IMG/VR virus record: IMGVR_UViG_3300028840_006907
Location: 352,001 to 416,000 of that record
DNA: 64,000 nt
From: a virus
Strand: one strand, 5' to 3'
Part shown: positions 1-64,000 of the stretch, piece by piece
Numbering within the stretch: the stretch's first letter is position 1
How the letters are laid out: the number at the start of each line of letters is the position of its first letter
The notes under the pieces: model-generated
The model's input: only the letters and a program-made list of their open reading frames with translations
What the model was told of the DNA's origin: nothing
Databases searched by the model: none
Program-made: the position numbers and the translations under genes

Positions 1-1
1 T

Positions 2-3000
2 GTTCCTTCAGTAGGGCGCTTAGGAGTAAATAGTTATTCTCCTCAAGACACTATTCATGCACGATCAACTGTACTTGCTTCAGCTTTACGATTAGATACC
101 GATGATGGATTTGCAGGAAGATCTTATCGTGTCGTTTCTGATACCGATGGTGCTTTTAAGATTATCGATGTTGATGCAGGTAATGTGAATAGATTTCAAA
201 TTGCTAATACAGGTACTTTGACAGTTTCAGGTGATGCAACTTTCGATAGTAATTTTCAGATTAACGGTACTGTTACTGTAATAAATACAGAAATAGTAGT
301 AGCTGATCAGCTCGAAATTAATCAAACAGATGATCAGGCTGCGTTAATAGTAAGTCAAGATAATGCAGGTGCCACGGCTACTGTAATGAGAATCGAAAAT
401 GCAGGTTCGGGTCATGCTTTAACCGTAGATTCTGGTAATGTAGGTATTGGTACTTTAACTCCGGCTGCTCCTCTTCATGTTCAAGGAGATATAATTACTG
501 CTAATGGGTATAATATCGGAGACACCACTCATCGAATTGGTACTCTCTGGATGGCTTCCACTGTAGATTATCAAACAAATTTAAATTTTTATTCTGGTGG
601 AAATAATGTTACCTTTGCCACGGGTGGTAATGTTGGTATAGGTTCGACTATTCCTACTCAGGCCCTGGATGTGGTTGGAAATATTTTAGGTAGTGCAAAT
701 ATACAGGGTGCAACATTAACTATAAATACAGGACCTTCCCAGTTTACTGGAAATGTTGGTATCGGGATTTCTCCTTCATATCCTCTTCATGTAAGTGGTG
801 CTATTGTAGGAACTACGACAGTAACGGGTGGTACAGGTATTATTGCTTCAACTGGTAATATTACAGCTTCTACAGGAAATATAATAGCAACCTTGGGAGA
901 TATGACAGCGGTTGCAGGGGATATAGCTGCTCCATTAGGTACAATTACGGCATCGAGTTTAAATATAACCTCAGGGCCAACTTCACTTGCTGGCCCTTTT
1001 TCAGTTACGACCCCAGCTACAACTGATACTTATATGGAAATTAGTAGAGCTGGTTTTCCTGCATTCAAAGTCCAGACTTATTATGTTGCTTCACCTACTA
1101 CAAGCAGAATTGTGGAAATGGGTGCTACTGACGGTGGACAGACACATATTACTTATGGTAGTGGCGGTCCAACACGTCGAGCCATTTCGATTTTAAGTGC
1201 TGGTGCTACTTTAGGTTATGTAGGTATAGGTACTCAAACCCCCGCACAAAGACTTCAAGTTCAAGGTAATATTCAAGTAGAAGGTGATTTTTTAGGAAAG
1301 CCTACTGCAAGTGCTTCGAATATAGGTAGTTCTACTCGTCGGATTGGTACTATTTATATGGATTCGACAGTTAACACAGGTTCTACGGGTTTAACAATAG
1401 CGCCTAGTGGGAGCCCGATGTTATATGTCACTCCAAGTGGAGTAGGTATAGGAACAGATTTTCCTGTCAATTTATTAGATGTGAGAAGTTCTGGTGCTGT
1501 GGCTGCTCAGCTTCAGGCTGGTTCTGGTGGAAACAATGCATTTTTTAGAGTGAGAGCAAATGGTATTGGTGGAGATGCATCTATAGTAGTGGATTCAGGG
1601 GATGCTGCTAATGCTTCTACAGTAGATTTTTATTTTGCTGGTAATCCTGGTGGTTCGATAGAATATAAGGGTTGGAATATGAATATAAACAACTCTATAG
1701 GTTATACGAGCGTGAATATTGGGAGTCAACCAGTATTAAAAGTGGACTCACCAGGAGTCGATGTTAGTACATCAGGTAATTTAACAATGAATCTTCGAGG
1801 TGGTCCAACTAATAGCATAAATTTAGACTTTGGTAATACCTTTTTAGCTTATGCAGGTATTCATCAACCTCATTTTCTTGATACTACGGTATATAATAAT
1901 ATTGGCAAGATCATTTTAACGCCCAGTACTAACATGCTTTATGCAACAAGTACTGGTGTTGGTATATTTCAAGCGGATGTCCCTAGCGCTTTTCTACATG
2001 TAAAGAGTACTGTAGGGGCTGCTGATGCTAAGATTGAATCGACAGTAGGAAATGCTCAATTAGATCTTACTCCTCAATTTAATGCTAATGCTATTCTAAA
2101 TATGACTGCATTTTCCGGTATTCAGCAGACAGGTGCTACAGACATGACCATGTTTAATAATATCGGAAGAATTGTTTTAACTCCAAGTTCTAATATGCTT
2201 TATGCTACAAGTACAGGAGTTGGAATTTTTCAAGCTGATGTTCCTACCGCTTTTTTACATGTTAAGAGTACAGTTGGACTAGCTGATGCGAAAATTGAGT
2301 CCACAGTAGGAAATGCTAAATTAACATTTACTCCGCAATTTAGTTCTAATGCAATTATCGAATTTGGAGCATTTGCAGGTATTCAACAAACTGGTTTTAC
2401 TGATACTACTGTGTTTAATAATGCAGGTCAGATTGTTTTGTCTCCTAGTTTAGGAGTGTTGCGTGCTTCAAGTGCAGGTGTAGGTCTTACTTATGGTGAT
2501 ACTTTTACACCAGGTTATTTGTTGCATATGTATAGAAGTTCTGGATCTACTGAAGCAAAAATTGAATCAGATGATAATAATGCCCGATTAAGGCTTGATT
2601 GTGGTAATAATCAGGAGAGTGAAATATTTTTTCAAGAACAGGGTAATAATGAAGCGTCTATTCAATATAATGCCACTAATCAAAGATTATACATTCGTGG
2701 TTCAGATGGCCTCAGATTTGGGACATATCCATCAACCAACACAATGAATTTATATAGTAGTGGTCTTATCCATTATTCAGCATACGAAGCTCATCCTTAT
2801 ACAGGTGGTGGAGATGGTTATCATTTCGATCTATGTGTTGATAGTGCAGGAGATATGACTACAAATAGAGTTCAGAATATTGAAGTTTATGGGACTCTTG
2901 GTTCAGGAACTAGTGGTTTAATAGATTTAAGTGGTCGCAGTAGTCAGATTAACAATAATACTTTTATTGCTTTTGACTTATCTGTTAAACATCTTGGTTT

Positions 3001-3172
3001 TGGAGATGTCTGGTATCCACCAGGTTATGATTCGTCTGGTACTATCAAACATTATGATGCACGTTTTCAAATTCCAAGTGGCCCTGCTGTTATTCTTATT
3101 AATCGTGGAGCTGATATGGATGGTGCTAATCCTTATAGGTTACTCGTTTGGTTTCGTACTGTAAGTCATTAA
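2..3172 (+). CDS. Giant fibre-like repeat protein, 5'-truncated by window edge (at least 1056 aa)
   Basis: Frame is open from nt 2 to the GTG at 185 listed by the ORF track, so the gene continues upstream. Protein carries recurring G-N-V-G-I-G-T-x-x-P-x-x-x-L-H-V motifs and three tandem ~87-aa repeats. Confidence 0.75.
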   Translation, partial: VPSVGRLGVNSYSPQDTIHARSTVLASALRLDTDDGFAGRSYRVVSDTDGAFKIIDVDAGNVNRFQIANTGTLTVSGDATFDSNFQINGTVTVINTEIVVADQLEINQTDDQAALIVSQDNAGATATVMRIENAGSGHALTVDSGNVGIGTLTPAAPLHVQGDIITANGYNIGDTTHRIGTLWMASTVDYQTNLNFYSGGNNVTFATGGNVGIGSTIPTQALDVVGNILGSANIQGATLTINTGPSQFTGNVGIGISPSYPLHVSGAIVGTTTVTGGTGIIASTGNITASTGNIIATLGDMTAVAGDIAAPLGTITASSLNITSGPTSLAGPFSVTTPATTDTYMEISRAGFPAFKVQTYYVASPTTSRIVEMGATDGGQTHITYGSGGPTRRAISILSAGATLGYVGIGTQTPAQRLQVQGNIQVEGDFLGKPTASASNIGSSTRRIGTIYMDSTVNTGSTGLTIAPSGSPMLYVTPSGVGIGTDFPVNLLDVRSSGAVAAQLQAGSGGNNAFFRVRANGIGGDASIVVDSGDAANASTVDFYFAGNPGGSIEYKGWNMNINNSIGYTSVNIGSQPVLKVDSPGVDVSTSGNLTMNLRGGPTNSINLDFGNTFLAYAGIHQPHFLDTTVYNNIGKIILTPSTNMLYATSTGVGIFQADVPSAFLHVKSTVGAADAKIESTVGNAQLDLTPQFNANAILNMTAFSGIQQTGATDMTMFNNIGRIVLTPSSNMLYATSTGVGIFQADVPTAFLHVKSTVGLADAKIESTVGNAKLTFTPQFSSNAIIEFGAFAGIQQTGFTDTTVFNNAGQIVLSPSLGVLRASSAGVGLTYGDTFTPGYLLHMYRSSGSTEAKIESDDNNARLRLDCGNNQESEIFFQEQGNNEASIQYNATNQRLYIRGSDGLRFGTYPSTNTMNLYSSGLIHYSAYEAHPYTGGGDGYHFDLCVDSAGDMTTNRVQNIEVYGTLGSGTSGLIDLSGRSSQINNNTFIAFDLSVKHLGFGDVWYPPGYDSSGTIKHYDARFQIPSGPAVILINRGADMDGANPYRLLVWFRTVSH
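1910..2690 (+). repeat. Intragenic tandem repeat, ~261 bp unit, about 3 copies
   Basis: Units begin near 1910, 2171 and 2432 (IILTPSTNMLYATSTGVGIFQADVP... / RIVLTPSSNMLYATSTGVGIFQADVP... / QIVLSPSLGVLRASSAGVGL...). Protein identity is higher than nucleotide identity. Confidence 0.7.
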
Positions 3173-3250
3173 TAATTTAATAATCATTTAATATTTAACA
3201 TATAGGTAAATATCTAAATTTAAATTTAAATAAAATAAGTGAGGTTTTAT

Positions 3251-3553
3251 ATGTCTGGTGATCAAAGAGAACAAATACCACCTCCAACAGTGGTTGATGG
3301 CCCAGGAGTGGCAGAAGAGAAGCAAGAAACAGTTAACAAGACAGTTGATTCCAAAGTAAATTTGAATGTGGATCCAATTACTGCAATCAATTTAAATGCT
3401 TTGGAATATGATAGAAAGATAAGAGAGGCTGAGGCAGTTGTAGCCCAGTTAAAGAGTGAGAGAGCTGCTTACATTTATGATGCAAATGTAAAGAATCTTG
3501 TGGCTCAAGCTCAGGCTCAACAAAATCAACCTCAAAACCCAGTACAAAATTAA
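3251..3553 (+). CDS. Hypothetical protein (Q/N-rich C-terminus)
   Basis: ORF track frame; I prefer the ATG at 3251 with GAGG 7 nt upstream over the GTG at 3239. Stop overlaps the next start region. Confidence 0.5.
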   Translation: MSGDQREQIPPPTVVDGPGVAEEKQETVNKTVDSKVNLNVDPITAINLNALEYDRKIREAEAVVAQLKSERAAYIYDANVKNLVAQAQAQQNQPQNPVQN

Positions 3554-3555
3554 TT

Positions 3556-3834
3556 ATGAATCCAATTGTAAATTATATTGATCTCAAGACACCTTTTGGA
3601 ACAAATATTCCGTTAGTTCAAAAAAGGTTATCAAAAAATTCTACGAGGAATTTTAATGATAAGCAGGAATTTATTGATCATATTGATTCGATAAAGCCTT
3701 CTCGAAGAGTTGATACTTATCTTGTGATAAAATGTAGCTGTGAAAAAGAATATGAATATAAAAATAAGGATGAAGTACCTTCTTCTGGTTTAGTTTGTGG
3801 TTGCAAGAGAGTTTTACTCAAATACGGTAACTGA
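3556..3834 (+). CDS. Small Cys-cluster protein (CxC...CxC), possible Zn-binding
   Basis: 92-aa ORF with KCSCEKE and VCGCKR pairs; starts 3 nt after the previous stop. Confidence 0.5.
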   Translation: MNPIVNYIDLKTPFGTNIPLVQKRLSKNSTRNFNDKQEFIDHIDSIKPSRRVDTYLVIKCSCEKEYEYKNKDEVPSSGLVCGCKRVLLKYGN

Positions 3835-3911
3835 CTCTCGATGATGTGTTTCATAGGTTTTTCATTTTTTCCTTCTTATTTAAAAATGTAGAACTTTGAG
3901 GTTAAAGAATT

Positions 3912-3943
3912 AAAAAAGGGCGATTGGTGAGTCGCCCTTTTTT
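3912..3943 (+). terminator. Intrinsic terminator (bidirectional-looking)
   Basis: AAAAAAGGGCGA-TTGGTGAG-TCGCCCTTTTTT: 12-bp stem with 6-bp GC core, 8-nt loop, T6 tail, and an A-tract on the 5' side. Confidence 0.75.
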
Positions 3944-4008
3944 AATTTTCTTCTAATATCATAATACTCTATAGAATCAATTTAATATCTATTATAAAAG
4001 GTATAATT

Positions 4009-6234
4009 ATGTCTTACATGTTTCGATTGACTGTTGATAGTAGCAAAATAATAGGAACTGATAAAACAGATTTTCCTGTTTTATTTAATGAAAATTGTTC
4101 GAATATACCATCTTCTTTTTGGTCTAATATCACTGATGTAACAGATGGATTAGATGTTCGTTTTTATGATAGTACATCAAAATCAATTGAATATTCAAGA
4201 GAAGTTGTATCAGTTGATGCTACTGGTGAAACTATTGAATCATGGGTACAAATACCTTCTTTAAGTGTTAGTGCAGATACTGATCTTTATTGTGAAGTTG
4301 GAGGTGGTGATCGAACAAATGATACTGATATATGGACTGATTTAGGGGCACTTGGAATTTATCATATGGAAAACACTGCTAGTTCTGTTGATAATGGAAA
4401 AGATGCAACAAATAGTGATGCCACTTCCATAACTGGAAGAATAGGAAGATGTTACGATTTTGACGGTACAAGTAATTATATGGTAATGGATAATTATACC
4501 TTTTTAACTTCTAATCCTTACTATGTTTCTGCCTGGATTAATATGGATAACACTAAAGTAACTGATCCAAGTTGGGAGGATCAATTCGCTACCATATTTA
4601 ATAGATTAGAGAAGTGTAATGAATCTGTATCAGGAAGAGGATCATGCTCATTTGATTTTGGTGTTGATAGAGATGCTAAAGTAGGCTTTTTTGTTGGAGA
4701 TAATTTAACTAATGTATGTTCTAATGCAGGTTATCATCAAGATAGGTATACCACAGATAGCACTATTAATATGAATACATGGTATCATGTTGGTGTCTGG
4801 ATTGAAGATATTTCACAAACAACACCTAACCGTATTGTGAAATTTTATATAGATGGTCAATTGGTCTCTTCTACAGAGAATATTAGTGCCGCTGTTGACT
4901 ATTCGAATACTCATAGACCAGGTGAACAAACTCGAATTGGTAGTGGATATAGAATAGGGGGAGCACACTATCAAAATTTTAATGGTCGAATAGATGAATT
5001 AAGAATATTTAATGGTTCAGATTTTGATTCTAGTTGGATTGAGACAAGTTATAATACTCAAAGTGATCCAGCTTCATTTCTTTCTGGTAGTACCCTTCCA
5101 TTTCAATTTAATGTGAATGTCATATCAGATTATGTCCCTGGTTCAGATAAAACGAATTTTCCAGTAATGTTTACTCAAGATTGTAGCAATGTACCCTCCG
5201 AGTTATGGGATCATGTTTCGGATACGACAAATGGATTAGATATTAGATTTTATAGTGATTCTGGAAAGAGTGTTGAATATGATCGTGAAATTGTTCTTTA
5301 TGATCGGACTGGTCAAAAAGTAGAAGCTTATATAAAAGTACCTACATTAAATGCTTCTTCAAATACAACTTTTGTATGTGAAATAGGGGATGCTACAAAA
5401 GCTAATGATCAAATTTGGGCCGATTCTAGCGCTAGAGGTATATACCATCTTCAAAAGAGTTTAATGGATTATTCTCCAAGAGGACTGGATGGTACAAATA
5501 ATGGTTCTTTAGACTCAACAGGAAAAATAAATGACGCTTATTCATTTAATGATAGCCATGTCCAAATTTATGAGAGTACTGCTTATAATGATACTGTAGC
5601 AATAAGTGCATGGATAAATCTTAATTCTTATCCGCCAAATAATTCTTTAACAGGTTCTCCGAACTATGGCCGTGCAAGTATTTACAATACGGCAGTTATC
5701 TGTTCAACCACTTATAGAGGTTGGATTCCCATGAGTTTTAATATTACACCAACTGGTGAACTTGATTTTTGGGTTAGGACAAGTGTTAGTTGTGGTGGTG
5801 GAGCAACTACATGGGGCTATCGAACGGATAGTACACATATCAGTCTTTATAATTGGCATCATGTCATGGCTGTTATAAATAATTATACAGATGGTGCAAC
5901 AAGATCTCTGACATTTTATGTAGATGGTCAATCGGTAGCTGCTACAAAAGTTTATACTGCAGAATTTGCCCCGGTATACGCTGGTGGTATTCAAACAAGA
6001 ATTGGGTCCCAGTATAAAACTTCAGGTGTTAATGAGTGGCGAATAGATGGTATTATTGATGAATTGCGGATTCATGATGGTTGGGAGCCTCCTGATACTG
6101 ATTGGATAGAGACTGATTATAATAATCAAAATGATCCGAATACGTTTATTATTTGCGGGGATGTTCCAACTCCTCCTTCTACTTCTGTACCTGTAATGCG
6201 AAGAAGACAAAAAGTGAACAGTAGTGGTTTTTAA
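4009..6234 (+). CDS. Fibre/adhesin-like protein with two tandem DUF2341-like + LamG/ConA-like jelly-roll units
   Basis: N-terminal MFRLTVD...TDFPVLFNE...DVRFYDS...SVEYSREVV...WVQIPSL motif repeated at aa ~372 (TNFPVMFTQ...DIRFYSD...VEYDREIV). LamG-type motifs FNGRIDELRIFNG and IDGIIDELRIHDG. Confidence 0.8.
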   Translation: MSYMFRLTVDSSKIIGTDKTDFPVLFNENCSNIPSSFWSNITDVTDGLDVRFYDSTSKSIEYSREVVSVDATGETIESWVQIPSLSVSADTDLYCEVGGGDRTNDTDIWTDLGALGIYHMENTASSVDNGKDATNSDATSITGRIGRCYDFDGTSNYMVMDNYTFLTSNPYYVSAWINMDNTKVTDPSWEDQFATIFNRLEKCNESVSGRGSCSFDFGVDRDAKVGFFVGDNLTNVCSNAGYHQDRYTTDSTINMNTWYHVGVWIEDISQTTPNRIVKFYIDGQLVSSTENISAAVDYSNTHRPGEQTRIGSGYRIGGAHYQNFNGRIDELRIFNGSDFDSSWIETSYNTQSDPASFLSGSTLPFQFNVNVISDYVPGSDKTNFPVMFTQDCSNVPSELWDHVSDTTNGLDIRFYSDSGKSVEYDREIVLYDRTGQKVEAYIKVPTLNASSNTTFVCEIGDATKANDQIWADSSARGIYHLQKSLMDYSPRGLDGTNNGSLDSTGKINDAYSFNDSHVQIYESTAYNDTVAISAWINLNSYPPNNSLTGSPNYGRASIYNTAVICSTTYRGWIPMSFNITPTGELDFWVRTSVSCGGGATTWGYRTDSTHISLYNWHHVMAVINNYTDGATRSLTFYVDGQSVAATKVYTAEFAPVYAGGIQTRIGSQYKTSGVNEWRIDGIIDELRIHDGWEPPDTDWIETDYNNQNDPNTFIICGDVPTPPSTSVPVMRRRQKVNSSGF

Positions 6235-6298
6235 AAAAATTCTTCCTTTATTAATCTATTAATATTCATCCTTCTTTAATAGCCTTAATAATAAGAAA

Positions 6299-6344
6299 GG
6301 GCTGTGATTTATCAATTGTTGATAAGGTCCCTTAATCTTTTTTT
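6299..6344 (+). terminator. Putative intrinsic terminator containing a TTATCAA-TTG-TTGATAA palindrome
   Basis: Inverted repeat 6309-6325 flanked by GGG/CCC, followed by a T7 run at 6338-6344. Confidence 0.4.
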
Positions 6345-6400
6345 GTTATGGCCATGAAAAAAGAATCAAATGGCTTTTATATAATTAAGGAGCTGATACT

Positions 6401-9400
6401 ATGCCTGAAAGAGTCCTAAGAAAATTTGGTGTGGCAGCATCAGTTGATTTTACCCTATTCGAAACAGATGGAATTAACTTTAAAACTGATGCAACGCATG
6501 CCTCCGGTGACACAAAAATAAGAAAAGACACGAGTGCTGAAGTAAATACAACAAATGGATTTACAGATCAAACTACATCATATGCAATAGCATTTACCTC
6601 TGCTGAACTGTCTGCTAAGAGAATATTTGTTGGAATTGTTGATCAAGGTACAAAAACTTGGCTCGATGATTATTTAATGATTGAGACTTACGGACATCCT
6701 CAAGCAATGCACCCCTTTGATCTTGGTGCTGATTTAACTGATTATAATGAGACCTGGAAATTTAAACAAATCGATATCCAGAATGATTCAGGATCTGCAT
6801 TTAGAGCACATTCAACGGGTAGTAGTGGCCATGGTATCGATGCCTCTGGATATGATTTAGGTCACGGTATATATGCCAAAGGTGGTAATACGGATGGTGT
6901 TGGAATTTTTGCTAAAGGTGGTGAAACCGGGCATGGCTTTTATGGAGAAGGAGGTGCTGATTATGGAGATGGTATTCATGGTGAGGCTGTTGGTATCGGT
7001 ACAGGATCTCGTAAGGGTATAGTAGGTATCGGAGAAGGTGGAAACGCTGGGATTTATGCTGAAGGTGGTAGTACTGGTCATGGGTTTAGTTGTGAGGGTG
7101 GTACCGGTGGTGCTGGTATATCTTGTCTTGGAGGTACAAATGGCCATGGTTTTCTGACTTCAGGTACTGGTACTGGAGAAGGTATTTATGCTGTTGGAGA
7201 TATAGGGATTTTTGCTCAAGGTAATGGAAATCCAGGTCATGGTATGAGCCTATTTGGAGCTTCTAATGGCCATGGATTACAGATCTCTGGATCTGGTTCT
7301 AATTTTAATGGAATCAATGTAGTATCTGCAGTGGGTGTAGGTATTGAAGTAAATGCTGGTACAAATCAAAATGCTATTGAGATTTATGGTAATGGTACCG
7401 GAAACGGTGTTAATATAGTTGGTGGTGGTACATCAGGTTCAGCTATGAATCTTACTGCAACGTCTGGTTATGCTATAGATGCTTCAGGAGGTGGAACTTT
7501 TGCTGCTGTTCATCTACAAGGTGGTACAGGAAATCCTGGTTTAAAAGTTCTCGGAGATGGTACAGGTGAAGGTCTCTATGCTGAAGGAGGAGCAACAGCT
7601 AATGGCATTATTGCTAAAGCGGGTTCTACCTCTGGAACAGGTCTTGTTTGTCAATCCCCTACTGCTGGAGATGGTGTAGCAATGTATGGAAAGAGTACTG
7701 GCAAAGGTCTTAGAATTACTGCTGATCAAGAAGCAGTGGCAATTTCTGCCGGTACCGGTATTGGAATTAATGTTATAGCTGGTACTCAAGGTATCAGTTT
7801 AACGGGTCTTGCAAATGAAGGATTAAAGATATTAGGTGCAACACATGGAATTAGTACAGCATCATTTGGAACTGGACATGGCATAGATGCTTCTGGTGGT
7901 GGTGCTAATGCAGCGGTTCTTCTAACAGGTGGAACAGGTCAGGCTGGTTTGAAATTGGTAGGTACGGGCACAGTTGGGCTGGATACGGCTGAAATCGGAA
8001 CGCCTCCAGCTATCTTTGATGGTACTGCAAGTCCAAGCATATATGCGATGCTTACGGCAATGTCTGATGCAAGTGGTGGTTCTGATTTCACTGCTAGTAT
8101 CGATAGTTTAGTTGCTATTTCTAGTCAGGTTGGAGGAATGTCCACAGATGTAAATGTAGTCTCTATTGATGGTCAGGCTACAAGTGGTAACAATGCAACT
8201 CTTAATTTGAAACAATTAAATATCGTTAATAATTCAGGATCAGCCATTGTCGCTCACTCAACTGGTTCTGATGGTCATGGTTTGGATGCTTCAGGTAATA
8301 ACAATGGTAGCGGAATATATGCCTATGGTGGTAATAATAGTAGCGGAAGCGGAATATATGCTAATGGTGGCTTACAGGGAACCGGTTTCCATATAATTTC
8401 TTCAGGAGATAATGCCTTACATATTGAAACTAGCGGATCAGGTTCTAATGGAATCTATGCTAAAGGATTTGGTTCTGGGCATGGCGTGAACTTTGTTGGA
8501 GGAGCTTCATCTGGGTCAATCGGTCTCAGAGCTTCAGGTGAGACAGCGGGTATTTACGCAAGAGGAGAAAATTCTACGAGTGGTGACGGTATAAAAGCTG
8601 AATCTGTAGAACATGGGCATGGTATAAATGCCCTTGGTGGTGAAGGTGGTGCTCCTCCAAGCGGTGACGGTATTCATGCTGAAGCCCGTCATGGAGACCA
8701 TTATGGTATTTACGCGGGTGGTTTTGGCTCTGGAAGTGGCATGTATAGTAAAGGTGGTTTATGGGGTCATGGAGTTGAGTTTAGAGGTGGGGATAATTCT
8801 GGTGCAGGTTTACTTCTTGCAGTAGATGGAACCAATTCTAATGGCTTGAGTATAACGGGTTCTGATAATAGTTCAGGTGTCTATATTGAAGGTGGTACAT
8901 CAGGACATGGAGTTGAAATAATAGGAGGATCAACATCTGGAAGTGGTATCTATACACGTGCTCTAAATAACGGAATGGGTATCTATGCAATAGGTGGTAA
9001 TTCAGCAGGTGATGGTATAAATGCTCAGTCCCCGGTAGCAGGTAACGGAATTTCAGCAACTGGTTCTCTTATTACGGGTAAAGGAATAGTCAGTACGGGT
9101 GGTATAGCAATGCAACTAGTAGGATTGACTGGAAATGCGCTTGATATGACAACAACTACTGGACATGGTATTCAAATAGATGCTCATGGGTCTGGGAAGA
9201 GTGGTATGTATATACAATCTACTTCATCCTATGGTATGACCGTTGTCGGAACCACTGGAGTAAGATTCCAAGGATTATCAGGTCCAGGTATTGATGTTAA
9301 TGCTATAGGTGGTAATGGTTTAAATATCATAAGTACTGACAATGATGGAGTACATATTGAAGCTGGTGGAAGTAATCCTGGTTTCTACAGTCAAGGATCG

Positions 9401-10318
9401 GGATCACAAGCAGGTATGGAAATTCGTGGTGGTAGTTCTGATGGAAGAGGTTTGTTGGTCCAAGGTGGTGGAAATAGTGAAGGTGCTCGGATTTTAGCTG
9501 GTGGCTCTTTCGATGCCGGTCTCCATATTATGGGCGGTGGGCATGGTTTACAAATTGAAGCTCAAGCCGGTAATTATAATGGTGTTAGAATTCAAGGAAA
9601 TGGGACTGCAAGTGGCCTATATGTTGCTGCTCAATTTGCTGGTTCTGGTAGTGGTGTGGAAATCAGAGGAGCTAGCAATACTGGTGGCCATGGTGTCAAT
9701 ATAACAGGTTTTGGAGGACAAGGGTTAATTGCTACAGGTGATTTGGGTGGTATGAATATAACATGTAGTGGATCAACAGGTGACGGTTTTTATGCTGAGG
9801 GTGGAGATCATGGCCACGGAATCCATGCTGTCGGTGGTGCTGGTGCTGCTCCTCCTCCAAGTGGCCACGGTATTCTGGCTGAAGCCGTCCACGGTGATTA
9901 TAATGGTATTTGTGCCATTGGTCATGATTCCAGTGCTGGTATCGCTGCTATTGGTGGATCTACTGGTCATGGTATTGAGGCAATCGGTGGAGATACAACA
10001 GGTGATGGTATTAATGCTTATGCTCAGACAGGTGACGGCGCTGGAATGCGCTTAAGAGGAGTTGGTACAGGCCATGATCTTGATGCTACTGAAGTCCTTG
10101 GTGGTGGAGGAGGAGGTACTCTAAATGCCTTAACTCTGGATACTGTAGTTGATGGCACCACATTAGAATATGCCTTTATGTTAATGATGGCACGAGTAAA
10201 TGGTAAATATCTTGTTAATGATCCAACGGGAGGAGATATAAGATTCTTCAGACGTGATAATACGACAGAATTAACTCGGGTTCATGTGGATACCGCAGGT
10301 AGAACAAGAACATTCTAA
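6401..10318 (+). CDS. Glycine-rich beta-solenoid-like repeat protein (1305 aa)
   Basis: Dozens of ~11-aa G-x-G-(I/L)-x-A-x-G-G-x-T/S repeats, e.g. GHGIDASGYDLGHGIYAKGGNTDGVGIFAKGG; AAGGAG SD 8 nt before the ATG. Confidence 0.8.
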   Translation: MPERVLRKFGVAASVDFTLFETDGINFKTDATHASGDTKIRKDTSAEVNTTNGFTDQTTSYAIAFTSAELSAKRIFVGIVDQGTKTWLDDYLMIETYGHPQAMHPFDLGADLTDYNETWKFKQIDIQNDSGSAFRAHSTGSSGHGIDASGYDLGHGIYAKGGNTDGVGIFAKGGETGHGFYGEGGADYGDGIHGEAVGIGTGSRKGIVGIGEGGNAGIYAEGGSTGHGFSCEGGTGGAGISCLGGTNGHGFLTSGTGTGEGIYAVGDIGIFAQGNGNPGHGMSLFGASNGHGLQISGSGSNFNGINVVSAVGVGIEVNAGTNQNAIEIYGNGTGNGVNIVGGGTSGSAMNLTATSGYAIDASGGGTFAAVHLQGGTGNPGLKVLGDGTGEGLYAEGGATANGIIAKAGSTSGTGLVCQSPTAGDGVAMYGKSTGKGLRITADQEAVAISAGTGIGINVIAGTQGISLTGLANEGLKILGATHGISTASFGTGHGIDASGGGANAAVLLTGGTGQAGLKLVGTGTVGLDTAEIGTPPAIFDGTASPSIYAMLTAMSDASGGSDFTASIDSLVAISSQVGGMSTDVNVVSIDGQATSGNNATLNLKQLNIVNNSGSAIVAHSTGSDGHGLDASGNNNGSGIYAYGGNNSSGSGIYANGGLQGTGFHIISSGDNALHIETSGSGSNGIYAKGFGSGHGVNFVGGASSGSIGLRASGETAGIYARGENSTSGDGIKAESVEHGHGINALGGEGGAPPSGDGIHAEARHGDHYGIYAGGFGSGSGMYSKGGLWGHGVEFRGGDNSGAGLLLAVDGTNSNGLSITGSDNSSGVYIEGGTSGHGVEIIGGSTSGSGIYTRALNNGMGIYAIGGNSAGDGINAQSPVAGNGISATGSLITGKGIVSTGGIAMQLVGLTGNALDMTTTTGHGIQIDAHGSGKSGMYIQSTSSYGMTVVGTTGVRFQGLSGPGIDVNAIGGNGLNIISTDNDGVHIEAGGSNPGFYSQGSGSQAGMEIRGGSSDGRGLLVQGGGNSEGARILAGGSFDAGLHIMGGGHGLQIEAQAGNYNGVRIQGNGTASGLYVAAQFAGSGSGVEIRGASNTGGHGVNITGFGGQGLIATGDLGGMNITCSGSTGDGFYAEGGDHGHGIHAVGGAGAAPPPSGHGILAEAVHGDYNGICAIGHDSSAGIAAIGGSTGHGIEAIGGDTTGDGINAYAQTGDGAGMRLRGVGTGHDLDATEVLGGGGGGTLNALTLDTVVDGTTLEYAFMLMMARVNGKYLVNDPTGGDIRFFRRDNTTELTRVHVDTAGRTRTF

Positions 10319-10322
10319 AATT

Positions 10323-10357
10323 ATGGGGTAAGGAAACTTGCCCCATATAACTGTTTT
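10323..10357 (+). terminator. Intrinsic terminator (10-bp stem, GAAA tetraloop)
   Basis: ATGGGGTAAG-GAAA-CTTGCCCCAT with one G-U pair, then a T5 run at 10353-10357. Confidence 0.5.
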
Positions 10358-10382
10358 TAACAAAGGCTTATTGGATTAGCTT

Positions 10383-12431
10383 ATGGCAGCATTTATGTTC
10401 AGACTTTGTGTACCTTACACACAAGTTCCAGGTGCAAATAAAACTAATTTCCCAGTACTTTTTAATGAGAGTATATCTGCAATTCCTGCCGGATTTTGGC
10501 CTAATATTTCTGATTCTTGTGCTTTAGATGTCCGGTTTTATTCAGATCCATTAAAAACTGTTGAATATAAAAGAACGATTGAAGAATATACTCCTTCAAC
10601 TTCTATTCGGGCATGGGTACAAGTTCCTACTTTATATGGGTCTGATAGTAGCACTAATAATAATATCTTTTGTGAAGTAGGTTCTGGTACTACAGCAAGT
10701 GATAATTCTATCTGGACAGATTTAGAAGCACAAAATATTCAGCATTTTGAAGATGATGTTTTAGATGATTCAACTAATGCAAATAATGGAACTTTAGTAA
10801 ATAGCCCTACTTATACTACAGGGAAACTTGGTAGAGCTTTAGAATTTGATAAAGATTCTACTCAATATGTAGTCTTAGATAATAATATCATGTTTAATGA
10901 TGATATTGTTGCGGAAGCTTGGGTTTATTTAAATTCTTATCCAGTCCATGTCCCAAATCCTAATTTTGAATATGCCACAATTGCCTCAAGAGGTACATAT
11001 TGCGTTAATTGGTATAGGGGTAGATCTCAATTTATCTTTGCAATAGATTCAACTGGACATCCATTTTTTCAATTAAATTATTCTACAGGATGTACTGCAG
11101 GATCTCGAACTAATTCTTATACTTCAGATGCAATAGTCCCTTTATCAACATGGACTCATGTAGCGGTTGTCTCTCAAGATAATACTTCGTTTTCAAGACA
11201 AGTAGATTTTTATGTTAATGGAGAAAAAAGAACTGATGCATCAAATGTTTTAATAGCTTTGACTTTTGATACTGTTACTAATCATCAAACACAAATTGGT
11301 GCAACATTTGAAGAGTGGGGTGGAGGAGGTCCTAGCCAAAGATGGCCTTTTGATGGTCGTATTGATGAATTGAGGATATATAGACAGAATCCATTGTTAT
11401 TTGATGATGGATGGATGCAAGCCACTTATAATTCTCAAAATGATCCTGATACTTTTTTTACTTGTGGTACTACACCCTTTTATGTTTTCTCAGATAGAAT
11501 TGCACAAGATGGTTTTAATCCTCCTGCTGATTCTACTTGGTTAGCTACATTTGGTGAATGGAATATCGGGGAGGAACCTCCATATATAATTACAGATCCT
11601 CGATATTGGGTTGCTCTATCGGATTCCACATGGAATGATACCGCTAATTGGTCGTATTTTTCTGGAGGTCCAGGAGGAGCACCAGTTCCTATTTCCAATA
11701 ATACTGTTGTATTTGATAATGGTGGAATAGGTAGATGTGATATAGATACTTCGGTTGATGTAAATGGATTTTATTGTTCAGGTTATGGAAACACTATCAG
11801 TCAAAATGGTTTTCCCATTTCAGTGGATTCATGTGGGGCTCTGTTTTGGTCTGGAGTTTTTGAAGGTAGTGGAGATGATATTAGGATAGCAGGAAATCTT
11901 TATATAGGAGGAGCTGCTAATTTTACCAGTACTGACCAAACTCTTTCTTGCGACTCTACATTTACTTATTATCCTACTGCATTTTTCGAACATAATAGTG
12001 GTATTATATCTCTTGATAATAGTGGTTGTATGATCGAAGCTCCTAGTATGAGAGCATCTACTTTACAATTTAATGCGGACCAAGCCCGTGTCAGTCAGAG
12101 CATGGATGTGAACGATCTATTGGTTTTAAATAGTGGAAGTGCCCGTCATCTTGGTGTGGGTGCCTCTATTAATTTAAAAGGAGATGCATCTTGTAGATCT
12201 GGTTATAATCAGTGGAATAATTTTAATAATTTAACGATATATTTAGATGGGACAGAACAACAGCAAATTAAAAATGAAATAGGTTGTATAGTTCCAACAC
12301 TTTATGTAAATAAAAATGTCACTGAACAAGTTGTATGTGATGGTGGTAGCCCTTTGAGAGTAAAAGGGGATTTTTGGGTTCTTGATGGGACCTTTAATAT
12401 GAATGGATTAAATGTACAAGTAGGGCTTTAA
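10383..12431 (+). CDS. DUF2341-like + LamG-like fibre/adhesin protein (682 aa)
   Basis: N-terminus MAAFMFRLCV...NFPVLFNES...DVRFYSD...VEYKRTIEE...WVQVPTL paralogous to 4009 and 12801; LamG motif FDGRIDELRIYRQ. Confidence 0.8.
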   Translation: MAAFMFRLCVPYTQVPGANKTNFPVLFNESISAIPAGFWPNISDSCALDVRFYSDPLKTVEYKRTIEEYTPSTSIRAWVQVPTLYGSDSSTNNNIFCEVGSGTTASDNSIWTDLEAQNIQHFEDDVLDDSTNANNGTLVNSPTYTTGKLGRALEFDKDSTQYVVLDNNIMFNDDIVAEAWVYLNSYPVHVPNPNFEYATIASRGTYCVNWYRGRSQFIFAIDSTGHPFFQLNYSTGCTAGSRTNSYTSDAIVPLSTWTHVAVVSQDNTSFSRQVDFYVNGEKRTDASNVLIALTFDTVTNHQTQIGATFEEWGGGGPSQRWPFDGRIDELRIYRQNPLLFDDGWMQATYNSQNDPDTFFTCGTTPFYVFSDRIAQDGFNPPADSTWLATFGEWNIGEEPPYIITDPRYWVALSDSTWNDTANWSYFSGGPGGAPVPISNNTVVFDNGGIGRCDIDTSVDVNGFYCSGYGNTISQNGFPISVDSCGALFWSGVFEGSGDDIRIAGNLYIGGAANFTSTDQTLSCDSTFTYYPTAFFEHNSGIISLDNSGCMIEAPSMRASTLQFNADQARVSQSMDVNDLLVLNSGSARHLGVGASINLKGDASCRSGYNQWNNFNNLTIYLDGTEQQQIKNEIGCIVPTLYVNKNVTEQVVCDGGSPLRVKGDFWVLDGTFNMNGLNVQVGL

Positions 12432-12432
12432 T

Positions 12433-12780
12433 ATGAGTACAACATATATAAACGGTCATCTTCTTTTAGATGGGGATCTCTCTTGTGATGGTGATATCAC
12501 AGTGAGTCCTGCTGGAATTGTCAATCCAATTCCTGATCCGGATTTAATGAAAACATTCTTTTCATATCAATCTAATTCTTATATCACGGCAAATGGGAAG
12601 AGTAGAACTATGACCTCAACTACGGGAGATATTATTGTAAATGGGCTAATTGATGGGGAAGGATTTGGTTTTGAGTCTGACAGAGGTCCTGGAGCGAATA
12701 GTGCCTTAAAGGATTCTTCAGGAAATTTATTACCTGGATTCGGGGCTTCACATGCAAATCTTGGCGCTTTAAGAACATAA
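12433..12780 (+). CDS. Hypothetical Gly/Asp-rich small protein
   Basis: 115-aa ORF starting 2 nt after the previous stop. Confidence 0.5.
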   Translation: MSTTYINGHLLLDGDLSCDGDITVSPAGIVNPIPDPDLMKTFFSYQSNSYITANGKSRTMTSTTGDIIVNGLIDGEGFGFESDRGPGANSALKDSSGNLLPGFGASHANLGALRT

Positions 12781-12800
12781 CTAAAAGGTGGATCTAATCT

Positions 12801-15800
12801 ATGGCTTTTATGTTTAGACTAACAGTTGACAAGGATATGGTCGCCGGAACGGATAAGAGTAATTATCCTTTACTTGTTGATGACCGAGTAGCTAATTTTC
12901 CATCTTCATTCTTTTCGAATGTTGTTGATGCTAGTGGTTTAGATATTAGATATTATTCTGATGCAGCAAAATCAGTAGAGTATAGTAGGGAAATAGTAAC
13001 AGTTGATACTACTGCTCAAACATTTGAATCTTGGGTTCAAATACCATTATTATCTGCTTCCAGTGATTCTACTTTTTATTGTGAAGTGGGGGATGCCACA
13101 TCAGCTAATGATTTTACTATTTGGGATTCTCAAAACCATTATCGTGTATTTCATTTACAAGATGCTTCTGATTCAGGAACTTTACACGATCCTTTAATTG
13201 TAAATAATGCCTCATCTGTATCGAGTAAAATACAGAAAGGTTATGATTTCAGTGGAACCACTCATCATTTACAATGTACTACTAATCCTGATTTTCAGCA
13301 AACATACCCATTTTATATTTCTTCTTGGGTAAACTTAAGATCTCTTATAGTATCGCCTACATTTATTGATAGTGTCTCGTGTATATTTAGTCGTGAAGTA
13401 ATTTGTCAGACGACACTTAGGAATTGGATAGCTTTCAATTTTGGTATTGATAGTTCTCAAAGACTGTCTTGGATGTGTGGAGAAAATCTTTCTGGATGTG
13501 TATTGCCCGGACAACATACTGATTGGTATACTTCTGATAATACGGTTTCATTAAATCAATGGATCCATGTAGGAGCATATATTGAAAATTTATATACAGC
13601 TACTCCAAATCGTGTCGTAAAGTTATTTGTTGATGGGAGTCAGATACCTTCTACAGAAGGTAATCTTGGAGATATTGTAAATTATCACAATACACATAAT
13701 CTAGCTCAATTATCAAGGATTGGTGCTGGGTACCGGCAAACAGGTATACCAATACAAAATTTTGATGGTATTATTGATGAAGTAAGAATAGTCAGTGATG
13801 CAACTATATATTCTAATGGTGACTGGCAACAAACGGAATTTAATAATCAAAATGATCCTTCAACTTATATCTTGGCACCTGATACTACGGGGGTCTATTT
13901 TATTAATGCCGCTGGATCAAGTACTTATCCCTACGATACTGAAGCAAAAGGAGCTGTTAATTTAAAAGATTTACTTGATAGTGTTTCTCTTAATGATGGT
14001 GATATAATAGAAGTCTCTGATGCAGGTGGTACAATAGATGACTCTGCTGCTAGTCCGGGTAATATAAATGCCTCAGTAACAATTAGGTCTTATTCTGGAA
14101 ATACAGGTAATCCAACTTTTAAAGTTCGTGATAGTAGTTATTTATTTTTATTTAATGGTGTGACAGTAGATGGCGTTTATATTCAAAACATAGATATGTA
14201 TAAAGCCGGAACTGGTTCTACCTCTATCGCTTTCATTTGGTTTTTAACTTGTGATATATCAAATTTTGAAGTAACTAATTGTAACTTCTCAATAACCGGA
14301 ACTGCTGGCTCGGTAGCTGCTGTGGAATTAGACACTTCTGATCTTCATGGAACTTCCAGGTTTGAATATAATACAATAACTAAGATGAGTGCTGGACTAT
14401 ATATCAGAGACAATTGTTCTGTCTTTGAAGATTTTAGTGCTTCTTATAATACGTATAATGATATTAGTTATGGTAGTATTAAAGCTTTTCTTCTTGTCGG
14501 AACTCTAAGTACTATACAAAGAATTGTTGTTGATAATAATTATGGTACTGATAGTGGACTAACTTTTGTCTTTATGGCAGGTACTGCAGGTCAAACCTGT
14601 GATGACATTAAAATAAGAAATAATGTTATTAACTCAATGGATTCATTTCATTTTAATACCATAAATTTAGCTGCTCCTACTTTGACGAATTCAAGTGTTG
14701 TTAATAATTCATTATTTCAAGCTGGGGGTATATTTGTAAATAATGCTGATGCTAATCTAGTTGTAGCTAATAATACTCTAAGTCGAGGCTCGGAATCTTG
14801 GTTCATTTATGCTATTCAAGTTACTGCTGCAGCAGGAGCTTCTTTCAATAACAATAATATTTATGGTTATACAAACCCATATTTTGTAAGTGGTGGCATT
14901 ACATATGGTACAAGTAATACACAATTGGATCCTCTTTATGATAGCACTTCTAATCTCCATCTCCAAGCTGGAAGTCCTTGTATAAAAACCGGTGCAAGTT
15001 ACGGAGTCTATTCTTCAGTACCTACAACAGGTTATGATGGTACTGCCCGACAGAGTCTTGTCTGTGATATTGGTGCTTATGAAACTACTCCTAATACTTA
15101 TTTTGTAAATAATGGTGGATCTGCTACATATCCTTTTGATACTGAAATAAAAGGTGCTGTTAATTTCAATCAATTACTTGGTGTTATAACTTTATCAAAT
15201 TGGGATACAGTTGAAGTAAGTAATGCTGGTGGTACAATTGATGATTCGACTGCTTTTCCTAATTTTATTAATGCTGCGGTAACAATTAGATCATATGCTA
15301 ATAATACAGCCAAACCTGTTATTCATGTAAAGAATACTGGAGCTTCAAGAGAGAGCCAGTTTCGTTGGGACAACTATCCTACTGTTTATTCATCAGATGC
15401 TGTAACAATACAAAATTTACAATTATATAAATCAGGTCCAAGTCCAAGTCAGCCCTTTATAAACGCCCGAACATGGGATTTCGATACTTTAGAAGTTACT
15501 GGATGTGATTTTTCAGTGACTGATCCAACTGGTGCTGTAAGTGCTGTACAAGGAGTTTATCTTGATGATTGTAATATCAATCAGAGTTTTACTTATCAGG
15601 ATAGTGACTCTTCCGGTGTAGACGGTGCCCTTTGGATTACTGATACTACTACTAAAACTATACAGGGTGTAAATATATCAGATCATATTTTTGAAGGGAA
15701 ATATTTATTTGTTTATATACAACCCGATACTCTTTCTGATGCTACTATTGAAACTAATGATGTAGGAGGATCAATTTTATGTGCTGGAACTTCTATAAAT

Positions 15801-18800
15801 AGTAGTGTAGCTATTAGGAATAATGTCGTTCGAAGTGTTTCAAGTTTGGCACCTTTAGGAATTTATACCACTGGAGCTGGTCAGAGTGTTGTAAATAATA
15901 CGATCAGAAATATCCCAGTTGGTGGTTATGGTATAAGATATCTTAGTGGTGGTGCAAATAGTTATGTTCTCAATAATATCGTTTATAGAGATGATACTGT
16001 GGGAGCTGCCACTGGAATCGAAACTTCATTTACAGCCGGTGTCATTGATTATAACAATGTTTATAATTTTGGCACACCTTATGTTTCTGGAGCAGTCACT
16101 CCAGGACCAAATAGTATTCAAGTTGATCCAATTTTTATTAGTTCTACAAATCTCCGTTTACAAAGTAATAGTCCTTGTATAAGAACTGGTATAGGTAGTG
16201 GGACTTATTCTGTAGTTCCATCGGTTGGATATGATGGTAATCCAAGATCTTCTGCTACTGTTGATATGGGAGCTTATGAATCTCTTTTACCCTCTGGACT
16301 TTTTCCTCCTCCCCTACCTATTTACGGTAATTATGAAACACCTGTTTCCTTAGGAAGTGGATCAGGTTATTACCACAAGCCTGCTGATTATTTAGGGCAG
16401 GAAACTAAAGGTGGTGGAGCTATTAAATTAGTGGCAAATTCAGGTAATGTTAGTATTAATGGTAGAATCAGAATGGATGGTCAGGATGGGACTATGACCG
16501 GGGGTGCCGCTGGAGGAAGTGTCTGGCTTATTGGTTGGAGAATAGATGGGACTGGAACAATAAGCGCAGATGGTGGAAGGACTCAATTGGTAAGTAATTC
16601 CGGTGGTGGAAGTGGTGGCTATATTTCAATGTGGCATCATAAAACTATAACTTATGATGGAACTGCAACTGTTGATGGTTATGATGGTGCCGGAGATGGA
16701 AAGATATTTATAAAAGAAATTGAGCCCATTTTAGAAGAGCCTTTTACAGGTGATATTTTAAATATAAAATGGTGGGATACTACGAATTCTGTAACCATAG
16801 ATAATGAACTCACTTTTGATTCACCAAATGATAATTATAATTTCCCGGAGACTTTATCGGAATTTAATATTTCAGGAAAAGAAATAAATGTTGAAGCAGA
16901 TTATACTTCACTCACTCCAGACTCATCTCAGAATACGGCAGCATTTCTATTGTGGGTCGATGATTTAAATTGGGCAGGAGTGGCACGGAAATTTAATGGC
17001 TTTTTTGGAATATCCTCTATAAATGGGGCTGTCTCTGTTTCAGGAGTGCCTTTTGATAATACGAATGTAACTTTCCGTATTCTTAAAAATGATAGTACTT
17101 TTACATATCAATTTTGGGATGCCACATCAACTCCTCAAACTATTTATATGGATTATCTGCCAGAATTGGCAAATAGTGTATTTAAAGTGAAGTTAACAGT
17201 TGATAAACCTCCACTGGGTGATTCACTACGTACAAGATATCAAAGATTAACTGCATTTGATATTTCAAATCAATATCTTTATATGGATGGGATTCCTATA
17301 GATCAATCAGCCGTTGCTATGAATTCTATTACTGGTACATCTCATTACTATGGAGAAGATTTTTATGTAGATAATTATCTTTTGAAATGGGATTATACAG
17401 CTTCTAATTTTGCTTCCCTTGCAGCGTGGGGTGATGTTGTCAGATATCAATATGAATATAATGCTCCGCCAACAAATGAGGTTACTGTAGCTTTCGATAA
17501 TGTAAGAGTATATGAAGGAGTTTTAAGTAATGCAGAAACAACTGAACCGGTTATCTATGTTGATCCTAATTATGGCTCAGATACCTGTTCTGGAAGACAG
17601 CTTGATCCTTTGAAAAATTTATTTGTAGCCACGGCTTGGGCTAAAAAAGGAAGTACAGTTGTATTGTATGATGGAACTCATAATCCTACTAAAGTATCCC
17701 GCAAAGACCTGACCATACGAGGAGCTGAAGGAAGTATTGCTGGAATTACTTCGAAAAATGTCCAGGATTCAACAGGTTCTAATTGGGAAAGAGATGCTCT
17801 TTCATTTTATGGCAGTCAAGGTATCGTAGAAAATGTGCATATTTTTGATAGTAGTAGAGGTATTGTAGTTGAGAATGGTAATTATGAAATATCTCGAAAC
17901 ACAATTACAGATACAAGTAATGCTGTAACCTTCGTCAAATGTGATCCTAGAATTATCCGAAATAAAATTTTGGATGTAGATTTTGGTCTTGATTTTACAT
18001 CTTGTCGAATTGCTCCTTATGCTTATGCTAATATTATATCAAATGCAGATGTAGCAGTTCGAGCTAATTTAACAACTGATATGACTTTTTCATGTAATAC
18101 TTTTGACAATGATCAGACCCATTTCTTGATTGATTCAAGTTCATCAATTATTATGTCGTCAAATAATTTGACATATAGTGTTATGCCAGTCATTGTTTCA
18201 ACAGATTCATGGTTTGGTTCTTATTATAATAACTTTTATCCTAATACGACACAATATAATAGGACCCCAGATGATGCTACTAACAATATTGTTGCAAATC
18301 CTTTATACTATGACCGAATTGGAAAGGATTTCCATTTAAATACTGGATCTCCTAATATAGGAACAGGGTCACTTACATATAATGATTATCTCTATGATTT
18401 TGATGGGGCTGATATTCGTAGTGCTGAAATAGGAGCATACCAATATATTGACAGTACTAAAATAACAAGTGACTATTATGTATCAAGTCATGGTAATGAT
18501 TATTGGAATTTCGGAAGACAGACTGACCCATTCCGGACTTTAGATAGAGCTATGGTAGATGCTGATTCTACTGTCCGTATTGATGGTGGTCATTATGATT
18601 CATTCTATCTTAATCTGAGATCACAGGATATACATTTAAATCAACTCTATATTTATTTAGGACCGGAACAACAATTTGTCTCATATATCACTTTAGATGC
18701 AGAAGATGCTTCAAATAAATATGTTCCTTTGCCAAGTTTTGTTGCACCAGATGATGCTTCCCATGTAGCTATGAATATCATAGGAAGTTCGGCACAAATT

Positions 18801-20126
18801 CAGGGAGAGGATTACATAGTAGAATGGGGTCATCTTGTATGGGATACTTATGATCTTGATGGTTTCCTTTCAGCGGGAGATACTTTAAGAGTAATTTTCT
18901 ACGGTCCTTTACAAAAGAAAGCATTAAATAATTTTGTTCTTCATGGGCATTATAGTAACTATAACCAGAATCAGGCAATTTTTGTATCACCGAGTGGAAG
19001 TGATAGCACTGATCTGGGAGGGGACGGGACCAATACAGGTGGAACTGGATCAAGAGATTTACCATACAGAACTATTAGTATGGCTCTGTCTCAATCAAAT
19101 TCGGGTGATAACATTGTAGCTATGGCTGGAGAGTATCCAGTATTTGATGGCCTTCAGGATCGGGTAATCGTTCCTGCCTTTGACCGGACCGCTGCAGTCA
19201 ATAGTTCAAAAAGGGTTTATGAGGATTTCTTTGCACAAAAAGATTTTAGAGCTTATGGTACAACTGAATATGATCCAACACCATGGGAATTTGATTATAC
19301 AGGAAATTCAGAAGTATTCGCAGGAGGAGGATTCTTAAACTTTACCTATGACGGATCGAACAGTGCTACAGCCACATCGACTTTTCAATTTACCAGTGAT
19401 TTTGAAGTAAGGGCTAATTTAAGAAATGCTGTGGATCCAATAACTCTTAGAGTAACTTCACCTGATACAACAGCCTTTATTAGTTATAACGAATCACAGT
19501 TTACTGCTGGTGTTATAAATACTGATAGTACAGTTATATGTAGTGCTGTGGCACATAGTGGTGATACTACTGAATCAGATGTTTTTGTTGTAGAATATAT
19601 TCCTGTAACATCGGATCATACTCGAAATAAATATGCCGAATTATCATATATTCCAGAGGGATCTGATTGTACCAATTTAGCTCTTAATGTTGTTGGGGGT
19701 AATACGCAGGATTTCGGTGAAGATTTCTATGTCCAAGATTCTAAAATTAAATGGGATGGTATGACAATGGATGGTGAAATAGAACCAGGTGAAGTTTTAA
19801 GAGCTGTTTACTTGGATCGACCTTTATCATTGGCTGTTACTGCTTCCATCACTCTTGAGAATGGTCTCTTTACTCTAAAGGCTTATGATGGTACTTGGAA
19901 TACTTTAATGAATAGAAGTTTGGTAGGAGATTATACCGGTAACTGGAATGTATCATTTACAATGGATACACCTAACGAAGAATTTAGTCATAATTGCATT
20001 TATGGTAAAGGATATGCGTCTCAATTCTTGGCAATAGCTGATTCTTTTGAGAATATTCAAGGTTTAGATAAGCCTTTGGCTGTCTCAACTGAGAGACGTA
20101 ATTTAGTTATATATGAAGAGAGGTAA
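12801..20126 (+). CDS. Giant fibre protein (2441 aa): DUF2341/LamG-like N-terminus plus three right-handed beta-helix-type modules
   Basis: N-terminus MAFMFRLTVD...NYPLLVDD...DIRYYSD...VEYSREIV; LamG motif FDGIIDEVRIVSD. Three modules end in the cap motif L(H/R)L..(G/N)SP.I..G..........D..G..R......(D/E)(I/M)GAY(E/Q), the first two being a large internal duplication. Confidence 0.8.
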   Translation: MAFMFRLTVDKDMVAGTDKSNYPLLVDDRVANFPSSFFSNVVDASGLDIRYYSDAAKSVEYSREIVTVDTTAQTFESWVQIPLLSASSDSTFYCEVGDATSANDFTIWDSQNHYRVFHLQDASDSGTLHDPLIVNNASSVSSKIQKGYDFSGTTHHLQCTTNPDFQQTYPFYISSWVNLRSLIVSPTFIDSVSCIFSREVICQTTLRNWIAFNFGIDSSQRLSWMCGENLSGCVLPGQHTDWYTSDNTVSLNQWIHVGAYIENLYTATPNRVVKLFVDGSQIPSTEGNLGDIVNYHNTHNLAQLSRIGAGYRQTGIPIQNFDGIIDEVRIVSDATIYSNGDWQQTEFNNQNDPSTYILAPDTTGVYFINAAGSSTYPYDTEAKGAVNLKDLLDSVSLNDGDIIEVSDAGGTIDDSAASPGNINASVTIRSYSGNTGNPTFKVRDSSYLFLFNGVTVDGVYIQNIDMYKAGTGSTSIAFIWFLTCDISNFEVTNCNFSITGTAGSVAAVELDTSDLHGTSRFEYNTITKMSAGLYIRDNCSVFEDFSASYNTYNDISYGSIKAFLLVGTLSTIQRIVVDNNYGTDSGLTFVFMAGTAGQTCDDIKIRNNVINSMDSFHFNTINLAAPTLTNSSVVNNSLFQAGGIFVNNADANLVVANNTLSRGSESWFIYAIQVTAAAGASFNNNNIYGYTNPYFVSGGITYGTSNTQLDPLYDSTSNLHLQAGSPCIKTGASYGVYSSVPTTGYDGTARQSLVCDIGAYETTPNTYFVNNGGSATYPFDTEIKGAVNFNQLLGVITLSNWDTVEVSNAGGTIDDSTAFPNFINAAVTIRSYANNTAKPVIHVKNTGASRESQFRWDNYPTVYSSDAVTIQNLQLYKSGPSPSQPFINARTWDFDTLEVTGCDFSVTDPTGAVSAVQGVYLDDCNINQSFTYQDSDSSGVDGALWITDTTTKTIQGVNISDHIFEGKYLFVYIQPDTLSDATIETNDVGGSILCAGTSINSSVAIRNNVVRSVSSLAPLGIYTTGAGQSVVNNTIRNIPVGGYGIRYLSGGANSYVLNNIVYRDDTVGAATGIETSFTAGVIDYNNVYNFGTPYVSGAVTPGPNSIQVDPIFISSTNLRLQSNSPCIRTGIGSGTYSVVPSVGYDGNPRSSATVDMGAYESLLPSGLFPPPLPIYGNYETPVSLGSGSGYYHKPADYLGQETKGGGAIKLVANSGNVSINGRIRMDGQDGTMTGGAAGGSVWLIGWRIDGTGTISADGGRTQLVSNSGGGSGGYISMWHHKTITYDGTATVDGYDGAGDGKIFIKEIEPILEEPFTGDILNIKWWDTTNSVTIDNELTFDSPNDNYNFPETLSEFNISGKEINVEADYTSLTPDSSQNTAAFLLWVDDLNWAGVARKFNGFFGISSINGAVSVSGVPFDNTNVTFRILKNDSTFTYQFWDATSTPQTIYMDYLPELANSVFKVKLTVDKPPLGDSLRTRYQRLTAFDISNQYLYMDGIPIDQSAVAMNSITGTSHYYGEDFYVDNYLLKWDYTASNFASLAAWGDVVRYQYEYNAPPTNEVTVAFDNVRVYEGVLSNAETTEPVIYVDPNYGSDTCSGRQLDPLKNLFVATAWAKKGSTVVLYDGTHNPTKVSRKDLTIRGAEGSIAGITSKNVQDSTGSNWERDALSFYGSQGIVENVHIFDSSRGIVVENGNYEISRNTITDTSNAVTFVKCDPRIIRNKILDVDFGLDFTSCRIAPYAYANIISNADVAVRANLTTDMTFSCNTFDNDQTHFLIDSSSSIIMSSNNLTYSVMPVIVSTDSWFGSYYNNFYPNTTQYNRTPDDATNNIVANPLYYDRIGKDFHLNTGSPNIGTGSLTYNDYLYDFDGADIRSAEIGAYQYIDSTKITSDYYVSSHGNDYWNFGRQTDPFRTLDRAMVDADSTVRIDGGHYDSFYLNLRSQDIHLNQLYIYLGPEQQFVSYITLDAEDASNKYVPLPSFVAPDDASHVAMNIIGSSAQIQGEDYIVEWGHLVWDTYDLDGFLSAGDTLRVIFYGPLQKKALNNFVLHGHYSNYNQNQAIFVSPSGSDSTDLGGDGTNTGGTGSRDLPYRTISMALSQSNSGDNIVAMAGEYPVFDGLQDRVIVPAFDRTAAVNSSKRVYEDFFAQKDFRAYGTTEYDPTPWEFDYTGNSEVFAGGGFLNFTYDGSNSATATSTFQFTSDFEVRANLRNAVDPITLRVTSPDTTAFISYNESQFTAGVINTDSTVICSAVAHSGDTTESDVFVVEYIPVTSDHTRNKYAELSYIPEGSDCTNLALNVVGGNTQDFGEDFYVQDSKIKWDGMTMDGEIEPGEVLRAVYLDRPLSLAVTASITLENGLFTLKAYDGTWNTLMNRSLVGDYTGNWNVSFTMDTPNEEFSHNCIYGKGYASQFLAIADSFENIQGLDKPLAVSTERRNLVIYEER

Positions 20127-20128
20127 TA

Positions 20129-21496
20129 GTGCCAGTATATCATTCAGGAAATTTAAGAGATACTGATAGGCCAGAATGGAATTATCCATTAAGACCTCAG
20201 GTTGCAGATTTAACAAAGCCTTTGGCTCCCCGAAATCTTATGGTAACAAGTCCTTATGATGTTGGAAAATTGGATATTCGTTGGGATAATCCTAATATTC
20301 TTCCACAAAATAGTGGATTAAATATTGTAGGATGTAATGTATACCGTTCTATTGATAGTCCTTTCAGATTTGTAAAAATTAATGAGACACCCGTTACCGT
20401 ACTTTTTTATCGTGATGAGACAAAAGAAACTTTGGTAACAAATGAAAATGCTACTCCTACAATACGTCATGATTTAGTTCCAGAAGAGAAATGGTCTGTA
20501 TGGGCTCAAAGAAGACCTATAGTAAGACCTGATTCAAATGGTGTTACAACTGATAGAGTTCAAGATATTTTACTTGAAATAGATAATGGTGATGGTACAT
20601 TTCTTGAAGTACCAGCTTTTTCTGTAAATGGAAAAACAGGTGAAATTGTACTTATAAGAACTCCTGTTTATAATTACGAAGTTAGCCAAATAGTTCCTCC
20701 ACGTTTACCATATCCACCTAATGGTCGCGTCAGAATTACATATAGATATTTAGAACATTCGGTAATTACTGTATTAAATCAAAGAATTTATTATAAAGTG
20801 ACAACAGTAGCAGTAGATCCGGATGATCCTGCTTCTTTTATTGAAACTCCGTTGGATGAGGTTTCATCACGTACTGCTTTTGATGTAGAATCGATTGATT
20901 ATATTTGGAGAGAAGGAATTTTACGTAATCGTTGGTTATTAGAGCAGAGCGGTGAAAGAGTGAAGATATTTATACGTAGATGGATGGGAGAAAAGTGTCC
21001 ATCTCATCAGACAAATTATGGACAAAGCTATAATGATTGTACTGATTGTTATGGTACTAATATTGTAGGTGGGTATGATGGTCCTTATGATGTGATAATA
21101 GCACCACCAGAGTCAGAGAAGATGATAGAATTAGCGGACATGGGACTTCATATTACTTACGATTGGGCAACTTGGATGGGTCCCTATCCGCTTCTAAATG
21201 AACGTGATGTTATTGTTCGTCAGAATAATGAGCGTTATGTTGTAGGTCCTGTGACTCCTCAGGGATCACGAGGATGTATTTATCAGCATCATTTTACTAT
21301 GAGCTATATTGACCAAGGAGATATTAGATATCAGATACCGATTGAAGGTGGGGAAACTAGTGTGCCTTCTTCATATGATCCTTATCGTGAAACTGCTCCG
21401 ACTGATGCAAGTCCAGCAATAAACGATAAGCCTGAAATTCCTGATGACAAGATCATTAGAGGCCGTACAGTAACCTTCGAAAATATTACCTATTAA
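20129..21496 (+). CDS. Hypothetical protein (455 aa), possible fibre-associated
   Basis: GTG start 3 nt after the stop of the 2441-aa gene with AGAGG upstream; no recognisable motifs. Confidence 0.6.
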   Translation: MPVYHSGNLRDTDRPEWNYPLRPQVADLTKPLAPRNLMVTSPYDVGKLDIRWDNPNILPQNSGLNIVGCNVYRSIDSPFRFVKINETPVTVLFYRDETKETLVTNENATPTIRHDLVPEEKWSVWAQRRPIVRPDSNGVTTDRVQDILLEIDNGDGTFLEVPAFSVNGKTGEIVLIRTPVYNYEVSQIVPPRLPYPPNGRVRITYRYLEHSVITVLNQRIYYKVTTVAVDPDDPASFIETPLDEVSSRTAFDVESIDYIWREGILRNRWLLEQSGERVKIFIRRWMGEKCPSHQTNYGQSYNDCTDCYGTNIVGGYDGPYDVIIAPPESEKMIELADMGLHITYDWATWMGPYPLLNERDVIVRQNNERYVVGPVTPQGSRGCIYQHHFTMSYIDQGDIRYQIPIEGGETSVPSSYDPYRETAPTDASPAINDKPEIPDDKIIRGRTVTFENITY

Positions 21497-21582
21497 CTAA
21501 TTGATTTTGAAGAAGTTACAAGAACTGCTCAAAAAACATCTTAATTTATCCTTCGCTCATTCAGTATATATAGTATAAGGAT

Positions 21583-21592
21583 CTATATAAAA
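21583..21592 (+). promoter_or_regulatory. Candidate -10-like TATATAAAA element upstream of thyX
   Basis: CTATATAAAA about 26 nt upstream of the ATG, with AAAGGA SD between; position only. Confidence 0.25.
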
Positions 21593-21613
21593 AATAATAG
21601 AAAGGAATAATAT

Positions 21614-23116
21614 ATGGATGTAACATTAGCAGGATTTAATGTCGATACAAATGTCCTTAGGGAGATGGAAGAAATCACCGGTAAACGGGATGATCTTACC
21701 CCAGAAGTTTTATCTGCCTCATATGCCCGGATAAGTCGGGATCCTCGGCCAATTGGTGAATTAAGATTAGATTCTAAAAACGAAGTAGAAAAAGCTCGGA
21801 AATCAAATTCAAGTATCATTTTTAAAATGGGCCATCATTCTGTAGCGGAGCATGCTGTATTTAATCTTGATGTTGTAGGACTTTCTCGATATGCTATTGA
21901 AGAGTTGGAAAAATTTCGATTATGTTCATATACAGAAAAATCTCAACGTTATATAACCCTTGATGATGACTATGTTGTTCCTCCTGAGATTGCTGGATCA
22001 AAGTTTGAAGATGAATTTAGGGAAACTATTAAAATGCAGAATGAAGCATACCATGAATTTTACGGTGCTTTAAAAGAACATATCTTTAAAAAGCATGCTG
22101 ATCTTGCCAGTGATCCAAAGAATAAGAATTTATTAGAAGGTTGGGCAAAGGAAGATGCCAGGTATTTAGTAAGCATTGCGACTGAAGCTCAGGTTGGAGT
22201 GACCGTCAATGCCCGAAACTTGGAACTGATGTTAAGAAGATTTGCTTCTAATCCGTTGCAGGAAGTCCAGGAACTGGGGAGAAAAATTTACCAGGAGGTG
22301 GAAAAAATTGCCCCTTCTATAATTATTTTCCATGAAGGTAATGAGTATGACCGTGATACATATCCTAGACTTGAAAAAGTAGGACGTGATTTATTTAATG
22401 GAAGCCATGTCTCATTTTTGGAAGGAGATGTCTCATTAATTGAATTTGATGAAGAAGCAGATGAAACTATAGCTGCATCATTACTTTATAAAGGTCTGAA
22501 TATCCCTTATAAAGATGTCATAACATTTGTTTATGATATGAGTGAAGAGGATACTGATAAAATTGTTAATGCTGTTTGGGAAGATGCCCAATTATATGAT
22601 TCGGCCCTCAGAGAATACGAATTTGCCAATCTTACCTATGAAGTCTGTTTATCTTCCTCTTGTTTTGGTCAACTAAAACGTCATCGTATGTCTTCTATTA
22701 TTGCTCAACCATACAATCCGAACAGAGGTGTGACTATTCCAGAATCGATTAAAGAGATTGGTATGGAAAAGAGATTTCAGGAGATTATTAAAAAGACAGA
22801 TGATGTATTTTTTAAGGTATACGAAGATTTACCATTGGTAGCTCCTTATATATTAACAAATGCTCATAAAAGACGGGTCATAATTCGGGTAAATGCTCGT
22901 GAGTTATATCATATGTCCCGATTAAGAGAGGATAATCACGCTCAATGGGATATAAAAAATGTGGTGACTAGAATGTGCATGTTGGCTCAGACAGAGATGC
23001 CATTTACATTTGCTCTTCTTTGTGGTAAAGACATGTATAATATGACATATAAAAATCATTTCGGTAATGAACCAAAAGTGAAAGAGGTGAAATTACCAGG
23101 TAAGCGTAAATTTTAA
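21614..23116 (+). CDS. thyX: FAD-dependent thymidylate synthase ThyX-like, tandem two-domain form (500 aa)
   Basis: C-terminal half has canonical ThyX signatures (QLKRHRMSS, VNARELYHMSRLREDNHAQWDIKN, PFTF). N-terminal half is a second Thy1-like domain (GHHSVAEHAVFNL...KFRLCSYTEKSQRY...VNARNLELMLRRFASNPLQEVQ) with RHR replaced by KFR. Confidence 0.8.
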   Translation: MDVTLAGFNVDTNVLREMEEITGKRDDLTPEVLSASYARISRDPRPIGELRLDSKNEVEKARKSNSSIIFKMGHHSVAEHAVFNLDVVGLSRYAIEELEKFRLCSYTEKSQRYITLDDDYVVPPEIAGSKFEDEFRETIKMQNEAYHEFYGALKEHIFKKHADLASDPKNKNLLEGWAKEDARYLVSIATEAQVGVTVNARNLELMLRRFASNPLQEVQELGRKIYQEVEKIAPSIIIFHEGNEYDRDTYPRLEKVGRDLFNGSHVSFLEGDVSLIEFDEEADETIAASLLYKGLNIPYKDVITFVYDMSEEDTDKIVNAVWEDAQLYDSALREYEFANLTYEVCLSSSCFGQLKRHRMSSIIAQPYNPNRGVTIPESIKEIGMEKRFQEIIKKTDDVFFKVYEDLPLVAPYILTNAHKRRVIIRVNARELYHMSRLREDNHAQWDIKNVVTRMCMLAQTEMPFTFALLCGKDMYNMTYKNHFGNEPKVKEVKLPGKRKF

Positions 23117-23126
23117 AGAGAATCAT

Positions 23127-23804
23127 ATGAATATAAATCTGAATATTGTCCAACCACCTCATGTAGTCTTTCTCCTTTCAGGGGAATCTTTTCCAGCTTT
23201 GTTTTTCGATTGTTTTTTTAATTTATTGGATTATTGTAACAGGCAGAATATCGGATATACAATAATTAGGCGGTATTCTCCTGTTGTTTATTTTGTTCGA
23301 AACATGTGTTTAGGTGGAAATGTTTTGAGAGGGGAGAATCAGAAACCCTTTGATGGTAAGATAAACTACACACATTTAATGTGGATTGATAATGATATTG
23401 CATTTAAACCCGCTCAATTTCAATCTTTGTTGAACTCAAATATGGATATTATAGCCGGGGCTTATAAGATGGCTGATGGGAGACATTATGCCATTGTTGA
23501 AAATTGGGATGAAGAATATTTTCAAAAAAATGCTTCTTTTAAATTTCTTACTGATGAAGACATCAGGGGTAGAAAAGGTTTTATTGATGTAGATTATACT
23601 GGTTTAGGTTTTATGCTTGTAAAAAAGGGTGTTTTTGAATCTTTGAAATATCCTTGGTTCAGACCTAAATTCTATAAATTTGGTGATTGTTTTGATTTCT
23701 GTTCGGAGGATGTCGGGTTCTGTCGGGATATAAAAGAAAAGGGTTATAAAATCTATATCGATCCGAGAATAATTGTGGGTCATATTAAAGATATTGTTAT
23801 TTAA
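23127..23804 (+). CDS. Putative GT-A fold (GT2-like) glycosyltransferase
   Basis: WIDNDIAF (DxD-like) and GLGFMLVKKGVFESL...SEDVGFCRDIKEKGYKIYIDPRIIVGH match the usual GT2 C-terminal pattern; starts 11 nt after the thyX stop. Confidence 0.55.
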   Translation: MNINLNIVQPPHVVFLLSGESFPALFFDCFFNLLDYCNRQNIGYTIIRRYSPVVYFVRNMCLGGNVLRGENQKPFDGKINYTHLMWIDNDIAFKPAQFQSLLNSNMDIIAGAYKMADGRHYAIVENWDEEYFQKNASFKFLTDEDIRGRKGFIDVDYTGLGFMLVKKGVFESLKYPWFRPKFYKFGDCFDFCSEDVGFCRDIKEKGYKIYIDPRIIVGHIKDIVI

Positions 23805-23852
23805 TTTCAATTAATAATCTTCTAATACGCTGATAGTAGCATATTGCCAATA

Positions 23853-23880
23853 TTGATTATAAATAACTAAATTGTATAAT
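23853..23880 (+). promoter_or_regulatory. Candidate sigma70-like promoter with extended -10 (TTGATT-16 nt-TGTATAAT)
   Basis: Sits immediately upstream of the AGGAGG SD of the 23895 gene; sequence resemblance only. Confidence 0.3.
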
Positions 23881-23894
23881 TCTAGGAGGTATAT

Positions 23895-24269
23895 ATGTCA
23901 TTAAAAGAGGCATCCCAGGAACTTCTAAAACTTGCTGATGAAATTGAAAAAGAAGCAAATGAAGTGACTCAATTTGTGTGTGATAAGTGTAATCATACTG
24001 CAACTCTGGCAACAATAAATCAGAAAAGAGAAGCTGTAGCAAAAGAAGCTGGTGAAAAGATAGTTGTAACAGCTTTGACAGTTGAGGACAAAGTGCATTG
24101 TCCTGCATGTGAGGGTGTCATGGCTTACAAAGAAACAGAAGCCAGTGCTCCTTATTATCTTGACACTGAAAAAAAGGCTGAGGATGATAACGGTGAAGAA
24201 GAGGAAGAGAAAGAAAAGAAAGCTTCCGAACCTATCGATTATGATTCACTAAAAAGATATTCAAGCTAA
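23895..24269 (+). CDS. Zn-ribbon protein (CxxC...CxxC) with acidic C-terminal tail
   Basis: CDKC...CPAC; AGGAGG SD 6 nt upstream; terminator downstream. Confidence 0.6.
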   Translation: MSLKEASQELLKLADEIEKEANEVTQFVCDKCNHTATLATINQKREAVAKEAGEKIVVTALTVEDKVHCPACEGVMAYKETEASAPYYLDTEKKAEDDNGEEEEEKEKKASEPIDYDSLKRYSS

Positions 24270-24320
24270 TTTAGCTAGATTTTCTCTTACATACAGTTTT
24301 TAAAAAGATGGTCTTCTAAT

Positions 24321-24350
24321 GGAGGGAGTGGTTGCCCTCCATTTTTCTTT
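24321..24350 (+). terminator. Intrinsic terminator
   Basis: GGAGGG-AGTGGTTG-CCCTCC stem-loop followed by ATTTTTCTTTC. Confidence 0.55.
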
Positions 24351-24605
24351 CTTATAGTGGTTTTTCACTTCTTCATTGTAGTATTTATTTGTATTCCATT
24401 TAGAAATTAGTTATAATTATATATACTTCTCCCCGTCCTTTTACGGGGCTGTCTCACACACACAGATTCTCAAGTACGGAAAATGATTAAATACCCTCGG
24501 CTCTTTCCGGGGATTCAGGGAAAGATTCACAATTTTTCCCTTTTCTTTTACCTCCTCCAATTTGATAATGTATTAATATTTCCCTGACTATATATAGGAG
24601 TATAT

Positions 24606-25166
24606 ATGGTCAGAATATTAGGAAACTCCCCGGAACGGATTGAAATACGTGATCTGCAAGATGTAGTTTATTACCGTCAAATCAAAGAGTTTACAGATCA
24701 ACAGTATGAACTTTCTAAAGATTTAAAACGGGAAATAGATAAAGGCCGTTTAATCAAGATAGATAAAAATGAGATCTATCGAGGTTCGGGAGAAATATCT
24801 GTCCATCAAATAGTTGAGAGTAACAATTCACTTAGTATCAGTGATCTTAAGACAGCGATACGTGAAGTCCTCCCTGAGATGAAAGGGAACAATGGGGCTA
24901 CTGAGAAATCAGTAAAGGATGCTGTCAGAGAAGTTATTCCTGTATTAGTCGAAATGGTTCGGCAAGAAGTTTCTAAAGTGAGTGTAGTCAGGGAAGAAGT
25001 AAAACCAAAGAAAACAACGACAAGTAGTGAATTCCTATTTCCGACTTATACTCCAAGTATCTCTGATACAGGTCTTAAGAGTAACATAAAAATAAAGGAA
25101 AAAGAAGTCTCTGGTGATTCAGTAGCAGATAGTCTTGCTATTCTTCGTCAGATTAAGAAAAAATAA
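24606..25166 (+). CDS. Hypothetical protein upstream of the actin-like gene (possible adaptor)
   Basis: 186 aa, charged; AGGAG SD; no motif recognised. Confidence 0.55.
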   Translation: MVRILGNSPERIEIRDLQDVVYYRQIKEFTDQQYELSKDLKREIDKGRLIKIDKNEIYRGSGEISVHQIVESNNSLSISDLKTAIREVLPEMKGNNGATEKSVKDAVREVIPVLVEMVRQEVSKVSVVREEVKPKKTTTSSEFLFPTYTPSISDTGLKSNIKIKEKEVSGDSVADSLAILRQIKKK

Positions 25167-25216
25167 CAAATAATAAATCTAAATAAAATTTTTTAATCAA
25201 TCAAGGAGGTTATAGT

Positions 25217-26233
25217 ATGAGTTGTGGCGTGGATATAGGAACATGTTTCCTTGTAAGTGCTAGAAATGATGATAATAATCAAATTCAAATAAAGTCTATT
25301 CGGGATGCTTTTCTTGACATGGAGAACAACCCCCAAGTCAAAAACATGATGAAAATGTCAGGTGCAAATTTTATTGAATCTGACGACATTCTTTACATAA
25401 TTGGTGATTCCTCAGTGGTAGTAGCAAACATATTCCAGAAAGAAGCTCGTAGACCATTGAGTCGGGGTGTTATTTCTCCTGGTGAACTTGAAGCTGAGAA
25501 AATTCTGTTGGTTTTGATAAAGGATATATTGGGGAATTGTAAAGTGCAGGATGAAACTTGTTATTATTCGGTTCCTGCCGAGCCCATAGATCATGAAGCT
25601 GATGTGATCTATCACCAAGCTATGTTTAGTAAACTTATTGGTTCATTAGGTTACAAGCCAGTTGCTTTAAATGAGGCAGCAGCAATCATTTATAGCAATT
25701 GTGGAAAGGAAAAATTTTCGGCGATATCTATTTCTTTTGGTGCCGGTTTAACAAATGTTTGTCTTATGTATCAAACGATTATTGGTATGGCTTTTAGTGT
25801 AAATAAAGCTGGAGATAATATTGATGACGGTGCTGCTCAGGCTCTGGGAACTACTTCCAGTAGAATACAGTCAATAAAAGAAAAGGGTATAAATCTTCTT
25901 GATCCTAATGAAGGTGATCCGAAGACTTTCCGGGAACGTGAAGCTATTATCATTTATTATAAAAGTTTGGTTTTATATGTACTTGATAAAATCAAAGAGG
26001 AATTTTTGAAACGTCAAGGTACGATTGAATTACCTAATGCTATTCCGATTGTGCTTTCAGGTGGAACTAGTTTGCCGAAGAATTTTAAAGAGTTTTTTGA
26101 AGCCGGTTTTAATGAAGTAAAGGATAAATTCCCAATTCCGATTTCAGAGATTAGAATGGCAGAACAACCATTAAATGCAGTAGCACAGGGTCTATTAATT
26201 GCCGCTATGAACCATGATGAAGGGTCAAAATAA
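25217..26233 (+). CDS. Actin-fold ATPase (MreB/ParM/Alp-like)
   Basis: Phosphate-1 GVDIGTCFLVSA, phosphate-2-like ISISFGAGLTNVCLM, adenosine motif IVLSGGTSLP; 338 aa; AAGGAGG SD. Confidence 0.6.
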   Translation: MSCGVDIGTCFLVSARNDDNNQIQIKSIRDAFLDMENNPQVKNMMKMSGANFIESDDILYIIGDSSVVVANIFQKEARRPLSRGVISPGELEAEKILLVLIKDILGNCKVQDETCYYSVPAEPIDHEADVIYHQAMFSKLIGSLGYKPVALNEAAAIIYSNCGKEKFSAISISFGAGLTNVCLMYQTIIGMAFSVNKAGDNIDDGAAQALGTTSSRIQSIKEKGINLLDPNEGDPKTFREREAIIIYYKSLVLYVLDKIKEEFLKRQGTIELPNAIPIVLSGGTSLPKNFKEFFEAGFNEVKDKFPIPISEIRMAEQPLNAVAQGLLIAAMNHDEGSK

Positions 26234-27579
26234 TGTATCAACGCTTGATGTATGCAATAAAAAGACGGATTTTGGATGAGAGTGAAGATGCATTCAAAGA
26301 ACATCCTGCTTTTTCTGAAAAAGTAAGAGTTTACAATAAATTTCCCTATGATGAACGGGTTCAATTTGGGATAATTCTCCGAAATGCTTCTTCTTCATTG
26401 ATACGTCTTTCTGCTGATAATTTTATGTCAGATCTTTATTCTCATGTCAAAATAGCTAAACAAGGAACTCATCCTGGAATAGCTATTGAATGGGTGAGAG
26501 AGAATGAAGGAAATATTACTGAATATGTTGAGGAGGATGTTTCTTCTCAGTTAGATCCGACTAGAAGGATATTTACAACGAATTATCCTATTACTGCCGG
26601 ACCAAATAATACTGATTATGCTACTAGTCCGGGACAGGTCAGAGTGACTCTAGATGGTACTAAGGTGATGCCTCAATTTGTTTATGGTGAAGATAGCGAG
26701 GTATGGTTAACACAGGCTCCGAATGCTGGGACGGTTGCGAAGATATGGTATAATCGTCGTGCTATTGTACCACCTAGTATTCATATTGTTGAATTTACTG
26801 AGGATAATCAGTTTATAGTAGGTATGATTTATGTGATTGATAATGAACTTTTGATAGAAGAAACGACTGGGCTTGAGACTACGGTTAATTTGGTTAATAG
26901 TAATGTTGATACTAATTCTGAAGAAATTTGGTTGACCTATAAAAATGGTACAAAAATAGTGGCTTTGGAAAATGGTGTTGATTACAGTATTAATTATGCT
27001 ACTGGATTGATTACTTTTCTTCAACCATTACAAAGCAATTATAGTATTTACGCTGATTATCGTTATCAGCCTCCTGGAAATGTTACAGGTCCTTATGTAT
27101 TTACTGAGTATCAAGAAAATCATGAGGCAATTCCAGGAGTAGTCCTCTCAATTGGTCGTCGGGCTAAGAAGGGTGATAAGCAGGCTGTTATTGTTTCTCA
27201 ATCGAATGAACTGCAGGCTAAAATTTATGGTGGTCATTGGGAAATTTCATTGGATTTAGCGGTGATTGCTAAAGATCCGATGCAGATGGAACAAATGACT
27301 GATCATATTATCTCTTATTTGTGGGGTGAGAGAAAAAATAGGTTGGAGTATGAGGGAATCGCTTTAAATTCAGTAGAGCCTACTGGAGAGACAGAGGAGA
27401 CTCATGTAGAATCAACTGGTGATCTTTATTACGAATCGGGTGTTTCCATAAATCTTCAATCTGAATGGCAGAGATTTGTGCCATATAATCCGATTTATCG
27501 ATTAAGAGATATTAACATGATAGCTGATTTAAGACCAGTCATAAAGGGTCCGATCATCAATTTCGAGAGGTTAACTTGA
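26233..27579 (+). CDS. Hypothetical virion/tail-associated protein (448 aa)
   Basis: Start overlaps the actin-like stop (TAATG); contains a weak copy of the beta-rich module also seen in the sheath (VRVTLDGTKV...VWLTQAPNAGTVAKIWY). Confidence 0.6.
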   Translation: MYQRLMYAIKRRILDESEDAFKEHPAFSEKVRVYNKFPYDERVQFGIILRNASSSLIRLSADNFMSDLYSHVKIAKQGTHPGIAIEWVRENEGNITEYVEEDVSSQLDPTRRIFTTNYPITAGPNNTDYATSPGQVRVTLDGTKVMPQFVYGEDSEVWLTQAPNAGTVAKIWYNRRAIVPPSIHIVEFTEDNQFIVGMIYVIDNELLIEETTGLETTVNLVNSNVDTNSEEIWLTYKNGTKIVALENGVDYSINYATGLITFLQPLQSNYSIYADYRYQPPGNVTGPYVFTEYQENHEAIPGVVLSIGRRAKKGDKQAVIVSQSNELQAKIYGGHWEISLDLAVIAKDPMQMEQMTDHIISYLWGERKNRLEYEGIALNSVEPTGETEETHVESTGDLYYESGVSINLQSEWQRFVPYNPIYRLRDINMIADLRPVIKGPIINFERLT

Positions 27580-27624
27580 TTTAATTATCTTTTAATAATT
27601 GATACATATTGTTAGGAGTTTATA

Positions 27625-28044
27625 ATGCCTCTTTATGAATATAAGTGTAAAAAATGTGAATTTGAATTTGAAGAACTCATCCTGAATAAGGAAGGTAGTC
27701 TTTTAATAAAATGTAGGAGATGTGGAGCTGAAGCTGAAAGAAAGATGAGTTCATTTTCATCAGTAGTTCAGGGAAGTTCCAATGAATCGGTTGATGTTAA
27801 AATCGGTCGGGAGGCAGATAAAAGATGGGAATTATACCATAATCGCCAGGAAAAGAGGCGTGCTGGTAAAGAGTTAAAAGAAGTAAAGTTATCAAAAAAA
27901 GGTGGTCAGTATAGACCTGTGATGGCTTTAGGAAGTGAAAAGACAATTGAAAATAGAAATAAGTATTCTGAGTCCCTGCAACAACATAGGCAGGATAGAG
28001 AAAAACGTGGTCAGTCTCAATTTAGTGAAACTGGCTCATTTTAA
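27625..28044 (+). CDS. FmdB-family Zn-ribbon protein
   Basis: MPLYEYKCKKCEFEFEE...CRRCGAE matches the FmdB N-terminal signature. Confidence 0.65.
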   Translation: MPLYEYKCKKCEFEFEELILNKEGSLLIKCRRCGAEAERKMSSFSSVVQGSSNESVDVKIGREADKRWELYHNRQEKRRAGKELKEVKLSKKGGQYRPVMALGSEKTIENRNKYSESLQQHRQDREKRGQSQFSETGSF

Positions 28045-28156
28045 CCTCTTAAATAATAAATAATATATCAAATAAAATTTTATTAAATCCAAATAAGATA
28101 AGAGATAAAAAAATTTAATTAAAATTGTAAAAACAAAAATATGTAGGAGGTTAACT

Positions 28157-30958
28157 ATGGGACTTGGCCCTTTTGATTCGTTTTCGTTTCCTGATGTGTA
28201 TACGAAAACATTGAATGAAGCGCCTACCGTAACTGCGTCTGGAGATATCCGCATTCCTGCTTTTATTGGAGTAGCTGATGAAAATGTTCCTGTTAATAAC
28301 TATGAAATGATTCGCGGTTCAAGTGCATTGGCCGATAATAAAATAGTTAGGGAAAATGTTTCCAGTCAGGTAACAGGTAGTAACCGTAATTTTAGAGTCT
28401 CTTACTATCCTATTGTAAAAGGGGATGGTAATGGTACCACTACGACAGATCCAAACGATGTAACGGTTGAGGTTGATGGAGAAGCAGTTGCAGTCTCATC
28501 AGTTGACGGAGAGAATGGTTGGATTTATCTAGTAGGTATCCCACCAACAGGAAGTACAGTGCTTATCACTTATTATTTCAAACGTAATGATACATTACAT
28601 ACATTGGAAGATCTCAGTGATCAGGTTGATGGTACACGTACTGTTTTTCAAACACATTATACTCCGATTGTAACAGGTGATGGTAGTGGTACAACTACAA
28701 CAACTACTTCTCATGTTACAGTTTTAGTAAACAATTCAGCGGTTACTGTTTCTGCAGTGGATGGAGATTCAGGTCAAATTACTCTAGCTTCTGCACCATC
28801 GGTTGGTCAGACAGTGAAAGTAACTTATTATTCTAATGAATGGCAAGATACGGCAGATATCTTACCTTCACCTTATGTTACAGAAGTAACACAGGTAGGT
28901 TATAGCCCAGGTACATCTGATTTTATTGATGAGACAGACTATGTTCTTGATACAACAGGGAATTTTAGTACAATAAACTGGGGCCATTCAGTAAAAGTTA
29001 GTGCCGGTACAACAACAACAGGTGGTGAAGCTTTTGATGATACACAAATCACTACTACTCTGTTTGATAATCGGACATTTCGTAGAGCTATGACAGGTAC
29101 TGTTGATGGTACTAATGCAAATTTTGTGATGGAAGCTACTCCGAAGAGTGGTGAAGGTCGTGGTATTGATACTGATGATCCCGATCTTGTTACAGCTTAT
29201 TATGGTACTAATCCAACAGATGCTACAGTTATAGATGTAATTCAATTAACAGCTTCTTCAAGAACGGCTGTTTTGGCATCTGCTCCTCCAGCAGGAAATA
29301 ATGTCTATATCACTCAATATAGCAATTTACTTCCTGATGATACTTGGACTTTAACTGATAAGACTTCCGGTGCTACAGGTATTGGAGTTTATGATGTTGA
29401 GGGTACTAATGCTGGTACGGCTATGGACGTTCAGTGGTCAACAACTGATACAACAGTTGCTGATCCAGATTTCTCTTCTGAGAATGTGACTTATCCGAAT
29501 GGTACCGGTGCAGGTAACAGTGATGCTCAAGTGTCGCCTGGATTTGCTGTTCAAGAAACGGTATCTTTAACTTTTGCCGATGCTACCACTTATACTGTAA
29601 GTTCAGACCAGACAAGTACTGGTTCTGGTTCAGGTGGCGATAATACAGGATATTTAAATCAAACTTACATTGACAGTGTAACGGGTTTCCGTATTACTGT
29701 TAATGAGGGTACATTAGTTATATATCAGGCGGGTGATAAATTAGGTTATACTGTTAATCCTGATTTTGTCACTTCTACGACACCAACAAGAGCAATACCA
29801 GGTGTTCGTGTAAGAGTATCTAATACTACTGATGTAGTGGTAGGAGATACAGGTTTAGTAAAAACGTATAATTTATCAGGACAAGAACCGAATGTTGGAG
29901 ATTTCTATTATGTCTCTTTTACTGAAGCTGTACAATTTGATTCTGATGGTATTCTCATAGGTGGAGCTAAATTATACAGTCAGGAGAAAAATGTAATAGC
30001 TGATACAGGTCCTTTATCTATAACAAATAATCTTGGAATGGCCGCTCATCTTGCTTTTTTGAACGGTTCAAGTTTAATTGCCTTACTACAGATAGAGAAG
30101 ACATCCGGTGCTGATGATGCCCCTGATTCAAGGTATATTGCGGGTATTGATTATTTCAATGAGCCCATGGAAGGTGGTACAAGACCAGCTCTTATGCAAC
30201 CAGTAACAACTTCATCTGCGGTTATCAATTATTTGAGAACTTCAAATACCATTCAATCTGGTATACGTTATGCGAATGAACGTTTCTCTTATTTTGGTTT
30301 CCCGACAAATACGTTACCAACGAGTGCTCAGACTTTTGCTCGATCAATGAATAATGAGTTGATGGTAGCTGTTTATCCTGATGGTGCTGTGACAACTATC
30401 ACGGATGAATTAGGTAATGAGACTGAATATTTGGTAGATGGAGCTTATATGGCAGCAGCGATTGCTGGAAGAGATACTTCACCTGCTTTCGATGTAGCAG
30501 AACCATTGACAAGAAAACCTATTGTAGGATTCCGTCGTTTATTCCGTAGAATGGATTCGGTAACTGCTGCACAAACGGCAAATGCTGGTATAACTCTTCT
30601 TGAAGAGTTAGCTGCAGGTATTGAGGTTAGATTTGCTTTGACAACTGATATATCATCGGTATTAACGAGAACTCCTTCAGTTATTAGAATAAAGCAATTT
30701 GTTCAGAGAGGGGCTCGTTCGGTATTACAGCCTTATATTGGTTCCAAGCTATTAGTTCAACGTAGAGCAGAAATAGAGCAGACTCTTAAGTCTTATCTAG
30801 CTGCCTTACAGCAAGCTAATATTATTACTGGTTGGACAGGTGTAAAGGCTGAACTGGATCCGAATGATCCGACGATTATTAATGTGGAAGCTTTTTATAG
30901 CCCAGTATTTCCGTTGTTATGGATTGTGATTACTTTTAATCTTCGTTCTAATATATAA
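28157..30958 (+). CDS. Contractile tail sheath protein (933 aa) with inserted tandem beta-rich domains
   Basis: Sheath-like N-terminus (PDVYTKTLNEAPTVTASGDIRIPAFIGVA) and C-terminal region (INYLRTSNTIQSGIRYANER...); gene order sheath-tube-chaperones-TMP; GGAGG SD. Confidence 0.65.
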   Translation: MGLGPFDSFSFPDVYTKTLNEAPTVTASGDIRIPAFIGVADENVPVNNYEMIRGSSALADNKIVRENVSSQVTGSNRNFRVSYYPIVKGDGNGTTTTDPNDVTVEVDGEAVAVSSVDGENGWIYLVGIPPTGSTVLITYYFKRNDTLHTLEDLSDQVDGTRTVFQTHYTPIVTGDGSGTTTTTTSHVTVLVNNSAVTVSAVDGDSGQITLASAPSVGQTVKVTYYSNEWQDTADILPSPYVTEVTQVGYSPGTSDFIDETDYVLDTTGNFSTINWGHSVKVSAGTTTTGGEAFDDTQITTTLFDNRTFRRAMTGTVDGTNANFVMEATPKSGEGRGIDTDDPDLVTAYYGTNPTDATVIDVIQLTASSRTAVLASAPPAGNNVYITQYSNLLPDDTWTLTDKTSGATGIGVYDVEGTNAGTAMDVQWSTTDTTVADPDFSSENVTYPNGTGAGNSDAQVSPGFAVQETVSLTFADATTYTVSSDQTSTGSGSGGDNTGYLNQTYIDSVTGFRITVNEGTLVIYQAGDKLGYTVNPDFVTSTTPTRAIPGVRVRVSNTTDVVVGDTGLVKTYNLSGQEPNVGDFYYVSFTEAVQFDSDGILIGGAKLYSQEKNVIADTGPLSITNNLGMAAHLAFLNGSSLIALLQIEKTSGADDAPDSRYIAGIDYFNEPMEGGTRPALMQPVTTSSAVINYLRTSNTIQSGIRYANERFSYFGFPTNTLPTSAQTFARSMNNELMVAVYPDGAVTTITDELGNETEYLVDGAYMAAAIAGRDTSPAFDVAEPLTRKPIVGFRRLFRRMDSVTAAQTANAGITLLEELAAGIEVRFALTTDISSVLTRTPSVIRIKQFVQRGARSVLQPYIGSKLLVQRRAEIEQTLKSYLAALQQANIITGWTGVKAELDPNDPTIINVEAFYSPVFPLLWIVITFNLRSNI

Positions 30959-30976
30959 GGGTTTAACGAGGTATTA

Positions 30977-30996
30977 GGGGACTTTTCGGAGTCCCC
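30977..30996 (+). other. RNA hairpin after the sheath gene (weak terminator or stability element)
   Basis: GGGGACT-TTTCGG-AGTCCCC, 7-bp stem, no T-tract. Confidence 0.3.
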
Positions 30997-31016
30997 CTTA
31001 AACAGGAAATAATCAA

Positions 31017-32153
31017 ATGAATATACAAGAAATGAAAACTAAAGTTGCAAATAACATTTTGGAGTTTTTAATTGATCCGACGGTATATCCACCTGAACGT
31101 CATATCTATTTTCGTCCGGAAGAAATCCTAGACAATAGTTTTTATGAAAATGCGAAGGCGGATTCAAATAAAGCCTATGGTGATCAAAGACATAACTCCG
31201 ATTTTTATCCAAACCGACCAATTAGGGAGGCGTCATCGATGGAACGTAAAACTATTATAGCAAGTTTGGATGTGCTCTCTCAAACCTTTAACGAGAGCGA
31301 TCCTATAGCTAAAGATCTCAGAACGATGGCTTATGCCGTTGCGAAAATGAGTGAAGAAGAACTTAAAAATAGACTGGTAGAATCGAAGGAAAAAATGGTT
31401 AAATGCCCCAAGTGTGGTGGTAATGTCATGGAAAAAACCGGTTATTGTTTAGCTTGTAAGAAAAAGATTTCTGAAATGAAAAAAGCTGAAGAAGAAGTAC
31501 CGGTTGAAAAAGAAGCTGGAAAGGTAAAAGGTCCAGGAGTTCCGGATGGGACCGGTCCCATGAAAGATAGTCCAGAGTGCCCATATTCTGAAAAGAAAAA
31601 GGAAGCTGAGATAAAGGATTTTTGGAATAAGGAAGCTACTGATGCTGTGAGAAAATCTCTTATCGCTGAAGTTTCTGATGCTTGTGATGATAAAGAAGAA
31701 AAAGAGGAGAAAGAGGCCAAAGAAGCTCCTGCTGAAGAAAAACCTGAGGAAAAAGAAGTAGAAGCTAAAGAAGCTCCTGCTGAAGAAAAACCTGAGGAAA
31801 AAGAAGTAGAAGCTAAAGAAACTCCTGCTGAAGAGAAACCTGAGGAAGAAGAAAAATCAGCTACAGAGAAAAAAGTAGCTGAAGAAAAACCTGAGGAAAA
31901 AGAGGCTAAAAAAGCTCCTGCTAAAGAGGAAGTAACTGAAGAAGTTGTTGAAGAGGTGGAAAAGAATGCTTCTTCTTGTGGTACTAAAAAAGAAGAAAAA
32001 GAAGAAAAAGAAGCCACAAAAGTTGATACAGACATCTTAAATGCCTCTTCCCAATTTGATGGGATTGAATTACAAGCAGGTCTGATTACAAGTGATGACA
32101 TAGGAGATTTAAGTAAAGCTGAAGAAGAACGCTTAAGTCAACTTTTTAAATAA
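31017..32153 (+). CDS. Zn-ribbon protein with tandem E/K-rich repeats
   Basis: CPKCGG...CLACKK followed by KEAPAEEKPEEKEVEA repeats; located between sheath and tube genes. Confidence 0.65.
   Translation: MNIQEMKTKVANNILEFLIDPTVYPPERHIYFRPEEILDNSFYENAKADSNKAYGDQRHNSDFYPNRPIREASSMERKTIIASLDVLSQTFNESDPIAKDLRTMAYAVAKMSEEELKNRLVESKEKMVKCPKCGGNVMEKTGYCLACKKKISEMKKAEEEVPVEKEAGKVKGPGVPDGTGPMKDSPECPYSEKKKEAEIKDFWNKEATDAVRKSLIAEVSDACDDKEEKEEKEAKEAPAEEKPEEKEVEAKEAPAEEKPEEKEVEAKETPAEEKPEEEEKSATEKKVAEEKPEEKEAKKAPAKEEVTEEVVEEVEKNASSCGTKKEEKEEKEATKVDTDILNASSQFDGIELQAGLITSDDIGDLSKAEEERLSQLFK
31719..31862 (+). repeat. 48-bp in-frame tandem repeat, 3 copies (first two identical)
   Basis: AAAGAAGCTCCTGCTGAAGAAAAACCTGAGGAAAAAGAAGTAGAAGCT repeated at 31719 and 31767; third copy diverged. 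Confidence 0.8.
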
Positions 32154-32188
32154 ACTTTGTAGAAAATAAACTCTAAGGGGGTTTTAAA

Positions 32189-32869
32189 ATGGCTAGAGAT
32201 AATGATAGCTATATCTTTCGTAAAGGTGTAACGCCTAATACCCTCTCGGTTATAAGTTCGAAAAATCGAATATTCGCGTATAACCCTCAGGCTCAATTGG
32301 TACAACTAGGCGTAGTTGCAACTTTTGATCCTTCGGAGGCTCGAACAATAGAACCTGTTCGTGGAATCGGTTTTGGAGACCAAGTAGCCGAACTAGTGCC
32401 TAGTGTCACAGATCCGATGACAATATCGGTAACCAGAACTGCTTTGTATCTATCGAATATCTATCAGATATTTGGTTATAAAGCTGGTATGGATGGTATC
32501 TGTCGATCATTGAAACATCACAGATGGCCTTTTGATATCCGTCAAGAGGTGGTCTTTAGTGCACTGGCTACGAGGAGTGTTGGTGGTAGTACGGAGTATT
32601 TAGAGACACCAGCGGTAGTATCTACTGATGAGAAAGGTGAATACAATGAATTTGCTTTATTGACTTTCTATGAAGCATGTTGGATTTCCGATTATTCAGT
32701 ATCATACGCTTCTGATGCAGCTCTAGTACAAGAAACTGTGACACTTAATGTGTCTGATATTCTTGCTGATGCAGGTGAGTTCCCATGGAAGAGTGATGAG
32801 ATTGAACCTTATTCAGTACTGGATACAGATCCAGCTAAGTCGAAACGATTTGATATTGTTACAACTTAA
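32189..32869 (+). CDS. Putative tail tube protein
   Basis: Position immediately after sheath and before chaperone/TMP genes; 226 aa; no diagnostic motif. Confidence 0.4.
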   Translation: MARDNDSYIFRKGVTPNTLSVISSKNRIFAYNPQAQLVQLGVVATFDPSEARTIEPVRGIGFGDQVAELVPSVTDPMTISVTRTALYLSNIYQIFGYKAGMDGICRSLKHHRWPFDIRQEVVFSALATRSVGGSTEYLETPAVVSTDEKGEYNEFALLTFYEACWISDYSVSYASDAALVQETVTLNVSDILADAGEFPWKSDEIEPYSVLDTDPAKSKRFDIVTT

Positions 32870-32899
32870 TTATAGCTGAAAATATTCCTAAAGGATAAA

Positions 32900-32929
32900 A
32901 CCGGGTTTTTCTGAAAAGAGAAACCCGGT
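32900..32929 (+). other. RNA hairpin after the putative tube gene
   Basis: ACCGGGTTT-12 nt loop-AAACCCGGT, 9-bp stem, A/T-rich downstream but no clean T-tract. Confidence 0.35.
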
Positions 32930-32933
32930 CTAT

Positions 32934-32986
32934 ATAATAAATAAGATTTACATAATAAATAAGATTTAGATAAATATAAATAAGAT
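32934..32986 (+). repeat. Intergenic direct repeats ATAATAAATAAGATTTA (2 perfect copies plus a partial)
   Basis: Copies at 32934-32950 and 32952-32968, partial AAATAAGAT at 32978-32986; within the 233-bp gap before the 33103 gene. Confidence 0.5.
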
Positions 32987-33102
32987 AACAAACTCCAAAA
33001 ATTCTTCTGATTTTCCTTCAGGATATATTCTCGCTTATTGTATCATTTTAGTTTTTGTAAATAATAAAGATCTAAATAAAATGTAAGTAAGGAGAAGGTA
33101 TT

Positions 33103-33672
33103 ATGGATTTAAAAGAGATTTTTAAAGATATCAAGAAAAAATTTTCCCCACGTAAATTTATTGATTTTGAAAAGGAGAAACTTCATTTCGAAGTCGAACC
33201 TGTTACTTCAATGGAAGAAATGATTATAATGGAATCGATTCAGGACCTTGACGGGGCTCAATATATTGAAGCTTTAAAGAGACATACTCTGGCATGTGCT
33301 TTAAAAAATATCAATGGTATTGAAATTCATGATGAAGTGAAGTATATGGATGATGATGGCAAAGAAAAGGTAAAATCCCATTTCCTTTTTATGCAAGGAT
33401 ACTTGAACCAATTTCCTTCTCCTTTAATTGAGACTCTTTTTGAGGCTTATTCTAATATGGTTAAGGGTCTTCAACAAAAAATACAAAGTAATGTGAAGTT
33501 CGAAAGAGTTGAATTGTCTGAAGAGGTTGAAGAAGAGGTAAAGGAAAATTTTCAGAAAATAGAAGAAGGTACTTCTGAAGGATTGACTCATGTAGAAAGA
33601 TTAAATAAAAGAGTAGAAAAAGAGGCTGAAGAAGCTCAAATGCGGATGACTCAAGCTACAGAAGAGAAATAA
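33103..33672 (+). CDS. Hypothetical protein in tail assembly chaperone position
   Basis: 189 aa, acidic C-terminus; AAGGAGAAGG SD; call is positional only. Confidence 0.5.
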   Translation: MDLKEIFKDIKKKFSPRKFIDFEKEKLHFEVEPVTSMEEMIIMESIQDLDGAQYIEALKRHTLACALKNINGIEIHDEVKYMDDDGKEKVKSHFLFMQGYLNQFPSPLIETLFEAYSNMVKGLQQKIQSNVKFERVELSEEVEEEVKENFQKIEEGTSEGLTHVERLNKRVEKEAEEAQMRMTQATEEK

Positions 33673-34724
33673 TGTTTAAAAAAGAAGCGTATCAGAGTTT
33701 ATCAGATTTAATCTCTAAAGGTTTTCTTACAATAGCCTGTGATATTGCAGGTAAGAATATTGTATTAAAAACAGTTAATGAAAAAGAATATGATTTAATT
33801 AAACTTTATGCTGGTGTGAATGATAAAAATTACATCTCTCGATTTAATATGTATTATTTAGTTTTCAGTCTTTTTTTAATCGACGGTGAAAATGTTCTTC
33901 AAGATAGATCTAAAAAAATAAAGGATATCTATAATTTTTTAAATGATCTTCCAAATCTGCTTTATACAAAAATAACTGAAGAATTAAAGGTATTAAGAGT
34001 TAATGCTGAAGAAGCAGTAGATTTTCTGGAAGGATTTTCTTACACCAGTCATTCAAGAAGAATGTGGAAATTAACCCAGAATAACTTACCTACCTCAGAA
34101 AGTTTAACAGGTATCCCTGGTACGGGAATACTTGGTCTTAATGCTTATCAGGAAAATTGGTTCTTGATAAATAAAATGCTCGATGATGAAGAGAGTTATG
34201 ATCGTGATTTCTCTTTGGCAATTTTAGTCGCTTCAGCATCTAATCCTAAAGGATGTAGAACAGTTAGTTCTAAACATGATGCCCATAGACAACGAAACTC
34301 TGAACGTCGGGATAAACTGGCTCGGGAAGGCTCTTCTGCTAAACAAGAATGGAAACCTGATGGATGGGCAGCACCGGTTGATACTGCAGAGGAACTCGTA
34401 CAAGAATTAATGCGTCAGATGGAGGGAAAAAAAGATAAGCATGATTTGTTTATAGAGGAGCATCTGAGAAAAGTTCGGGAAAAGGCAGATAAACAGGCGA
34501 AAGAGGCTGAGGAAAAGCTTGAAAAGATACGCCAGAAGAGAAAAGAAGAGGGTGGTCCATCAATAGTGTCTTCTCAAAGAGTGTTATCCGAGAAAGAAAC
34601 TGAAGAATTAATGGCTAAAAATTCTAATAATCTGTTATTAATCTCTGATAGTATGGAGAAGAAAGAAGAACAAGCTCGATATTTTAAAAAAGTCGGAGCA
34701 AAAATTTTAACTGCTAGGAAATAG
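33672..34724 (+). CDS. Hypothetical protein in second chaperone position
   Basis: Start overlaps the previous stop (TAATG); 350 aa with a charged helical C-terminus. Confidence 0.5.
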   Translation: MFKKEAYQSLSDLISKGFLTIACDIAGKNIVLKTVNEKEYDLIKLYAGVNDKNYISRFNMYYLVFSLFLIDGENVLQDRSKKIKDIYNFLNDLPNLLYTKITEELKVLRVNAEEAVDFLEGFSYTSHSRRMWKLTQNNLPTSESLTGIPGTGILGLNAYQENWFLINKMLDDEESYDRDFSLAILVASASNPKGCRTVSSKHDAHRQRNSERRDKLAREGSSAKQEWKPDGWAAPVDTAEELVQELMRQMEGKKDKHDLFIEEHLRKVREKADKQAKEAEEKLEKIRQKRKEEGGPSIVSSQRVLSEKETEELMAKNSNNLLLISDSMEKKEEQARYFKKVGAKILTARK

Positions 34725-34726
34725 TT

Positions 34727-37700
34727 ATGAGTCTTAGGCAAAAATTAGATGAAGCATTAGATCGAATAAAGGATTTAGAGAAGAAGCTCAAAGAAAGTGG
34801 AAAAGAGGCTAAAGAATTTGGTGAATTAACCGAAGATGCCATAAAAAAGAGTGTCAAAGAGCTTGGCAATCTAAATAATTTACTCGGAAAAAGTGTCAAT
34901 ACTATTAAAGACATGAATAAAGAAGTTCGTGATCTCCATGTAGCGGGTGCCCTGGATACAAAAGAAGCGACTGATTTAAATAAAGGCTTGGAAAGAATTG
35001 CCAAACAATTAATACATATTAAAAAAATAAAAAAAGAAGACAGGACCTGGGCAGAACAGAGAGCTGAGATTAAAAAGTTAAATAAGATGATTGATCAGAT
35101 GAGGAGTAAGACCAATCTTGCTAGAAATTCAGCTAAAAGTTTTGCCGATCATATGGAAGATGCTGGTCCTTCTTTTATGAAGGGGTGGGCTTCTTTTAAT
35201 AAAGCTTCTAAAAAAGGCCAAACTACAATTCAGAGTTACCAAGGAATGTTTAATAAGGCTGGTAATAGTCTTGGTAAAATGCCTGGTTTAATGAAAGGGT
35301 TCGGTTCTGCTGCAAAAGGAGTCAGTGCTTCACTTGGTGGAATTACTAAGGTTATAGCTGGGTGGCCTGGTGCAATTTTTATGGCATTAAAAGCAGTATG
35401 GGATGTAGGGATGGCTGCTGACCAGTTTGTAAAAGATGCTAACAAAGCTTTTGCTTCTGTTCGTGGACCTGATATCATGACTGCTGATGTCAGAAAACAA
35501 TTTAAAACTTTTAATGACCAGATATTTAATGCTCGTGAAAATATCCGGGTTGGATTGGATGTCACTCAGATAAGAGAATTGATGGAAGCGGTAGTTCAGG
35601 CGGGTGCAAATATTCAAAATTTGAATAAAGGACTTTTATCATATAGAGATGCTATTTACATTGCAGGAAAAGCCAGTAAAACATTAGGATTGGCTTTACC
35701 ACAAGTAGGTAGTATGGTCGGTAAATTATTAACCAATTTCAGGATGGATTTAGAAAGTATTGATAAAGCTTTTGTTCAGGTGGCATTTGATGCTCAGAAA
35801 TCAGGTCTTTCCACTGACCGGTTCTGGACTACTGTTGAGAATGCCTCTGCTTCTCTGGCCCTTTATGGGACATTTATTGGGGCTGCGAGTAAAACAATGA
35901 AACGTTTTACAGAAGACATGGTAGGTGGAGCGGATGATGCAGCAGAAGCAACTGAAGATATGTATTCAGTATTTAAATCGGGGAACCTTAAGGCTCAGGC
36001 CACTTTGTTAAGTATGGCAAAACAGGCTGGGGTAAATTTGGATGATATATTCAAAAATATGAGTACTGAATTTAAGGATCAGGCTGTAAGATTACAATCT
36101 GAAATAGAATTAATGGAAGCAAAAGGAACAAAAACTCCTGAAGATGTTGCACAGTTAAAAAGATTGAGATCTGAATTGGCTTCAGCGCAATCTAAGTCAC
36201 AAAGGGCTCTTGATGTTGTAGGTAAAAATGCAGTTTCCCAGACAACTGAAATAGGTATGCTTGCAAAGGAAGCCCCTCAACTTCTTATTGAAACTATAAG
36301 AAGAATGACTAATGTAGGGGATTTAACTAAAATTTCCAGAGAGAGAATGATTGTAGCAATAAAGGCTTTGGAAAATGTTGGTGTTAAGGAGAAAACAGTA
36401 CGCTTATTGGTTGAACAAGCTAAAGTAACTAAAAAGAGCCTAGAGAATTTATTGGATTCATCAGAAAATTTCTTTGCGGAGAATAATAAAGATTTCCAAT
36501 TGAATAGAGCAAATATTGCTAATGCTATAATGGAGGCATCGAAACCTGGAAAGGACCAAGCTGCAAATACACAGATTCTTGTTGATCTATTAAAGGAATC
36601 TCTTGGTATGGATCAGGGTATGGCTGAGACATGGGCAAATATTATAAAAACCGATAAAGAGACAGCAAATAAGATAGCTTCTCGCATTGAAAAAGGTGAT
36701 AAGAATAGTTTAAAAAGTATTGATGGTCTTTTGATGGCATCAAAATTTATAAATAAGTTTCAAATTGCTACATTTAAAAATCAAGAAAAAACTGATAAAG
36801 AATTAGCCAAATCATCAGAAGAGACTTTTGATGAGATTGTAAAAGGGACTCTTTCCTATAATGAAATGGTCAAAATGGGAAAAGATGAACTTTATTGGAC
36901 AATGGCTAATTGGAAAGTTGCGACTATCATGAATAAAACTGTAGCTGATATTTATTATTGGTTACAGGGTGAATCTACTCGTTTATCTCAATCACAAAAA
37001 CTAGCCCAAGAACAGTTAAAATTGATGGGTCAACAGAATGCGGGTATCGGAAATCTTCTTAAAGATGTAGGAGAAGGGAATATCTCTGCAAAAACACAGG
37101 TGGCTATGGTTCAGCATGTCTCTCAAAATCTTAAAGATTTACAAAGTGCTATAGCAGTAGAAGAGGGGCTCCAAGGAGCTTTTGAAAATGCTATGAGATC
37201 TACTGATCCTTCTAAAGCATTAACAAATGCTATAATGGCTGCTGAGAAAGATAAAGATAAAAAACTTGCTAATAGATTAAAAGAAGAGAAAAAGAATTTT
37301 GAAGCATTAAGAGAACGTAAAAAAGGCCGATTGGATGAAGAGAAATATTTTAAAAATTTAGCTGAAGCAAACAGAAGTACTCTGGAAAGGAATAAACAAG
37401 AAAGAGGTAAACAGGAAGAAATCAAAAATAAATTAGTGGAGCTGAATGATATAAATAAAAAAGTCTTTGAGATTCAAAAATTAAAATTGATGGGTGATGA
37501 AAAATCATTAATAGCAATTGCCGATCAAATTCAAGCTACTGCTGGAGAAGATGTAAATAAAATAGAAAAAATGGCTACAAATATGGGGTTGACTCTTGGA
37601 GATGTGAAAAGAGCTTTTGAGGCTAAAAAAATATCTACAGTAGGCATAGAAAAAAGAATGGCTGCAAGAAAAATTTTTAAAAAAACAGAAAAAACTTTAG

Positions 37701-38035
37701 CTTCAATGCCACAAAAACCAATTAAATATGTAGATCCTATGGAAGCTGCATATAGAAAAGAAATGGGCTATCAAGGTTTACAGAAACCTATTCAGGTAAC
37801 CTCACCTGGTAGTGCTGTTTTACATCCAGGAGAACTTATTCTTCCAAAGACTTATTCTGAATTTAAAGCAGTTCCAGCTATGAATGAACCTATGGGTGTT
37901 CATCCTGGTGGTGGAGTTGGAAGAGGTGCAAAGGAAATTACGATAAATGTTACTGCTACTGAAAAGGATCTAGCTAGTAAAATTGCCAATGAGGTTAGGG
38001 CTGTAATTAATCAGGAATATATAGGAGTGGCATAA
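34727..38035 (+). CDS. Tail tape measure protein (1102 aa)
   Basis: Long, K/E-rich helical protein with a Gly/Ala hydrophobic segment (GITKVIAGWPGAIFMALKAVWDVGMAADQF), downstream of sheath/tube/chaperones. Confidence 0.55.
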   Translation: MSLRQKLDEALDRIKDLEKKLKESGKEAKEFGELTEDAIKKSVKELGNLNNLLGKSVNTIKDMNKEVRDLHVAGALDTKEATDLNKGLERIAKQLIHIKKIKKEDRTWAEQRAEIKKLNKMIDQMRSKTNLARNSAKSFADHMEDAGPSFMKGWASFNKASKKGQTTIQSYQGMFNKAGNSLGKMPGLMKGFGSAAKGVSASLGGITKVIAGWPGAIFMALKAVWDVGMAADQFVKDANKAFASVRGPDIMTADVRKQFKTFNDQIFNARENIRVGLDVTQIRELMEAVVQAGANIQNLNKGLLSYRDAIYIAGKASKTLGLALPQVGSMVGKLLTNFRMDLESIDKAFVQVAFDAQKSGLSTDRFWTTVENASASLALYGTFIGAASKTMKRFTEDMVGGADDAAEATEDMYSVFKSGNLKAQATLLSMAKQAGVNLDDIFKNMSTEFKDQAVRLQSEIELMEAKGTKTPEDVAQLKRLRSELASAQSKSQRALDVVGKNAVSQTTEIGMLAKEAPQLLIETIRRMTNVGDLTKISRERMIVAIKALENVGVKEKTVRLLVEQAKVTKKSLENLLDSSENFFAENNKDFQLNRANIANAIMEASKPGKDQAANTQILVDLLKESLGMDQGMAETWANIIKTDKETANKIASRIEKGDKNSLKSIDGLLMASKFINKFQIATFKNQEKTDKELAKSSEETFDEIVKGTLSYNEMVKMGKDELYWTMANWKVATIMNKTVADIYYWLQGESTRLSQSQKLAQEQLKLMGQQNAGIGNLLKDVGEGNISAKTQVAMVQHVSQNLKDLQSAIAVEEGLQGAFENAMRSTDPSKALTNAIMAAEKDKDKKLANRLKEEKKNFEALRERKKGRLDEEKYFKNLAEANRSTLERNKQERGKQEEIKNKLVELNDINKKVFEIQKLKLMGDEKSLIAIADQIQATAGEDVNKIEKMATNMGLTLGDVKRAFEAKKISTVGIEKRMAARKIFKKTEKTLASMPQKPIKYVDPMEAAYRKEMGYQGLQKPIQVTSPGSAVLHPGELILPKTYSEFKAVPAMNEPMGVHPGGGVGRGAKEITINVTATEKDLASKIANEVRAVINQEYIGVA

Positions 38036-38036
38036 G

Positions 38037-38804
38037 ATGGCTTTAAGAAATAGGCGCTCATTTGCTTTAGAGAAGGAATTAAAAACTAACGCCTCAGACC
38101 GTCATTTTGTAAAAGCTTATGATAGCTATTTATATAATGCTCACGGTGTCTCAAAAAATGTTAATCGTGTCAGATTTTTTATGCAAGTAGTGGATTTAAA
38201 TGGTAAACCTGTCTCTTATACTATTGATGGTCAAGTATTTTTAGGACTCGTTTTATTAATCAATCCTTCGAGTATAAGTGTTAATTTATCTAAGATAGTA
38301 GGTAGAACACAAACAATGACAGGATGGGTAGAAGATCATTGGGGCGAAGAACTTGATACTTTATCCCTTCAGGGAAGCAGTGCTTCATTTATATGGGAAG
38401 GAGCAAATCTTCCTTCAACTAATCCGAAGTATGGTACACCTTTAACTCAATCTTCACAAGAGATCAGAGAGATGTTAAATAAATACATGAATATCCCTGA
38501 TTTGAATTTAACTGAACCCATCCAGCCAGGAGATCATAGTGGCTTGACAGTAAAGAGAAGACGTGAAACTTTATCTTATGATGAGTTCAGGGGTATCATG
38601 AAAATGATGAATGCCAATGCAGCCAAATTTGATGCCTATGGACAAGTGAGAGAACGTTTGTATATTCAATTATCTTATGATTATGCAGCCTATCGTGGCT
38701 ATTTTGAAAGTATTGATGTCACAGAAGATTCGGAAACTCCATATAAATTTATTTATACAATTACATTTAAAGCGGAAAAAACAATTTATAGTTTTTTGAG
38801 GTAA
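38037..38804 (+). CDS. Baseplate/tube-initiator-like protein, paralogue A
   Basis: Shares L(L/V)(I/V)NPS... and YDYAAYRGYFESIDVTEDSETPYKFIYTITF motifs with the next gene. Confidence 0.55.
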   Translation: MALRNRRSFALEKELKTNASDRHFVKAYDSYLYNAHGVSKNVNRVRFFMQVVDLNGKPVSYTIDGQVFLGLVLLINPSSISVNLSKIVGRTQTMTGWVEDHWGEELDTLSLQGSSASFIWEGANLPSTNPKYGTPLTQSSQEIREMLNKYMNIPDLNLTEPIQPGDHSGLTVKRRRETLSYDEFRGIMKMMNANAAKFDAYGQVRERLYIQLSYDYAAYRGYFESIDVTEDSETPYKFIYTITFKAEKTIYSFLR

Positions 38805-38808
38805 TTTA

Positions 38809-39651
38809 ATGGAACCAATAAGACGAGAAGGTGTTGATGACAGAGTAATTATCCGAAAAGAAACTGATACATTTTTGGATGGAGTAATCACAAATGGTTA
38901 TGCACAATTAAGATCTGATAGAGCTGATGAAGTTCTTCGGCAAGCTGGAGCCACTTTTACATCAGGTCTACCTGGATTTGGGGATAGTACTTCAGTAACT
39001 CAACCAAACCCATATTTAACAGGCGCTCTTACAGCTCTCCTTCCTATGAAAATAGCTATTGCTGATAAAGATGGTTTCCGACTATCATTTACATTATTAG
39101 TAAATCCTTCGAACATGAATCATGGTAAAACTTCTTCTGTATTCACAGATTATACTCGTGGAGGTTATATTACTCAATTATGGGGACCTAATCAAGATTT
39201 AATCTCATGTATAGGAAAGACCGCTGCCTTTATAGTGGAAGGAACGGGTTTAACTAATGTCTCTCGTCGAAGATCTTTTAGTTATATGAATTTTTTGTCT
39301 TTGATGTATGCTTATCGTAATAATGGATATCAATTTTTAGATCTTACCTCTTTTAAAGATACTTTGACAAGAGTTGTAAATGTTATTCATGGTGTGGAAT
39401 TATCTTATGACAATCATAATTTTATGGGCCATTTTAATAATTTTACTATCGATGAATCTGCTGATCGTCCTTATTTATTTGACTATAACTTTGAATTTGT
39501 AGTAAGTTCATTAAGTCGTGATTATAATGAAGTAAGAGGCCATTTTGTCCCTATAAAAGATGTAGGTTCAACTGAAGATGTGCCAAAACTGGTAAATAAT
39601 GTGACTGAAAATTCGGTAATAAGACCACTAGTAGGATTAGGGGGATTTTAA
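38809..39651 (+). CDS. Baseplate/tube-initiator-like protein, paralogue B
   Basis: LLVNPSNMNHGK... and YDNHNFMGHFNNFTIDESADRPYLFDYNFEF align with paralogue A; C-terminus GLGGF. Confidence 0.55.
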   Translation: MEPIRREGVDDRVIIRKETDTFLDGVITNGYAQLRSDRADEVLRQAGATFTSGLPGFGDSTSVTQPNPYLTGALTALLPMKIAIADKDGFRLSFTLLVNPSNMNHGKTSSVFTDYTRGGYITQLWGPNQDLISCIGKTAAFIVEGTGLTNVSRRRSFSYMNFLSLMYAYRNNGYQFLDLTSFKDTLTRVVNVIHGVELSYDNHNFMGHFNNFTIDESADRPYLFDYNFEFVVSSLSRDYNEVRGHFVPIKDVGSTEDVPKLVNNVTENSVIRPLVGLGGF

Positions 39652-41940
39652 ATGGCTAGTACTTTAAGTAGTGGATTATTTACATTAAAAGAATTTTATA
39701 ATCGTGGTGTGATAAAATTAGCTCCTGATGTCCTTGTTTATATCGGAGGAAGTTTAACTACATCTGTCATTGCACCGGTAAGTGGGAAAGATGATACCGT
39801 TTCATTTAATGATGGAATTACTTCAGTTAATGTACAAAATAATATTGATCCTCCAGGAACTTCTACAGCTACCATTGAAATTACTACTCCTATTTATGGA
39901 GAAAAATCGAAATATTGGACCTATTTTAAAGGGATCGATAGTAATTCTCCAGTTCGGGCTCCTTTATTTGTTCCCATGATGGAAGTAAAGATTTATTATA
40001 AGGGTCGGTTTATGGTTAATGGAAGTCCAAAATATTATCCAGCTTTTTGGGGATTCATAACAAATGTGGAAGAAAATTATTCAGGAGGTGTGTATAAGAT
40101 CAACCTGACTTGTGCTGATACTCTTCATTGGTGGGGTTATAGTACTATTAATATTCACCCTATTTCTGAAGCTAATATTATGTCAGGTGGTAATTTAATA
40201 TTAACTGCTTTTTCCACTATTTTTAGAAGATTAAATCCTTATCAGATTTTGTATAAACTCACTACTGATATGGGAATGCATCAATTTGTAACCTCAGCTT
40301 GGGCCGGTCAGAAAACTCCTTTAAATAGCATTTATCCTACGGGTTTGTTTAGAAAAGTAACTCAGGGTATAATGGCGTATTGGCAACAGCGTTTTGCTAA
40401 TATGGGTAGTTTGCTAAAAATGTATGGAATAAATGGTAAACGTGTAGATCGGAATGGTGTTCAGGAAAGACAACCTGAAATCTATGTTCCGAAAAAACCC
40501 GGAAATTCTCTTCAACAAAAAGCTACTGAGCCTCAGGATAAAAGTCTTTTTAGTTTAGATAGAAATTATATTCGTCAATTTGAGATATTTGTTGATTATG
40601 ATGATATGGGTGGTTGGGATAATTCTGAATACATGACTAAACTTCAGATTGCTACTGAGGTAAAAACTAAAACTGATTTTGAATTTTATCAAGATGTCGA
40701 TGGCAATTTTATATTTAAACCACCTTTTTATAATTTAAATGTTAAAGGTGTCCTTCCTTATACTCTTCTTCCTAGTGATATAATAAATTATACCCATAGC
40801 ACTGATACTGAAGGTTTAATTACAGTGATGACTGTTAATACTCCTTTAGATAAAAATTTACGCACAACAACATATGCTCTTGGAAAAGGTTTCCATATGG
40901 ATATTGATTTAGCAAAAAGATTCGGTATTCGACATCAGGAAATGACCATGGAATATATAAATAATCAGGCTTTGGCAAGAACTCTTGCATTGGGAGAGAT
41001 GAATAAAATTAATTCCAAAGCGACAACAGGAAGTGTCACTATTCCTGGACGTCCTGAGATCCGATTAGGTTATCCTGTTTACATAGAGCATCGGGATAGT
41101 TTCCATTATGTCAGAGCTATTAATCATGCCTTTGAATATGGTGGAACTTTCACAACAACTTTATCTCTTGAGACTGAAAGAGTAAAGATATATGATCCTG
41201 ATGATAATTGGGAACCATATTTGGATAAAGTTTATTCTTATACTGGTAAAGCAGCTCCGAAAGATCCGAAAAAAGATCCTAATGTTGATACTCCTCCTAC
41301 TATAGCAGTGACACAAGATGTTGAAAAGAAGCAACAGGATTTAATGGTAGGTGAAAGAGTTTTACATTCTATGCAACAGGGTAAATATGCTCTTGTAGAT
41401 CGTCAAGGTGATAGTCAGTTATCTGCAACATCGACAACAGTACCTTATACTGATGAATTCGGTTATAGAGTAGTTGGTTCTTTTCCTTATGGTCGGGCAT
41501 TAAATCCAGTAAGTGTTGTTACGAATACAGATGATTTACCTTATTTAAAAGAAACTTATTTAACTACAATGGCAAGACCTGTTCATGAGTATGAGTCTGA
41601 AAGTATGAATATTCTGTTTTTTGACGATAAAGATGGTGCAGTTCCAAATTATTTAAATCTAGAAAATCGCCAATTACCTAGAATATTAGGTGCATTTAAA
41701 GATACTGATTTAGATAATGAATATGATCTCGAAAGTACTGTTCAGACAGAATCGCAAAGAAGAAGAAATAAAGGTGATGATAGTAAAAAAGAATTAACAA
41801 ATGATAAAATAATTGATATTACATCTGCGAGACCTCCAAAATCCGATGTTCCTCCTGGAGAGAGTAAAAAGATATTATCGGATTTACGTGATGACAGTGT
41901 GCCTGAAGCTAGAACATTGAGTGGGATCGGAGGATTTTAA
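39652..41940 (+). CDS. Putative baseplate hub protein (762 aa)
   Basis: Positional call after TMP and before the spike; C-terminus GIGGF; start coupled to the previous stop. Confidence 0.5.
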   Translation: MASTLSSGLFTLKEFYNRGVIKLAPDVLVYIGGSLTTSVIAPVSGKDDTVSFNDGITSVNVQNNIDPPGTSTATIEITTPIYGEKSKYWTYFKGIDSNSPVRAPLFVPMMEVKIYYKGRFMVNGSPKYYPAFWGFITNVEENYSGGVYKINLTCADTLHWWGYSTINIHPISEANIMSGGNLILTAFSTIFRRLNPYQILYKLTTDMGMHQFVTSAWAGQKTPLNSIYPTGLFRKVTQGIMAYWQQRFANMGSLLKMYGINGKRVDRNGVQERQPEIYVPKKPGNSLQQKATEPQDKSLFSLDRNYIRQFEIFVDYDDMGGWDNSEYMTKLQIATEVKTKTDFEFYQDVDGNFIFKPPFYNLNVKGVLPYTLLPSDIINYTHSTDTEGLITVMTVNTPLDKNLRTTTYALGKGFHMDIDLAKRFGIRHQEMTMEYINNQALARTLALGEMNKINSKATTGSVTIPGRPEIRLGYPVYIEHRDSFHYVRAINHAFEYGGTFTTTLSLETERVKIYDPDDNWEPYLDKVYSYTGKAAPKDPKKDPNVDTPPTIAVTQDVEKKQQDLMVGERVLHSMQQGKYALVDRQGDSQLSATSTTVPYTDEFGYRVVGSFPYGRALNPVSVVTNTDDLPYLKETYLTTMARPVHEYESESMNILFFDDKDGAVPNYLNLENRQLPRILGAFKDTDLDNEYDLESTVQTESQRRRNKGDDSKKELTNDKIIDITSARPPKSDVPPGESKKILSDLRDDSVPEARTLSGIGGF

Positions 41941-43872
41941 ATGAGGAATAGATATTATGCTCCTGGCGAAAAACCTCATAGTTCTTTCATAGATAGAAAT
42001 AATCAATATTTTTATGTTAGAACGGGTGTTATTGAAGAAATCGATCTTGATAAATATACAATGACTGTTAGATGGGAACCAGGTAATGGTAGTAGAGACC
42101 ATGTCCCAATAAGTTTTCCTTACGCAGGTCCGGCAGGATTTATTGGGATGTTGCCAGAAAAAGGATCATTCGGAATTTTTGGATGGTATAATTCTGGAGT
42201 GGGTGGTGGAAGTCCTCTATTATTAAGTTATCTTCCAGCAGGTCTTGATGCAGGATTAAATTATAATGTTGTTAAGATACATCCTGATGCTATTCCTACG
42301 AGTGATGTAAATGAGATTTTATTTAAATTCAGAAAATTGGGATTAAATGATTTGGTCATAGCTTCCCCATCGGGAGCTGAAATTACTTTAAATGCTAATT
42401 TAGAATTACGTGATGGTTCTCAAGATACTTTTTTAATCCGTGATGAAGATCAATCAATTATTGCTACTTCTCTAAATAATTTCATTTTTGCTGATGGTGT
42501 AGCGGTAAGTGCTGGTCCCGCAATGAGAAATAGCCTTGTACTCTATGATAAAAATGGAAAAAAGATAAGAAATAACGGTAGTCTCGTATCTCTTCCGGAT
42601 GGAAAAGAAAACATTTATATAGTTCCTAATGGTGAAGATATCACTTATGATACTCAATACTATTCTGAATATCGGGTTGATGTAGATGAATTGGTTGATG
42701 GAAAATTAGATCTTAATGACATTAATAGTTCTTCTCCATTATCAACAAGAGATCCTCTTATAACTTTAGCAATGGGTAATTACATAGGAGCTGATCGAAC
42801 TAATCCTCAACAGTATGGAGAAATATTAAAAGCAGTCCTTTTTTCTTCTCCAAATGATATAAAGGGAAACTTCGGTTTAGAAAAGGCGATACGAGATAAT
42901 GCCATGGATGAACCTTCTATTATAGGTCTCGCTTATGCTTTACATTCTTTGAAATCAGGGTGTTTTATTGGAATCGATAAAGAAGGCCATTATTATATGA
43001 ATCTCCCAGCATCGAAAACAAATCCTTTAGGTGCCGGAAGATCGATGTCTACCCTGGCTCAAGGTAATTTAAAAGAGATATGGGGAGGAGAAGCTTTAAT
43101 AAATAACTCTTGGGATTTGGCTACAGCGGGTGGAGTTCGTTGGAATATTGGTGCTCATAACACTAATTTAAGAGGTCGAAGTATTGATATAAAGACTTCT
43201 CAAGGTATAAATGTCGAAATAAATGGGAATGATGATGACGGTTATGCCAGAAAAGAGAAGATCAAAGGGAATACATATGAGAATGTTGGGGGCAACAAAA
43301 CTGAAGTTAGTTCGAATTTAACTCTTGTTATAAATGGGTTGAAGACTGAGAATATAGGTGGTTCTCATACTCAATCTATACAGAGTGACAAAAGTGTTAA
43401 TGTGTTGGGAGTTTATTCAGAAACAGTTTCGAAAGAGAAGCAACAAAAATATGGGAGTAGAAAGACTGTCATAACTCCTCAAGGTAATGATGAATTGGAA
43501 GTTAATGCAGGTGATATCCAACACACAATAACTACATTCGGTCAAAAGAAATTGTCTGTAAACGGTGGGAATATTCAACAAAACATTGGAAATGGAGTTT
43601 ATGAGACTCTTATAAAATTAGGAAGTTATACTCTTGATGTAAAGACAGGATCGATAGAAATAAAAACTGCACTAGGTACTGTAACAGTTTCGGGAACTTC
43701 AGTAGAGATAAAGGGTTCAGTTTCTGTAAGTGTTGATGCTCCAGTAGTAAAATTAGGACAAAATGCACCTATAGGAGGAGTTGTAACAGGTCTTCCTGGA
43801 ATACCTTCTCATGCGGATTATGTGACAGGTGCTCCTCTAAAAGGAAGTTTAAAAGTAAGTGCAACGGCTTAA
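41941..43872 (+). CDS. Central spike protein (gp5/VgrG-like) with C-terminal beta-helix repeats
   Basis: C-terminal short V/I-x-V/I-x-G-N repeats (GNTYENVGGNKTEVSSNLTLVINGLKTENIGGSHTQSIQSDKSVNVLGVYSETVS...); position after hub. Confidence 0.5.
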   Translation: MRNRYYAPGEKPHSSFIDRNNQYFYVRTGVIEEIDLDKYTMTVRWEPGNGSRDHVPISFPYAGPAGFIGMLPEKGSFGIFGWYNSGVGGGSPLLLSYLPAGLDAGLNYNVVKIHPDAIPTSDVNEILFKFRKLGLNDLVIASPSGAEITLNANLELRDGSQDTFLIRDEDQSIIATSLNNFIFADGVAVSAGPAMRNSLVLYDKNGKKIRNNGSLVSLPDGKENIYIVPNGEDITYDTQYYSEYRVDVDELVDGKLDLNDINSSSPLSTRDPLITLAMGNYIGADRTNPQQYGEILKAVLFSSPNDIKGNFGLEKAIRDNAMDEPSIIGLAYALHSLKSGCFIGIDKEGHYYMNLPASKTNPLGAGRSMSTLAQGNLKEIWGGEALINNSWDLATAGGVRWNIGAHNTNLRGRSIDIKTSQGINVEINGNDDDGYARKEKIKGNTYENVGGNKTEVSSNLTLVINGLKTENIGGSHTQSIQSDKSVNVLGVYSETVSKEKQQKYGSRKTVITPQGNDELEVNAGDIQHTITTFGQKKLSVNGGNIQQNIGNGVYETLIKLGSYTLDVKTGSIEIKTALGTVTVSGTSVEIKGSVSVSVDAPVVKLGQNAPIGGVVTGLPGIPSHADYVTGAPLKGSLKVSATA

Positions 43873-43882
43873 GGATCAATAA

Positions 43883-44491
43883 ATGCCATTAGTACCACAA
43901 ACAATGAAAAGTTTTATAATAGTCAAGGCGTCATCCTTAACTATAGCAGGGGATAAATTATCTTATTTTGTCTCAGCTATTGCTAGTGCTACTTGTCAAT
44001 ATATTCTTTCAGCTTCAACTGTAAATAGTACTAATATTGCACTAGGGCCAGGAGGTGGAACACAGACGGGGAAAGTGGTAGGATTAGTCCCTTCTGGTAT
44101 GAGTGCACTAATGATGGCACGAGCAACCGCTAATGGGCTTTCTGGAAGAGATTTAAAGAAAGTTTTTGATTCTATTTCTTTTGGGGTGGTGAATGCTATG
44201 AAGGCTGTTGTACTTCAAGGAACAATCATAGGAGCTGGTCCTGGGACTGGGACAGGGAAAATTATAGGTTTAGTTCCTTCTGCTCTTCAGAATTTAATAT
44301 ATGCTCAATCTGCTTTTAGATTGATTTCAGGAGATAAATTAAGGCCAATATTATCAGCTATAGCTTTTGGTATATGTAATCATATAATGTCGGCGGGTAC
44401 AGTAAATGCAACTGACATAGGAGCTGCAGCCGGACCACCTGCAGGCCCAGTAACGATACCTGCTGCACCAGGAATAGGGAAACTTGTATAA
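43883..44491 (+). CDS. Gly-rich protein with three internal ~60-aa repeats (possible spike tip or baseplate component)
   Basis: Repeats GDKLSYFVSAIASATCQYILSASTVNSTNIALGPGGG... / GRDLKKVFDSISFGVVNAMKAVVLQGTIIGAGPGTG... / GDKLRPILSAIAFGICNHIMSAGTVNATDIGAAAGPPAG... Confidence 0.6.
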   Translation: MPLVPQTMKSFIIVKASSLTIAGDKLSYFVSAIASATCQYILSASTVNSTNIALGPGGGTQTGKVVGLVPSGMSALMMARATANGLSGRDLKKVFDSISFGVVNAMKAVVLQGTIIGAGPGTGTGKIIGLVPSALQNLIYAQSAFRLISGDKLRPILSAIAFGICNHIMSAGTVNATDIGAAAGPPAGPVTIPAAPGIGKLV

Positions 44492-47400
44492 ATGAGTACT
44501 GATTTAAATACACTGTTATCGTATAATACGATAGATCTTGAATTTTTTGAAATACGTGGATCAAGATCGGGAGTCAATAATGCTCGTACAACAGGTGTTG
44601 TTTATGTAAACGGGCAATATGTTCCAGGAAAGAGTGATGTCACAGGAAGTGGGACTTTTGCTAGTGATGATACTGTTAGTGGATTTTCATTTGGAGCACC
44701 CTATGGTGCTTTAACTACTTCTTCATTAAAAGTGGGAGATAATCTTACTGCTGACTCCACTATTTTTAGAATAGCAAATATCGATTCTTCTACCAGTTTT
44801 CAACTTGAAAGTGCTTCGGGTCTGACAGGGGTTTATCCTATACAATTTGATATGGGTCAAAGAGAATATGTTGTAGAGCCAGATACAATAACAAATACTT
44901 CGACCGGTACAGCTAGCTTTACTTCTGGAGATAAGACTGTAATAAATACAGGTCCTTCTTGGTCAGGGATAATAGCCCCAGGTGATTTTATAAAACATGA
45001 TGGATATCAAGAATATTTTAGAATAGCTGCGGTACCTTCTGGGACATCATTAACATTAGAGAATTCTTATTCAGGTGATACTACGAGTGGTTCCTATACT
45101 GCTAAGAAATGGGTTATAGGTAGAACCAGAATTCAGTATGCTAAAAATGATATAACTTATGATGATCAGGCAGCGAAGTGGAAATATGGGGCTATAGAGG
45201 CTGATGATCTTACTACTTCTACGAATTTTACTCCTCTAGTAGATGGAGTTACATTAAAATTTTCTCGTGCCTTAAATACTAATGATCCAGATTTAATGGA
45301 TGTGGCTGTTACAGAGAATACCATTTTTGCCAGAGAGACTAAATATGAAACGTTTCAGTTTGCTCTTCCTGTAGTTCCTTTTCCTGAATCTTCTATGAAA
45401 CTTTGGATTAATAGTGTCGAACAAACGATGTATCAAGATTATGTATTATCCTATTCTCAGAATCCTTTATATGTTTTACCTCCTCCTCCAAATGAGCGTT
45501 TTGTGGCTAATATAATGTTTTTAACAGAATTATCAAACAGCCCAAGTACAGAATTAACAGCATTAGGAGAGTTCAATATTACTGATTCTTCTGGTAATTC
45601 GATAGGAGGAATATATCCGGGATCTTTTTCATTGACTGTTGATGGTACTACTCAGGTTCCTTATAGAGATTATGTATTGGAAGGGAATTCTGGGACTATC
45701 AATATTATAGATTCAACTGTAAATGAAGAGATAGTAAAATATGTAGGTTCTGATTATAGTGATTATATCGATTATGGTTTTAAAGTTTATTTAAATGGGA
45801 TAGAACAAAAAATTTCTTTTCCTGCTGAAATTGATGATGATATTCTTTTTCAGGTTGCTATAGGAAGGTTAAAACCTCGTGATAAGGACCATCCGGGACC
45901 TGGTGAAATTTATCAAATAAATTATATGGTTGAATCAAATCCTGTTTCTGATGAGCTTATTGTAGGAACTGATGGTGGAACTGTCATTGCTACGAGTTCT
46001 TATCCGATAAAGCAAGATTCTATTTTGTTAATAAAAAATGATACAATTCTTACAGAAGATGAGGATTATTTTGTTAGTTATTTAACTGGTAGAATTTCTC
46101 TTATAGACACTCTTACTTCCCAGGATAATTTTTCTATAAGCTATACTCCTCTTTCAAAACAGGTTAATAATTTATTTTATACAGATAACGCTTGGTATTG
46201 TACAGTAAATGATTCTAGGTTAACAATAGTAGATGCTGATAATTATAGATTTAGTTTAATAAATCTTAGCCTGGATGCTGGTGAGATCCAAATTAATCGC
46301 ATTTATAATGAGACAAGAGATGGGGATTATGATTTAACAAATATCCAGACAGAGGGACCGACTCTTTTATTGGAGAAAAATGCTACTAATACTTCTATAG
46401 GATTAAAATCAACTGATGTTGTACTAATTGATTATACTTTTGAAAGTGAATCAACGGAATATTATCCGGTTGTTGTAAATAATTTAAATATAACTGAAGG
46501 GGTAAAAACTGTTTATATAGAAGGGTCTGACCTGACTTCATTTATAGATGCAAGTTCGATTCTCACTCTTGCTAGACCTGATTCTGCTGTGCAATATTAT
46601 CATACCATTTTAAGTTCTTCTTATGATAATTACGGTACAAGAATAAATATTGAAACACCTATTTTTGAAGATATAATAAACCCAAAAATGTTTATAGGTG
46701 ATAGTGCTCCTACTTATTTAAGTGTTCCTTTAACGGCTGGTCCTATTATAAGTGGTTCTACCAATATTTCTTTTTTTGGTGATAATATTCAAAATATTTT
46801 TCGAAGTAAAACAATTCTTGATGTAAGTAATGATTTATATCAAGTAGCAAGTGCTTCGTATGATAGTGATACTACCACAACCACGGTTAATCTGAGATCA
46901 GGAATATTATATGATCGAACAGACTCTACAGATTTATCAAGTTTAAAATATAGTGATAACCCATATTATCTTGAAGGTGATACAGAGATTTATGCTTCAG
47001 AAACGATAGCGACTTTATCTGATCAACCAGGTTTCATAATGAATTATAATAGTGATCAGATAATAGAAATTACAACTACTGAATCTGATTTGACTGTTGA
47101 TGGAACCTCTTTCTCATATAATACTTATCCGACTTTAAGTGATCTTTCAGGTGCTATGACGGTTATTCCGTCGTTGGCTGTTACTACATATATCCCAGCG
47201 TGGCAGAGTAGTAAAATTGAACTAGTGACTGAATTGTCTGTTTTCAGGGACTCAAGTACTGTATTAAATGTCTCAAATGCTTTAAGATATAAAAGTATTG
47301 ATGCTACTGCTTTTGTTGATACTACGGATTATTCAATAAGTAATAGAGGTACAGTTATTTTAGATAACCCTCTTGTAAGAGGAGATAAATATAATCTTGA

Positions 47401-49834
47401 TTACATGGGTTTGGAATTTCTTGGTAATAAACAAGTCAGTTATACTGCAGGTTATTTTGATTCATTACCTGCAAAATCAGAAGTAAAGGCTTCCTTTCAA
47501 TTTGTTAATTTAGATCAATTTTATATCCAGGTTTTAGATCAGAGAGATTTCTTTAGTTCAGTGACTATTCCTCGAATGAGGGAAGAAGCGATTCAACTTA
47601 GTGGTAGTGTAGGTCAAGGTGGTGAAGTTATTGGTGATGAAGGTAACGATAATGCTTCTGGAGGAATCACTGGTGATGAATATGCTCGACAGGACATGGA
47701 AATAGAATGTCGTGTATTCCAGAATATCTATGATTTTTTCAGTAATCGATTAGAGGCTTATGGCGATGAAATGGAGGCATCTGTAGGTCTGAAATTATTT
47801 AATAATGATGGTATATTTACACAGCAAGAACAGGATGCTGCGAATAAAACTGTCAGTAGAATTTTTCCAGATGTTGATAATACTAATTTTGAACCGATGG
47901 AAGTGAACCCATTAACAGGTTACTTTTTTGACAATGGTGCAAAATTTGTTAATGGTTCAACAACTGTGACTAGTACAGGTAATACTCTTTGGACATTACA
48001 ATTAAATAATTCGGGTTATATTGGTAGCGCAGATTCAACGAAAAGATATCAAATAAATAGTATCACTAATAATGCTGAACTTGAATTGACTACCTCTTAT
48101 GGAGAAAATTCCTCTAATGTTAATGATGGCGAACGCTATACTGCAGTAAATACTGATTACCCAGTTTATGATGATGACGGTTTTGTAGGGGCAAGAATAA
48201 TAGGGACAAGAGCGAGTAATTTTGGTTTAATAAATGGAGACACATTTGAAATATTTCTTGATGGGACGGATTTAACTCATAAGAAGACATATACTTTTTT
48301 AGATACTTTTTTTCCAGTAGCCAATTTAAATGGACCATTGGTAGCAGGATTATTATCAACAATTAATGGTTTAAGTTGTACATACGAGTCGGTTCTTGAT
48401 CCTACTACAACTTATGGTTATCGTTCCACTTTAGTTTTTAGGACAGATTCAACTGTTAATTATATGAAACTTGGTGATACCACTACGACAACTAAATTAG
48501 GATTTGTAAGAGATGATACTGTTTATGGGAATTATGATAGATTAAATTATAGCTCATCTGCTATTTCACTTAATTTAGTCCCTCCTGAAGCAATTTTAGA
48601 TTCGAGTGAAGCGCATGCCATCGGTGAAGAATTAGGTTATCAGAGTTCATTAATTGCTTTAGGAAGTCCTGATAAGTTAAATCGAATAAGTCCAGCAGGT
48701 CTTATTTTTGCAAGTGAGATTTATAATTCTGCCTCATCTCAGGTAGATCTAATTTATCAAGAGATTCCGAAAATAGAAGAACAAATCACTGCTACAGGTC
48801 TTATTATTGCAGAGGAAGATATTCCTTCTGCTGATACTTCCACAGCTCATTTAAATGCAACTTTAATGTTGGCTGATACCAGTGCTGCATTAATCGATGC
48901 TACAGGAATTATTACCGATTGGCAAGGGAAAGGAACCGATTGGGAATGGGTTTCAGATTTTACACAACATAGTGTATTTATTCGTGGTAAAGACAGTACC
49001 AATGTTGGTGTTCCGGTTTCATCCGGACCTGGCATTACAAATATTGATGGTCAGCAATCTTTTATTCTTCAGGCACCTGCTGGATATGATCGAAGAATAT
49101 TGAATAATACAATTTTTTCTGTTACGTATTATCCTGCAATAGTAGATGCTACAAGTAATATCCCTTTTGATGGGACATGGACAGGATGGGGCATTTACGG
49201 TTATAGTAATAACAATGAAATTACATTTACTTTAGATCAACCTAATATGATCTTTCTTAATAACGTTTCAATGGCTGGGACTAATCAGAGATATATTACT
49301 GATAGTACAGCTTTGAATATTTTGTGGGATGTAGGACCAAGTACGACAACAGTAACATTTCCGTATGCAACTTATGCAACGGTCTCTAGTATGAAAATTG
49401 CTTTAAATACTATTTCAGGATTAAGTGCTACTGGACCTGCAATACATGATGCAAGTATTTGTAAAGCATTTTTAATATTGCCTCCTCAATCAATCACTCC
49501 TGATGCCACGGTTTATCCAGGATTGAGAGATGCTACAGTAGCATATCAGACAATTTCTGATATGATGCTTGCAGACAGAACTAATTTTGCCAGTGATCGA
49601 AGTAATTTTCTTGTAAACAGAATAGATTATTTAACAAATACTAGAAATACACAGATAAAAAATGCTATAAAAAATGAACAACTTTTACTCGATAATGGAG
49701 AACCCAGTGATCTTTATAATTGGGCAAATAACAGATTTAATAGGAGACAAGGGTGTTACGCAAAACTCAAACAAATAGAGCAACAAATAGCTTCAAACGA
49801 GTCAGCTCTTCAAATAAACAAGAGTTTCTTTTAA
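44492..49834 (+). CDS. Giant baseplate/fibre structural protein (1780 aa)
   Basis: Long ORF starting 1 nt after the previous stop; beta-rich, S/T/N-rich; no diagnostic motif. Confidence 0.75.
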   Translation: MSTDLNTLLSYNTIDLEFFEIRGSRSGVNNARTTGVVYVNGQYVPGKSDVTGSGTFASDDTVSGFSFGAPYGALTTSSLKVGDNLTADSTIFRIANIDSSTSFQLESASGLTGVYPIQFDMGQREYVVEPDTITNTSTGTASFTSGDKTVINTGPSWSGIIAPGDFIKHDGYQEYFRIAAVPSGTSLTLENSYSGDTTSGSYTAKKWVIGRTRIQYAKNDITYDDQAAKWKYGAIEADDLTTSTNFTPLVDGVTLKFSRALNTNDPDLMDVAVTENTIFARETKYETFQFALPVVPFPESSMKLWINSVEQTMYQDYVLSYSQNPLYVLPPPPNERFVANIMFLTELSNSPSTELTALGEFNITDSSGNSIGGIYPGSFSLTVDGTTQVPYRDYVLEGNSGTINIIDSTVNEEIVKYVGSDYSDYIDYGFKVYLNGIEQKISFPAEIDDDILFQVAIGRLKPRDKDHPGPGEIYQINYMVESNPVSDELIVGTDGGTVIATSSYPIKQDSILLIKNDTILTEDEDYFVSYLTGRISLIDTLTSQDNFSISYTPLSKQVNNLFYTDNAWYCTVNDSRLTIVDADNYRFSLINLSLDAGEIQINRIYNETRDGDYDLTNIQTEGPTLLLEKNATNTSIGLKSTDVVLIDYTFESESTEYYPVVVNNLNITEGVKTVYIEGSDLTSFIDASSILTLARPDSAVQYYHTILSSSYDNYGTRINIETPIFEDIINPKMFIGDSAPTYLSVPLTAGPIISGSTNISFFGDNIQNIFRSKTILDVSNDLYQVASASYDSDTTTTTVNLRSGILYDRTDSTDLSSLKYSDNPYYLEGDTEIYASETIATLSDQPGFIMNYNSDQIIEITTTESDLTVDGTSFSYNTYPTLSDLSGAMTVIPSLAVTTYIPAWQSSKIELVTELSVFRDSSTVLNVSNALRYKSIDATAFVDTTDYSISNRGTVILDNPLVRGDKYNLDYMGLEFLGNKQVSYTAGYFDSLPAKSEVKASFQFVNLDQFYIQVLDQRDFFSSVTIPRMREEAIQLSGSVGQGGEVIGDEGNDNASGGITGDEYARQDMEIECRVFQNIYDFFSNRLEAYGDEMEASVGLKLFNNDGIFTQQEQDAANKTVSRIFPDVDNTNFEPMEVNPLTGYFFDNGAKFVNGSTTVTSTGNTLWTLQLNNSGYIGSADSTKRYQINSITNNAELELTTSYGENSSNVNDGERYTAVNTDYPVYDDDGFVGARIIGTRASNFGLINGDTFEIFLDGTDLTHKKTYTFLDTFFPVANLNGPLVAGLLSTINGLSCTYESVLDPTTTYGYRSTLVFRTDSTVNYMKLGDTTTTTKLGFVRDDTVYGNYDRLNYSSSAISLNLVPPEAILDSSEAHAIGEELGYQSSLIALGSPDKLNRISPAGLIFASEIYNSASSQVDLIYQEIPKIEEQITATGLIIAEEDIPSADTSTAHLNATLMLADTSAALIDATGIITDWQGKGTDWEWVSDFTQHSVFIRGKDSTNVGVPVSSGPGITNIDGQQSFILQAPAGYDRRILNNTIFSVTYYPAIVDATSNIPFDGTWTGWGIYGYSNNNEITFTLDQPNMIFLNNVSMAGTNQRYITDSTALNILWDVGPSTTTVTFPYATYATVSSMKIALNTISGLSATGPAIHDASICKAFLILPPQSITPDATVYPGLRDATVAYQTISDMMLADRTNFASDRSNFLVNRIDYLTNTRNTQIKNAIKNEQLLLDNGEPSDLYNWANNRFNRRQGCYAKLKQIEQQIASNESALQINKSFF

Positions 49835-49989
49835 AAGATTCAACGGGAGAAAAATTAATTTGGAAACGAGCAAATCCGAATAATCCATTGATACGAGAAC
49901 TAGATAAATTGGTAGCAATAATAGGTCATTCTGTTTTAGGGTATACAAAAAAGACTGAAAAACAACTAAAAAAATTAAAGAGAATGTAA
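49753..49989 (+). CDS. Possible small basic protein from an overlapping GTG-initiated ORF (78 aa)
   Basis: AGGAGA SD 5-6 nt before the GTG at 49753; overlaps the last 82 nt of the 1780-aa gene in another frame; its TAA ends 1 nt before the next ATG at 49991. Confidence 0.3.
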   Translation: MLRKTQTNRATNSFKRVSSSNKQEFLLKDSTGEKLIWKRANPNNPLIRELDKLVAIIGHSVLGYTKKTEKQLKKLKRM

Positions 49990-49990
49990 T

Positions 49991-51850
49991 ATGCCAACAA
50001 GTCAAGTAAATGTACCAGCTCAGTTAAAAGCTTTTCCATATGTCGCTCCTCCATTAGATACAAGTCGTGGTGGGACAGATAGTTCATTAGATAGTTTAAT
50101 TACAGCTCTTGAACAAATATCAGCTAATGTACCTGATGATATCACAGATTTAATCGGTCCTGGATCAACTCCTGTACCTTCAATAGGACAGGATGAGTGG
50201 CAAAGTGTTTCTATTGCGGATTTAAGTTGGGTAGAAAGAATTACTTCACCACTTAATAGTGCTTTGCAGAAAATTGATAAAATAGTTATAGCATTGACTA
50301 AAATTTTAAAAATTATTGAATTATTCACCAGTACTTTTAATTCCTTTTCTAAACTTATTATAAGTGCAATAGAGTTGGCTCAGAATAAATTAAATGAATT
50401 TGCTCTTGATACAATGGGTTTTGGTGTTTCGGCAAATGTGCTTGTGCCTCCTGCTTTATTAAAATTAGTGGGTGATGTTGATTCTCGGAATCAGCTACGT
50501 GGAGGTTTTAATGGTTTTTTAACTCGACTAGAGAGTTCAATATATAATGTACAAGATCCTAATAGGCCCCAATTTACAACGAATGATTATGTTGGAGGTC
50601 TTGTTATTGTCATAGATTCAGAATCTTTAGATGTGGCTTGGAGAGGGATGCAACAATTAGCATCAATGTTTGATTTCATGACTCTTTTTGGATTGAATCT
50701 TGCTCCTCCTCCCCCTACTAATTTGGGTGGGTTTAGTGGAAGATTTTCATATGATGATGAAGAAGAAGAGTATGAAGTTCAAGATGATATAACCCGAGCG
50801 GAAGATAGTGCTGATGAGTCCTCTGCCAGGGAATGGCAATTCGGTGTTCAGATTGAATGGGATCAGACTTATTCTGCTTCAGGATTTAACATCTATAGAA
50901 GTCGTGTTCCAGGAGGGCAGGCACAATTAGTTGAATATATTCCTACTTCTCTTGTTGATAATAAAGAGACTGGTGAACCTGGTCTTTTGTCTATTGTGGG
51001 TGATTGGATTCTTAATATTAGAGCTGGGGAAGATGTTCAGCTACCAGAAAGGTTAGAATATGTTTATGAAGATCCTGATTTCCCTGGACCGGTGTTTGTA
51101 CCAGCAGGTTTAGACTCCAGATTAAAATATGTTGATACGAATATGCAAACGAAAATTCTTAATCCGGAAGCAGATGCAGAAGATCAAATAGAAATTCCGA
51201 TTTATGTGGATGATGAGGGGAAAGAAGTTCCTGTCAGTAATTATTACTATATGATTCGGGCTTGTAATGCGAGTGGTCAAGGAGAAGGGCCAAATTCTAA
51301 AGAATTATCAGTTGCTATAAAAGCATGTAATGATGCTTTTAGTATTGCCGATTTAATTCAACATCCTAATGGGAGATTTGAGTTTTTTTCTATTGGATAT
51401 GGTAAGATAAATAATTGGTCTTCTATAAAATTGACAAAGATGATTCCTTGGTTTACGGAGATTGTAGGAATATTAAATGATTTTTTAGAGACATTAAAAG
51501 GAATGGCAACAAGTGCTTCTGATTCTTTTTCGGATTTTCTTGATCAGATAAAAGAAAAAGTATCCTTATATACCAATATTTTAGGAGCAGTGTCCTATTT
51601 AGTTGAGAGAGTGAAAGATTTGGTATTAGGACCATCTGCAGCCTATTTAAATGTTCCCCCCGAAAAAGGTGGTATGCCTGTTTTCCTTGAGAGAGTAAAA
51701 AATGCTCAAGGAGGGGAAGATTTTAGTGGTTCTAATGGAATAACTATAGGAGTGGTTTTGGTTTATGGGGCCTCTGGAAGTCAGATTGCTCAATTGGCTC
51801 TTTTAAAAAGAGCTTTTGATTTTATTTATTCGCTTTTTGTTGGAGATTAA
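49991..51850 (+). CDS. Structural protein with an FN3-like segment (619 aa)
   Basis: WQFGVQIEWDQTYSASGFNIYRSRV resembles a fibronectin-III/Ig-like strand pattern. Confidence 0.65.
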   Translation: MPTSQVNVPAQLKAFPYVAPPLDTSRGGTDSSLDSLITALEQISANVPDDITDLIGPGSTPVPSIGQDEWQSVSIADLSWVERITSPLNSALQKIDKIVIALTKILKIIELFTSTFNSFSKLIISAIELAQNKLNEFALDTMGFGVSANVLVPPALLKLVGDVDSRNQLRGGFNGFLTRLESSIYNVQDPNRPQFTTNDYVGGLVIVIDSESLDVAWRGMQQLASMFDFMTLFGLNLAPPPPTNLGGFSGRFSYDDEEEEYEVQDDITRAEDSADESSAREWQFGVQIEWDQTYSASGFNIYRSRVPGGQAQLVEYIPTSLVDNKETGEPGLLSIVGDWILNIRAGEDVQLPERLEYVYEDPDFPGPVFVPAGLDSRLKYVDTNMQTKILNPEADAEDQIEIPIYVDDEGKEVPVSNYYYMIRACNASGQGEGPNSKELSVAIKACNDAFSIADLIQHPNGRFEFFSIGYGKINNWSSIKLTKMIPWFTEIVGILNDFLETLKGMATSASDSFSDFLDQIKEKVSLYTNILGAVSYLVERVKDLVLGPSAAYLNVPPEKGGMPVFLERVKNAQGGEDFSGSNGITIGVVLVYGASGSQIAQLALLKRAFDFIYSLFVGD

Positions 51851-51853
51851 AAA

Positions 51854-53491
51854 ATGTCGGCTGAAAATCAGATTTTACAAACAACAAAAGAAGATATAAC
51901 TAGAATTGAAGAGTCTCTTTACGGTAATTCCGTAAGAAATATGAGACGAGCTTTAGATAAAATCCGGAAACGACTCGTTATTCTTCAACGTCGTCTTGTT
52001 GAATTAAGGAGTAATGAATCGATTATAAAGTCTCGGATATATAATAATGCTGATGCTCTTTTTATTGATGCTAATTATTCTGCAGGGAAAACTCAAGCCA
52101 CTAATCCACAACAATCTTATACTAGAGTCTATGGTGCCAATGATCCTCATCAGAACTATGCCTATTCGAAATTTAATATGTATACAGTAGGTATTGGTGT
52201 TAAGGAGATGGATTGTGAGTTAAACAGGATAGATAAAGAGATTAAATCTATTCAGGCAGATATTAGAGCTTATGAGGTTTCAGAGCAGAAAATTACAGAT
52301 AGTATTAGATTAGCTGAAGCACAAAAAGAAAAAAATTTGAAAAATACTCTTGGACGGATATTGCCTCCAACTCAGGAAGATTTAGAAAAGGATAAGATAG
52401 CCCGAGCGAGAACGGCAAATATACTATTGCTCTATAAAATAGCTCTTAATTATAGGGATCTGAGTCGGGTTCCTCTTTCTGGTTTTTCTACAGGTTTTTC
52501 GGAGCAAAGGGTTTATCCAGATGAGAGAAAGTTACCTCGACAGTTAAAAATACTTCGTCAGATATTTTGGTCTCATGCAAATGCTCCTGGTTTACAATTT
52601 GATCGTAAAGAAGAATTAACATTTGATGATCCTGCAACTTCAGAAAATTTGAATATATTATATGCTGCTGTCTCTGAAGGTCGGGCTACATCAGCAAATA
52701 GTAAGATTTCTCTTGAAGTAGATGCTTATGTGAAACAGGTAGATACAATTGCTAATGATCCATTGGTTTCAGAAGGTATTGAAAGAAAACCAGATGCAAC
52801 TCTTCCACTTGCTAATTCTTTAAGTGAAAAAACAAAAAGTTATCCTGGAGCTGTATTACGGTTTCAGGATTTTTATTTAGGATCTTTTGAGATACCCACA
52901 TTTGATGAATGTATAAAAAAATGGTGGAAGAAAAGTAATGCTGATTTATATTTTGGTCTTCCCCAATGTCCAAATGTGACTGAACCTTATCCTACAACTG
53001 GTGATGAGAAGACTGATGAATATGAAGCATCAAAATCAGAAGCAGTTATAGCTGGTACTGAAAAGTATAAAGAATCATTAGAAAAAGCAAAAGCTCAAAT
53101 TGATGAAGATATAGCAAATAATGTTGGTGATCTTCCAGCAACTGCCCCTGACTGGGTTAAGACTTATGCAGAATCTTATGGCAGTAGTAGTAGGGGATCA
53201 TTGGATTATGAGGGATCAACTATTATTGTGGGGCGTGCTACTGGTGCTGATGAGGCTACTGCACAGACAAATGCTGATAAATTAATTACTTTTCCAGCAG
53301 ATTCTACAGTAACTAAAAAAGATGAATACTCTTATGTAAGTTTAACAGGTTATCTTGTTACTTATACAAATGGGAGACAATTATTTGTTTATCCTGAAAA
53401 TAAAGAGAACTTTGATAATCAACCAGTTACAACTCCTATAAGGAGTATCGAAGAACAAACTGAATGGATTGTTTATGTTCAATGGGGTTAA
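51854..53491 (+). CDS. Hypothetical structural protein with coiled-coil N-terminus (545 aa)
   Basis: ORF track; start 4 nt after the previous stop. Confidence 0.65.
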   Translation: MSAENQILQTTKEDITRIEESLYGNSVRNMRRALDKIRKRLVILQRRLVELRSNESIIKSRIYNNADALFIDANYSAGKTQATNPQQSYTRVYGANDPHQNYAYSKFNMYTVGIGVKEMDCELNRIDKEIKSIQADIRAYEVSEQKITDSIRLAEAQKEKNLKNTLGRILPPTQEDLEKDKIARARTANILLLYKIALNYRDLSRVPLSGFSTGFSEQRVYPDERKLPRQLKILRQIFWSHANAPGLQFDRKEELTFDDPATSENLNILYAAVSEGRATSANSKISLEVDAYVKQVDTIANDPLVSEGIERKPDATLPLANSLSEKTKSYPGAVLRFQDFYLGSFEIPTFDECIKKWWKKSNADLYFGLPQCPNVTEPYPTTGDEKTDEYEASKSEAVIAGTEKYKESLEKAKAQIDEDIANNVGDLPATAPDWVKTYAESYGSSSRGSLDYEGSTIIVGRATGADEATAQTNADKLITFPADSTVTKKDEYSYVSLTGYLVTYTNGRQLFVYPENKENFDNQPVTTPIRSIEEQTEWIVYVQWG

Positions 53492-53524
53492 TTTGTAATT
53501 ATTAATTAATATTTGTGAAATAAT

Positions 53525-54247
53525 ATGTCATACGATTTAAATATAACAGCAGTCTGTGATCACAGAATATATAGAGAATTGGTTACTCTTGAAGATGATA
53601 GAAGGTCTATTCGACTTTCGAAACCTTTATCATCGTCAAATATCGATTTATATGCTTCTGAGAATTTAGTTCCTAAGACAGCATATACTATTATTTATGA
53701 CCCGTTAACAACAACAATTAATCAGCCAAGAATGATTTATTTGAAAAATAGATGGAGACAGACTGAGGATTATTTTGAGGTTGTTTATATCACTTTTAAA
53801 GGATTTTGTCCAAAATGTGCTGGGTTAGAAGTAATTGATGATGTCCAATATGATATTAGAGGTCATTTAAAGCAAATCAGAAATGAAAATCTTTTACTTC
53901 AAAATTTGGAAAAATTTACTGTTACTGAAATTCAGAGTAATGCTTTCCACACATTTATAGGAACTTCTTTAACAAAACTTTTGGGGCAAAGAATAACGGA
54001 TGTCTCTTTTATATCATCGAAAGTTACTCAGGAAATAAATAGTACTCTTGAGGTTTTAAAAAGTCTACAGGATCAGTATGTCTCTACAGGTCGTGTTACT
54101 ACGGATGGAGAGCTTTTTGATACTATTGAAAGTGTTCGGGTCCGGTTTGATGAGAGTGATCCTACTATTTTAAGAACGGATGTAACTGTTTTGGCCAAAT
54201 CAGGTCAGAATGTGGATTTTACACAATATTTGCAATTACCAGTATAG
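53525..54247 (+). CDS. Hypothetical baseplate-region protein (240 aa)
   Basis: ORF track; contains CPKC. Confidence 0.6.
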   Translation: MSYDLNITAVCDHRIYRELVTLEDDRRSIRLSKPLSSSNIDLYASENLVPKTAYTIIYDPLTTTINQPRMIYLKNRWRQTEDYFEVVYITFKGFCPKCAGLEVIDDVQYDIRGHLKQIRNENLLLQNLEKFTVTEIQSNAFHTFIGTSLTKLLGQRITDVSFISSKVTQEINSTLEVLKSLQDQYVSTGRVTTDGELFDTIESVRVRFDESDPTILRTDVTVLAKSGQNVDFTQYLQLPV

Positions 54248-54257
54248 GATTTGAAAA

Positions 54258-57200
54258 ATGGCAATACCAGCTCCAGAAATACTTCTTCCTACAGGTGGGA
54301 TGGATTATGCAACAGATATAGCCACACAGACTTTATCTGGTACAACTTCTGCTGATACTCAAGAGATCCAGATAAATGGGTCAGTTCATGGTGTATCATA
54401 TACTGCAGGAGAAACTATTTGGTCCTGGACAGGTACTTTGACTTTAGGTAGTAATGTAATCAATATAATAGCAATTGAGAAAGTCACAAGTTTGCCTAGT
54501 CCTGCTACTACGATTACTATAACATTAATTCCACCTGAAGATGAGGTGATTACGGTTAGTTCTCCTACTGGAGTACAGACATTACGTTATCAAGATAAAA
54601 TCGAAATAAAGAATGTTCAGAATCCTGAACCCAATACAATAGGGTATAATTACTATGTTAGTACACAAAGTGGTGGGATAGATGGAGTTTATGCGAAAAT
54701 CAATACTGATTACATAACTGAATATACTTCATACGAAGATAAAGCAACTCTCATAAATACAGTTACTGATACAACTGGTAATATACGTGTGACAGTTACA
54801 ACTGAACAAATAACCAGAGAATATTATTATTCGGTCTTTTTTGATCAGGAACGTTATACTGAATTAGTAGAAGCTGAACTATTACCAGCAGTATCTTTTA
54901 ATCAGAATACTCCATTCTTTTTTGTTGTTACAGCTATAATATATGATCCAGTTCTTGGACAGGTAACTGAAAGTGCCAATTCGATTGAACTTCAGAGTTC
55001 TCCTGTTACTATTACGACAGGAATAAGAACACTCCCTGCTAGAACTCAGAATGATATTATCCTTACTTTTAGTCAAGATCTTTTATTATCAAATACTGGG
55101 ACTGATACAAAGCCAGGTACAGTGGTAAGAGATATGATGGATCCCATCTCGGAGGAGATGGCTAGAGTTTATGTAATTCAGGATTTTCTCGCTCGATCTC
55201 TATCAGTTAGTTCATTATTGGATTTTGATGATGCTGATGGAGATGGTGAGAGTGATGCAGTAGAGGATTCCATTCCGAAAAAAGCTTTACAACTTGCTCT
55301 TATGCTTACTGATCCTGACGATGTCCAGGCAGTTATTGATGCTCAATTTGATAAACTGGCTTCTAATGCTGATACAACAAGAAGATCTGCAACATATGCA
55401 GTGGGAGAGGTTACATTTTTTGTCACCGAAGCTCCTATAAGGGATATGGTAGTAAATGAGGGTGCTATAGTTTCTACTTTAGGTGATTTGGATAGTGGTA
55501 TCCAGGCACAATCTTATAGAACATTAGCTACAAAGATATTAGATTATGAAACTCGTGAAAGATTTTATAATTCGACAACAGGACGCTATGAGATGAGTCT
55601 TGATGTTGAGGCATTAAATGTAGGTGAAGAAGGGAATACAGATTCTTATACAGTTAAAGTAGTTTCTTCAGGGGCCGATTCAAATTTTCAGGTAGAAAAT
55701 CCTAATCCTATAAGTTTTGGTGAAGATATAGAATCAAATTATAATTTAGCCACTAGGATAATGTTGGCATTTTTTGCTGATACCGGTACTGAGGGAGGTT
55801 ATGCTAAAATAGCTGCCAGTGTCTCTGGTGTAAGAAGAACTCGTATCGAAAAAGCCGGTGATCCACTAATGATCAGAGACTATGATCCTATAAGAGAAAA
55901 ACATGTTGGTGGAAAGGTGGATGTTTATATCCAAGGATCAAGATCGAGACAAGTAACTGATCAGATAGCTTTTTCATTTGAAAGTATAGTATCGAGCCAA
56001 GGGGCTCAATCGGAAGAACAATTCCTTGTGATAAATGCAGTGGCCTTTCAGTTTAAGACCACGAATCCCCGGGTAACATCACATACCCCCATCTTTGAAG
56101 TAAGTCGAGTATATAATGCAACGAGAGCACAGGAATATGATATTTCTGGATACCAAATCATAGGTGATGGTAATACTGTTGATCTTGATGAAACTAAAGC
56201 TCAGAATGCTGCTATAGGTTTAGCTGCTACAGATGTAATAAAAGTCGATTACAAATTTAGGAGTTCGGATACTTTTGTTCTACAGAATCAACCTGTAAAT
56301 GATATTGTCTCTATTGTGGGTCAATTATCTGGTACATTAACTTCTGATAACTGGGATTTAGTTACACTTGAAGATCCTTTGGCAGAAGGCCGGTCTACAA
56401 TAGCACAAGATAGTGTGAGAATAAAATTTGCAAATAATTTACCTCTTACAGGTTTTCAAACAATTACTGATGAGGTTCATGTAATGATTTTGGGTAAAAA
56501 TGAACCTCTTGATTTTTTAGGGGCTGACCCTACTTCTATTGTAGTTAAAAATTTGGCTAAGACTGTTACTTATGTATTAAATGTGGATTACAGAATCGAT
56601 CCTGGTACTGATACTGAGGCTACTGAAATTATTATGATAGAATCAGGTAGTATCAGTAATGGAGAGCAGGTTTTAATAAATTATGTAGCAATTGAAAATT
56701 TTATTATAACTTATACAACGAATGAGTTATTAGAAACTGTTCAAGATGAATTGGATGAATATAAGCATGCCTGTGCTGATGCCATAGCAAAACAGGCCAT
56801 AGAAAATGGTGTTGATTTTGCTTTTACTGTGGTACCGAAATCTAATGTGGTAGATTTTAACACATTGACTTCTCAGATTACAACCTCGATAGCAAATTTT
56901 ATAAGTCAATTGGATATAGGTGTCTCACTTACTCAAAGTGATGTGGATAATCAAATAAGAAAAGTTGATGATGTAGATTATGTTGTCCTTCCGTTTACTC
57001 GTATGGTAAAATCTGATGGCTCTCAGATTGTACGAGATGATATAGGTCAAGTACAATTTGAAGTATATAATGATGGTGTTACAAGATCTTATATAACTTC
57101 AGCAACGGTCCTTTCTTATAATACTATTGATAAGGGTGGTGATGAGAATAAATTTAGAGGAGTATTTGAGAACACAGTTGCACTTATTTTACAGGATGAT

Positions 57201-57431
57201 CCTCTTGATGTTTCGGGAGGTGCAGGACGTGCCTATATCCAGAGTGATGGAAAAATAATCGTAAGTACTATTGATGGTCAGTTACCTGATACGAAAAATT
57301 ATGAAGTAGCATATTATGTGGAAGGGGAAACTGGTTCTGAAGATATTAATGTAGCAGCAGTTGAGTCTTTAAAAATTGGGACTCTAACAATTGCTTATGA
57401 TACACCACGAGAACAACTTCCTTCGTTATAA
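54258..57431 (+). CDS. Large baseplate/fibre structural protein (1057 aa)
   Basis: ORF track; position immediately before the propeller-containing fibre. Confidence 0.7.
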   Translation: MAIPAPEILLPTGGMDYATDIATQTLSGTTSADTQEIQINGSVHGVSYTAGETIWSWTGTLTLGSNVINIIAIEKVTSLPSPATTITITLIPPEDEVITVSSPTGVQTLRYQDKIEIKNVQNPEPNTIGYNYYVSTQSGGIDGVYAKINTDYITEYTSYEDKATLINTVTDTTGNIRVTVTTEQITREYYYSVFFDQERYTELVEAELLPAVSFNQNTPFFFVVTAIIYDPVLGQVTESANSIELQSSPVTITTGIRTLPARTQNDIILTFSQDLLLSNTGTDTKPGTVVRDMMDPISEEMARVYVIQDFLARSLSVSSLLDFDDADGDGESDAVEDSIPKKALQLALMLTDPDDVQAVIDAQFDKLASNADTTRRSATYAVGEVTFFVTEAPIRDMVVNEGAIVSTLGDLDSGIQAQSYRTLATKILDYETRERFYNSTTGRYEMSLDVEALNVGEEGNTDSYTVKVVSSGADSNFQVENPNPISFGEDIESNYNLATRIMLAFFADTGTEGGYAKIAASVSGVRRTRIEKAGDPLMIRDYDPIREKHVGGKVDVYIQGSRSRQVTDQIAFSFESIVSSQGAQSEEQFLVINAVAFQFKTTNPRVTSHTPIFEVSRVYNATRAQEYDISGYQIIGDGNTVDLDETKAQNAAIGLAATDVIKVDYKFRSSDTFVLQNQPVNDIVSIVGQLSGTLTSDNWDLVTLEDPLAEGRSTIAQDSVRIKFANNLPLTGFQTITDEVHVMILGKNEPLDFLGADPTSIVVKNLAKTVTYVLNVDYRIDPGTDTEATEIIMIESGSISNGEQVLINYVAIENFIITYTTNELLETVQDELDEYKHACADAIAKQAIENGVDFAFTVVPKSNVVDFNTLTSQITTSIANFISQLDIGVSLTQSDVDNQIRKVDDVDYVVLPFTRMVKSDGSQIVRDDIGQVQFEVYNDGVTRSYITSATVLSYNTIDKGGDENKFRGVFENTVALILQDDPLDVSGGAGRAYIQSDGKIIVSTIDGQLPDTKNYEVAYYVEGETGSEDINVAAVESLKIGTLTIAYDTPREQLPSL

Positions 57432-57443
57432 GGAGCTTTATGT

Positions 57444-60400
57444 ATGGCTGAGAATTTAGGAACGGGTGTTTCTTTTGTTGATGAGAGTAATGGGTATAAT
57501 TATGATAAAGTTGTTTTCCAAAAACAAAAGCCACCTTTAGATACTGAATTAAATCTTGCTCAAGAGATACAAAATTTACTGGCAAAAAGACATATAAAAG
57601 GAATGCCTTCTGGTTGGTTAAATATAGAGGACTTTTATACAAGTTCATTATTAGAAAACCAATTTTATACCCAAGATCCGGACACAGCTATTCCAGAATA
57701 TGCTGTTGTGAATGGTATGGTTCTTTATGTGACTAACACTGGTACTTCTGAAACAAATTCAAATTTGATCACTCTTACTGATCCTCCTACCTCAGGTAAT
57801 CTTGTTAATGGTGTAATCCTAGAAGTATGGAGAGCTTTATTAGATACAGAAACCGATAATAACAGACCTGATTCAACAGTGGTTATAGATTCGTTAATGG
57901 CTATTGATGCCGTTACTGAAAATAGTGCCTGGACAGTCGGGGAAAATGGGCTTATTCTAGCTACTGAAAATGGTGGTCAAACATGGTCGGTTCAATTAAT
58001 TGATACAAAAAAGAAATTAAATGATGTTCATTTTATAAATACAACAGTAGGTTGGGTAGCCGGTGATAATGGTGCCATAGGTAGAACTTCATCTGGTGGT
58101 GTAACTTGGCTCGTATTACAGAGTGGCTATACTGAGAATTTCAATGGGATTCATGCAGCTACACATCTAATTGCTTGGGTTGCTGGTGATGGTGGTATTA
58201 TTCTTAAAACCGTCAATGGAGTTAACTGGTCGGCTCAAAATAGTAATGTTACAGCAAATCTTAATGATATTTATTTCTATGATAGTTTAGTAGGATGGGC
58301 AGTAGGAGATAATGGTACTATAATAAAAACCACTGATGGTGGATCCAATTGGATAACATTAACAAGTGGTACCACAGAAAATTTAAACGCTGTCTTTTTC
58401 TATGATTTAAATTTTGGTTTTGCTGTTGGTGATAATGGTACAATTTTAAGATCATCTGATGGTGGGCTGTCCTGGGTTGATCAATCTGGTAACATATACA
58501 CTGGTTCTGGTTATACAAGTCTTTCAGTGAATTACACTGATGTCACAATGGCCCCTTCTCTTGATATCCACGTGACCAATGAAGAGGTAACTTCCCAATT
58601 TACAGGTTCAAATAAAAATTGTACTGTAGTGAATGTTCCTATGACTAAAGGTGATGGGTTAGGTACAACAACGAATAGCCCTGCTGATGTCGATGGTGAG
58701 GGTAATTTAAGTACTGTTGTAACTGTAAATGGTACTTCTGTTCTTATAGATAGCATTGATGGAACTACAGGTCAAATTATTCTTAATCAGGCTCCTCAAG
58801 CATGTGATACAGTCCTTGTCTCTTATTGGCATAAAGTCAGCCCTGATATTTTTACGGGTAGGGCATGGATTACAGGGGCATCTGGAACAGTGTTGATGAG
58901 TCCAGACATTGGTGCTAATTGGAATCAACAAACTCCAAATACCAGCTATGATTTAAATGGTGTAAGTTTTGTTGATCAAAATAAGGGATGGGTAGCTGGA
59001 GCATTTTCAGTGATGCGACATACTGAAGATGGTGGTACTACATGGACTACTCAAATCAGTGATACCGTTTCTCGAAGGGTGCAACGGGTTTATAATGAAG
59101 GTAATGTAGATACTGTTATCTTTTTGGATGATGAAATGATCCATCCTGACACAAACATAGAAACGACAAAAAGAGTTCAAATTCAATATAAAATAAGAGT
59201 TATAGAAAATGTTGATCCCTTTTCATATCCGGATGCGGGGCTAGGCTCAGCGGGTATTGTGGCTCTAGGGCCAAATGCTACAGGATCATTTGCTTATCAG
59301 AACATGGGTTCTACGACAGGTGATTATGGTTTATGGCAAGCGAAATGCTCTAATACAGTAGATGGGTACGCATGGGCTATCCCAATGTTTTTTGTCAATA
59401 GAAGAAATAGCACTACTTTTAATGCTGCCAATAATACAAATGGTTCTAATGCTAAAGGTACTTCAAATATCCGACCTGATCTTTTGACCGGTGTTGATGT
59501 TGTAGATCAGGATATTCTTGATGTCAGGAGACAAATATTTATCCCTTCAGTGACTGAATTACTAAATAGTAGTTTTGATGCCCTTATGAATAATCAGTTA
59601 AAAACTCGATTTTTCAGACAAACCACTGGTGGTGATAGTTATTCTGTTGAGCCTTTACAATTGGATTATATCGCGCATGGTTCTGGTACTGAAATTGATG
59701 CTACATTGAGCGAGGCTGTTTCGGGACAAGTCACATCAATTACAACAACGAGTACAATATCTCAAAGTGTTCCTGCATCTACTTCTTTACCTTTTGATGT
59801 GACATTAAGTATTCCAGTAGGAACTCGGGGATTATTTCATCCTAATTCTATTTATTATACAGCTCGTTATGTAAGTAATAGTGCCACATATGATGGGAAA
59901 CCTATTCCGGGAGAATTTACTGGTATAGGTACAAATTCAGTAACGTTTAATTTTAGTGCAAAAGTAAACACTACAAATGAAGACACTAATTTAGTCAGTT
60001 ATGATATTGTGGCTCATTATGTAATATTTAGTCCTAAGTCATTGAGTAAAATTCCTTCTACTCCTCAGCTAGTAGAAAATACAGGAACGGTAAGTGAACC
60101 TTCTTTTTTCTATAGAGGAGTATTTACCAGTGAAACTTCTGGTAGAAAGATTGAAGAATGGGATTCAGGTATTTCAGGATATCCGAGTTATACTCTAGCC
60201 TATCCTGTTATAGAGGCAGGAAGTACTGCACAGGAAGCCCGAGCTTCTTCGATTGAGGTACATTTATATATAAGACTAACTAGTACTGAAATACAAAGTA
60301 TTAATCAGATTAAGATAAGTCAGGAAGTTTATCCTGATGTTGCAGATACGACTTCTTATTATAATCTTTACTGTGTCAGTGAAATAAATAATATCACTTC

Positions 60401-61520
60401 TGGTTTTAGTTTTAAGATAGATGATATTGTAATCACAGATGCCATTTATATTGACAGTGCTTCTGGTTTCCCCTTTATCGAAGGTAATGTCATTGAAATT
60501 GTGGGTATGGCATTGGCAGCTACCGGTAATTCTTATACCAGAAATGGTGCAAGTGTTAATTTTACTCAGGGTGAGAAAAAAATAAGCCCATTTGCTTATT
60601 CATCTCGTTTAAAAATAACTTCATTTCCTCCTGGGTCTATATCAAGTGTTCAGTTTACTAGCCTCGATGCTGATAGTGGTCAAATCTCCACAGCTTCTGG
60701 GGTATTTCTTGGTATAAGTACAACAGAAACTGTGAATAGTTTAACTGATCATTTTGCTTGGGTTGATGTTGGAGCGGGAGATGTTCTTACTCCAGTAACA
60801 GTGACAGGATTTAATACCACGACTTTAACAGTAAATTTCGCTACTCCTATATCACCAACTAGTGTCAAGATACAGGCTTTAATAAAACAGGCTAATTTAA
60901 TTTATGGCACTGATGCTGATGATGGATTACAGATAGCTTATAATTTTATTCCGAGTCAAACTCCTACAAATCTTCCTTCCAGTTTAATAGTAGGGATGGT
61001 TACTAATCCTACAAGTATTTATATATCAAATTTAGGTACTGGAGGCAGTCTTGTAGATAAGGAACCTTATAGTTTCCCTATTGATAGTATCCCTGTAAAT
61101 AATAGCTCTATTATTGATGATAATGAATTTTATAATTTAGATCTATTTAGATTTTCTAATTTCTCAGTAGATAGTGGGTTTGTTCAGATGCCTACTATTG
61201 TTCCTGGTTCTTTTGGGGAAGAGTTAACTTTTTCAAGTTTAACTACTGATGAGTTGTTACGTACTTTTTATAGTACATGTGATACAGAATTTGCCTTCAG
61301 AACAGAAGGTATAAAAATTGGAATACCGAGAAAGATATTTATCGCTACTATAGGAAGAGTAAAAGAGAACTCTACTCAATTATTACGAGGTGAATATGTT
61401 CTTATAATAATTTCCAGAGATAGCCTTACTGATTTAGAAAATTACACAGGTTGTGAAACAGGAAGTGGTAATGTTATCGGGATCTACCGATTACCGAATA
61501 AGCCATTGGTAAGAAAGTAA
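57444..61520 (+). CDS. Tail fibre protein with 7-bladed BNR/Ycf48-like beta-propeller domain (1358 aa)
   Basis: Seven repeats of W-x-x-G-x-x-G-x-I-x-x-T-x-(D/N)-G-G-x-(T/S/N)-W, e.g. AWTVGENGLILATENGGQTWS, GWVAGDNGAIGRTSSGGVTWL, AWVAGDGGIILKTVNGVNWS. Confidence 0.75.
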   Translation: MAENLGTGVSFVDESNGYNYDKVVFQKQKPPLDTELNLAQEIQNLLAKRHIKGMPSGWLNIEDFYTSSLLENQFYTQDPDTAIPEYAVVNGMVLYVTNTGTSETNSNLITLTDPPTSGNLVNGVILEVWRALLDTETDNNRPDSTVVIDSLMAIDAVTENSAWTVGENGLILATENGGQTWSVQLIDTKKKLNDVHFINTTVGWVAGDNGAIGRTSSGGVTWLVLQSGYTENFNGIHAATHLIAWVAGDGGIILKTVNGVNWSAQNSNVTANLNDIYFYDSLVGWAVGDNGTIIKTTDGGSNWITLTSGTTENLNAVFFYDLNFGFAVGDNGTILRSSDGGLSWVDQSGNIYTGSGYTSLSVNYTDVTMAPSLDIHVTNEEVTSQFTGSNKNCTVVNVPMTKGDGLGTTTNSPADVDGEGNLSTVVTVNGTSVLIDSIDGTTGQIILNQAPQACDTVLVSYWHKVSPDIFTGRAWITGASGTVLMSPDIGANWNQQTPNTSYDLNGVSFVDQNKGWVAGAFSVMRHTEDGGTTWTTQISDTVSRRVQRVYNEGNVDTVIFLDDEMIHPDTNIETTKRVQIQYKIRVIENVDPFSYPDAGLGSAGIVALGPNATGSFAYQNMGSTTGDYGLWQAKCSNTVDGYAWAIPMFFVNRRNSTTFNAANNTNGSNAKGTSNIRPDLLTGVDVVDQDILDVRRQIFIPSVTELLNSSFDALMNNQLKTRFFRQTTGGDSYSVEPLQLDYIAHGSGTEIDATLSEAVSGQVTSITTTSTISQSVPASTSLPFDVTLSIPVGTRGLFHPNSIYYTARYVSNSATYDGKPIPGEFTGIGTNSVTFNFSAKVNTTNEDTNLVSYDIVAHYVIFSPKSLSKIPSTPQLVENTGTVSEPSFFYRGVFTSETSGRKIEEWDSGISGYPSYTLAYPVIEAGSTAQEARASSIEVHLYIRLTSTEIQSINQIKISQEVYPDVADTTSYYNLYCVSEINNITSGFSFKIDDIVITDAIYIDSASGFPFIEGNVIEIVGMALAATGNSYTRNGASVNFTQGEKKISPFAYSSRLKITSFPPGSISSVQFTSLDADSGQISTASGVFLGISTTETVNSLTDHFAWVDVGAGDVLTPVTVTGFNTTTLTVNFATPISPTSVKIQALIKQANLIYGTDADDGLQIAYNFIPSQTPTNLPSSLIVGMVTNPTSIYISNLGTGGSLVDKEPYSFPIDSIPVNNSSIIDDNEFYNLDLFRFSNFSVDSGFVQMPTIVPGSFGEELTFSSLTTDELLRTFYSTCDTEFAFRTEGIKIGIPRKIFIATIGRVKENSTQLLRGEYVLIIISRDSLTDLENYTGCETGSGNVIGIYRLPNKPLVRK

Positions 61521-61532
61521 AGGATTTTAAAT

Positions 61533-61907
61533 ATGTTAACAACTACAGGATTTAATAATTTTGGATTTGAAGTATCAGATACTACGTTAAGTGTTCTTCC
61601 TGGTACTGCCAGAGTTGGAAGCAAATTATTAAAGTTTGATGGATCACGGGTTTTATTTGACAATATTACCAATTTTGGAGTGGAAACTTTTTCTTATCAG
61701 AATACTTTATTATATTTGCAGAATGTTGGTGACGTAGCTGATATGACTCAATCGAGATCTGATGTTACCAGTTCAGCATTATCAATAGATATCCCTGCTC
61801 TTCCTACTAATGCCAGTGGCCATTATGCTGATGAATATCCTTTGGGACTCTTTACCTTTTACAAAGATGCATCGGATGTAAGTTTGTATAAATATAACCA
61901 GATTTAA
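61533..61907 (+). CDS. Hypothetical small protein after the fibre gene
   Basis: 124-aa ORF, 12 nt after the fibre stop. Confidence 0.55.
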   Translation: MLTTTGFNNFGFEVSDTTLSVLPGTARVGSKLLKFDGSRVLFDNITNFGVETFSYQNTLLYLQNVGDVADMTQSRSDVTSSALSIDIPALPTNASGHYADEYPLGLFTFYKDASDVSLYKYNQI

Positions 61908-62299
61908 TATTTACTTAAAAGATCTTTTTTAAAATCAGGAATTTTCTGGGTTATAGTAGGCAATAATTCTTTTATTATTGTACTGTTTAATTGCTGTAAT
62001 TTCTCACAATATTCATTTTGAGCATCCAGAACAGTTTCAGTACATTCATCTTTTAGTGCCTTTTCTTTTTCATGATGTAATTGTTTTAATTCTTCTACAG
62101 CTTTATTGAAACTGTTTTCAAAACGTACTTTCATTTTAATTGCTAAACTTTCTAAGGATTTCTCTACAAAAGCATTAATAATTTCTTCGTAATCGTCATC
62201 CTCACCAAAACATTCCTTTATTTGATCACATACAAATTCTTTTTCATTTTTTATGACTTCATCAAGCCAACCATCATCAAAAGGTCTTGAGTATTCCAT
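61904..62299 (-). CDS. Hypothetical acidic protein, the only minus-strand gene in the window
   Basis: 131-aa ORF with AAGGA about 9 nt upstream of its ATG on the minus strand; its stop overlaps the stop of the convergent 61533 gene. Confidence 0.5.
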   Translation of the reverse strand: MEYSRPFDDGWLDEVIKNEKEFVCDQIKECFGEDDDYEEIINAFVEKSLESLAIKMKVRFENSFNKAVEELKQLHHEKEKALKDECTETVLDAQNEYCEKLQQLNSTIIKELLPTITQKIPDFKKDLLSKY

Positions 62300-62487
62300 T
62301 TATATTTTCCTTTTTGTTAATATTATTTATATATTTTTTATAATATATTATTAGATTTACCATTGAGCAAGAGAAAAAACATTTTAAACCAATCAAATAC
62401 TTCAGTAAAAAGAATAATACCTCGCGAAGGCCATCTTTAATAAAAATTTATCAATTATAATTTTCTTTTAATACTTGAGATATATTT

Positions 62488-64000
62488 ATGACTCAAATAT
62501 ATCTACCAGATTCAGAAGAACTCGGAAGACGCCGATTCCATGATGCTAAAAGTGATCGTCGTAATTTAAAAAATCTCGCTGAGCAACGTCTCCTTGAGAT
62601 GCGAACGTTATTGCCTTCTAATTACCCTAAAGATCCCTATAGTAGTAATCTTGCTTTATTCCATCGTTTTAATGCTCGGGAGCTGTCTCGAATAAGAATC
62701 TCTAATGATGATATATCAAGAGATTCTCAATACACTACGACAAGACCAGAGTATCTTCATCAGATTCTTGGTGAGAGGCTTTTTTTAGGCAATAGAATAG
62801 CTCCTCTTGGTTACAATGACCAGACATATAGAGAATTTTTAATAGCGATTAAAAACACTTATTTGCGGGGATCGCGGGTTGATGATATTGAAGCATTAGC
62901 CAGTCAGTTTACAGGTCAGGAAGTTATCATAAAAGAGTTGTATAGGGAATTAAGGAATCCTGATACATCTCTTGATGTCACTGACACAAATTACATGGTT
63001 GTTGAAGCATTGATACCTGGTCAATTACCTGCTGGTTATAATATAACTTCATTATTAAATGATTTAGATTTTTACATTAATTTAGTGCGGCCAGCGCATG
63101 TTTTATATGATACACGATTGATATGGACTGAGACCATTGATGTAAATAAGACAACAGATATCTATTTTGGTGATACCGGTGGTGGTTGTGTCCCTCTTTA
63201 TATTTTTGACCCTTTTGATGAAACAACGCTTATGGCGTTGCAGGTATTTGTCCTTCCTACTAGTGAAGGAGCAACAGGTCGAATAGATTCCATTCATCAT
63301 TGGGATTACCTTTTTTATTTGGAAGATGGCACCAGAGTATTAACTGAACCAGGTACTCAGGGAACACAGATTTTTGATGTAAATGGTCGTCAGATTAGTT
63401 TTAGCTCTCTTGAAATAGGTGATCATGTAAAAATAAATTATCAAATTATACCTGGTAATTTTCAATTCTGGTGGTATCCTGTAGGTTTGTTTCCTACATG
63501 GAGTTCACAGTTCTATAGAGATTATTACAGACTTCCCATATTCCAGGAATATGTAAAAAAACATATGGATTCTAAGGGGAGATTTCCTCTTCAGATAAGA
63601 ACAACTGAAACGACCGTTTGTGATCGTTGGGTAACAGATGCTCTTCAGCCTTATTATGAAGATTTAAGAACAAATTGTTCCAGTGGAAGTGTCCAGTCTA
63701 AAGATTATTCTTCTACTCTTAACATCAGAATGGGAAGTGGTCATTTTGCCAATCCTTATGGTACAAACCAGACAGCTCTGCCTGGAAATGAATTTGCTTT
63801 TTTCATGGAAAACACTCCCTTAACTGATGGATCGAGTAATCCAGCTACAGTTTCAGATGTTTCTGTGATGTTAGATGGAAGTTCTTTACCTCCTCAACCG
63901 GTAGTATATGTCGATGCTAGTTCCGGGAAAGTGCAATTAAGTGAGGACCATGAATATTGGGATAATACAGCATTAACTTTTCCTATTCCTGGGGAAGAGT
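62488..64000 (+). CDS. Hypothetical structural protein, 3'-truncated by window edge (at least 504 aa)
   Basis: ATG at 62488 follows an in-frame TGA at 62476; I translated the frame by hand to nt 63999 without a stop. Not in the ORF track, presumably because it has no stop within the window. Confidence 0.65.
   Translation, partial: MTQIYLPDSEELGRRRFHDAKSDRRNLKNLAEQRLLEMRTLLPSNYPKDPYSSNLALFHRFNARELSRIRISNDDISRDSQYTTTRPEYLHQILGERLFLGNRIAPLGYNDQTYREFLIAIKNTYLRGSRVDDIEALASQFTGQEVIIKELYRELRNPDTSLDVTDTNYMVVEALIPGQLPAGYNITSLLNDLDFYINLVRPAHVLYDTRLIWTETIDVNKTTDIYFGDTGGGCVPLYIFDPFDETTLMALQVFVLPTSEGATGRIDSIHHWDYLFYLEDGTRVLTEPGTQGTQIFDVNGRQISFSSLEIGDHVKINYQIIPGNFQFWWYPVGLFPTWSSQFYRDYYRLPIFQEYVKKHMDSKGRFPLQIRTTETTVCDRWVTDALQPYYEDLRTNCSSGSVQSKDYSSTLNIRMGSGHFANPYGTNQTALPGNEFAFFMENTPLTDGSSNPATVSDVSVMLDGSSLPPQPVVYVDASSGKVQLSEDHEYWDNTALTFPIPGEE

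Follow-up and report, generated by a model that had tools for sequence, protein, structure and literature searches.

A small all-beta module shared by the tail sheath and other tail proteins of an uncultured megaphage

The stretch analyzed here (the window; 64,000 nucleotides, positions 352,001 to 416,000 of IMG/VR record IMGVR_UViG_3300028840_006907) encodes a tail sheath protein. An earlier note on this DNA had proposed that the protein carries two tandem copies of a beta-rich module, with further copies in fibre and other structural proteins, and that the module might be a surface-exposed binding domain common to them. The questions raised by this locus are whether the module is common to these proteins, how its copies came about, and what it does on the tail.

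The sheath gene and its three module copies

The sheath gene and its module copies are as follows.

28157..30958, + strand: tail sheath gene, 933 aa, with three module copies in an excursion of about 540 aa (aa ~61-600)
28346..28594, + strand: sheath module copy c1, aa 64-146, found by HMM and profile matches; its secondary-structure pattern repeats in the full-length model
28601..28849, + strand: sheath module copy c2, aa 149-231, the copy that was modelled alone
29075..29338, + strand: sheath module copy c3, aa 307-394, more divergent and absent from the earlier note

ORF 28157-30958 encodes a contractile tail sheath protein, of which ~311-323 residues align to solved sheaths. The excursion separates the N-terminal strands from the C-terminal conserved core. 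The match to Pfam Phage_sheath_1C (aa 841-929, E 8.3e-4) scored 19.8 bits, below the gathering score of 26.9 bits, which some close homologues exceed (e.g., P0051, 28.3 bits). We read this sub-threshold score as divergence and not as an argument against the sheath assignment. Scanning the sheath and ORFs 26233, 57444, 20129, and 62488 against PHROGs returned no family, and phmmer searches of PDB sequences with the sheath, ORF 26233, and ORF 20129 gave no useful match.

Both sheath peptides on which the proposal was based matched the ORF exactly, starting at aa 83 and aa 168 (nt 28403-28831). The repeat unit is ~83-88 aa, with a period of 85 aa in the sheath, and is longer than first described because a conserved N-terminal strand, E-x-V/L-S-x-Q-x-x-G-x-x-x-x-F, is part of it. 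The two tandem copies exist as c1 and c2; the count, however, was too low, given the third copy. c1 and c2 are 52% identical in the best local alignment, and c3 is 33-35% identical to either of them. The domain E-value of c3 was 0.04 with an HMM built from two copies and 5.9e-23 with the sheath-family profile. Of 120 sheath homologues, 111 keep c3 at this position; the three-copy layout was found in these 111 as well as in Tunturi_5 and LR745208. The module has nearly invariant F, P, G, G, and L residues, at core and loop positions that do not mark an obvious ligand site. Gap-free conservation of c1 and c2 is 56%, compared with 62-68% for the sheath core.

Module copies in other tail proteins

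Four further ORFs in the window carry module copies.

57444..61520, + strand: baseplate-associated protein, 1358 aa, with a Ycf48/BNR-type beta-propeller, directly 3' of the Baseplate_J gene 54258-57431
58575..58847, + strand: module copy in ORF 57444, aa 378-468, nested in the propeller with blades on both sides in the sequence
26233..27579, + strand: protein 5' of the sheath, 448 aa, counterpart of Tunturi_5 gp324 (annotated 'tail terminator')
26527..26769, + strand: module copy in ORF 26233, aa 99-179
20129..21496, + strand: product of 455 aa that corresponds to gp322 of Tunturi_5 (annotated 'minor tail protein') and to gp175 of phage G
20510..20749, + strand: module copy in ORF 20129, aa ~128-207, with a loop inserted before the last strand; absent from the earlier note
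62488..64000, + strand: 5' portion of a gene truncated at the window end; the complete product, of 1104 aa, is another large protein of the baseplate or a fibre
63778..63954, + strand: first divergent module copy in ORF 62488, aa 431-489; two more copies lie past the window end

An HMM built from sheath c1 and c2 alone was scanned against the window proteins, as the earlier note had proposed. Significant matches outside the sheath were obtained for ORF 57444 (E 5.9e-11, 37.2 bits), ORF 20129 (E 2.6e-5), and ORF 26233 (E 3.9e-5), the latter two matches scoring 19.2 and 18.6 bits. The in-window part of ORF 62488 reached only E 0.32. A second profile, built from 58 units all taken from sheath homologues, gave E-values of 6.5e-20 for ORF 57444, 9e-13 for ORF 26233, 5.9e-8 for ORF 20129, and 4.9e-5 for ORF 62488. 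The claims that the module is common to several tail structural proteins, that ORF 57444 holds a close copy near nt 58630-58850, and that ORFs 26233 and 62488 hold weaker ones were borne out by these searches.

Given the high T, G, V, and D content of the sequences, the similarity outside the sheath might in principle reflect chance or composition. The weak match of the in-window part of ORF 62488 would fit this explanation, as its 16.4 bits lie close to the 13.9 bits of the best of 40 shuffles scored with a 60-unit profile (A1) near-identical to the 58-unit one. HMM iteration within the window converged at six copies without ORF 62488, which was picked up only by the deeper family profile and in the complete gene. 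However, the complete gene, located on the identical contig L007 (10956-14270), matched the profile with E 4.4e-12 and contains three divergent copies (aa 431-489, 531-581, and 911-958). For the two-copy HMM, 30 composition-preserving shuffles of all six-frame ORFs scored at most 8.4 bits, well below the real matches of ORFs 57444, 20129, and 26233, and a compositional artefact was ruled out for these three by the shuffle controls. The E-values of the independent sheath-only profile for the same three ORFs, and the conservation of module matches in homologues, also argue against chance, to which we attach next to no probability. On the sequence evidence, the same homologous module is present in at least five tail proteins. 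Beyond this window, five copies were found in one sheath-initiator-like protein, and a Baseplate_J protein also carries the module.

ORF 57444 had been described as a fibre. This is doubtful, as the Baseplate_J gene lies immediately upstream and the propeller (Pfam PSII_BNR, E 7.1e-27; PDB matches to Ycf48) matches cyanophage 'baseplate wedge initiator' genes. A baseplate wedge protein is the more likely identity of the product. The peptide noted earlier lies at nt 58641-58832, within a full unit that is larger, and this copy is 49% identical in amino acids to sheath c1.

ORF 26233 matched Tunturi_5 gp324 in a tblastn search (25% over 135 aa, E 3e-10), and LR745208 also matched. The gene order around it is conserved in two further contigs, L004 and L005. 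A profile of 45 homologues found no match among PDB sequences, and no Pfam or PHROG match was obtained. We refer to the product as a putative terminator-like protein, a name taken from the annotation by the Tunturi_5 depositors and from gene order alone. All 120 homologues listed contain the module, whereas searches of the corresponding genes in Tunturi_5, LR745208, and L006 did not detect it.

ORF 20129 showed tblastn identities of 36% to LR745208, 29% to Tunturi_5 gp322, and 26% to the phage G gp175 region. The last strand of its module reads RVRITYRY, and homologues in L002 and L006 also matched the module profile.

Fold and history of the copies

An AlphaFold (AF2) model of a single module (sheath c2) was all-beta, with a pLDDT of 95.5. 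The module is confidently predicted to be a small barrel or jellyroll-like all-beta domain of ~83 residues. In fold comparisons, its nearest solved relatives were peripheral domains of phage virion proteins, namely neck adaptors, baseplate-J proteins, CBA120 TSP4 gp10-like domains, the T7 fibre N-terminus, and the domain inserted in the distal tail protein of R4C (23% identity). The best-scoring of these relatives are protein-protein docking or adaptor domains. Matches among predicted viral structures were fibre adaptors, neck and baseplate wedge proteins, and fibre N-termini.

Module regions of sheath homologues matched the DUF2460 profile (PF09343) at positions ~85-175 of 205. All matches fell within positions ~80-202, mostly 85-175, short of the full 205 positions. 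Of 60 single module units, 12 matched weakly (best E 3.5e-4). At the whole-protein cut-off of 30.4 bits, the window sheath gave no match and ORF 26233 scored 16.5 bits in another region (aa 239-279), and three sheath homologues just passed (P0048, 31.3 bits; P0110, 30.7 bits; P0106, 37.5 bits). The module would be remotely related to the DUF2460 C-terminal half, corresponding to a subdomain and not to the whole family architecture. A literature search on DUF2460 found no functional description. The Pfam profile of the T7 tail fibre N-terminal domain (PF03906) gave no significant match to the module.

The module copies share 40-54% nucleotide identity, and the sole stretch of 85% identity between copies is 40 nt long, between c1 and c2. 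Of 120 homologues of ORF 57444, 82 contain the module. Among those of at least 39% identity it was found in 82 of 83, and 57444-type homologues of 35% identity or less keep the propeller and have no module. LR745208 retains counterparts of ORF 57444 aa 2-144 and aa 563-678 with no propeller between them, and the whole propeller-plus-module insert is missing there. These comparisons indicate that the copies are old paralogues and that domain accretion is real but not recent, because the ORF 57444 copy lies in the propeller and is missing from more distant homologues. Of the domain shuffling among structural proteins that had been proposed, the gain of domains, lineage-specific in ORF 57444, stands, as judged from the insert missing in LR745208, and a recent event does not, given the nucleotide identities.

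A recent origin of the similarity, by gene conversion or by a mobile cassette copied between the sheath and ORF 57444, would be in line with the ORF 57444 copy being closest to c1 and with the class mean identities of the 57444-type copies (45% to c1, the highest, vs 40% and 30%). Recent gene conversion is nevertheless contradicted by the nucleotide identities between the copies. The ORF 57444 copy is also nested at this site in 82 homologues, the most distant with 39% protein identity, and fibre-family copies cluster together in a neighbour-joining tree and not with the sheath copy of their own phage, with weak bootstrap values. A recent origin is accordingly very improbable.

The tree (83-column alignment, 300 bootstraps) placed the fibre-type and terminator copies in one cluster. 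The split of this cluster plus S1 from S2 plus S3 was recovered in 61 of 300 bootstraps and the alternatives in 3 and 0, which tentatively suggests derivation of the ORF 57444 copy from sheath copy 1. With strict splits, each confined to one class of copies, none of the groupings examined was recovered and bootstrap counts were low. An archaeal-virus origin, considered from a Volactin match, was rejected on the basis of a GC content of ~36%, the relatives Tunturi_5 (acidobacterial host) and phage G, and the bacterial-phage-type sheath.

Proposed role and known systems

With about even confidence, we propose that the module is a peripheral decoration on at least five tail proteins, acting mainly in protein-protein contact or as a spacer. 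The modules would lie on the outside of the tail, as in general sheath architecture, because the tube-contacting sheath core would comprise the N- and C-terminal parts only. There they could serve as contact or spacer units that coat the sheath with an outer layer. Each module presumably has its N and C termini next to each other, and neighbouring modules presumably touch. At either end of the sheath, the adjoining proteins would bear the same surface unit as the sheath itself, and this shared unit may stabilize a very large tail.

Adhesion is the main rival to such a contact role. The modules may instead be weak adhesins, forming a carbohydrate-binding decoration array along the tail and baseplate that retains virions at the envelope of the host or within mucus or biofilm, as is assumed for Ig-like decoration domains. 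Lectin-like Laminin_G_3 proteins are encoded by neighbouring genes, and the module occurs in baseplate proteins, where it adjoins the BNR propeller. Recognition of cell-wall components was proposed for the related R4C insertion domain (PMC10276861), and adhesion for extra sheath domains by Evseev et al. (PMC9230969). Among the nearly invariant residues of the module, however, there are no conserved polar or aromatic candidates for binding, and the top-scoring structural relatives are docking or adaptor domains. Receptor-binding parts are typically hypervariable, whereas the module is almost as conserved as the sheath core. A copy is also carried by the terminator-like protein, whose place would be the head-proximal tail end, far from the host surface. 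We favour a structural contact or decoration role over specific receptor binding and consider the adhesin array rather unlikely.

Alternatively, each set of copies could be a docking platform that recruits a separate appendage protein, such as an accessory fibre or whisker, on the model of T4 gp10 XD2/XD3 (with gp12 and gp11) and the T7 gp17 N-terminus (with adaptor and nozzle). The docking role of XD2/XD3 is documented (PMC8825819), and tail appendages on extra sheath domains are suggested in PMC9230969. However, XD2/XD3 require trimeric packing on a three-fold axis (PMC8825819), and the subunits of the sheath do not form trimers. No gene emerged as a candidate partner, and three copies per sheath subunit would imply very many partner molecules. 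Docking of this kind seems improbable. A more far-reaching form of the contact role is that the module copies of the sheath, terminator-like, and baseplate proteins interlock as a continuous outer cage from baseplate to neck, which we regard as distinctly unlikely. If true, it would provide a second structural layer that stabilizes the unusually large tail of this ~470 kb megaphage or gates its contraction, a tail-building principle new for contractile systems.

The analysis defines a compact, confidently folded domain family without Pfam coverage; at E <= 1e-3 it is matched by only ~584 cluster representatives of 1.84 billion proteins. Its presence is a mark of tail proteins in an uncultured megaphage clade (contigs of 278-590 kb). 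It can be used to annotate sheath, terminator-like, and baseplate genes in megaphage genomes and to set domain boundaries for structural work. Its nesting in the propeller, together with its presence and absence in homologues, makes a clean example of tail-protein growth by gain of a small domain. Outward-facing extra beta domains on jumbo-phage sheaths and small beta modules reused across tail proteins are already documented. The present case appears to be an old, ordinary collection of one outward-facing decoration domain by phage tail proteins, and opens no new biological question alone.

Four known systems are close to the module; by analogy, what is described for the R4C, XD2/XD3, and jumbo-phage sheath domains would support a contact or decoration role. 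In roseophage vB_DshS-R4C, the distal tail protein (Dit) has a barrel-like insertion domain that protrudes outward, helps inter-subunit contacts, and resembles the T7 fibre N-terminus; the authors of that work speculate that it is an adsorption device (PMC10276861). This domain (PDB 8gtc_G, a candidate DUF2460 member) and the C-terminal half of DUF2460 share the broad fold class of the module. The R4C protein, however, is a distal tail protein of siphophage or GTA type that carries a single copy, whereas in the window phage a contractile sheath with three copies and terminator-like and baseplate proteins carry the module, the Dit core domain is absent, and the proteins score below the Pfam cut-off for DUF2460. 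The T4 gp10-like XD2/XD3 modules (CBA120 TSP4-N, PDB 7rej), beta-jellyrolls of this broad fold class, are likewise reusable in baseplate and tailspike proteins, where they are docking motifs between trimeric proteins. Their N- and C-terminal strands are adjacent (PMC8825819), which would suit insertion into a loop. They are only 18% identical to the window module, without a sequence-level link, and act as trimers on a three-fold axis, whereas the window module is known from sequence and a single-chain model. The T7 tail fibre N-terminal domain (PF03906; PDB 7boz) and neck-adaptor or head completion domains (8hqo_R, 9lw9_D, 7y22_e) belong to the same broad fold class at 14-22% identity, in other host proteins and with no significant sequence relationship found. 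Jumbo-phage sheaths, as described by Evseev et al. (2022; PMC9230969), resemble the window sheath in being multi-domain 'type 3' sheaths of very large phages. As with the module, extra, often Ig-like beta-sandwich domains lie between the N- and C-terminal core parts; they sit away from the tube, and adhesion and stabilization are proposed equally. The accessible part of the paper describes neither the sequence family of the window module nor a module common to the sheath, terminator-like, and baseplate proteins of one phage, and the nearest folds of the window module appear to be of the Dit-insertion/T7-fibre-N-terminal type more than classical Ig.

Genomic setting of the module

The window has a GC content of ~36%, and nearly all of its long ORFs are on the + strand. 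Public contigs, the longest of 469,617 bp, carry an exact match of its sheath protein, and 12,468 nt of a 388,651-bp JGI contig were identical to the window sequence. The nearest annotated relatives were Tunturiibacter phage Tunturi_5 (308 kb) and LR745208 (an uncultured, 485-kb phage), with Bacillus phage G more distant. The window therefore belongs to an uncultured megaphage and covers part of its block of tail and baseplate genes. No tRNA genes were found in the window.

Neighbouring genes in the window
4009-6234 and 10383-12431, +, large Laminin_G_3 (concanavalin-like lectin) proteins, E 1e-22 and 2.5e-15
21614-23116, +, ThyX (flavin-dependent thymidylate synthase), 500 aa, two matched stretches, among structural genes
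23127-23804, +, PHROG 1574 protein, among structural genes
25217-26233, +, actin-family protein, 338 aa, Pfam Volactin (PF25216) end to end, E 1.2e-63
27625-28044, +, small CxxC...CxxC zinc-ribbon protein, between the terminator-like gene and the sheath
31017-32153, +, 378-aa protein directly 3' of the sheath, CxxC zinc-ribbon-like motif followed by a very acidic low-complexity region
32189-32869, +, 226-aa protein, 46% identity to Tunturi_5 gp329 'virion structural protein'

Both Laminin_G_3 proteins are encoded upstream of the tail block and may serve in receptor binding or adhesion. The volactin-like gene lies inside the tail block, a few genes ahead of the sheath; four related megaphage contigs have it in the same place (L002, 16956-17921; L004, 5331-6347; L005, 6167-7171; L006, 5756-6772). 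In the literature found, the Volactin family was described from haloarchaea only, and a phage-encoded volactin-like actin may merit separate study. In L004 and L005, the gene in the position of 27625-28044 matches Pfam Zn_ribbon_8 (FmdB-like). The acidic region of the 31017-32153 protein contains repeated 'EAKEAPAEEKPEEKEV' units, from which the antisense ORF 31442-32101 probably arises as an artefact. The tail tube protein is the probable product of 32189-32869, which also matches phage G gp179 and gp180, both encoded immediately downstream of the phage G sheath gene.

Module copies and the proteins that carry them

Both peptides quoted in the earlier note as tandem copies were present in the sheath ORF. 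The repeat unit is real but was drawn too short, as a conserved N-terminal strand before 'Y-x-P-I-V' also belongs to it; the unit comprises ~83-88 aa with a period of 85 aa. The count of two sheath copies was also incomplete, and a third, more divergent copy was located at aa 307-394.

We searched all six-frame ORFs of the window using an HMM built from sheath copies 1 and 2 alone, the check proposed with the original observation. The sharing beyond the sheath was borne out by matches to ORF 57444 (E 5.9e-11, 37.2 bits), ORF 20129 (2.6e-5) and ORF 26233 (3.9e-5); the part of ORF 62488 within the window reached only 0.32. Reversed sequences and 30 shuffles preserving local composition scored 8.4 bits at most, and chance similarity is excluded. 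A profile of 58 units from sheath homologues only gave 6.5e-20 for ORF 57444, 9e-13 for ORF 26233, 5.9e-8 for ORF 20129 and 4.9e-5 for ORF 62488. The last gene is cut by the window end; the complete gene (1104 aa, from an identical contig) gave 4.4e-12 with three divergent copies. The weaker copies reported for 26233 and 62488 were confirmed, and the copy in ORF 20129 had been overlooked. Counting the immediate continuation of the window, there are therefore 8-9 module copies, in five proteins.

ORF 28157-30958 (933 aa) is the tail sheath. It aligns over 96% of its length with the annotated Tunturi_5 sheath at 35% identity, and over its C-terminal third also with the phage G and cluster C mycobacteriophage sheaths. 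Pfam Phage_sheath_1C scored 19.8 bits, below the threshold of 26.9, which some homologues pass. The full-length AlphaFold2 model (65 homologues) had a mean pLDDT of 86.8. The conserved core accounts for some 310-320 of the 933 residues, leaving about 600 for the additional domains, and the modules lie within one long excursion (aa ~61-600) flanked by the N- and C-terminal parts. A 'DYVLDTTGNFSTINW' motif at aa ~260-275, between copies 2 and 3, is similar to a motif of ORF 26233.

ORF 57444-61520, previously labelled a fibre, lies directly 3' of a Baseplate_J gene. A Ycf48/BNR-type beta-propeller (aa ~145-562) is inserted into a conserved baseplate-associated protein, and the module sits between the propeller blades. 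The propeller matches Ycf48/BNR proteins and 'baseplate wedge initiator' genes of T4-like cyanophages (Synechococcus phages). This match and the Baseplate_J gene make the fibre label doubtful; a baseplate wedge component is more likely.

ORF 26233-27579 putatively corresponds to the Tunturi_5 'tail terminator' gp324, from weak similarity and gene order, and ORF 20129-21496 (+) putatively to the 'minor tail protein' gp322. In the former, aa 239-279 carry a 'GVDYSINYATGLITFLQP...YADYRY' motif that matches positions 135-174 of DUF2460 (Pfam PF09343; E 0.0062) and was undetected by the module profile; it may represent an additional domain related to the module at superfamily level, though more diverged. 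ORF 20129 has an N-terminal stretch that is fibronectin-III-like by eye and a C-terminal Cys-rich stretch (CPSHQ...CTDCYG), and its C-terminal half is conserved out to phage G gp175.

Distribution and age of the module

Among 1.84 billion cluster representatives, the module profile matched only 584 proteins (E <= 1e-3). Of 149 of the best matches listed, 112 had a sheath core; most of the other 37 were short (under ~500 aa) and are presumably sheath fragments. The three-copy layout occurred in 111 of 120 sheath homologues and, with other domains separating the copies, in the Tunturi_5 and LR745208 sheaths; it was absent from the phage G sheath (580 aa). Among the matches listed, all 120 homologues of ORF 26233 carried the module, and the profile found no match in the Tunturi_5, LR745208 and L006 counterparts. 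For ORF 57444, 82 of the 83 listed homologues with at least 39% identity had the module in the same nested position, four of them in two copies, whereas listed homologues at or below 35% identity kept the propeller without the module. The LR745208 homologue lacks the entire propeller-plus-module insert.

Global alignments of the window copies gave 24-47% amino-acid and 40-54% nucleotide identity, and 85% nucleotide identity was seen only in one 40-nt stretch between sheath copies 1 and 2. The copies are old paralogues. The ORF 57444 copy was nearest to sheath copy 1 (49%), with class means of 45, 40 and 30% to sheath copies 1, 2 and 3. A neighbour-joining tree grouped the fibre-type and terminator copies in one cluster; the split of this cluster plus copy 1 from copies 2 and 3 appeared in only 61 of 300 bootstraps.

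In other metagenomic phages, five module copies were seen in a 494-aa protein that weakly matches Sheath_initiator (gp25-like), and a single copy in a 1925-aa Baseplate_J protein (P0251 and P0245, both from the search of cluster representatives). The module has therefore joined several different contractile-tail parts. In another protein, P0241, module copies are fused to an ABC-transporter permease domain; this fusion may stem from faulty gene calling or assembly. The domain shuffling proposed earlier holds as accretion, given the gain or absence of the module among ORF 57444 homologues, but recent shuffling is excluded by the 40-54% nucleotide identity. The sharing is ancient domain accretion.

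Fold and proposed role of the module

Sheath copy 2 alone, modelled with a 60-unit alignment, was predicted very confidently (pLDDT 95.5) as an all-beta fold of six strands. Its structural relatives were a baseplate-J-like protein of a Streptomyces contractile injection system (6.7), the N-terminal region of the CBA120 tailspike TSP4 (6.7; 62 residues at 1.8 A), the roseophage R4C distal tail protein (6.1; 23% identity), cyanophage nozzle and fibre proteins, several neck adaptors, and the N-terminal domain of T7 fibre gp17 (5.3). Foldseek against predicted viral structures matched fibre adaptors, neck proteins, baseplate wedge proteins and fibre N-termini.

According to PMC9230969, the tube-contacting core of every known sheath is built from the N- and C-terminal parts, with additional domains facing away from the tube. 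The modules, lying between these parts, should therefore be on the tail outside. Copies 1 and 2 were conserved at 56% without indels, close to the sheath core (62-68%), and copy 3 at 47%; the linkers between modules were conserved within each linker position. The nearly invariant module residues (F, P, G, G, L) are core and loop positions, not a polar/aromatic pocket, and adaptor and docking domains have the most similar folds. Because of these features and the expected placement, we favour, at about even chances, a structural role, in which the modules would act as contact or spacer units building an outer layer on the sheath, and proteins at both sheath ends would carry the same unit. The main rival, that the modules are weak adhesins for envelope glycans, has been speculated on for related domains (PMC10276861 and PMC9230969) and seems rather unlikely here. 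The modules could also anchor accessory fibres, which is less likely still.

Compared with known families, module regions of several sheath homologues matched DUF2460 profile positions ~85-175 of 205, and among 60 single units 12 matched DUF2460 weakly and one the T7 fibre N-terminal family. Window proteins scored under the DUF2460 cut-off and covered the profile only in part; the module is therefore classed as a remote relative of a DUF2460 subdomain and not as a family member. The corresponding part of the R4C distal tail protein is its insertion domain, which is barrel-like, protrudes outward from the tube, helps inter-subunit contacts and resembles the T7 fibre N-terminus; its authors speculate on an adsorption role (PMC10276861). 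The gp10-like XD2 and XD3 domains, described in the TSP4 paper, are small beta-jellyrolls whose N- and C-terminal strands lie side by side; they dock trimeric tail proteins to one another (PMC8825819). Such adjacent termini, if shared by the module, would ease insertion into the ORF 57444 propeller. The module is a new sequence family within a known kind of phage tail decoration domain.

Follow-up and report, generated by a model that had tools for sequence, protein, structure and literature searches.

Gly-Gly-Phe gene endings as probable translated ribosome-binding sites in the tail operon of a megaphage

Within the late tail operon of a megaphage, two successive junctions between genes are very probably Shine-Dalgarno (SD)-spacer-start units that happen to be translated, as part of an ordinary tight packing of genes. 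At these junctions the same nucleotides specify the end of one protein and an SD motif, spacer and start codon for the next, the SD motif keeps its position relative to the start codon among close relatives, the Gly codons involved are restricted to those ending in a purine, and the 15-mer recurs in other phages, without conservation of the ending at the level of the protein. The SD (GGRGG, 7 nucleotides (nt) before ATG) and an A/U-rich spacer would be contained in the three final codons plus stop of the upstream gene, with TTT and TAA serving as spacer. The reading frame would then render GGR-GGR-TTT-TAA as Gly-Gly-Phe-stop, and these residues would be passengers of a ribosome-binding site (RBS) rather than a functional protein motif. 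The two junctions would look alike because both are near the consensus RBS of this phage, having converged, with neither copied from the other.

Genes and sequences at the two junctions

The DNA analysed (the window) is a stretch of 64,000 nt, positions 352,001 to 416,000 of the IMG/VR record IMGVR_UViG_3300028840_006907. It corresponds to the structural module, encoded on the plus strand, of a very large phage, and identical proteins occur on a contig of 469,617 bp. The genes are ordered as probable sheath, tape measure, and then those for proteins of 255, 280, 762, 643, 202 and 1780 amino acids (aa). The main features are:

28157, plus strand: probable sheath gene, weak Pfam match
34727, plus strand: tape measure gene, PHROG 167
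38809..39651, plus strand: 280-aa gene; C-terminus ...VIRPLVGLGGF-stop, codons gga tta ggg gga ttt taa, then ATG
39640..39654, plus strand: junction 1, GGG GGA TTT TAA ATG (GGGGGATTTTAAATG); Gly-Gly-Phe-stop of the 280-aa gene together with an SD motif (GGGGGA), an A/U spacer of 7 nt and the start of the hub gene
39652..41940, plus strand: 762-aa gene, baseplate hub; C-terminus ...EARTLSGIGGF-stop, codons ggg atc gga gga ttt taa, then ATG
41929..41943, plus strand: junction 2, GGA GGA TTT TAA ATG (GGAGGATTTTAAATG); Gly-Gly-Phe-stop of the hub gene together with an SD motif, spacer and the start of the 643-aa gene
41941..43872, plus strand: 643-aa gene, candidate central spike, gp5-like
44489..44494, plus strand: a third TAAATG junction with a gap of 0, between the 202-aa and 1780-aa genes; upstream ending ...GIGKLV-stop, without Gly-Gly-Phe (GGF)

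Both the sequence and the listing of open reading frames (ORFs) place TAA directly against ATG at junctions 1 and 2 (stop-start gap of 0 nt), and the endings ...GLGGF and ...GIGGF with an abutting ATG, as described in the earlier note, are confirmed. The genes at 38809, 39652 and 41941 share one reading frame in which TAA is the sole separator. The SD motif lies within the 3' end of the upstream gene, approximately 6-8 nt 5' of ATG, as GGGGGA at junction 1 and GGAGGA at junction 2, and the two 15-mers agree at 14 of 15 nt, with a single difference. The annotated start codons are upheld by homologues that begin at an aligned Met: for the hub, MASTLGSGIF..., with M1, G8 and F10 invariant in alignment A1, and for the 643-aa protein, MAKNRYYAPG and MNHRYYAPGE (M..RYYAPGE).

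Searches of the 280-aa and 762-aa proteins against Pfam and PHROGs returned essentially no matches, and a fold search was therefore needed. As modelled, the 280-aa protein is a tube-fold baseplate protein resembling tube initiators; the family with which it was compared is the tail tube initiator, Pfam PF23980, membership being defined by a score above the Pfam gathering score. The 762-aa protein is, in its predicted fold, a baseplate hub protein of the Mu gp44/T4 gp27 type, with the tandem tube-like beta-barrel domains that define the hub fold. The 643-aa protein is probably a gp5-like central spike, a weak assignment that draws on PHROG 430 ‘baseplate hub subunit and tail lysozyme’ (E = 4e-4) and on a Pfam Gp5_trimer_C score of 18.4 bits, which is under the cutoff. 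The products of the 280-aa and 762-aa genes, tube-fold baseplate protein and hub, are components of one complex and belong to the central hub, and the label ‘baseplate subunits’ previously given to them is therefore right. In relation to the hub modules of other contractile tails (Mu gp43/gp44/gp45; T4 gp48-gp54/gp27/gp5), the proteins here are much larger and without Pfam matches, and the 762-aa hub is extended at its C-terminus by a disordered stretch of about 90 aa. Conservation is poor over the last 60-90 hub residues, which are modelled with pLDDT values of 30-45, and the last nine residues of the 280-aa protein have pLDDT <50 in the structure model. Homology between the 280-aa and 762-aa families as the cause of their shared tails was rejected (hhalign probability 0.1%, E = 0.53), and a MAFFT co-alignment of the tails is suggestive only for a short P-R-I-L motif. 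Megablast of positions 38000-44500 against 50,697 phage records found no near-identical DNA. Only two distant jumbo-phage protein matches were found, Tunturi_5 and LR745208; in Tunturi_5, a cultured jumbo phage, the gene order is the same and the two genes overlap by 4 nt.

The junctions in related genomes

The relatives sampled comprise 240 homologous proteins, 120 per family, and about 165 related loci. Junction 1 was compared at the DNA level in eight clade genomes (the window, L001, L002, L164, L165, L166, L167 and L168), L003 and L092 having the same sequence there as L001 and being counted once with it:

Window: GGG GGA TTT TAA ATG; ending ...GGF-stop
L002, L164, L165, L166: GGA GGA TTT TAA ATG; ending ...GGF-stop
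L001 (= L003, L092): GGA GGG TTT TAA ATG; ending ...GGF-stop
L167: GGG GGG AGA TGA tt ATG; ending ...GGR-stop, with a TGA stop and a 2-nt gap
L168: GCA GGA GGA GAT GAA T-ATG-CC-TAG; ending ...AGGDEYA-stop, with an 8-nt overlap, the stop lying 8 nt past ATG

The arrangement GGR GGR TTT TAA ATG is kept in six of the eight (window, L001, L002, L164, L165 and L166), and GGRGG stays about 7 nt from ATG in all eight, while the position of the stop and the last residues vary (L167, L168). Both Gly codons at this junction are GGA or GGG in 16 of 16 cases, with A/G changes present among them; in the genes of the window as a whole, Gly is encoded by GGT (52.8%), GGA (31.8%), GGG (10.6%) and GGC (4.8%), so that GGR makes up 42.4%. 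The fixed distance from GGRGG to ATG as the stop moves, together with the use of GGA and GGG only, upholds the earlier proposal that one stretch of 15 nt is at once a C-terminus and an SD-spacer-start unit. Tight junctions (-8 to +4 nt) predominate at this position, accounting for 47 of the 90 distinct junctions among the relatives. Conservation does not extend to the in-frame layout, the gaps ranging from -8 to +48.

The GGF ending itself is far less widespread. Within the 280-aa family it is present in 6 of 120 members, all of them among the nine closest (at least 70% identity), and in none of the other 111. Within the 762-aa family it occurs once in 120, in the window's own protein. The description of the GGF codons as ‘conserved’ consequently does not hold for the 762-aa family and applies to six of the nine closest members in the 280-aa family; as for the junctions as a whole, conservation was found for junction 1 in close relatives only, whereas no sampled relative has junction 2 in its GGF form. 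At 84% identity (L002) the hub ends in YPPF-stop and is followed by a 25-nt noncoding spacer with its own SD, AAAGGAATATAAATG; at 80% identity (L003) it ends in TFSR-stop, followed by a 48-nt noncoding spacer, again with its own SD. In both relatives the SD lies at the same distance to ATG as in the window, the AGGA of L002 is in register with the GGAGGA of the window, and a conserved TTACGT anchor lies 51 nt from ATG in the window versus 49 nt in L002. As read from these alignments, the RBS at junction 2 stayed in place and the end of the ORF shifted.

There is, though, a likeness between the two tails that goes beyond the needs of an SD: both proteins end in R-x-L-x-G-[LI]-G-G-F, and all GGF-type variants of junction 1 encode G-x-G-G-F. 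The Gly at -5 is kept in every one of these variants with GGT as well as GGA codons, so SD pressure is no explanation for it. This Gly and the R-x-L pattern constitute a small residue without explanation under the SD reading.

Consensus ribosome-binding sites and the origin of the likeness

The presence of an SD within the end of the upstream gene is a general feature of this operon and its relatives. An SD-like tetramer 4-10 nt 5' of the start was found at 65 of 119 distinct tight junctions (-8 to +4 nt), counted over four consecutive gene pairs in about 160 related loci, compared with 16.6% at internal in-frame controls; in the window the corresponding values are 8 of 12 tight junctions and 10.5% of controls. 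Other upstream genes at SD-bearing tight junctions of the window end in, e.g. ...VQVGL, ...YEER, ...TARK, ...IGVA or ...FLR before the stop. Across independent relatives, 45 of 59 Gly codons (76%) placed 3-11 nt upstream of the following start are GGR, versus 1099 of 2091 (53%) internally (Fisher p = 3e-4).

The 15-mer itself is close to the consensus RBS of this phage. Over 34 starts in the window, that consensus consists of purines (G/A) at -12 to -8 and of A/T only from there to ATG. Two intergenic RBSs illustrate the same design:

32177..32191, plus strand: RBS of the start at 32189, GGGGGTTTTAAAATG; same shape as junction 1, the upstream gene ending 35 nt before
61521..61535, plus strand: RBS of the start at 61533, AGGATTTTAAATATG; SD and TTTTAAA spacer, as in the junctions

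Two copies of GGRGGRTTTTAAATG are present in the window versus 0.08 expected from dinucleotide shuffles; shuffled DNA is the wrong null model, though, because both junctions are RBSs. Among the 561 pairs that the start-site 15-mers of the window can form, none is closer than junctions 1 and 2; next, at two mismatches, comes junction 1 paired with the intergenic RBS at 32189. Sampling 34 sites from a position-weight matrix of the window's RBSs gives a pair within one mismatch in only about 10% of trials, which tells somewhat against convergence. The match is therefore unusual for random DNA, and only mildly so for two RBSs of this phage.

Outside the window, at least 120 IMG/VR contigs contain the exact 15-mer of junction 2; in at least 86 of these an ORF of 60 codons or more starts at its ATG, and in at least 15 of the latter the 15-mer additionally closes an upstream ORF with ...GGF-stop. 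Two pairs among the latter contigs have near-identical tails, and the upstream contexts are otherwise mostly unrelated (EQGGF, QKGGF, IVGGF, CLGGF, SFGGF, GGGGF, PFGGF, NFGGF and others). This recurrence indicates that Gly-Gly-Phe-stop-Met is a by-product of a common phage RBS that arises repeatedly and independently.

The closeness of the two 15-mers in the window could also reflect copying, whereby junction 2 derives from junction 1 by micro-duplication or ectopic gene conversion of some 15-25 nt, the source being the same genome or a relative infecting the same cell, and the two GGF units would then be homologous DNA. Junction 2 arose recently, being absent at 84% and 80% identity, it matches junction 1 of L165 at 20 of 22 nt (our count), and the R-x-L-x-G-[LI]-G-G-F pattern is common to both tails. 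Outside the 15-mer, however, identity falls to about 50% (9 of 18 nt over the six preceding codons, our count), and residues that are shared are written with different codons (cta/ttg, gga/ggg), which disfavours copying because a copy made after the approximately 16% protein divergence from L002 should not show such differences. The region 5' of junction 2 moreover aligns position by position with the tail plus spacer of L002, the 15-mer is a generic phage RBS that gave rise to GGF endings at least 15 times independently, and the matrix yields a pair this close in about a tenth of trials. Copying is accordingly unlikely as well as unnecessary, though it keeps a small probability for a tract of about 16 nt or less. 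Convergence fits better than duplication, as the similarity fades beyond 15 nt. The ‘duplicated junction’ of the earlier note is not supported: the likeness is confined to the RBS core (14 of 15 nt, and about half upstream), closely related genomes lack it at junction 2, and the 15-mer with its GGF ending is met in unrelated phages.

A functional C-terminal peptide is a quite improbable source of the likeness. In that case G-x-G-G-F on the tube-initiator-like protein and on the hub would serve, e.g. as a docking strand for a common baseplate partner, and the overlap with the SD would be secondary. Both proteins do belong to one assembly, the Gly at -5 is retained with mixed codons in all GGF variants, and a P-R-[IL]-L-[GN] motif lies further upstream in the tails of both families. 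On the other hand, the ending is missing from 119 of 120 hub homologues and from the 280-aa family below 70% identity (the totals of 1 and 6 in 120 are not those of a conserved C-terminal motif), and in L167 and L168, whose C-termini have changed, the position of GG follows ATG instead of the protein end. Disorder is predicted for the tails, and the restriction of third bases to purines is a signature of nucleic acid. A more specific form, in which R-x-L-x-G-[LI]-G-G-F and the upstream P-R-[IL]-L-[GN]-D make up a short linear docking peptide by which two non-homologous megaphage hub components bind one partner, the SD overlap having been co-opted later in this lineage, is highly improbable.

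Recoding, either as a +1 frameshift of the prfB (RF2) type (SD, UUU, U, stop) or as readthrough fusing the three genes, was rejected and is extremely improbable: an SD-like run just 5' of UUU-UAA, with four U in a row, and three genes in one frame parted by TAA alone give a superficial likeness to the G-run, U-rich codon and stop of prfB, but the +1 frame closes after five codons at junction 1 (AAA TGG CTA GTA CTT TAA) and one codon at junction 2 (AAA TGA), the in-frame layout is lost in relatives, TAA ends 30 of the 34 genes of the window and is therefore not reassigned, the downstream gene starts at an in-frame ATG of its own, and the spacing between SD and shift codon, 1 nt here, is wrong for membership of that class. 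In prfB this spacing is 3 nt.

Translation across the junctions and relation to known systems

Taking the junctions as translated RBSs, a ribosome terminating at UAA would sit right on the next AUG, and reinitiation would be possible, aided by pairing of SD and anti-SD; free 30S subunits could probably also initiate at these sites. Initiation de novo would be equally possible because the SD sites are strong, open and without occluding structure. Folding predicts no structure that would mask the RBS of junction 2 (z = 0.07), and for both junctions the surrounding 60 nt fold no more stably than shuffled sequence. At junction 1 a 100-nt fold reaches z = -2.96 in the window, with the SD and AUG lying in a loop, and this fold lacks conservation, six relatives together giving a consensus of -4.6 kcal/mol without compensatory pairs. 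From motif, position and codon choice, use of the SD at both junctions is inferred, and translational coupling across them, as proposed in the earlier note, is plausible.

This architecture is already known, as a common way of packing phage genes and not as a special duplicated signal. In most prokaryotic groups, overlapping or adjacent gene pairs typically have the SD within the terminal part of the upstream gene, where it often aids termination-reinitiation (PMC6728339; PMC12548453), and such pairs are reported often to encode subunits of heteromeric complexes (PMC10666635). The junctions described here resemble the coupled pairs with intragenic SDs (Huber et al. 2019, PMC6728339; 2025 review, PMC12548453) in that the genes are co-directional with a stop-start distance near 0, the upstream gene contains the SD of its downstream neighbour in its final codons and is thereby constrained in its C-terminal codons, and the products belong to one heteromeric complex. 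They differ in distance, the classic values being -4 (ATGA) and -1 (TAATG, TGATG), compared with 0 (TAAATG) here, and in having no predicted structure that masks the RBS, so that de novo initiation may contribute. For genes VII/IX of f1, genes V/VII of IKe and coat/lysis of MS2 (PMC12548453), RNA unfolding or scanning has been demonstrated, whereas the present junctions are known from sequence alone.

The significance of these findings beyond annotation is little. For three unannotated megaphage genes they supply roles, namely tube-fold baseplate protein, hub and probable spike, and they may caution those who search for motifs or recode phage genomes synonymously. Junction 1 provides a clean natural example of an SD that stays fixed to the start codon even though the stop codon and the last residues of the protein drift, and where phage genes abut, the first interpretation to consider for a C-terminal ‘motif’ is a translated ribosome-binding site.

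Motifs and fused domains in the two baseplate protein families

The tube-fold baseplate protein of 280 aa and the baseplate hub of 762 aa each carry a short motif of moderate conservation, which lies in both families within poorly modelled C-terminal parts:

39583-39603, residues 259-265 in the 280-aa protein, family motif P-R-[IL]-[LV]-[NSG]-D-[VLI]
41677-41703, residues 676-684 in the 762-aa hub, family motif P-[RT]-[IV]-L-G-x-[IL]-x-D

The pattern P[RK][ILV][LV] is present in two of the 34 window proteins, namely these two, and hhalign detected no homology between the two families. The motif common to both might represent a shared docking peptide. In the hub family and the 280-aa family alike, some homologues are fused to cell-wall hydrolase domains, namely SLT (PF01464), glucosaminidase (PF01832) and VanY (PF02557), as exemplified by the collected proteins P0064, P0075, P0082, P0089 and P0090; P0177, P0192, P0205, P0208 and P0211. 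The hub and 280-aa proteins of the window are devoid of SLT, glucosaminidase and VanY domains.

Base composition, large ORFs and a probable module boundary

Three large open reading frames and one of opposite orientation stand out in the window:

6401-10318, ORF of 1305 aa within a stretch of high G+C and high skew
12801-20126, very large ORF of 2441 aa, structural module
44492-49834, very large ORF of 1780 aa, structural module
61904-62299, minus strand; about 62 kb of unbroken plus-strand genes precede this ORF, the first sizeable one of opposite orientation

The stretch 6001-10000 has a clearly raised G+C content (0.40-0.44 versus about 0.35) and a GC skew of 0.27-0.30, the maximum of the window. 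The 1780-aa protein has no match in Pfam. In the last 2 kb of the window the GC skew falls to about 0, and this drop, together with the minus-strand ORF, probably marks a module boundary.

Genes and junctions downstream of the hub

A third TAAATG junction with a gap of 0, in addition to those after the 280-aa and 762-aa genes, is formed downstream of the hub, and the relative L002, at 84% identity, has an extra gene in this region:

44489-44494, third TAAATG junction, between the 202-aa and 1780-aa genes
L002 7719-9122, additional 467-aa ORF with a Pfam match to Phage_endo_I (PF05367), flanked by the orthologues of the window's genes 41941 and 43883

At this third junction the 202-aa protein ends in ...PGIGKLV*, and upstream of it only a distant GGGAAA is found. 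The 467-aa ORF, which follows the spike-like gene, precedes the 202-aa gene and lacks a counterpart in the window, looks like a mobile endonuclease insertion.

The 280-, 762- and 643-aa genes are consecutive and in the same frame (window 38809-43872), separated by lone TAA codons. This same-frame layout is not kept in relatives. Readthrough at those TAA codons would join the products of all three genes.

Follow-up and report, generated by a model that had tools for sequence, protein, structure and literature searches.

Organization of the locus

The window analysed here is a stretch of 64,000 nt (positions 352,001-416,000 of the IMG/VR virus record IMGVR_UViG_3300028840_006907), which covers 64 kb of a huge uncultivated phage genome of about 390-470 kb. 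In its tail module, a probable baseplate hub gene, a spike gene, a gene for a 202-aa triple-repeat protein and a gene for a giant protein follow one another (Table 1). The initial annotation had singled out the reading frames of 643 and 202 aa, and both are indeed present on the plus strand, with a spacing of 10 nt. The hub candidate gave weak matches only, to PHROG 400 and PHROG 52 'tail protein' (E = 6e-4 and 4.5e-3), and no match among PDB sequences; its synteny is kept in L028 and in the IMG/VR loci that reach the hub gene. The 1780-aa protein matched PHROG 1980 'tail fiber protein' (E = 8e-4) and is a conserved downstream neighbour; in L023 and L028 an insertion lies between it and the triple-repeat gene. 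A scan of 38.0-50.2 kb for promoters and terminators returned counts equal to the shuffle expectation.

Table 1 Features of the hub, spike and triple-repeat locus, in window coordinates
Feature	Position	Strand	Remarks
762-aa probable baseplate hub, gp27-like position	39652..41940	+	Directly upstream of spike; assigned by position
643-aa central spike	41941..43872	+	OB-fold-like N-terminus, unassigned middle region, predicted beta-helix, conserved C-terminal tail
Spike N-terminal OB-fold-like region, about aa 26-98	42016..42234	+	
Spike beta-helix repeats, about aa 437-602	43249..43746	+	Pfam, PHROG and PDB alignments; G-initiated 8-9-residue units
Spike conserved C-terminal tail, aa 603-643	43747..43869	+	...GGVVTGLPGIPSHADYVTGAPLKGSLKVSATA; without HxH
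AAGGA, Shine-Dalgarno-like	43871..43875	+	Overlaps spike stop; 7 nt 5' of the 202-aa gene ATG; sequence GCTTAAGGATCAATAAATG
202-aa triple-repeat protein, candidate spike tip/cap	43883..44491	+	
Repeat 1, aa 1-68	43883..44086	+	Helices 5-18, 26-44; strands 46-55, 57-66; near-invariant N-terminal Met-Pro
Repeat 2, aa 69-130	44087..44272	+	Helices 70-83, 89-106; strands 110-116, 121-128; invariant G-x-G-P-G-x-G turn
Repeat 3, aa 131-202	44273..44488	+	Helices 132-145, 153-171; strands 173-182, 190-201; Pro-rich turn PPAGP
1780-aa protein, probably baseplate or fibre	44492..49834	+	ATG abuts the 202-aa gene stop

The spike protein and its C-terminal tail

The 643-aa reading frame is probably the central spike protein, as judged from sequence matches below threshold and from a fold search whose input model was poor. 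Residues 437-490 match Pfam Gp5_trimer_C (E = 0.0025, under the curated cut-off) and residues 438-597 match PHROG 430 'baseplate hub subunit and tail lysozyme' (E = 4e-4), while gp5 beta-helix chains make up seven of the eight best matches of a family profile among PDB sequences (E = 0.04-0.19), aligning at profile positions 425-515. These sub-threshold matches and the G-initiated units are in line with the earlier reading that the protein ends in beta-helix repeats. An 8-residue periodicity is seen by eye in the window spike and is weak by autocorrelation; it is far clearer in the distant homologue L025:1208-3439. No family match to a lysozyme domain was found in the spike in Pfam, NCBIfam or PDB sequences.

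The tail that follows the beta-helix is conserved among 32 spike homologues, with G630 invariant, P632 and V639 present in 31 each, D626 in 30 and H624 in 25, and with CxC, CxD, DxD and TxD as the variants at positions 624/626. Its motif is retained in the distant homologues L025 and L028. HxH does not occur within the last 60 residues of any of the 32 homologues, where HxD or a variant stands instead, and published work has taken a spike without a C-terminal HxH as the marker of a separate tip protein. Whereas the gp5 proteins of T4 and RB43 end bluntly, the window spike has a conserved tail of about 40 residues with an H/C/D-x-D/C dyad and TGxPL. This arrangement resembles the fused apex of P2 gpV, in which a ligand-type dyad is likewise followed by TGxPL (SHADYVTGAPL in the window spike, HTHKHPGDSGGTTGSPL in gpV), but the apex motif of gpV is HTHKH...TTGSPL and that of the window tail is HxD...TGxPL, with HxD or a variant as the dyad, a shorter spacing and about 11 more conserved residues after it. 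Moreover, the HxH that defines the fused apex of P2 gpV, phi92 gp138 and the R-type pyocin spike is absent from all 32 homologues. Because the tail resembles the gpV apex, the spike may already be pointed, and by this comparison it could bear a metal-stabilised point of its own, which would give no platform for a tip. A PAAR-like motif hidden in the tail was also considered and rejected, as four tails compared with Pfam at E <= 10 returned nothing relevant.

Repeats and predicted fold of the 202-aa protein

The threefold internal repeat noticed initially, with units of about 62-68 aa, is confirmed: segments 1-68, 69-130 and 131-202 gave pairwise local scores of 70, 113 and 83 (z = 9.6, 19.0 and 12.4), and none of 1000 shuffles (mean about 25, sd 4.6) reached the observed scores. 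The composition agrees with the description of the protein as rich in Gly, Ala and Ile, since its 202 residues include 27 A, 26 G, 20 I and 19 S, and Glu is absent. Structure prediction of the protein alone, which had been proposed as a check, yielded a confident compact globular AF2 body (pLDDT 86.9, pTM 0.81) with six helices and three adjacent-strand pairs. The model found no structural match among the solved chains of the PDB library searched. Over the wider family, invariant or nearly invariant positions are limited to Met1 and glycines; C165 and H167 in repeat 3 are conserved in the near clade only, and a metal site formed by C38, C165 and H167 was rejected because its conservation goes no further than that clade.

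Coevolution was analysed by DCA on 282 triple-repeat sequences (Neff 238), with a column shuffle as the null. The predicted antiparallel contacts between helix A and helix B inside the repeats were recovered. Between repeats 1 and 3, 15 couplings exceeded the 99.9% quantile of the null, where about 5 are expected, and only one of them lay above the strictest null. Five of the 15 have exactly the same offset, 127, and all but one of these join equivalent positions (22/149, 29/156, 33/160 and 37/164); strand couplings 61-178, 61-174 and 62-176 are also present, and equivalent-position couplings occur across repeats 1-2, 2-3 and 1-3. Such covariation is expected of a closed pseudo-C3 body or of a protein that binds a C3 partner symmetrically, and it favours the closed pseudo-threefold arrangement. 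The repeats and couplings together point to a monomer with local threefold symmetry.

The family is hydrophobic, with a mean GRAVY of +0.64 and, in some members, about 5 charged residues in 198, and one homologue has been labelled automatically by JGI as an 'uncharacterized membrane protein'. With its hydrophobic character and near lack of charge, the 202-aa protein may act on a membrane or lie in the hub lumen. It might be a membrane-active protein on or in the puncturing device that inserts into the host membrane and helps to form or dock the DNA conduit, a reading that overlaps partly with that of a spike tip and that we regard as distinctly unlikely for the window protein: its 19-residue hydropathy maximum is 1.54, under 1.6, the first helix of each repeat is amphipathic and only 14 residues long, polar Gly-rich strands account for one third of the chain, and the AF2 body is compact and globular. 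On the question raised initially, whether the protein would prove to be a membrane protein, the evidence is divided. The hydropathy maximum and the globular model speak against it in the window protein, where a classical multi-pass membrane protein is unsupported, but 24 of 41 family members do have a 19-residue window of at least 1.6.

Conservation and synteny of the family

The 202-aa protein belongs to a large family of about 195-210 aa found in metagenomes only, on contigs of up to 590 kb, and its length is nearly invariant over 158 clusters. Searches for relatives in cultured phages by blastn and tblastn, with three family members and the window protein against 50,697 phage records, found none, and a local control indicated that the low-complexity filter does not mask true homologues. 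A third homologue search with a wide profile returned no further named proteins. Nine of the 41 members match phrog_5576, a 65-position profile with function not annotated, across one repeat. Short 'single-repeat' matches in the representative search were fragments, and the long matches P0298 and P0368 were spurious repeat proteins.

Among IMG/VR loci that were sampled via the spike and extend past its stop codon, the triple-repeat gene comes next in all 41, usually after a gap of 0-60 nt, even where the spikes are 30-35% identical. Distant members (about 25-34% identity) retain the order hub, spike, (insert), triple repeat and giant protein. In most loci no other gene of the tail-tip module is as well conserved as the triple-repeat gene (60% vs 43-48% in L004; 74% vs 53-61% in L014), and in contractile injection systems tip proteins are reported to rank with the best-conserved components (PMC12407873).

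Tight operon coupling with both neighbours would also suit a non-virion assembly factor or chaperone, which would help the spike beta-helix, or the 1780-aa protein, to fold or trimerise. Trimeric beta-helical phage proteins often require dedicated chaperones. However, the beta-helix of the P2 spike folds without a helper or an apex, and a chaperone would be unusual in being so highly conserved, so constant in length and almost free of charge. Furthermore, neither gene pairing is absolute, because adjacency is broken downstream in L023 and L028 and on the spike side in L025 and L022. We consider such a role very improbable.

In LR745208, a 485-kb uncultured phage, a distantly related spike has a different tail and is followed by an amidase-like gene, and there is no triple-repeat gene. 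This single case (n = 1) lends weak support to co-occurrence.

Comparison with PAAR proteins and other spike tips

The known spike tips are almost all PAAR proteins or fused HxH apex domains. That no PAAR motif is visible at this locus, as was remarked initially, holds after a search with the PAAR-type Pfam families PAAR_motif, DUF4280 and DUF4150: the 202-aa protein had no Pfam match at E <= 0.1, 41 family members had no PAAR-type match at E <= 0.05, and none was found in the other reading frames of at least 80 aa on the plus coding strand of the window, including the tail module at 28-62 kb. The intergenic space in the tail module is insufficient for a PAAR gene, but one may lie in the part of the genome beyond the 64 kb covered. 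The 202-aa protein resembles PAAR proteins (PF05488; T4 gp5.4; c1882 and VCA0105 of T6SS) in being a small single chain with three internal repeats and local threefold symmetry, in having three strand pairs where PAAR has three beta-hairpins, and in being very highly conserved and encoded beside the spike gene. In PAAR proteins, a threefold internal repeat likewise fits a monomer onto a trimer (PMC12407873). The two differ in that PAAR is an all-beta conical fold of three intertwined beta-hairpins, whereas the 202-aa protein is predicted to be alpha/beta, and in that the tetrahedral His3Cys metal site at the hairpin tips has no counterpart here beyond the near-clade residues H167 and C165.

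The sole proposed exception to PAAR and HxH tips that we found in the literature is RB43 orf205w, a still putative non-PAAR tip on a T4-like gp5 spike, whose gene lies right after that of the spike (PMC12407873). It is like the 202-aa protein in this gene position, in being non-PAAR, in having an N-terminal alpha/beta region (about 220 aa) and in being a proposed spike tip, but it is about 690 aa long, has a long all-helical C-terminal part and is without a triple repeat. Homology between the two was rejected (hhalign probability 0.3%).

A further parallel is phiKZ, in which the spike gp164 bears the monomeric tip gp163.1 and is encircled by a 'pin' ring of gp174. There, too, as is proposed here, the puncturing device of a jumbo phage combines a hub and a trimeric beta-helical spike with a tip that is a separate monomer, and the adjacent numbers of gp163.1 and gp164 suggest neighbouring genes, as in the window; the 202-aa model differs in matching no solved chain of the library. 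The pin ring shows that a spike complex can hold such a component besides its tip, and the 202-aa protein might be a structural protein of the hub and spike complex placed off the tip, either as an axis plug in the hub lumen near the C-terminus of the tape-measure protein or as a multi-copy collar or 'pin'. The genetic coupling to hub and spike would then be identical, the low charge would be in keeping with complete burial, and the apex-like C-terminus of the spike points the same way. We nonetheless think this placement unlikely.

Proposed role and significance

The initial annotation had proposed that a protein with a threefold repeat could sit as a monomer on the trimeric spike axis. The repeats, the couplings, the pairing with the spike in 41 of 41 loci, the conservation, the lack of HxH and the lack of a PAAR gene in the tail module all speak for this idea, but the apex-like HxD...TGxPL tail and the hydrophobicity speak against it. 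The idea is partly supported, and for one 202-aa copy on the spike axis as a non-PAAR tip or cap we put the chances at about even. Presence in the virion, one copy per spike trimer and binding at the tip are all things that we infer. In the mechanism we propose, the 202-aa protein would be a virion part of the cell-puncturing device of the tail. Its three diverged helix-helix-two-strand units would pack, within one chain, into a compact and locally threefold-symmetric body. This body would sit on the trimeric spike axis, most likely capping the membrane-attacking C-terminal end and taking the role of PAAR with an unrelated alpha/beta fold. We also speculate, as a quite improbable extension, that it represents a class of pseudo-trimeric, almost uncharged alpha/beta tips that leave the spike once the outer membrane has been penetrated, insert themselves into the cytoplasmic membrane and there seed or dock a channel for DNA and the tape-measure protein.

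In a contractile tail it is the spike tip that first meets the host membrane. If the 202-aa protein is such a tip, the principle of seating a locally threefold-symmetric monomer on a trimer would have evolved more than once, and a large clade of huge phages would share, as a fixed component, a tip fold new to solved structures. A conserved 'hypothetical' gene on hundreds of metagenomic phage contigs would also gain an annotation handle. [quoted passage not shown]

Tail module and its surroundings

The window holds a single long array of phage genes on the plus strand, with a GC content of about 35%. Metagenomic contigs that encode a protein 100% identical to the 202-aa triple-repeat protein include one of 388,651 bp (JGI sample 3300017963) and reach 469,617 bp. 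Relatives of this protein occur on contigs as long as 590 kb, and the source is therefore a huge phage that has not been cultivated. The contractile-tail module extends from a sheath-like ORF through Baseplate_J to a BNR-repeat protein, which is likely a receptor-binding component. Within it, a 1102-aa tape-measure-like ORF is followed by ORFs of 255, 280, 762, 643, 202, and 1780 aa, the 762-aa ORF being the probable hub.

Directly 5' of Baseplate_J, in the expected place of a gp25/gpW-like sheath initiator, is a 240-aa ORF without a significant match in Pfam or NCBIfam. A zinc-ribbon protein is encoded just 5' of the sheath gene, and an actin-fold gene also lies just 5' of the tail module in this huge-phage genome. 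The ThyX protein is about twice the usual length. The two Laminin_G_3 genes stand one on each side of a 1305-aa ORF, and neither this ORF nor the 2441-aa ORF after the second of them has a family match.

Features of the tail module and neighboring genes (window positions)
Feature	Position	Strand	Remarks
Laminin_G_3 (concanavalin-like) proteins	4009-6234; 10383-12431	+	
ORF, 2441 aa	12801-20126	+	
ThyX, 500 aa	21614-23116	+	Thy1, E 1.2e-58; two matched stretches
Actin-fold protein, 338 aa	25217-26233	+	full-length Pfam Volactin (PF25216), E 1.2e-63; MreB match weaker
Zinc-ribbon protein, 139 aa	27625-28044	+	N-terminal Zn_ribbon_8, E 1.4e-11
Sheath-like ORF, 933 aa	28157-30958	+	Phage_sheath_1C, E 8e-4, under curated cut-off
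Probable hub, 762 aa	39652-41940		
Putative central spike, 643 aa	41941-43872	+	
Conserved spike C-terminal tail, aa 603-643	43747-43869	+	ends ...GGVVTGLPGIPSHADYVTGAPLKGSLKVSATA
Triple-repeat protein, 202 aa	43883-44491	+	
Giant protein, 1780 aa	44492-49834		
ORF, 240 aa	53525-54247	+	
Baseplate_J protein	54258-57431	+	
BNR-repeat protein, 1358 aa	57444-61520	+	four BNR/YCF48-like beta-propeller stretches, PSII_BNR E 7e-27; adjoins Baseplate_J

The spike and its C-terminal end

The two ORFs in which the initial annotation had read a beta-helix spike and a triple-repeat protein are both present where it placed them. Several weak lines of sequence comparison agree that the 643-aa protein is the central spike: a sub-threshold Pfam Gp5_trimer_C match on residues 437-490 (E 0.0025), a match to PHROG 430 'baseplate hub subunit and tail lysozyme' (E 4e-4), precomputed Gp5_C or Gp5_trimer_C matches in two homologues, and a 32-homologue profile for which gp5 beta-helix chains were seven of the eight best PDB matches (E 0.04-0.19). 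The protein has no lysozyme domain and therefore is not a gp5 sensu stricto.

Among the 32 homologues, G630 of the C-terminal tail is invariant, and P632 and V639 (31/32 each), D626 (30/32), and H624 (25/32) are widely kept. Positions 624/626 mostly read HxD, with the variants CxC, CxD, DxD, and TxD, all typical metal ligands except Thr, and G630 and TGxPL follow. P2 gpV, which ends ...HTHKHPGDSGGTTGSPL, shares the ligand dyad followed by TGxPL, but its HxH apex motif is missing from the window spike and from the last 60 residues of all 32 homologues; RB43 gp5, in contrast, has a blunt end (...ITGGTVQVG) instead of a conserved tail. The tail may be a different metal-binding spike end. The spike may therefore possess its own apex-like, metal-stabilised constriction, and the 202-aa protein would then need to form a cap or sheath over it or be located elsewhere. 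With such a tail, the 202-aa protein could be at another on-axis site or a collar of the hub-spike complex, a reading that we consider unlikely. The tail motif is retained in distant spike homologues that retain the triple-repeat gene. In a single case, the remote 812-aa spike of a 485-kb uncultured phage (L031, LR745208.1; region 8812-12072), the tail is different (ending ...GSDLDPLTGIPFSTFMPPRGQKLSPI), and the next gene encodes a cell-wall amidase-like protein of 257 aa, the triple-repeat gene not being there.

Coupling of the triple-repeat gene to the spike

The spike stop and the start of the 202-aa gene are 10 nt apart, with AAGGA 5' of this start, and for the 202-aa gene the ATG of the 1780-aa ORF directly follows its stop. 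A word-indexed search gave 133 family matches, nearly all of 202 aa (identity 51-86%), and an exhaustive profile search gave 158 clusters at 50% identity, almost all of 186-211 aa, the others being fragments and two spurious repeat proteins. All family members are metagenomic and without annotation, and a set of 50,697 deposited phage genomes contains none of them. Across 23 IMG/VR loci sampled via the triple-repeat protein, the order 255-280-hub-spike-triple repeat-giant is conserved, and the triple-repeat gene mostly shows the strongest conservation (60% identity vs 43-48% for the others in locus L004, 63% vs 48-51% in L009, and 74% vs 53-61% in L014). Reverse sampling via the spike gave 43 loci, of which 41 run beyond the spike stop, and the family gene comes next in all 41, including those with spikes only 30-35% identical to that of the window; the arrangement also persists in distant members (about 25-34% identity). 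The adjacency is rarely interrupted, the largest insert seen being a 285-aa Lys/Asn-rich ORF without a family match in a distant relative (L025, 3858-4715), with a gap of about 0.5 kb in L022/L043; in L028, also distant, a 1.6-kb gap precedes the giant ORF. We regard the conservation of the 202-aa protein and its strict coupling to the spike as solid.

Fold of the triple-repeat protein

The threefold repeat proposed in the initial annotation is real: residues 1-68, 69-130, and 131-202 give pairwise local alignment scores of 70-113, whereas shuffled sequences average about 25 (sd 4.6), so that z = 9.6-19; not one of the 1000 shuffles scored as high. The Gly/Ala/Ile richness likewise holds, with Ser also abundant and Glu absent. 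In the AF2 model (36-sequence alignment; pLDDT 86.9, pTM 0.81), each repeat is predicted to consist of a helix of 14 residues, a loop that contains an invariant Gly, a second helix of 18-19 residues, and a pair of strands, whose Gly/Pro-rich turn holds most invariant residues. The predicted fold has no match among the solved chains of the PDB library searched, and the family profile found no PDB sequence at E <= 10; the window protein matched nothing in Pfam, PHROGs, or NCBIfam, and BFVD gave one weak match, an unnamed 207-aa viral protein. The 65-position profile phrog_5576 (function unknown) matches 9 of 41 family members, each over one repeat, which suggests that sequenced phages may have relatives with a single repeat, which could be homotrimers.

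Mean-field DCA on 282 non-identical sequences (Neff 238) recovered the predicted antiparallel helix-helix contacts within repeats (12-34, 9-31, 16-26, 74-96, 78-92, 140-157), so its signal is real. Above the 99.9% quantile of a column-shuffle null there are 78 pairs, of which 24 join repeats 1-2, 22 repeats 2-3, and 15 repeats 1-3, with about 5 false positives expected per class. Five pairs have an offset of exactly 127, and four of them (22/149, 29/156, 33/160, and 37/164) join corresponding sites in repeats 1 and 3, with three of the four on one face of the second helix. Six pairs have an offset of 65. The strands of repeats 1 and 3 are also coupled (61-178, 61-174, 62-176, 60-197). Such couplings would be expected of a closed pseudo-threefold body in which the three long helices pack around the axis, and equally of three repeats that each touch a C3 partner in a symmetric way. 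When the shuffle maximum is taken as the strictest null, a single pair between repeats 1 and 3 is left, and the result is supportive rather than decisive.

Prediction as a membrane protein, which the initial annotation had set against a tip role, received a divided answer. The window protein (GRAVY +0.61, 14 Lys+Arg, 5 Asp) has a maximum 19-residue hydropathy of 1.54, whereas 24 of 41 family members (mean GRAVY +0.64) have a 19-residue stretch of at least 1.6, and in some no more than about 5 of 198 residues are charged. These values would suit a delivered, membrane-active protein, a rather improbable reading that partly overlaps with a tip; alternatively, the protein may be buried completely. 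An ordinary integral membrane protein is disfavored by the short amphipathic first helices, the polar Gly-rich strands, and the confidence with which a compact body is predicted.

A candidate spike tip

According to the Leiman laboratory, C-terminal HxH spikes carry a fused iron-binding apex, whereas spikes without HxH are tipped by a separate protein, in most cases PAAR. Few proteins of contractile injection systems are as conserved as the tip, and RB43 orf205w, encoded right after gene 5, is a candidate non-PAAR tip (Leiman laboratory, PMC12407873). Profile comparison showed no relationship of orf205w to the triple-repeat family (hhalign probability 0.3%). PAAR is indeed not visible, with no PAAR-type domain in the other coding-strand ORFs of the window (80 aa or longer) and no intergenic room for such a gene in the tail module. 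The 202-aa protein resembles PAAR proteins in where its gene lies, in its symmetry logic, and in how well it is conserved, yet it fails all sequence and fold criteria for membership. An assembly factor is a very unlikely alternative. The most likely reading, with about an even chance of being right, is that a single pseudo-threefold polypeptide would be placed on the axis of the spike trimer, at or over its membrane-attacking end; if so, the spike would carry a tip that is not PAAR and whose fold is unseen among solved structures.

Follow-up and report, generated by a model that had tools for sequence, protein, structure and literature searches.

A Ycf48-like beta-propeller carrying a sheath-type module is inserted in a probable baseplate protein of an uncultured huge phage

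The open reading frame (ORF) 57444..61520 (plus strand, 1358 aa) lies in a 64,000-nucleotide window, positions 352,001 to 416,000 of the virus record IMGVR_UViG_3300028840_006907. It contains Asp-box/BNR repeats, which also occur in sialidases and GH74 enzymes. The initial annotation described a seven-bladed BNR/Ycf48-like propeller inside a tail fibre, with a proposed role in binding or cleaving host glycans. Is this protein a fibre, is its propeller an enzyme, and, if neither applies, what would such a fold do in a phage tail?

Propeller fold and homology

The segment originally marked as the propeller, positions 57880-59050, corresponds to aa 146-536 of the ORF. An Asp-box-like motif (G-x-x-G-x-hydrophobic ... 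S/T-x-D/N-G-G-x-x-W) occurs seven times in the propeller, at aa 166, 207, 248, 288, 329, 478, and 519. The first five copies are 40 to 41 residues apart; the sixth comes 149 residues later, and the interval to the seventh is again 41 residues. The region belongs to the Pfam family PSII_BNR (PF14870), with a score of 94.9 bits against a gathering cutoff of 27 (E = 7.1e-27). When the PDB was searched with the single sequence, structures of Ycf48/HCF136 (PDB 2XBG, 5OJ5, 5OJP, and 8AM5) were the only solved matches (E = 1e-14). Use of a profile of 54 family members improved this match to E = 4e-33. An AlphaFold2 model of aa 1-700, calculated from the family alignment, displayed seven four-stranded sheets forming a seven-bladed beta-propeller. 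Its mean pLDDT was 86.5, with the blades mostly above 90, whereas the pTM was 0.62 and the orientation of the domains relative to each other is uncertain. Seven repeat copies, the Pfam and PDB matches, and the model are, in combination, far beyond chance. Structure prediction, the check proposed with the initial annotation, thus returned a propeller and no other fold, and the presence of the domain was confirmed by motif register, Pfam, PDB profile match, and model alike.

The same four lines of evidence assign blades 1 to 5 to aa 146-352 (57879..58499). A short hairpin and strand A of blade 6 occupy aa 353-373 (58500..58562), as judged from the secondary structure of the model and the blade register. 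Register and model also place strands B to D of blade 6 at aa 469-503 (58848..58952), and blade 7 with the exit from the propeller at aa 504-545 (58953..59078). All of these segments are encoded on the plus strand.

Sheath-type module nested in blade 6

The model shows the chain leaving blade 6 after strand A (about aa 362-371), forming an extra all-beta segment, and rejoining the blade with strand B (aa 472-478). This places the extra segment in the A-B loop of that blade. Similarity to the tail sheath and the model delimit this all-beta module to aa 374-468 (58563..58847, plus strand). Within-window BLAST aligned aa 374-464 with aa 60-142 of the 933-aa product of ORF 28157..30958 (plus strand) at 43% identity (E = 3e-13). 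The latter protein is the tail sheath, since tblastn matched it to annotated sheaths of Tunturi_5, Bacillus phage G, and mycobacteriophages. The previously noted sheath-type module of ORF 57444..61520 is thus real, but its location is inside the propeller. Canonical propeller topology would place the module and the Asp-box loops on one face and the entry and exit of the chain on the opposite one.

Searches with the module revealed two clear tandem copies in the sheath, at aa 59-145 (28331-28591) and aa 149-227 (28601-28837), and a weak third copy at aa 306-394 (29072-29338; domain E = 0.09). A weaker copy was also found at aa 100-173 of ORF 26233..27579 (26530..26751); all copies are on the plus strand. 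The sheath is unusually long owing to its N-terminal copies of this 85- to 95-aa beta-module, and its C-terminal third alone resembles ordinary sheaths. Its closest cultured relative is that of the 308-kb Tunturiibacter (Acidobacteriota) phage Tunturi_5, with 35% identity over 96% of the query. In Tunturi_5, no homologue of the ORF 57444..61520 product was found.

An exhaustive HMMER search recovered the module in 69 cluster representatives among 1.84 billion, mostly sheaths and other tail proteins. Its carriers include wedge-family proteins, with the module at about aa 360-470, and proteins of about 900 to 1,000 aa with three copies. The latter were regarded as sheaths because two of the four scanned have a Phage_sheath_1C C terminus. 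Further carriers are proteins of about 440 to 500 aa and of about 1,600 to 1,900 aa. The module alone and pieces of the N-terminal domain matched nothing in Pfam at E values of up to 1 to 10. The C-terminal hairpin motif of the module showed a sub-threshold resemblance to parts of DUF2460 and DUF4815 in other proteins. Judged by this distribution, the module is a lineage-restricted tail-surface domain.

The propeller as an insertion in an N-terminal host domain

Conservation in the family is highest at aa 1-145 and 546-700. These stretches belong to the two halves of an N-terminal host domain, aa 1-145 (57444..57878) and aa 546-740 (59079..59663, the lowest entropy of the protein), both on the plus strand. 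Uncultured phage LR745208.1 (485 kb) encodes a protein of 1832 aa that matches profile positions 2-144 with its residues 3-164 and positions 541-660 with its residues 167-300. Only 2 residues separate the halves in this protein, compared with 400 in ORF 57444..61520. Because the halves are nearly contiguous in the relative, the whole propeller is an insertion in the host domain. The protein therefore displays three levels of nesting, with the sheath-type module inside the propeller and the propeller inside the host domain. Another 42 relatives also lack the propeller, and Pfam domains were absent from all of them. No Baseplate_J call was present near the locus of one of the propeller-less relatives (P0157).

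The model and the family alignment also define a conserved helix in the N-terminal domain, at aa 33-51 (57540-57596, plus strand), in which N37 and Q40 are invariant in the family. It could be the wedge helix that joins a core bundle with two J subunits. After excision of the propeller, the N-terminal domain had no Pfam match at E values of up to 10. The idea that this domain corresponds to Pfam DUF4815 was not confirmed.

Gene context

ORF 57444..61520 lies directly 3' of the gene for a 1057-aa Baseplate_J (gp6-like) protein (54258..57431, plus strand; Pfam PF04865, E = 1.5e-18). In contractile-tailed phages, or myophages, the gp6/J-like protein is partnered by a wedge subunit, gp7/gpI, and gp7 is likewise placed after gp6 in T4 and cyanophage S-CAM9. 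The ORF thus occupies the position of a wedge subunit. A block encoding proteins of 619, 545, and 240 aa, the J protein, and the ORF 57444..61520 product reappears in homologous form in a 589-kb contig, where the last protein is 50% identical, and in a 278-kb contig, where it is about 30% identical.

The family profile matched T4 gp7 at E = 0.22 only, and when it was compared with T4 gp6, gp7, gp8, and gp10 and S-CAM9 gp6, gp7, and gp8, the S-CAM9 propeller was the sole match. Neither sequence nor fold comparison detected homology to T4 gp7, to P2 gpI-type Pfam families, or to any solved baseplate protein. The wedge assignment, to a position like that of T4 gp7, P2 gpI, Mu gp48, or TssG, is therefore inferred from gene order and one predicted helix. 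PHROGs searches with the whole protein, the propeller-excised N-terminal domain, the C-terminal 818 aa, and the LR745208.1 relative returned nothing usable. Megablast of positions 50000-62000 against GenBank phages gave no match, and database searches revealed no cultured phage with a homologue of the ORF. On gene context, the best reading of ORF 57444..61520 is a baseplate-region structural protein of an uncultured huge myophage. A scan for promoters and terminators around the ORF yielded fewer sites than were present in shuffles. An antisense ORF at 57346..57648 was dismissed as spurious, given that conservation of the plus-strand ORF starts at its very first residue.

Several observations concern the neighboring genes. 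The 545-aa ORF 51854..53491 (plus strand) had no Pfam match in the window, and its homologue in the 589-kb contig (34% identity) has an SLT lytic transglycosylase domain; it is probably a tail-associated cell wall hydrolase of the baseplate block. The 1780-aa ORF 44492..49834 and the Baseplate_J ORF 54258..57431 (both on the plus strand) have a module of about 85 aa in common (aa 573-655 and 585-672, respectively; 32% identity, E of about 2e-7), and this pairing is also present in relatives. In the 278-kb contig with the approximately 30% identical homologue (L008 14418..24416; JGI 3300028920), the gene at the wedge position precedes genes for several small proteins with PKD domains and for a Laminin_G_3 protein. 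Unlike that contig, the window has a 124-aa ORF and then a strand switch after ORF 57444..61520.

Fibre identity

No fibre or tailspike family or fold was matched by ORF 57444..61520. A monomer model of aa 541-1358, the C-terminal 818 aa, was compact and confident (pTM 0.85), which would argue against an intertwined trimeric fibre. With a gp7/gpI-like gene position, a compact C-terminal body, and no fibre match, the proposed identity as a tail fibre could not be demonstrated.

Three other ORFs of the window, 4009..6234, 10383..12431, and 12801..20126 (plus strand; 741, 682, and 2441 aa), have a unit of about 360 aa in common. It contains a Laminin_G_3/ConA-like lectin domain and is tandemly duplicated in ORF 4009..6234. 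These lectin-unit ORFs within 4009..20126 are likelier fibre or adhesin candidates than ORF 57444..61520.

Comparison with sialidases and GH74 enzymes

Sialidases have six blades, an Arg triad, a Tyr/Glu nucleophile pair, and an acid/base Asp, whereas GH74 xyloglucanases form their catalytic cleft from two tandem seven-bladed propellers. Both groups (GH33/34/83 and GH74, respectively) carry Asp-box/BNR-type repeats on a beta-propeller, as does ORF 57444..61520. The likeness does not extend to the architecture: the ORF has seven blades rather than six, and it combines a single propeller with the N-terminal domain and beta-sandwich domains rather than a second propeller.

The search for catalytic residues that had been proposed with the initial annotation found no conserved sialidase Arg triad with Asp/Glu across 54 homologues. 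The invariant propeller residues in this set were Gly and Trp only, and no Arg was conserved at 70% or more in aa 146-543. Among Asp and Tyr residues of the blades, D280, Y320, D339, and D503 alone were conserved at 78% or more. The best-conserved acidic residues, Asp339 and Asp503, lie in an Asp-box and an inter-blade linker, respectively, and no set of Asp, Glu, and Tyr fitted a catalytic site. The family profile matched no glycosidase in the PDB at E values of up to 10, and there was no sialidase-family match in Pfam at E values of up to 0.01. A glycan-cleaving domain is thus disfavored by the seven blades, the lack of a conserved Arg, and the PDB result; as far as sequence conservation can tell, the propeller is most likely non-catalytic.

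Family size and conservation

Homologues of ORF 57444..61520 are numerous, with 1,107 full-length matches on contigs of up to 589 kb. PF14870 was present in 120/120 homologues among the matches listed, and the automatic JGI name of the homologues is "photosystem II stability/assembly factor-like." Each of the 53 homologues sampled, with identities as low as about 31%, retains both the propeller and the nested module in the same order, that is, five blades (203 to 216 aa), the module (76 to 101 aa), and blades 6 and 7. Two family members of 1,440 to 1,469 aa (P0027 and P0042) have about 100 extra residues around blades 6 and 7 (177 to 181 aa compared with 77), possibly representing a second nested insertion.

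Positional entropy was 1.1 to 1.3 bits in the N-terminal domain, 1.4 to 2.0 bits in the propeller, and 1.9 to 2.5 bits in aa 741-1190 (59664..61013). The latter region, rich in beta-sandwich domains, is the most variable part of the protein, and conservation across the family rises again in the C-terminal region, aa 1191-1358 (61014..61520); both are on the plus strand. With its intermediate entropy and its absence from some relatives, the propeller can be considered a constrained accessory domain. The primary determinant of host specificity is usually the most variable part of a protein. Being better conserved than aa 741-1190, the propeller is therefore not an obvious determinant of host range.

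Comparison with known propellers

The propeller has its seven blades, degenerate Asp-box motifs, and sequence homology in common with Ycf48/HCF136 and, like them, appears to be non-enzymatic. Ycf48 is a scaffold without enzymatic activity that binds the D1 protein via a groove and a charged patch (PMC11449106; PMC8038367), with the contact made through a conserved arginine-rich patch (PMC11449106). Whereas Ycf48 stands alone as a lumenal (lipo)protein of about 330 aa, the phage propeller is the internal segment aa 146-545 of a 1358-aa protein and contains a 95-aa domain in blade 6 that is not found in Ycf48. A precedent for inter-blade insertion is a stretch of 19 aa between blades of chloroplast HCF136 (PMC11449106). 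The phage protein scored 95.5 bits against the NCBIfam Ycf48 equivalog NF010237, far below the cutoff of 326. No counterpart of the Arg patch was found in aa 146-543 of the 54 homologues, a comparison made by conservation across the family rather than position by position against the Ycf48 structure.

Closer in setting are the gp7 homologues of cyanomyoviruses (S-CAM9 YP_009322507 and S-SSM7 E3SL21), whose genes likewise directly follow a gp6/J-like gene. The S-CAM9 gene that comes after gp25 and gp6 encodes a homologous BNR propeller; in other records, the gene at this position is called "baseplate wedge initiator." The cyanomyovirus propeller is about 34% identical to that of ORF 57444..61520 over about 160 aa. 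It is located near the C terminus of the S-CAM9 protein (aa 3352-3698 of 3884), in contrast to the position within the N-terminal domain described here. S-CAM9 gp7 shows no homology outside the propeller and is devoid of the nested sheath-type module. The two propellers were probably acquired independently.

Propellers are known from other adhesive settings. The receptor-binding protein (RBP) of phages 80alpha and phi11 has a five-bladed peripheral propeller, proposed as a non-catalytic carbohydrate-binding platform for the GlcNAc of wall teichoic acid (PMC7048315). A propeller platform at the baseplate periphery is the likeness we propose for ORF 57444..61520. The staphylococcal protein differs in having five blades with no BNR relationship and in being a trimeric siphophage RBP with a coiled-coil stem, and no homology to it was detected. 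PSII_BNR domains also form the tips of fibrillar adhesins predicted in bacteria (cluster 9), where they are candidate adhesive domains outside photosynthesis (PMC9210967). These belong to the same Pfam family but are proteins of the bacterial cell surface and not of a phage baseplate. Similar predicted propellers are present in many phage tail and baseplate proteins of BFVD. A literature search retrieved no paper on a Ycf48-type or BNR propeller in a phage baseplate or fibre protein, nor on the nested architecture.

Proposed function and alternatives

We favor, with a probability of roughly 0.55, a structural baseplate protein in which the N-terminal domain serves as an anchor and the propeller as a platform for binding a host polymer. 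The conserved N-terminal domain (aa 1-145 and 546-740) would probably anchor the protein in the baseplate. A surface loop of this domain would carry the 400-aa excursion, namely, the rigid Ycf48-homologous propeller, and the propeller in turn would present the small beta-module that also decorates the tail sheath and a sheath-adjacent protein. Acting as a non-enzymatic binding platform at the baseplate periphery, the propeller may help the tail attach to a host-envelope polymer. We infer both its outward orientation and its ligand; carbohydrate binding is possible, and no ligand-binding residues could be identified in the propeller. Adhesion to a host polymer is favored because of the staphylococcal phage RBP platforms, the PSII_BNR adhesin tips, and the BFVD phage propellers. 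A more speculative extension, which we consider improbable, regards the 95-aa module as a lineage-specific "tail-coat" adhesion unit shown along the whole tail. The Ycf48-like propeller would then have been recruited as a rigid baseplate scaffold displaying the module, and the nested device would be a sensor of host contact.

That the propeller is better conserved than aa 741-1190 is no less compatible with a conserved partner, which might be another protein of the virion. The propeller might accordingly be a protein-protein docking hub that attaches the phage's own virion components to the baseplate, a reading we hold to be clearly less probable than polymer binding but worth serious consideration. 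Its partners would be, for example, the Laminin_G_3/ConA-like proteins encoded within 4009..20126 or the PKD and Laminin_G_3 proteins encoded downstream in relatives. The conservation pattern is as expected for a constant virion partner, other parts of the window and the downstream region of a relative contain candidate adhesin or fibre genes, and Ycf48 itself is a protein-binding scaffold (PMC11449106; PMC8038367). However, the Arg patch of Ycf48 is not conserved in the propeller, no partner was identified, and, since propeller-less relatives exist, baseplate assembly itself does not require the propeller.

A tail fibre with a receptor-destroying, sialidase-like or GH74-like propeller would be in keeping with the known occurrence of Asp-box/BNR repeats in these enzymes and with one BFVD structural neighbor annotated as a beta-1,4-xyloglucan hydrolase. 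We consider it very unlikely in view of the single seven-bladed propeller, the missing conserved Arg and fitting Asp/Glu/Tyr set, the absence of glycosidase matches in Pfam and PDB and of fibre-family matches, and the compact C-terminal body. Still less credible, to the point of being negligible, is a functional copy of Ycf48, that is, an auxiliary metabolic gene with which the phage would act on photosystem II assembly in cyanobacteria. Ycf48/HCF136 proteins do provide the best sequence matches, and the JGI name points the same way. Nevertheless, the score falls far short of the equivalog cutoff and the Arg patch is absent. Moreover, the domain sits inside a 1358-aa protein encoded among tail genes and lacks the context of a signal peptide or lipobox, and PSII_BNR is widespread outside photosynthesis (PMC9210967).

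Under the preferred reading of a baseplate protein, more than 1,000 huge-phage homologues would be better called baseplate-region structural proteins with an inserted propeller. The nesting also provides defined domain boundaries for expression of the propeller and binding tests. The general view of phage adsorption is unchanged, as propellers, including those of the BNR type, are already common in phage tail proteins.

Other features of the window

The 338-aa ORF 25217..26233 (plus strand) matched Pfam Volactin (PF25216) over its full length (E = 1.2e-63), with weak similarity to MreB/FtsA. Volactin is an actin homologue and a determinant of cell shape in the archaeon Haloferax volcanii (PMC10869688). 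In this huge phage, the Volactin-type ORF sits between thyX and the tail genes. The segment 6001..10000 differs in composition from the remainder of the window, with a G+C content of 0.40 to 0.44 compared with about 0.35 elsewhere and a GC skew of about 0.3 compared with about 0.15. It coincides largely with ORF 6401..10318 (1305 aa), for which no Pfam match was obtained.
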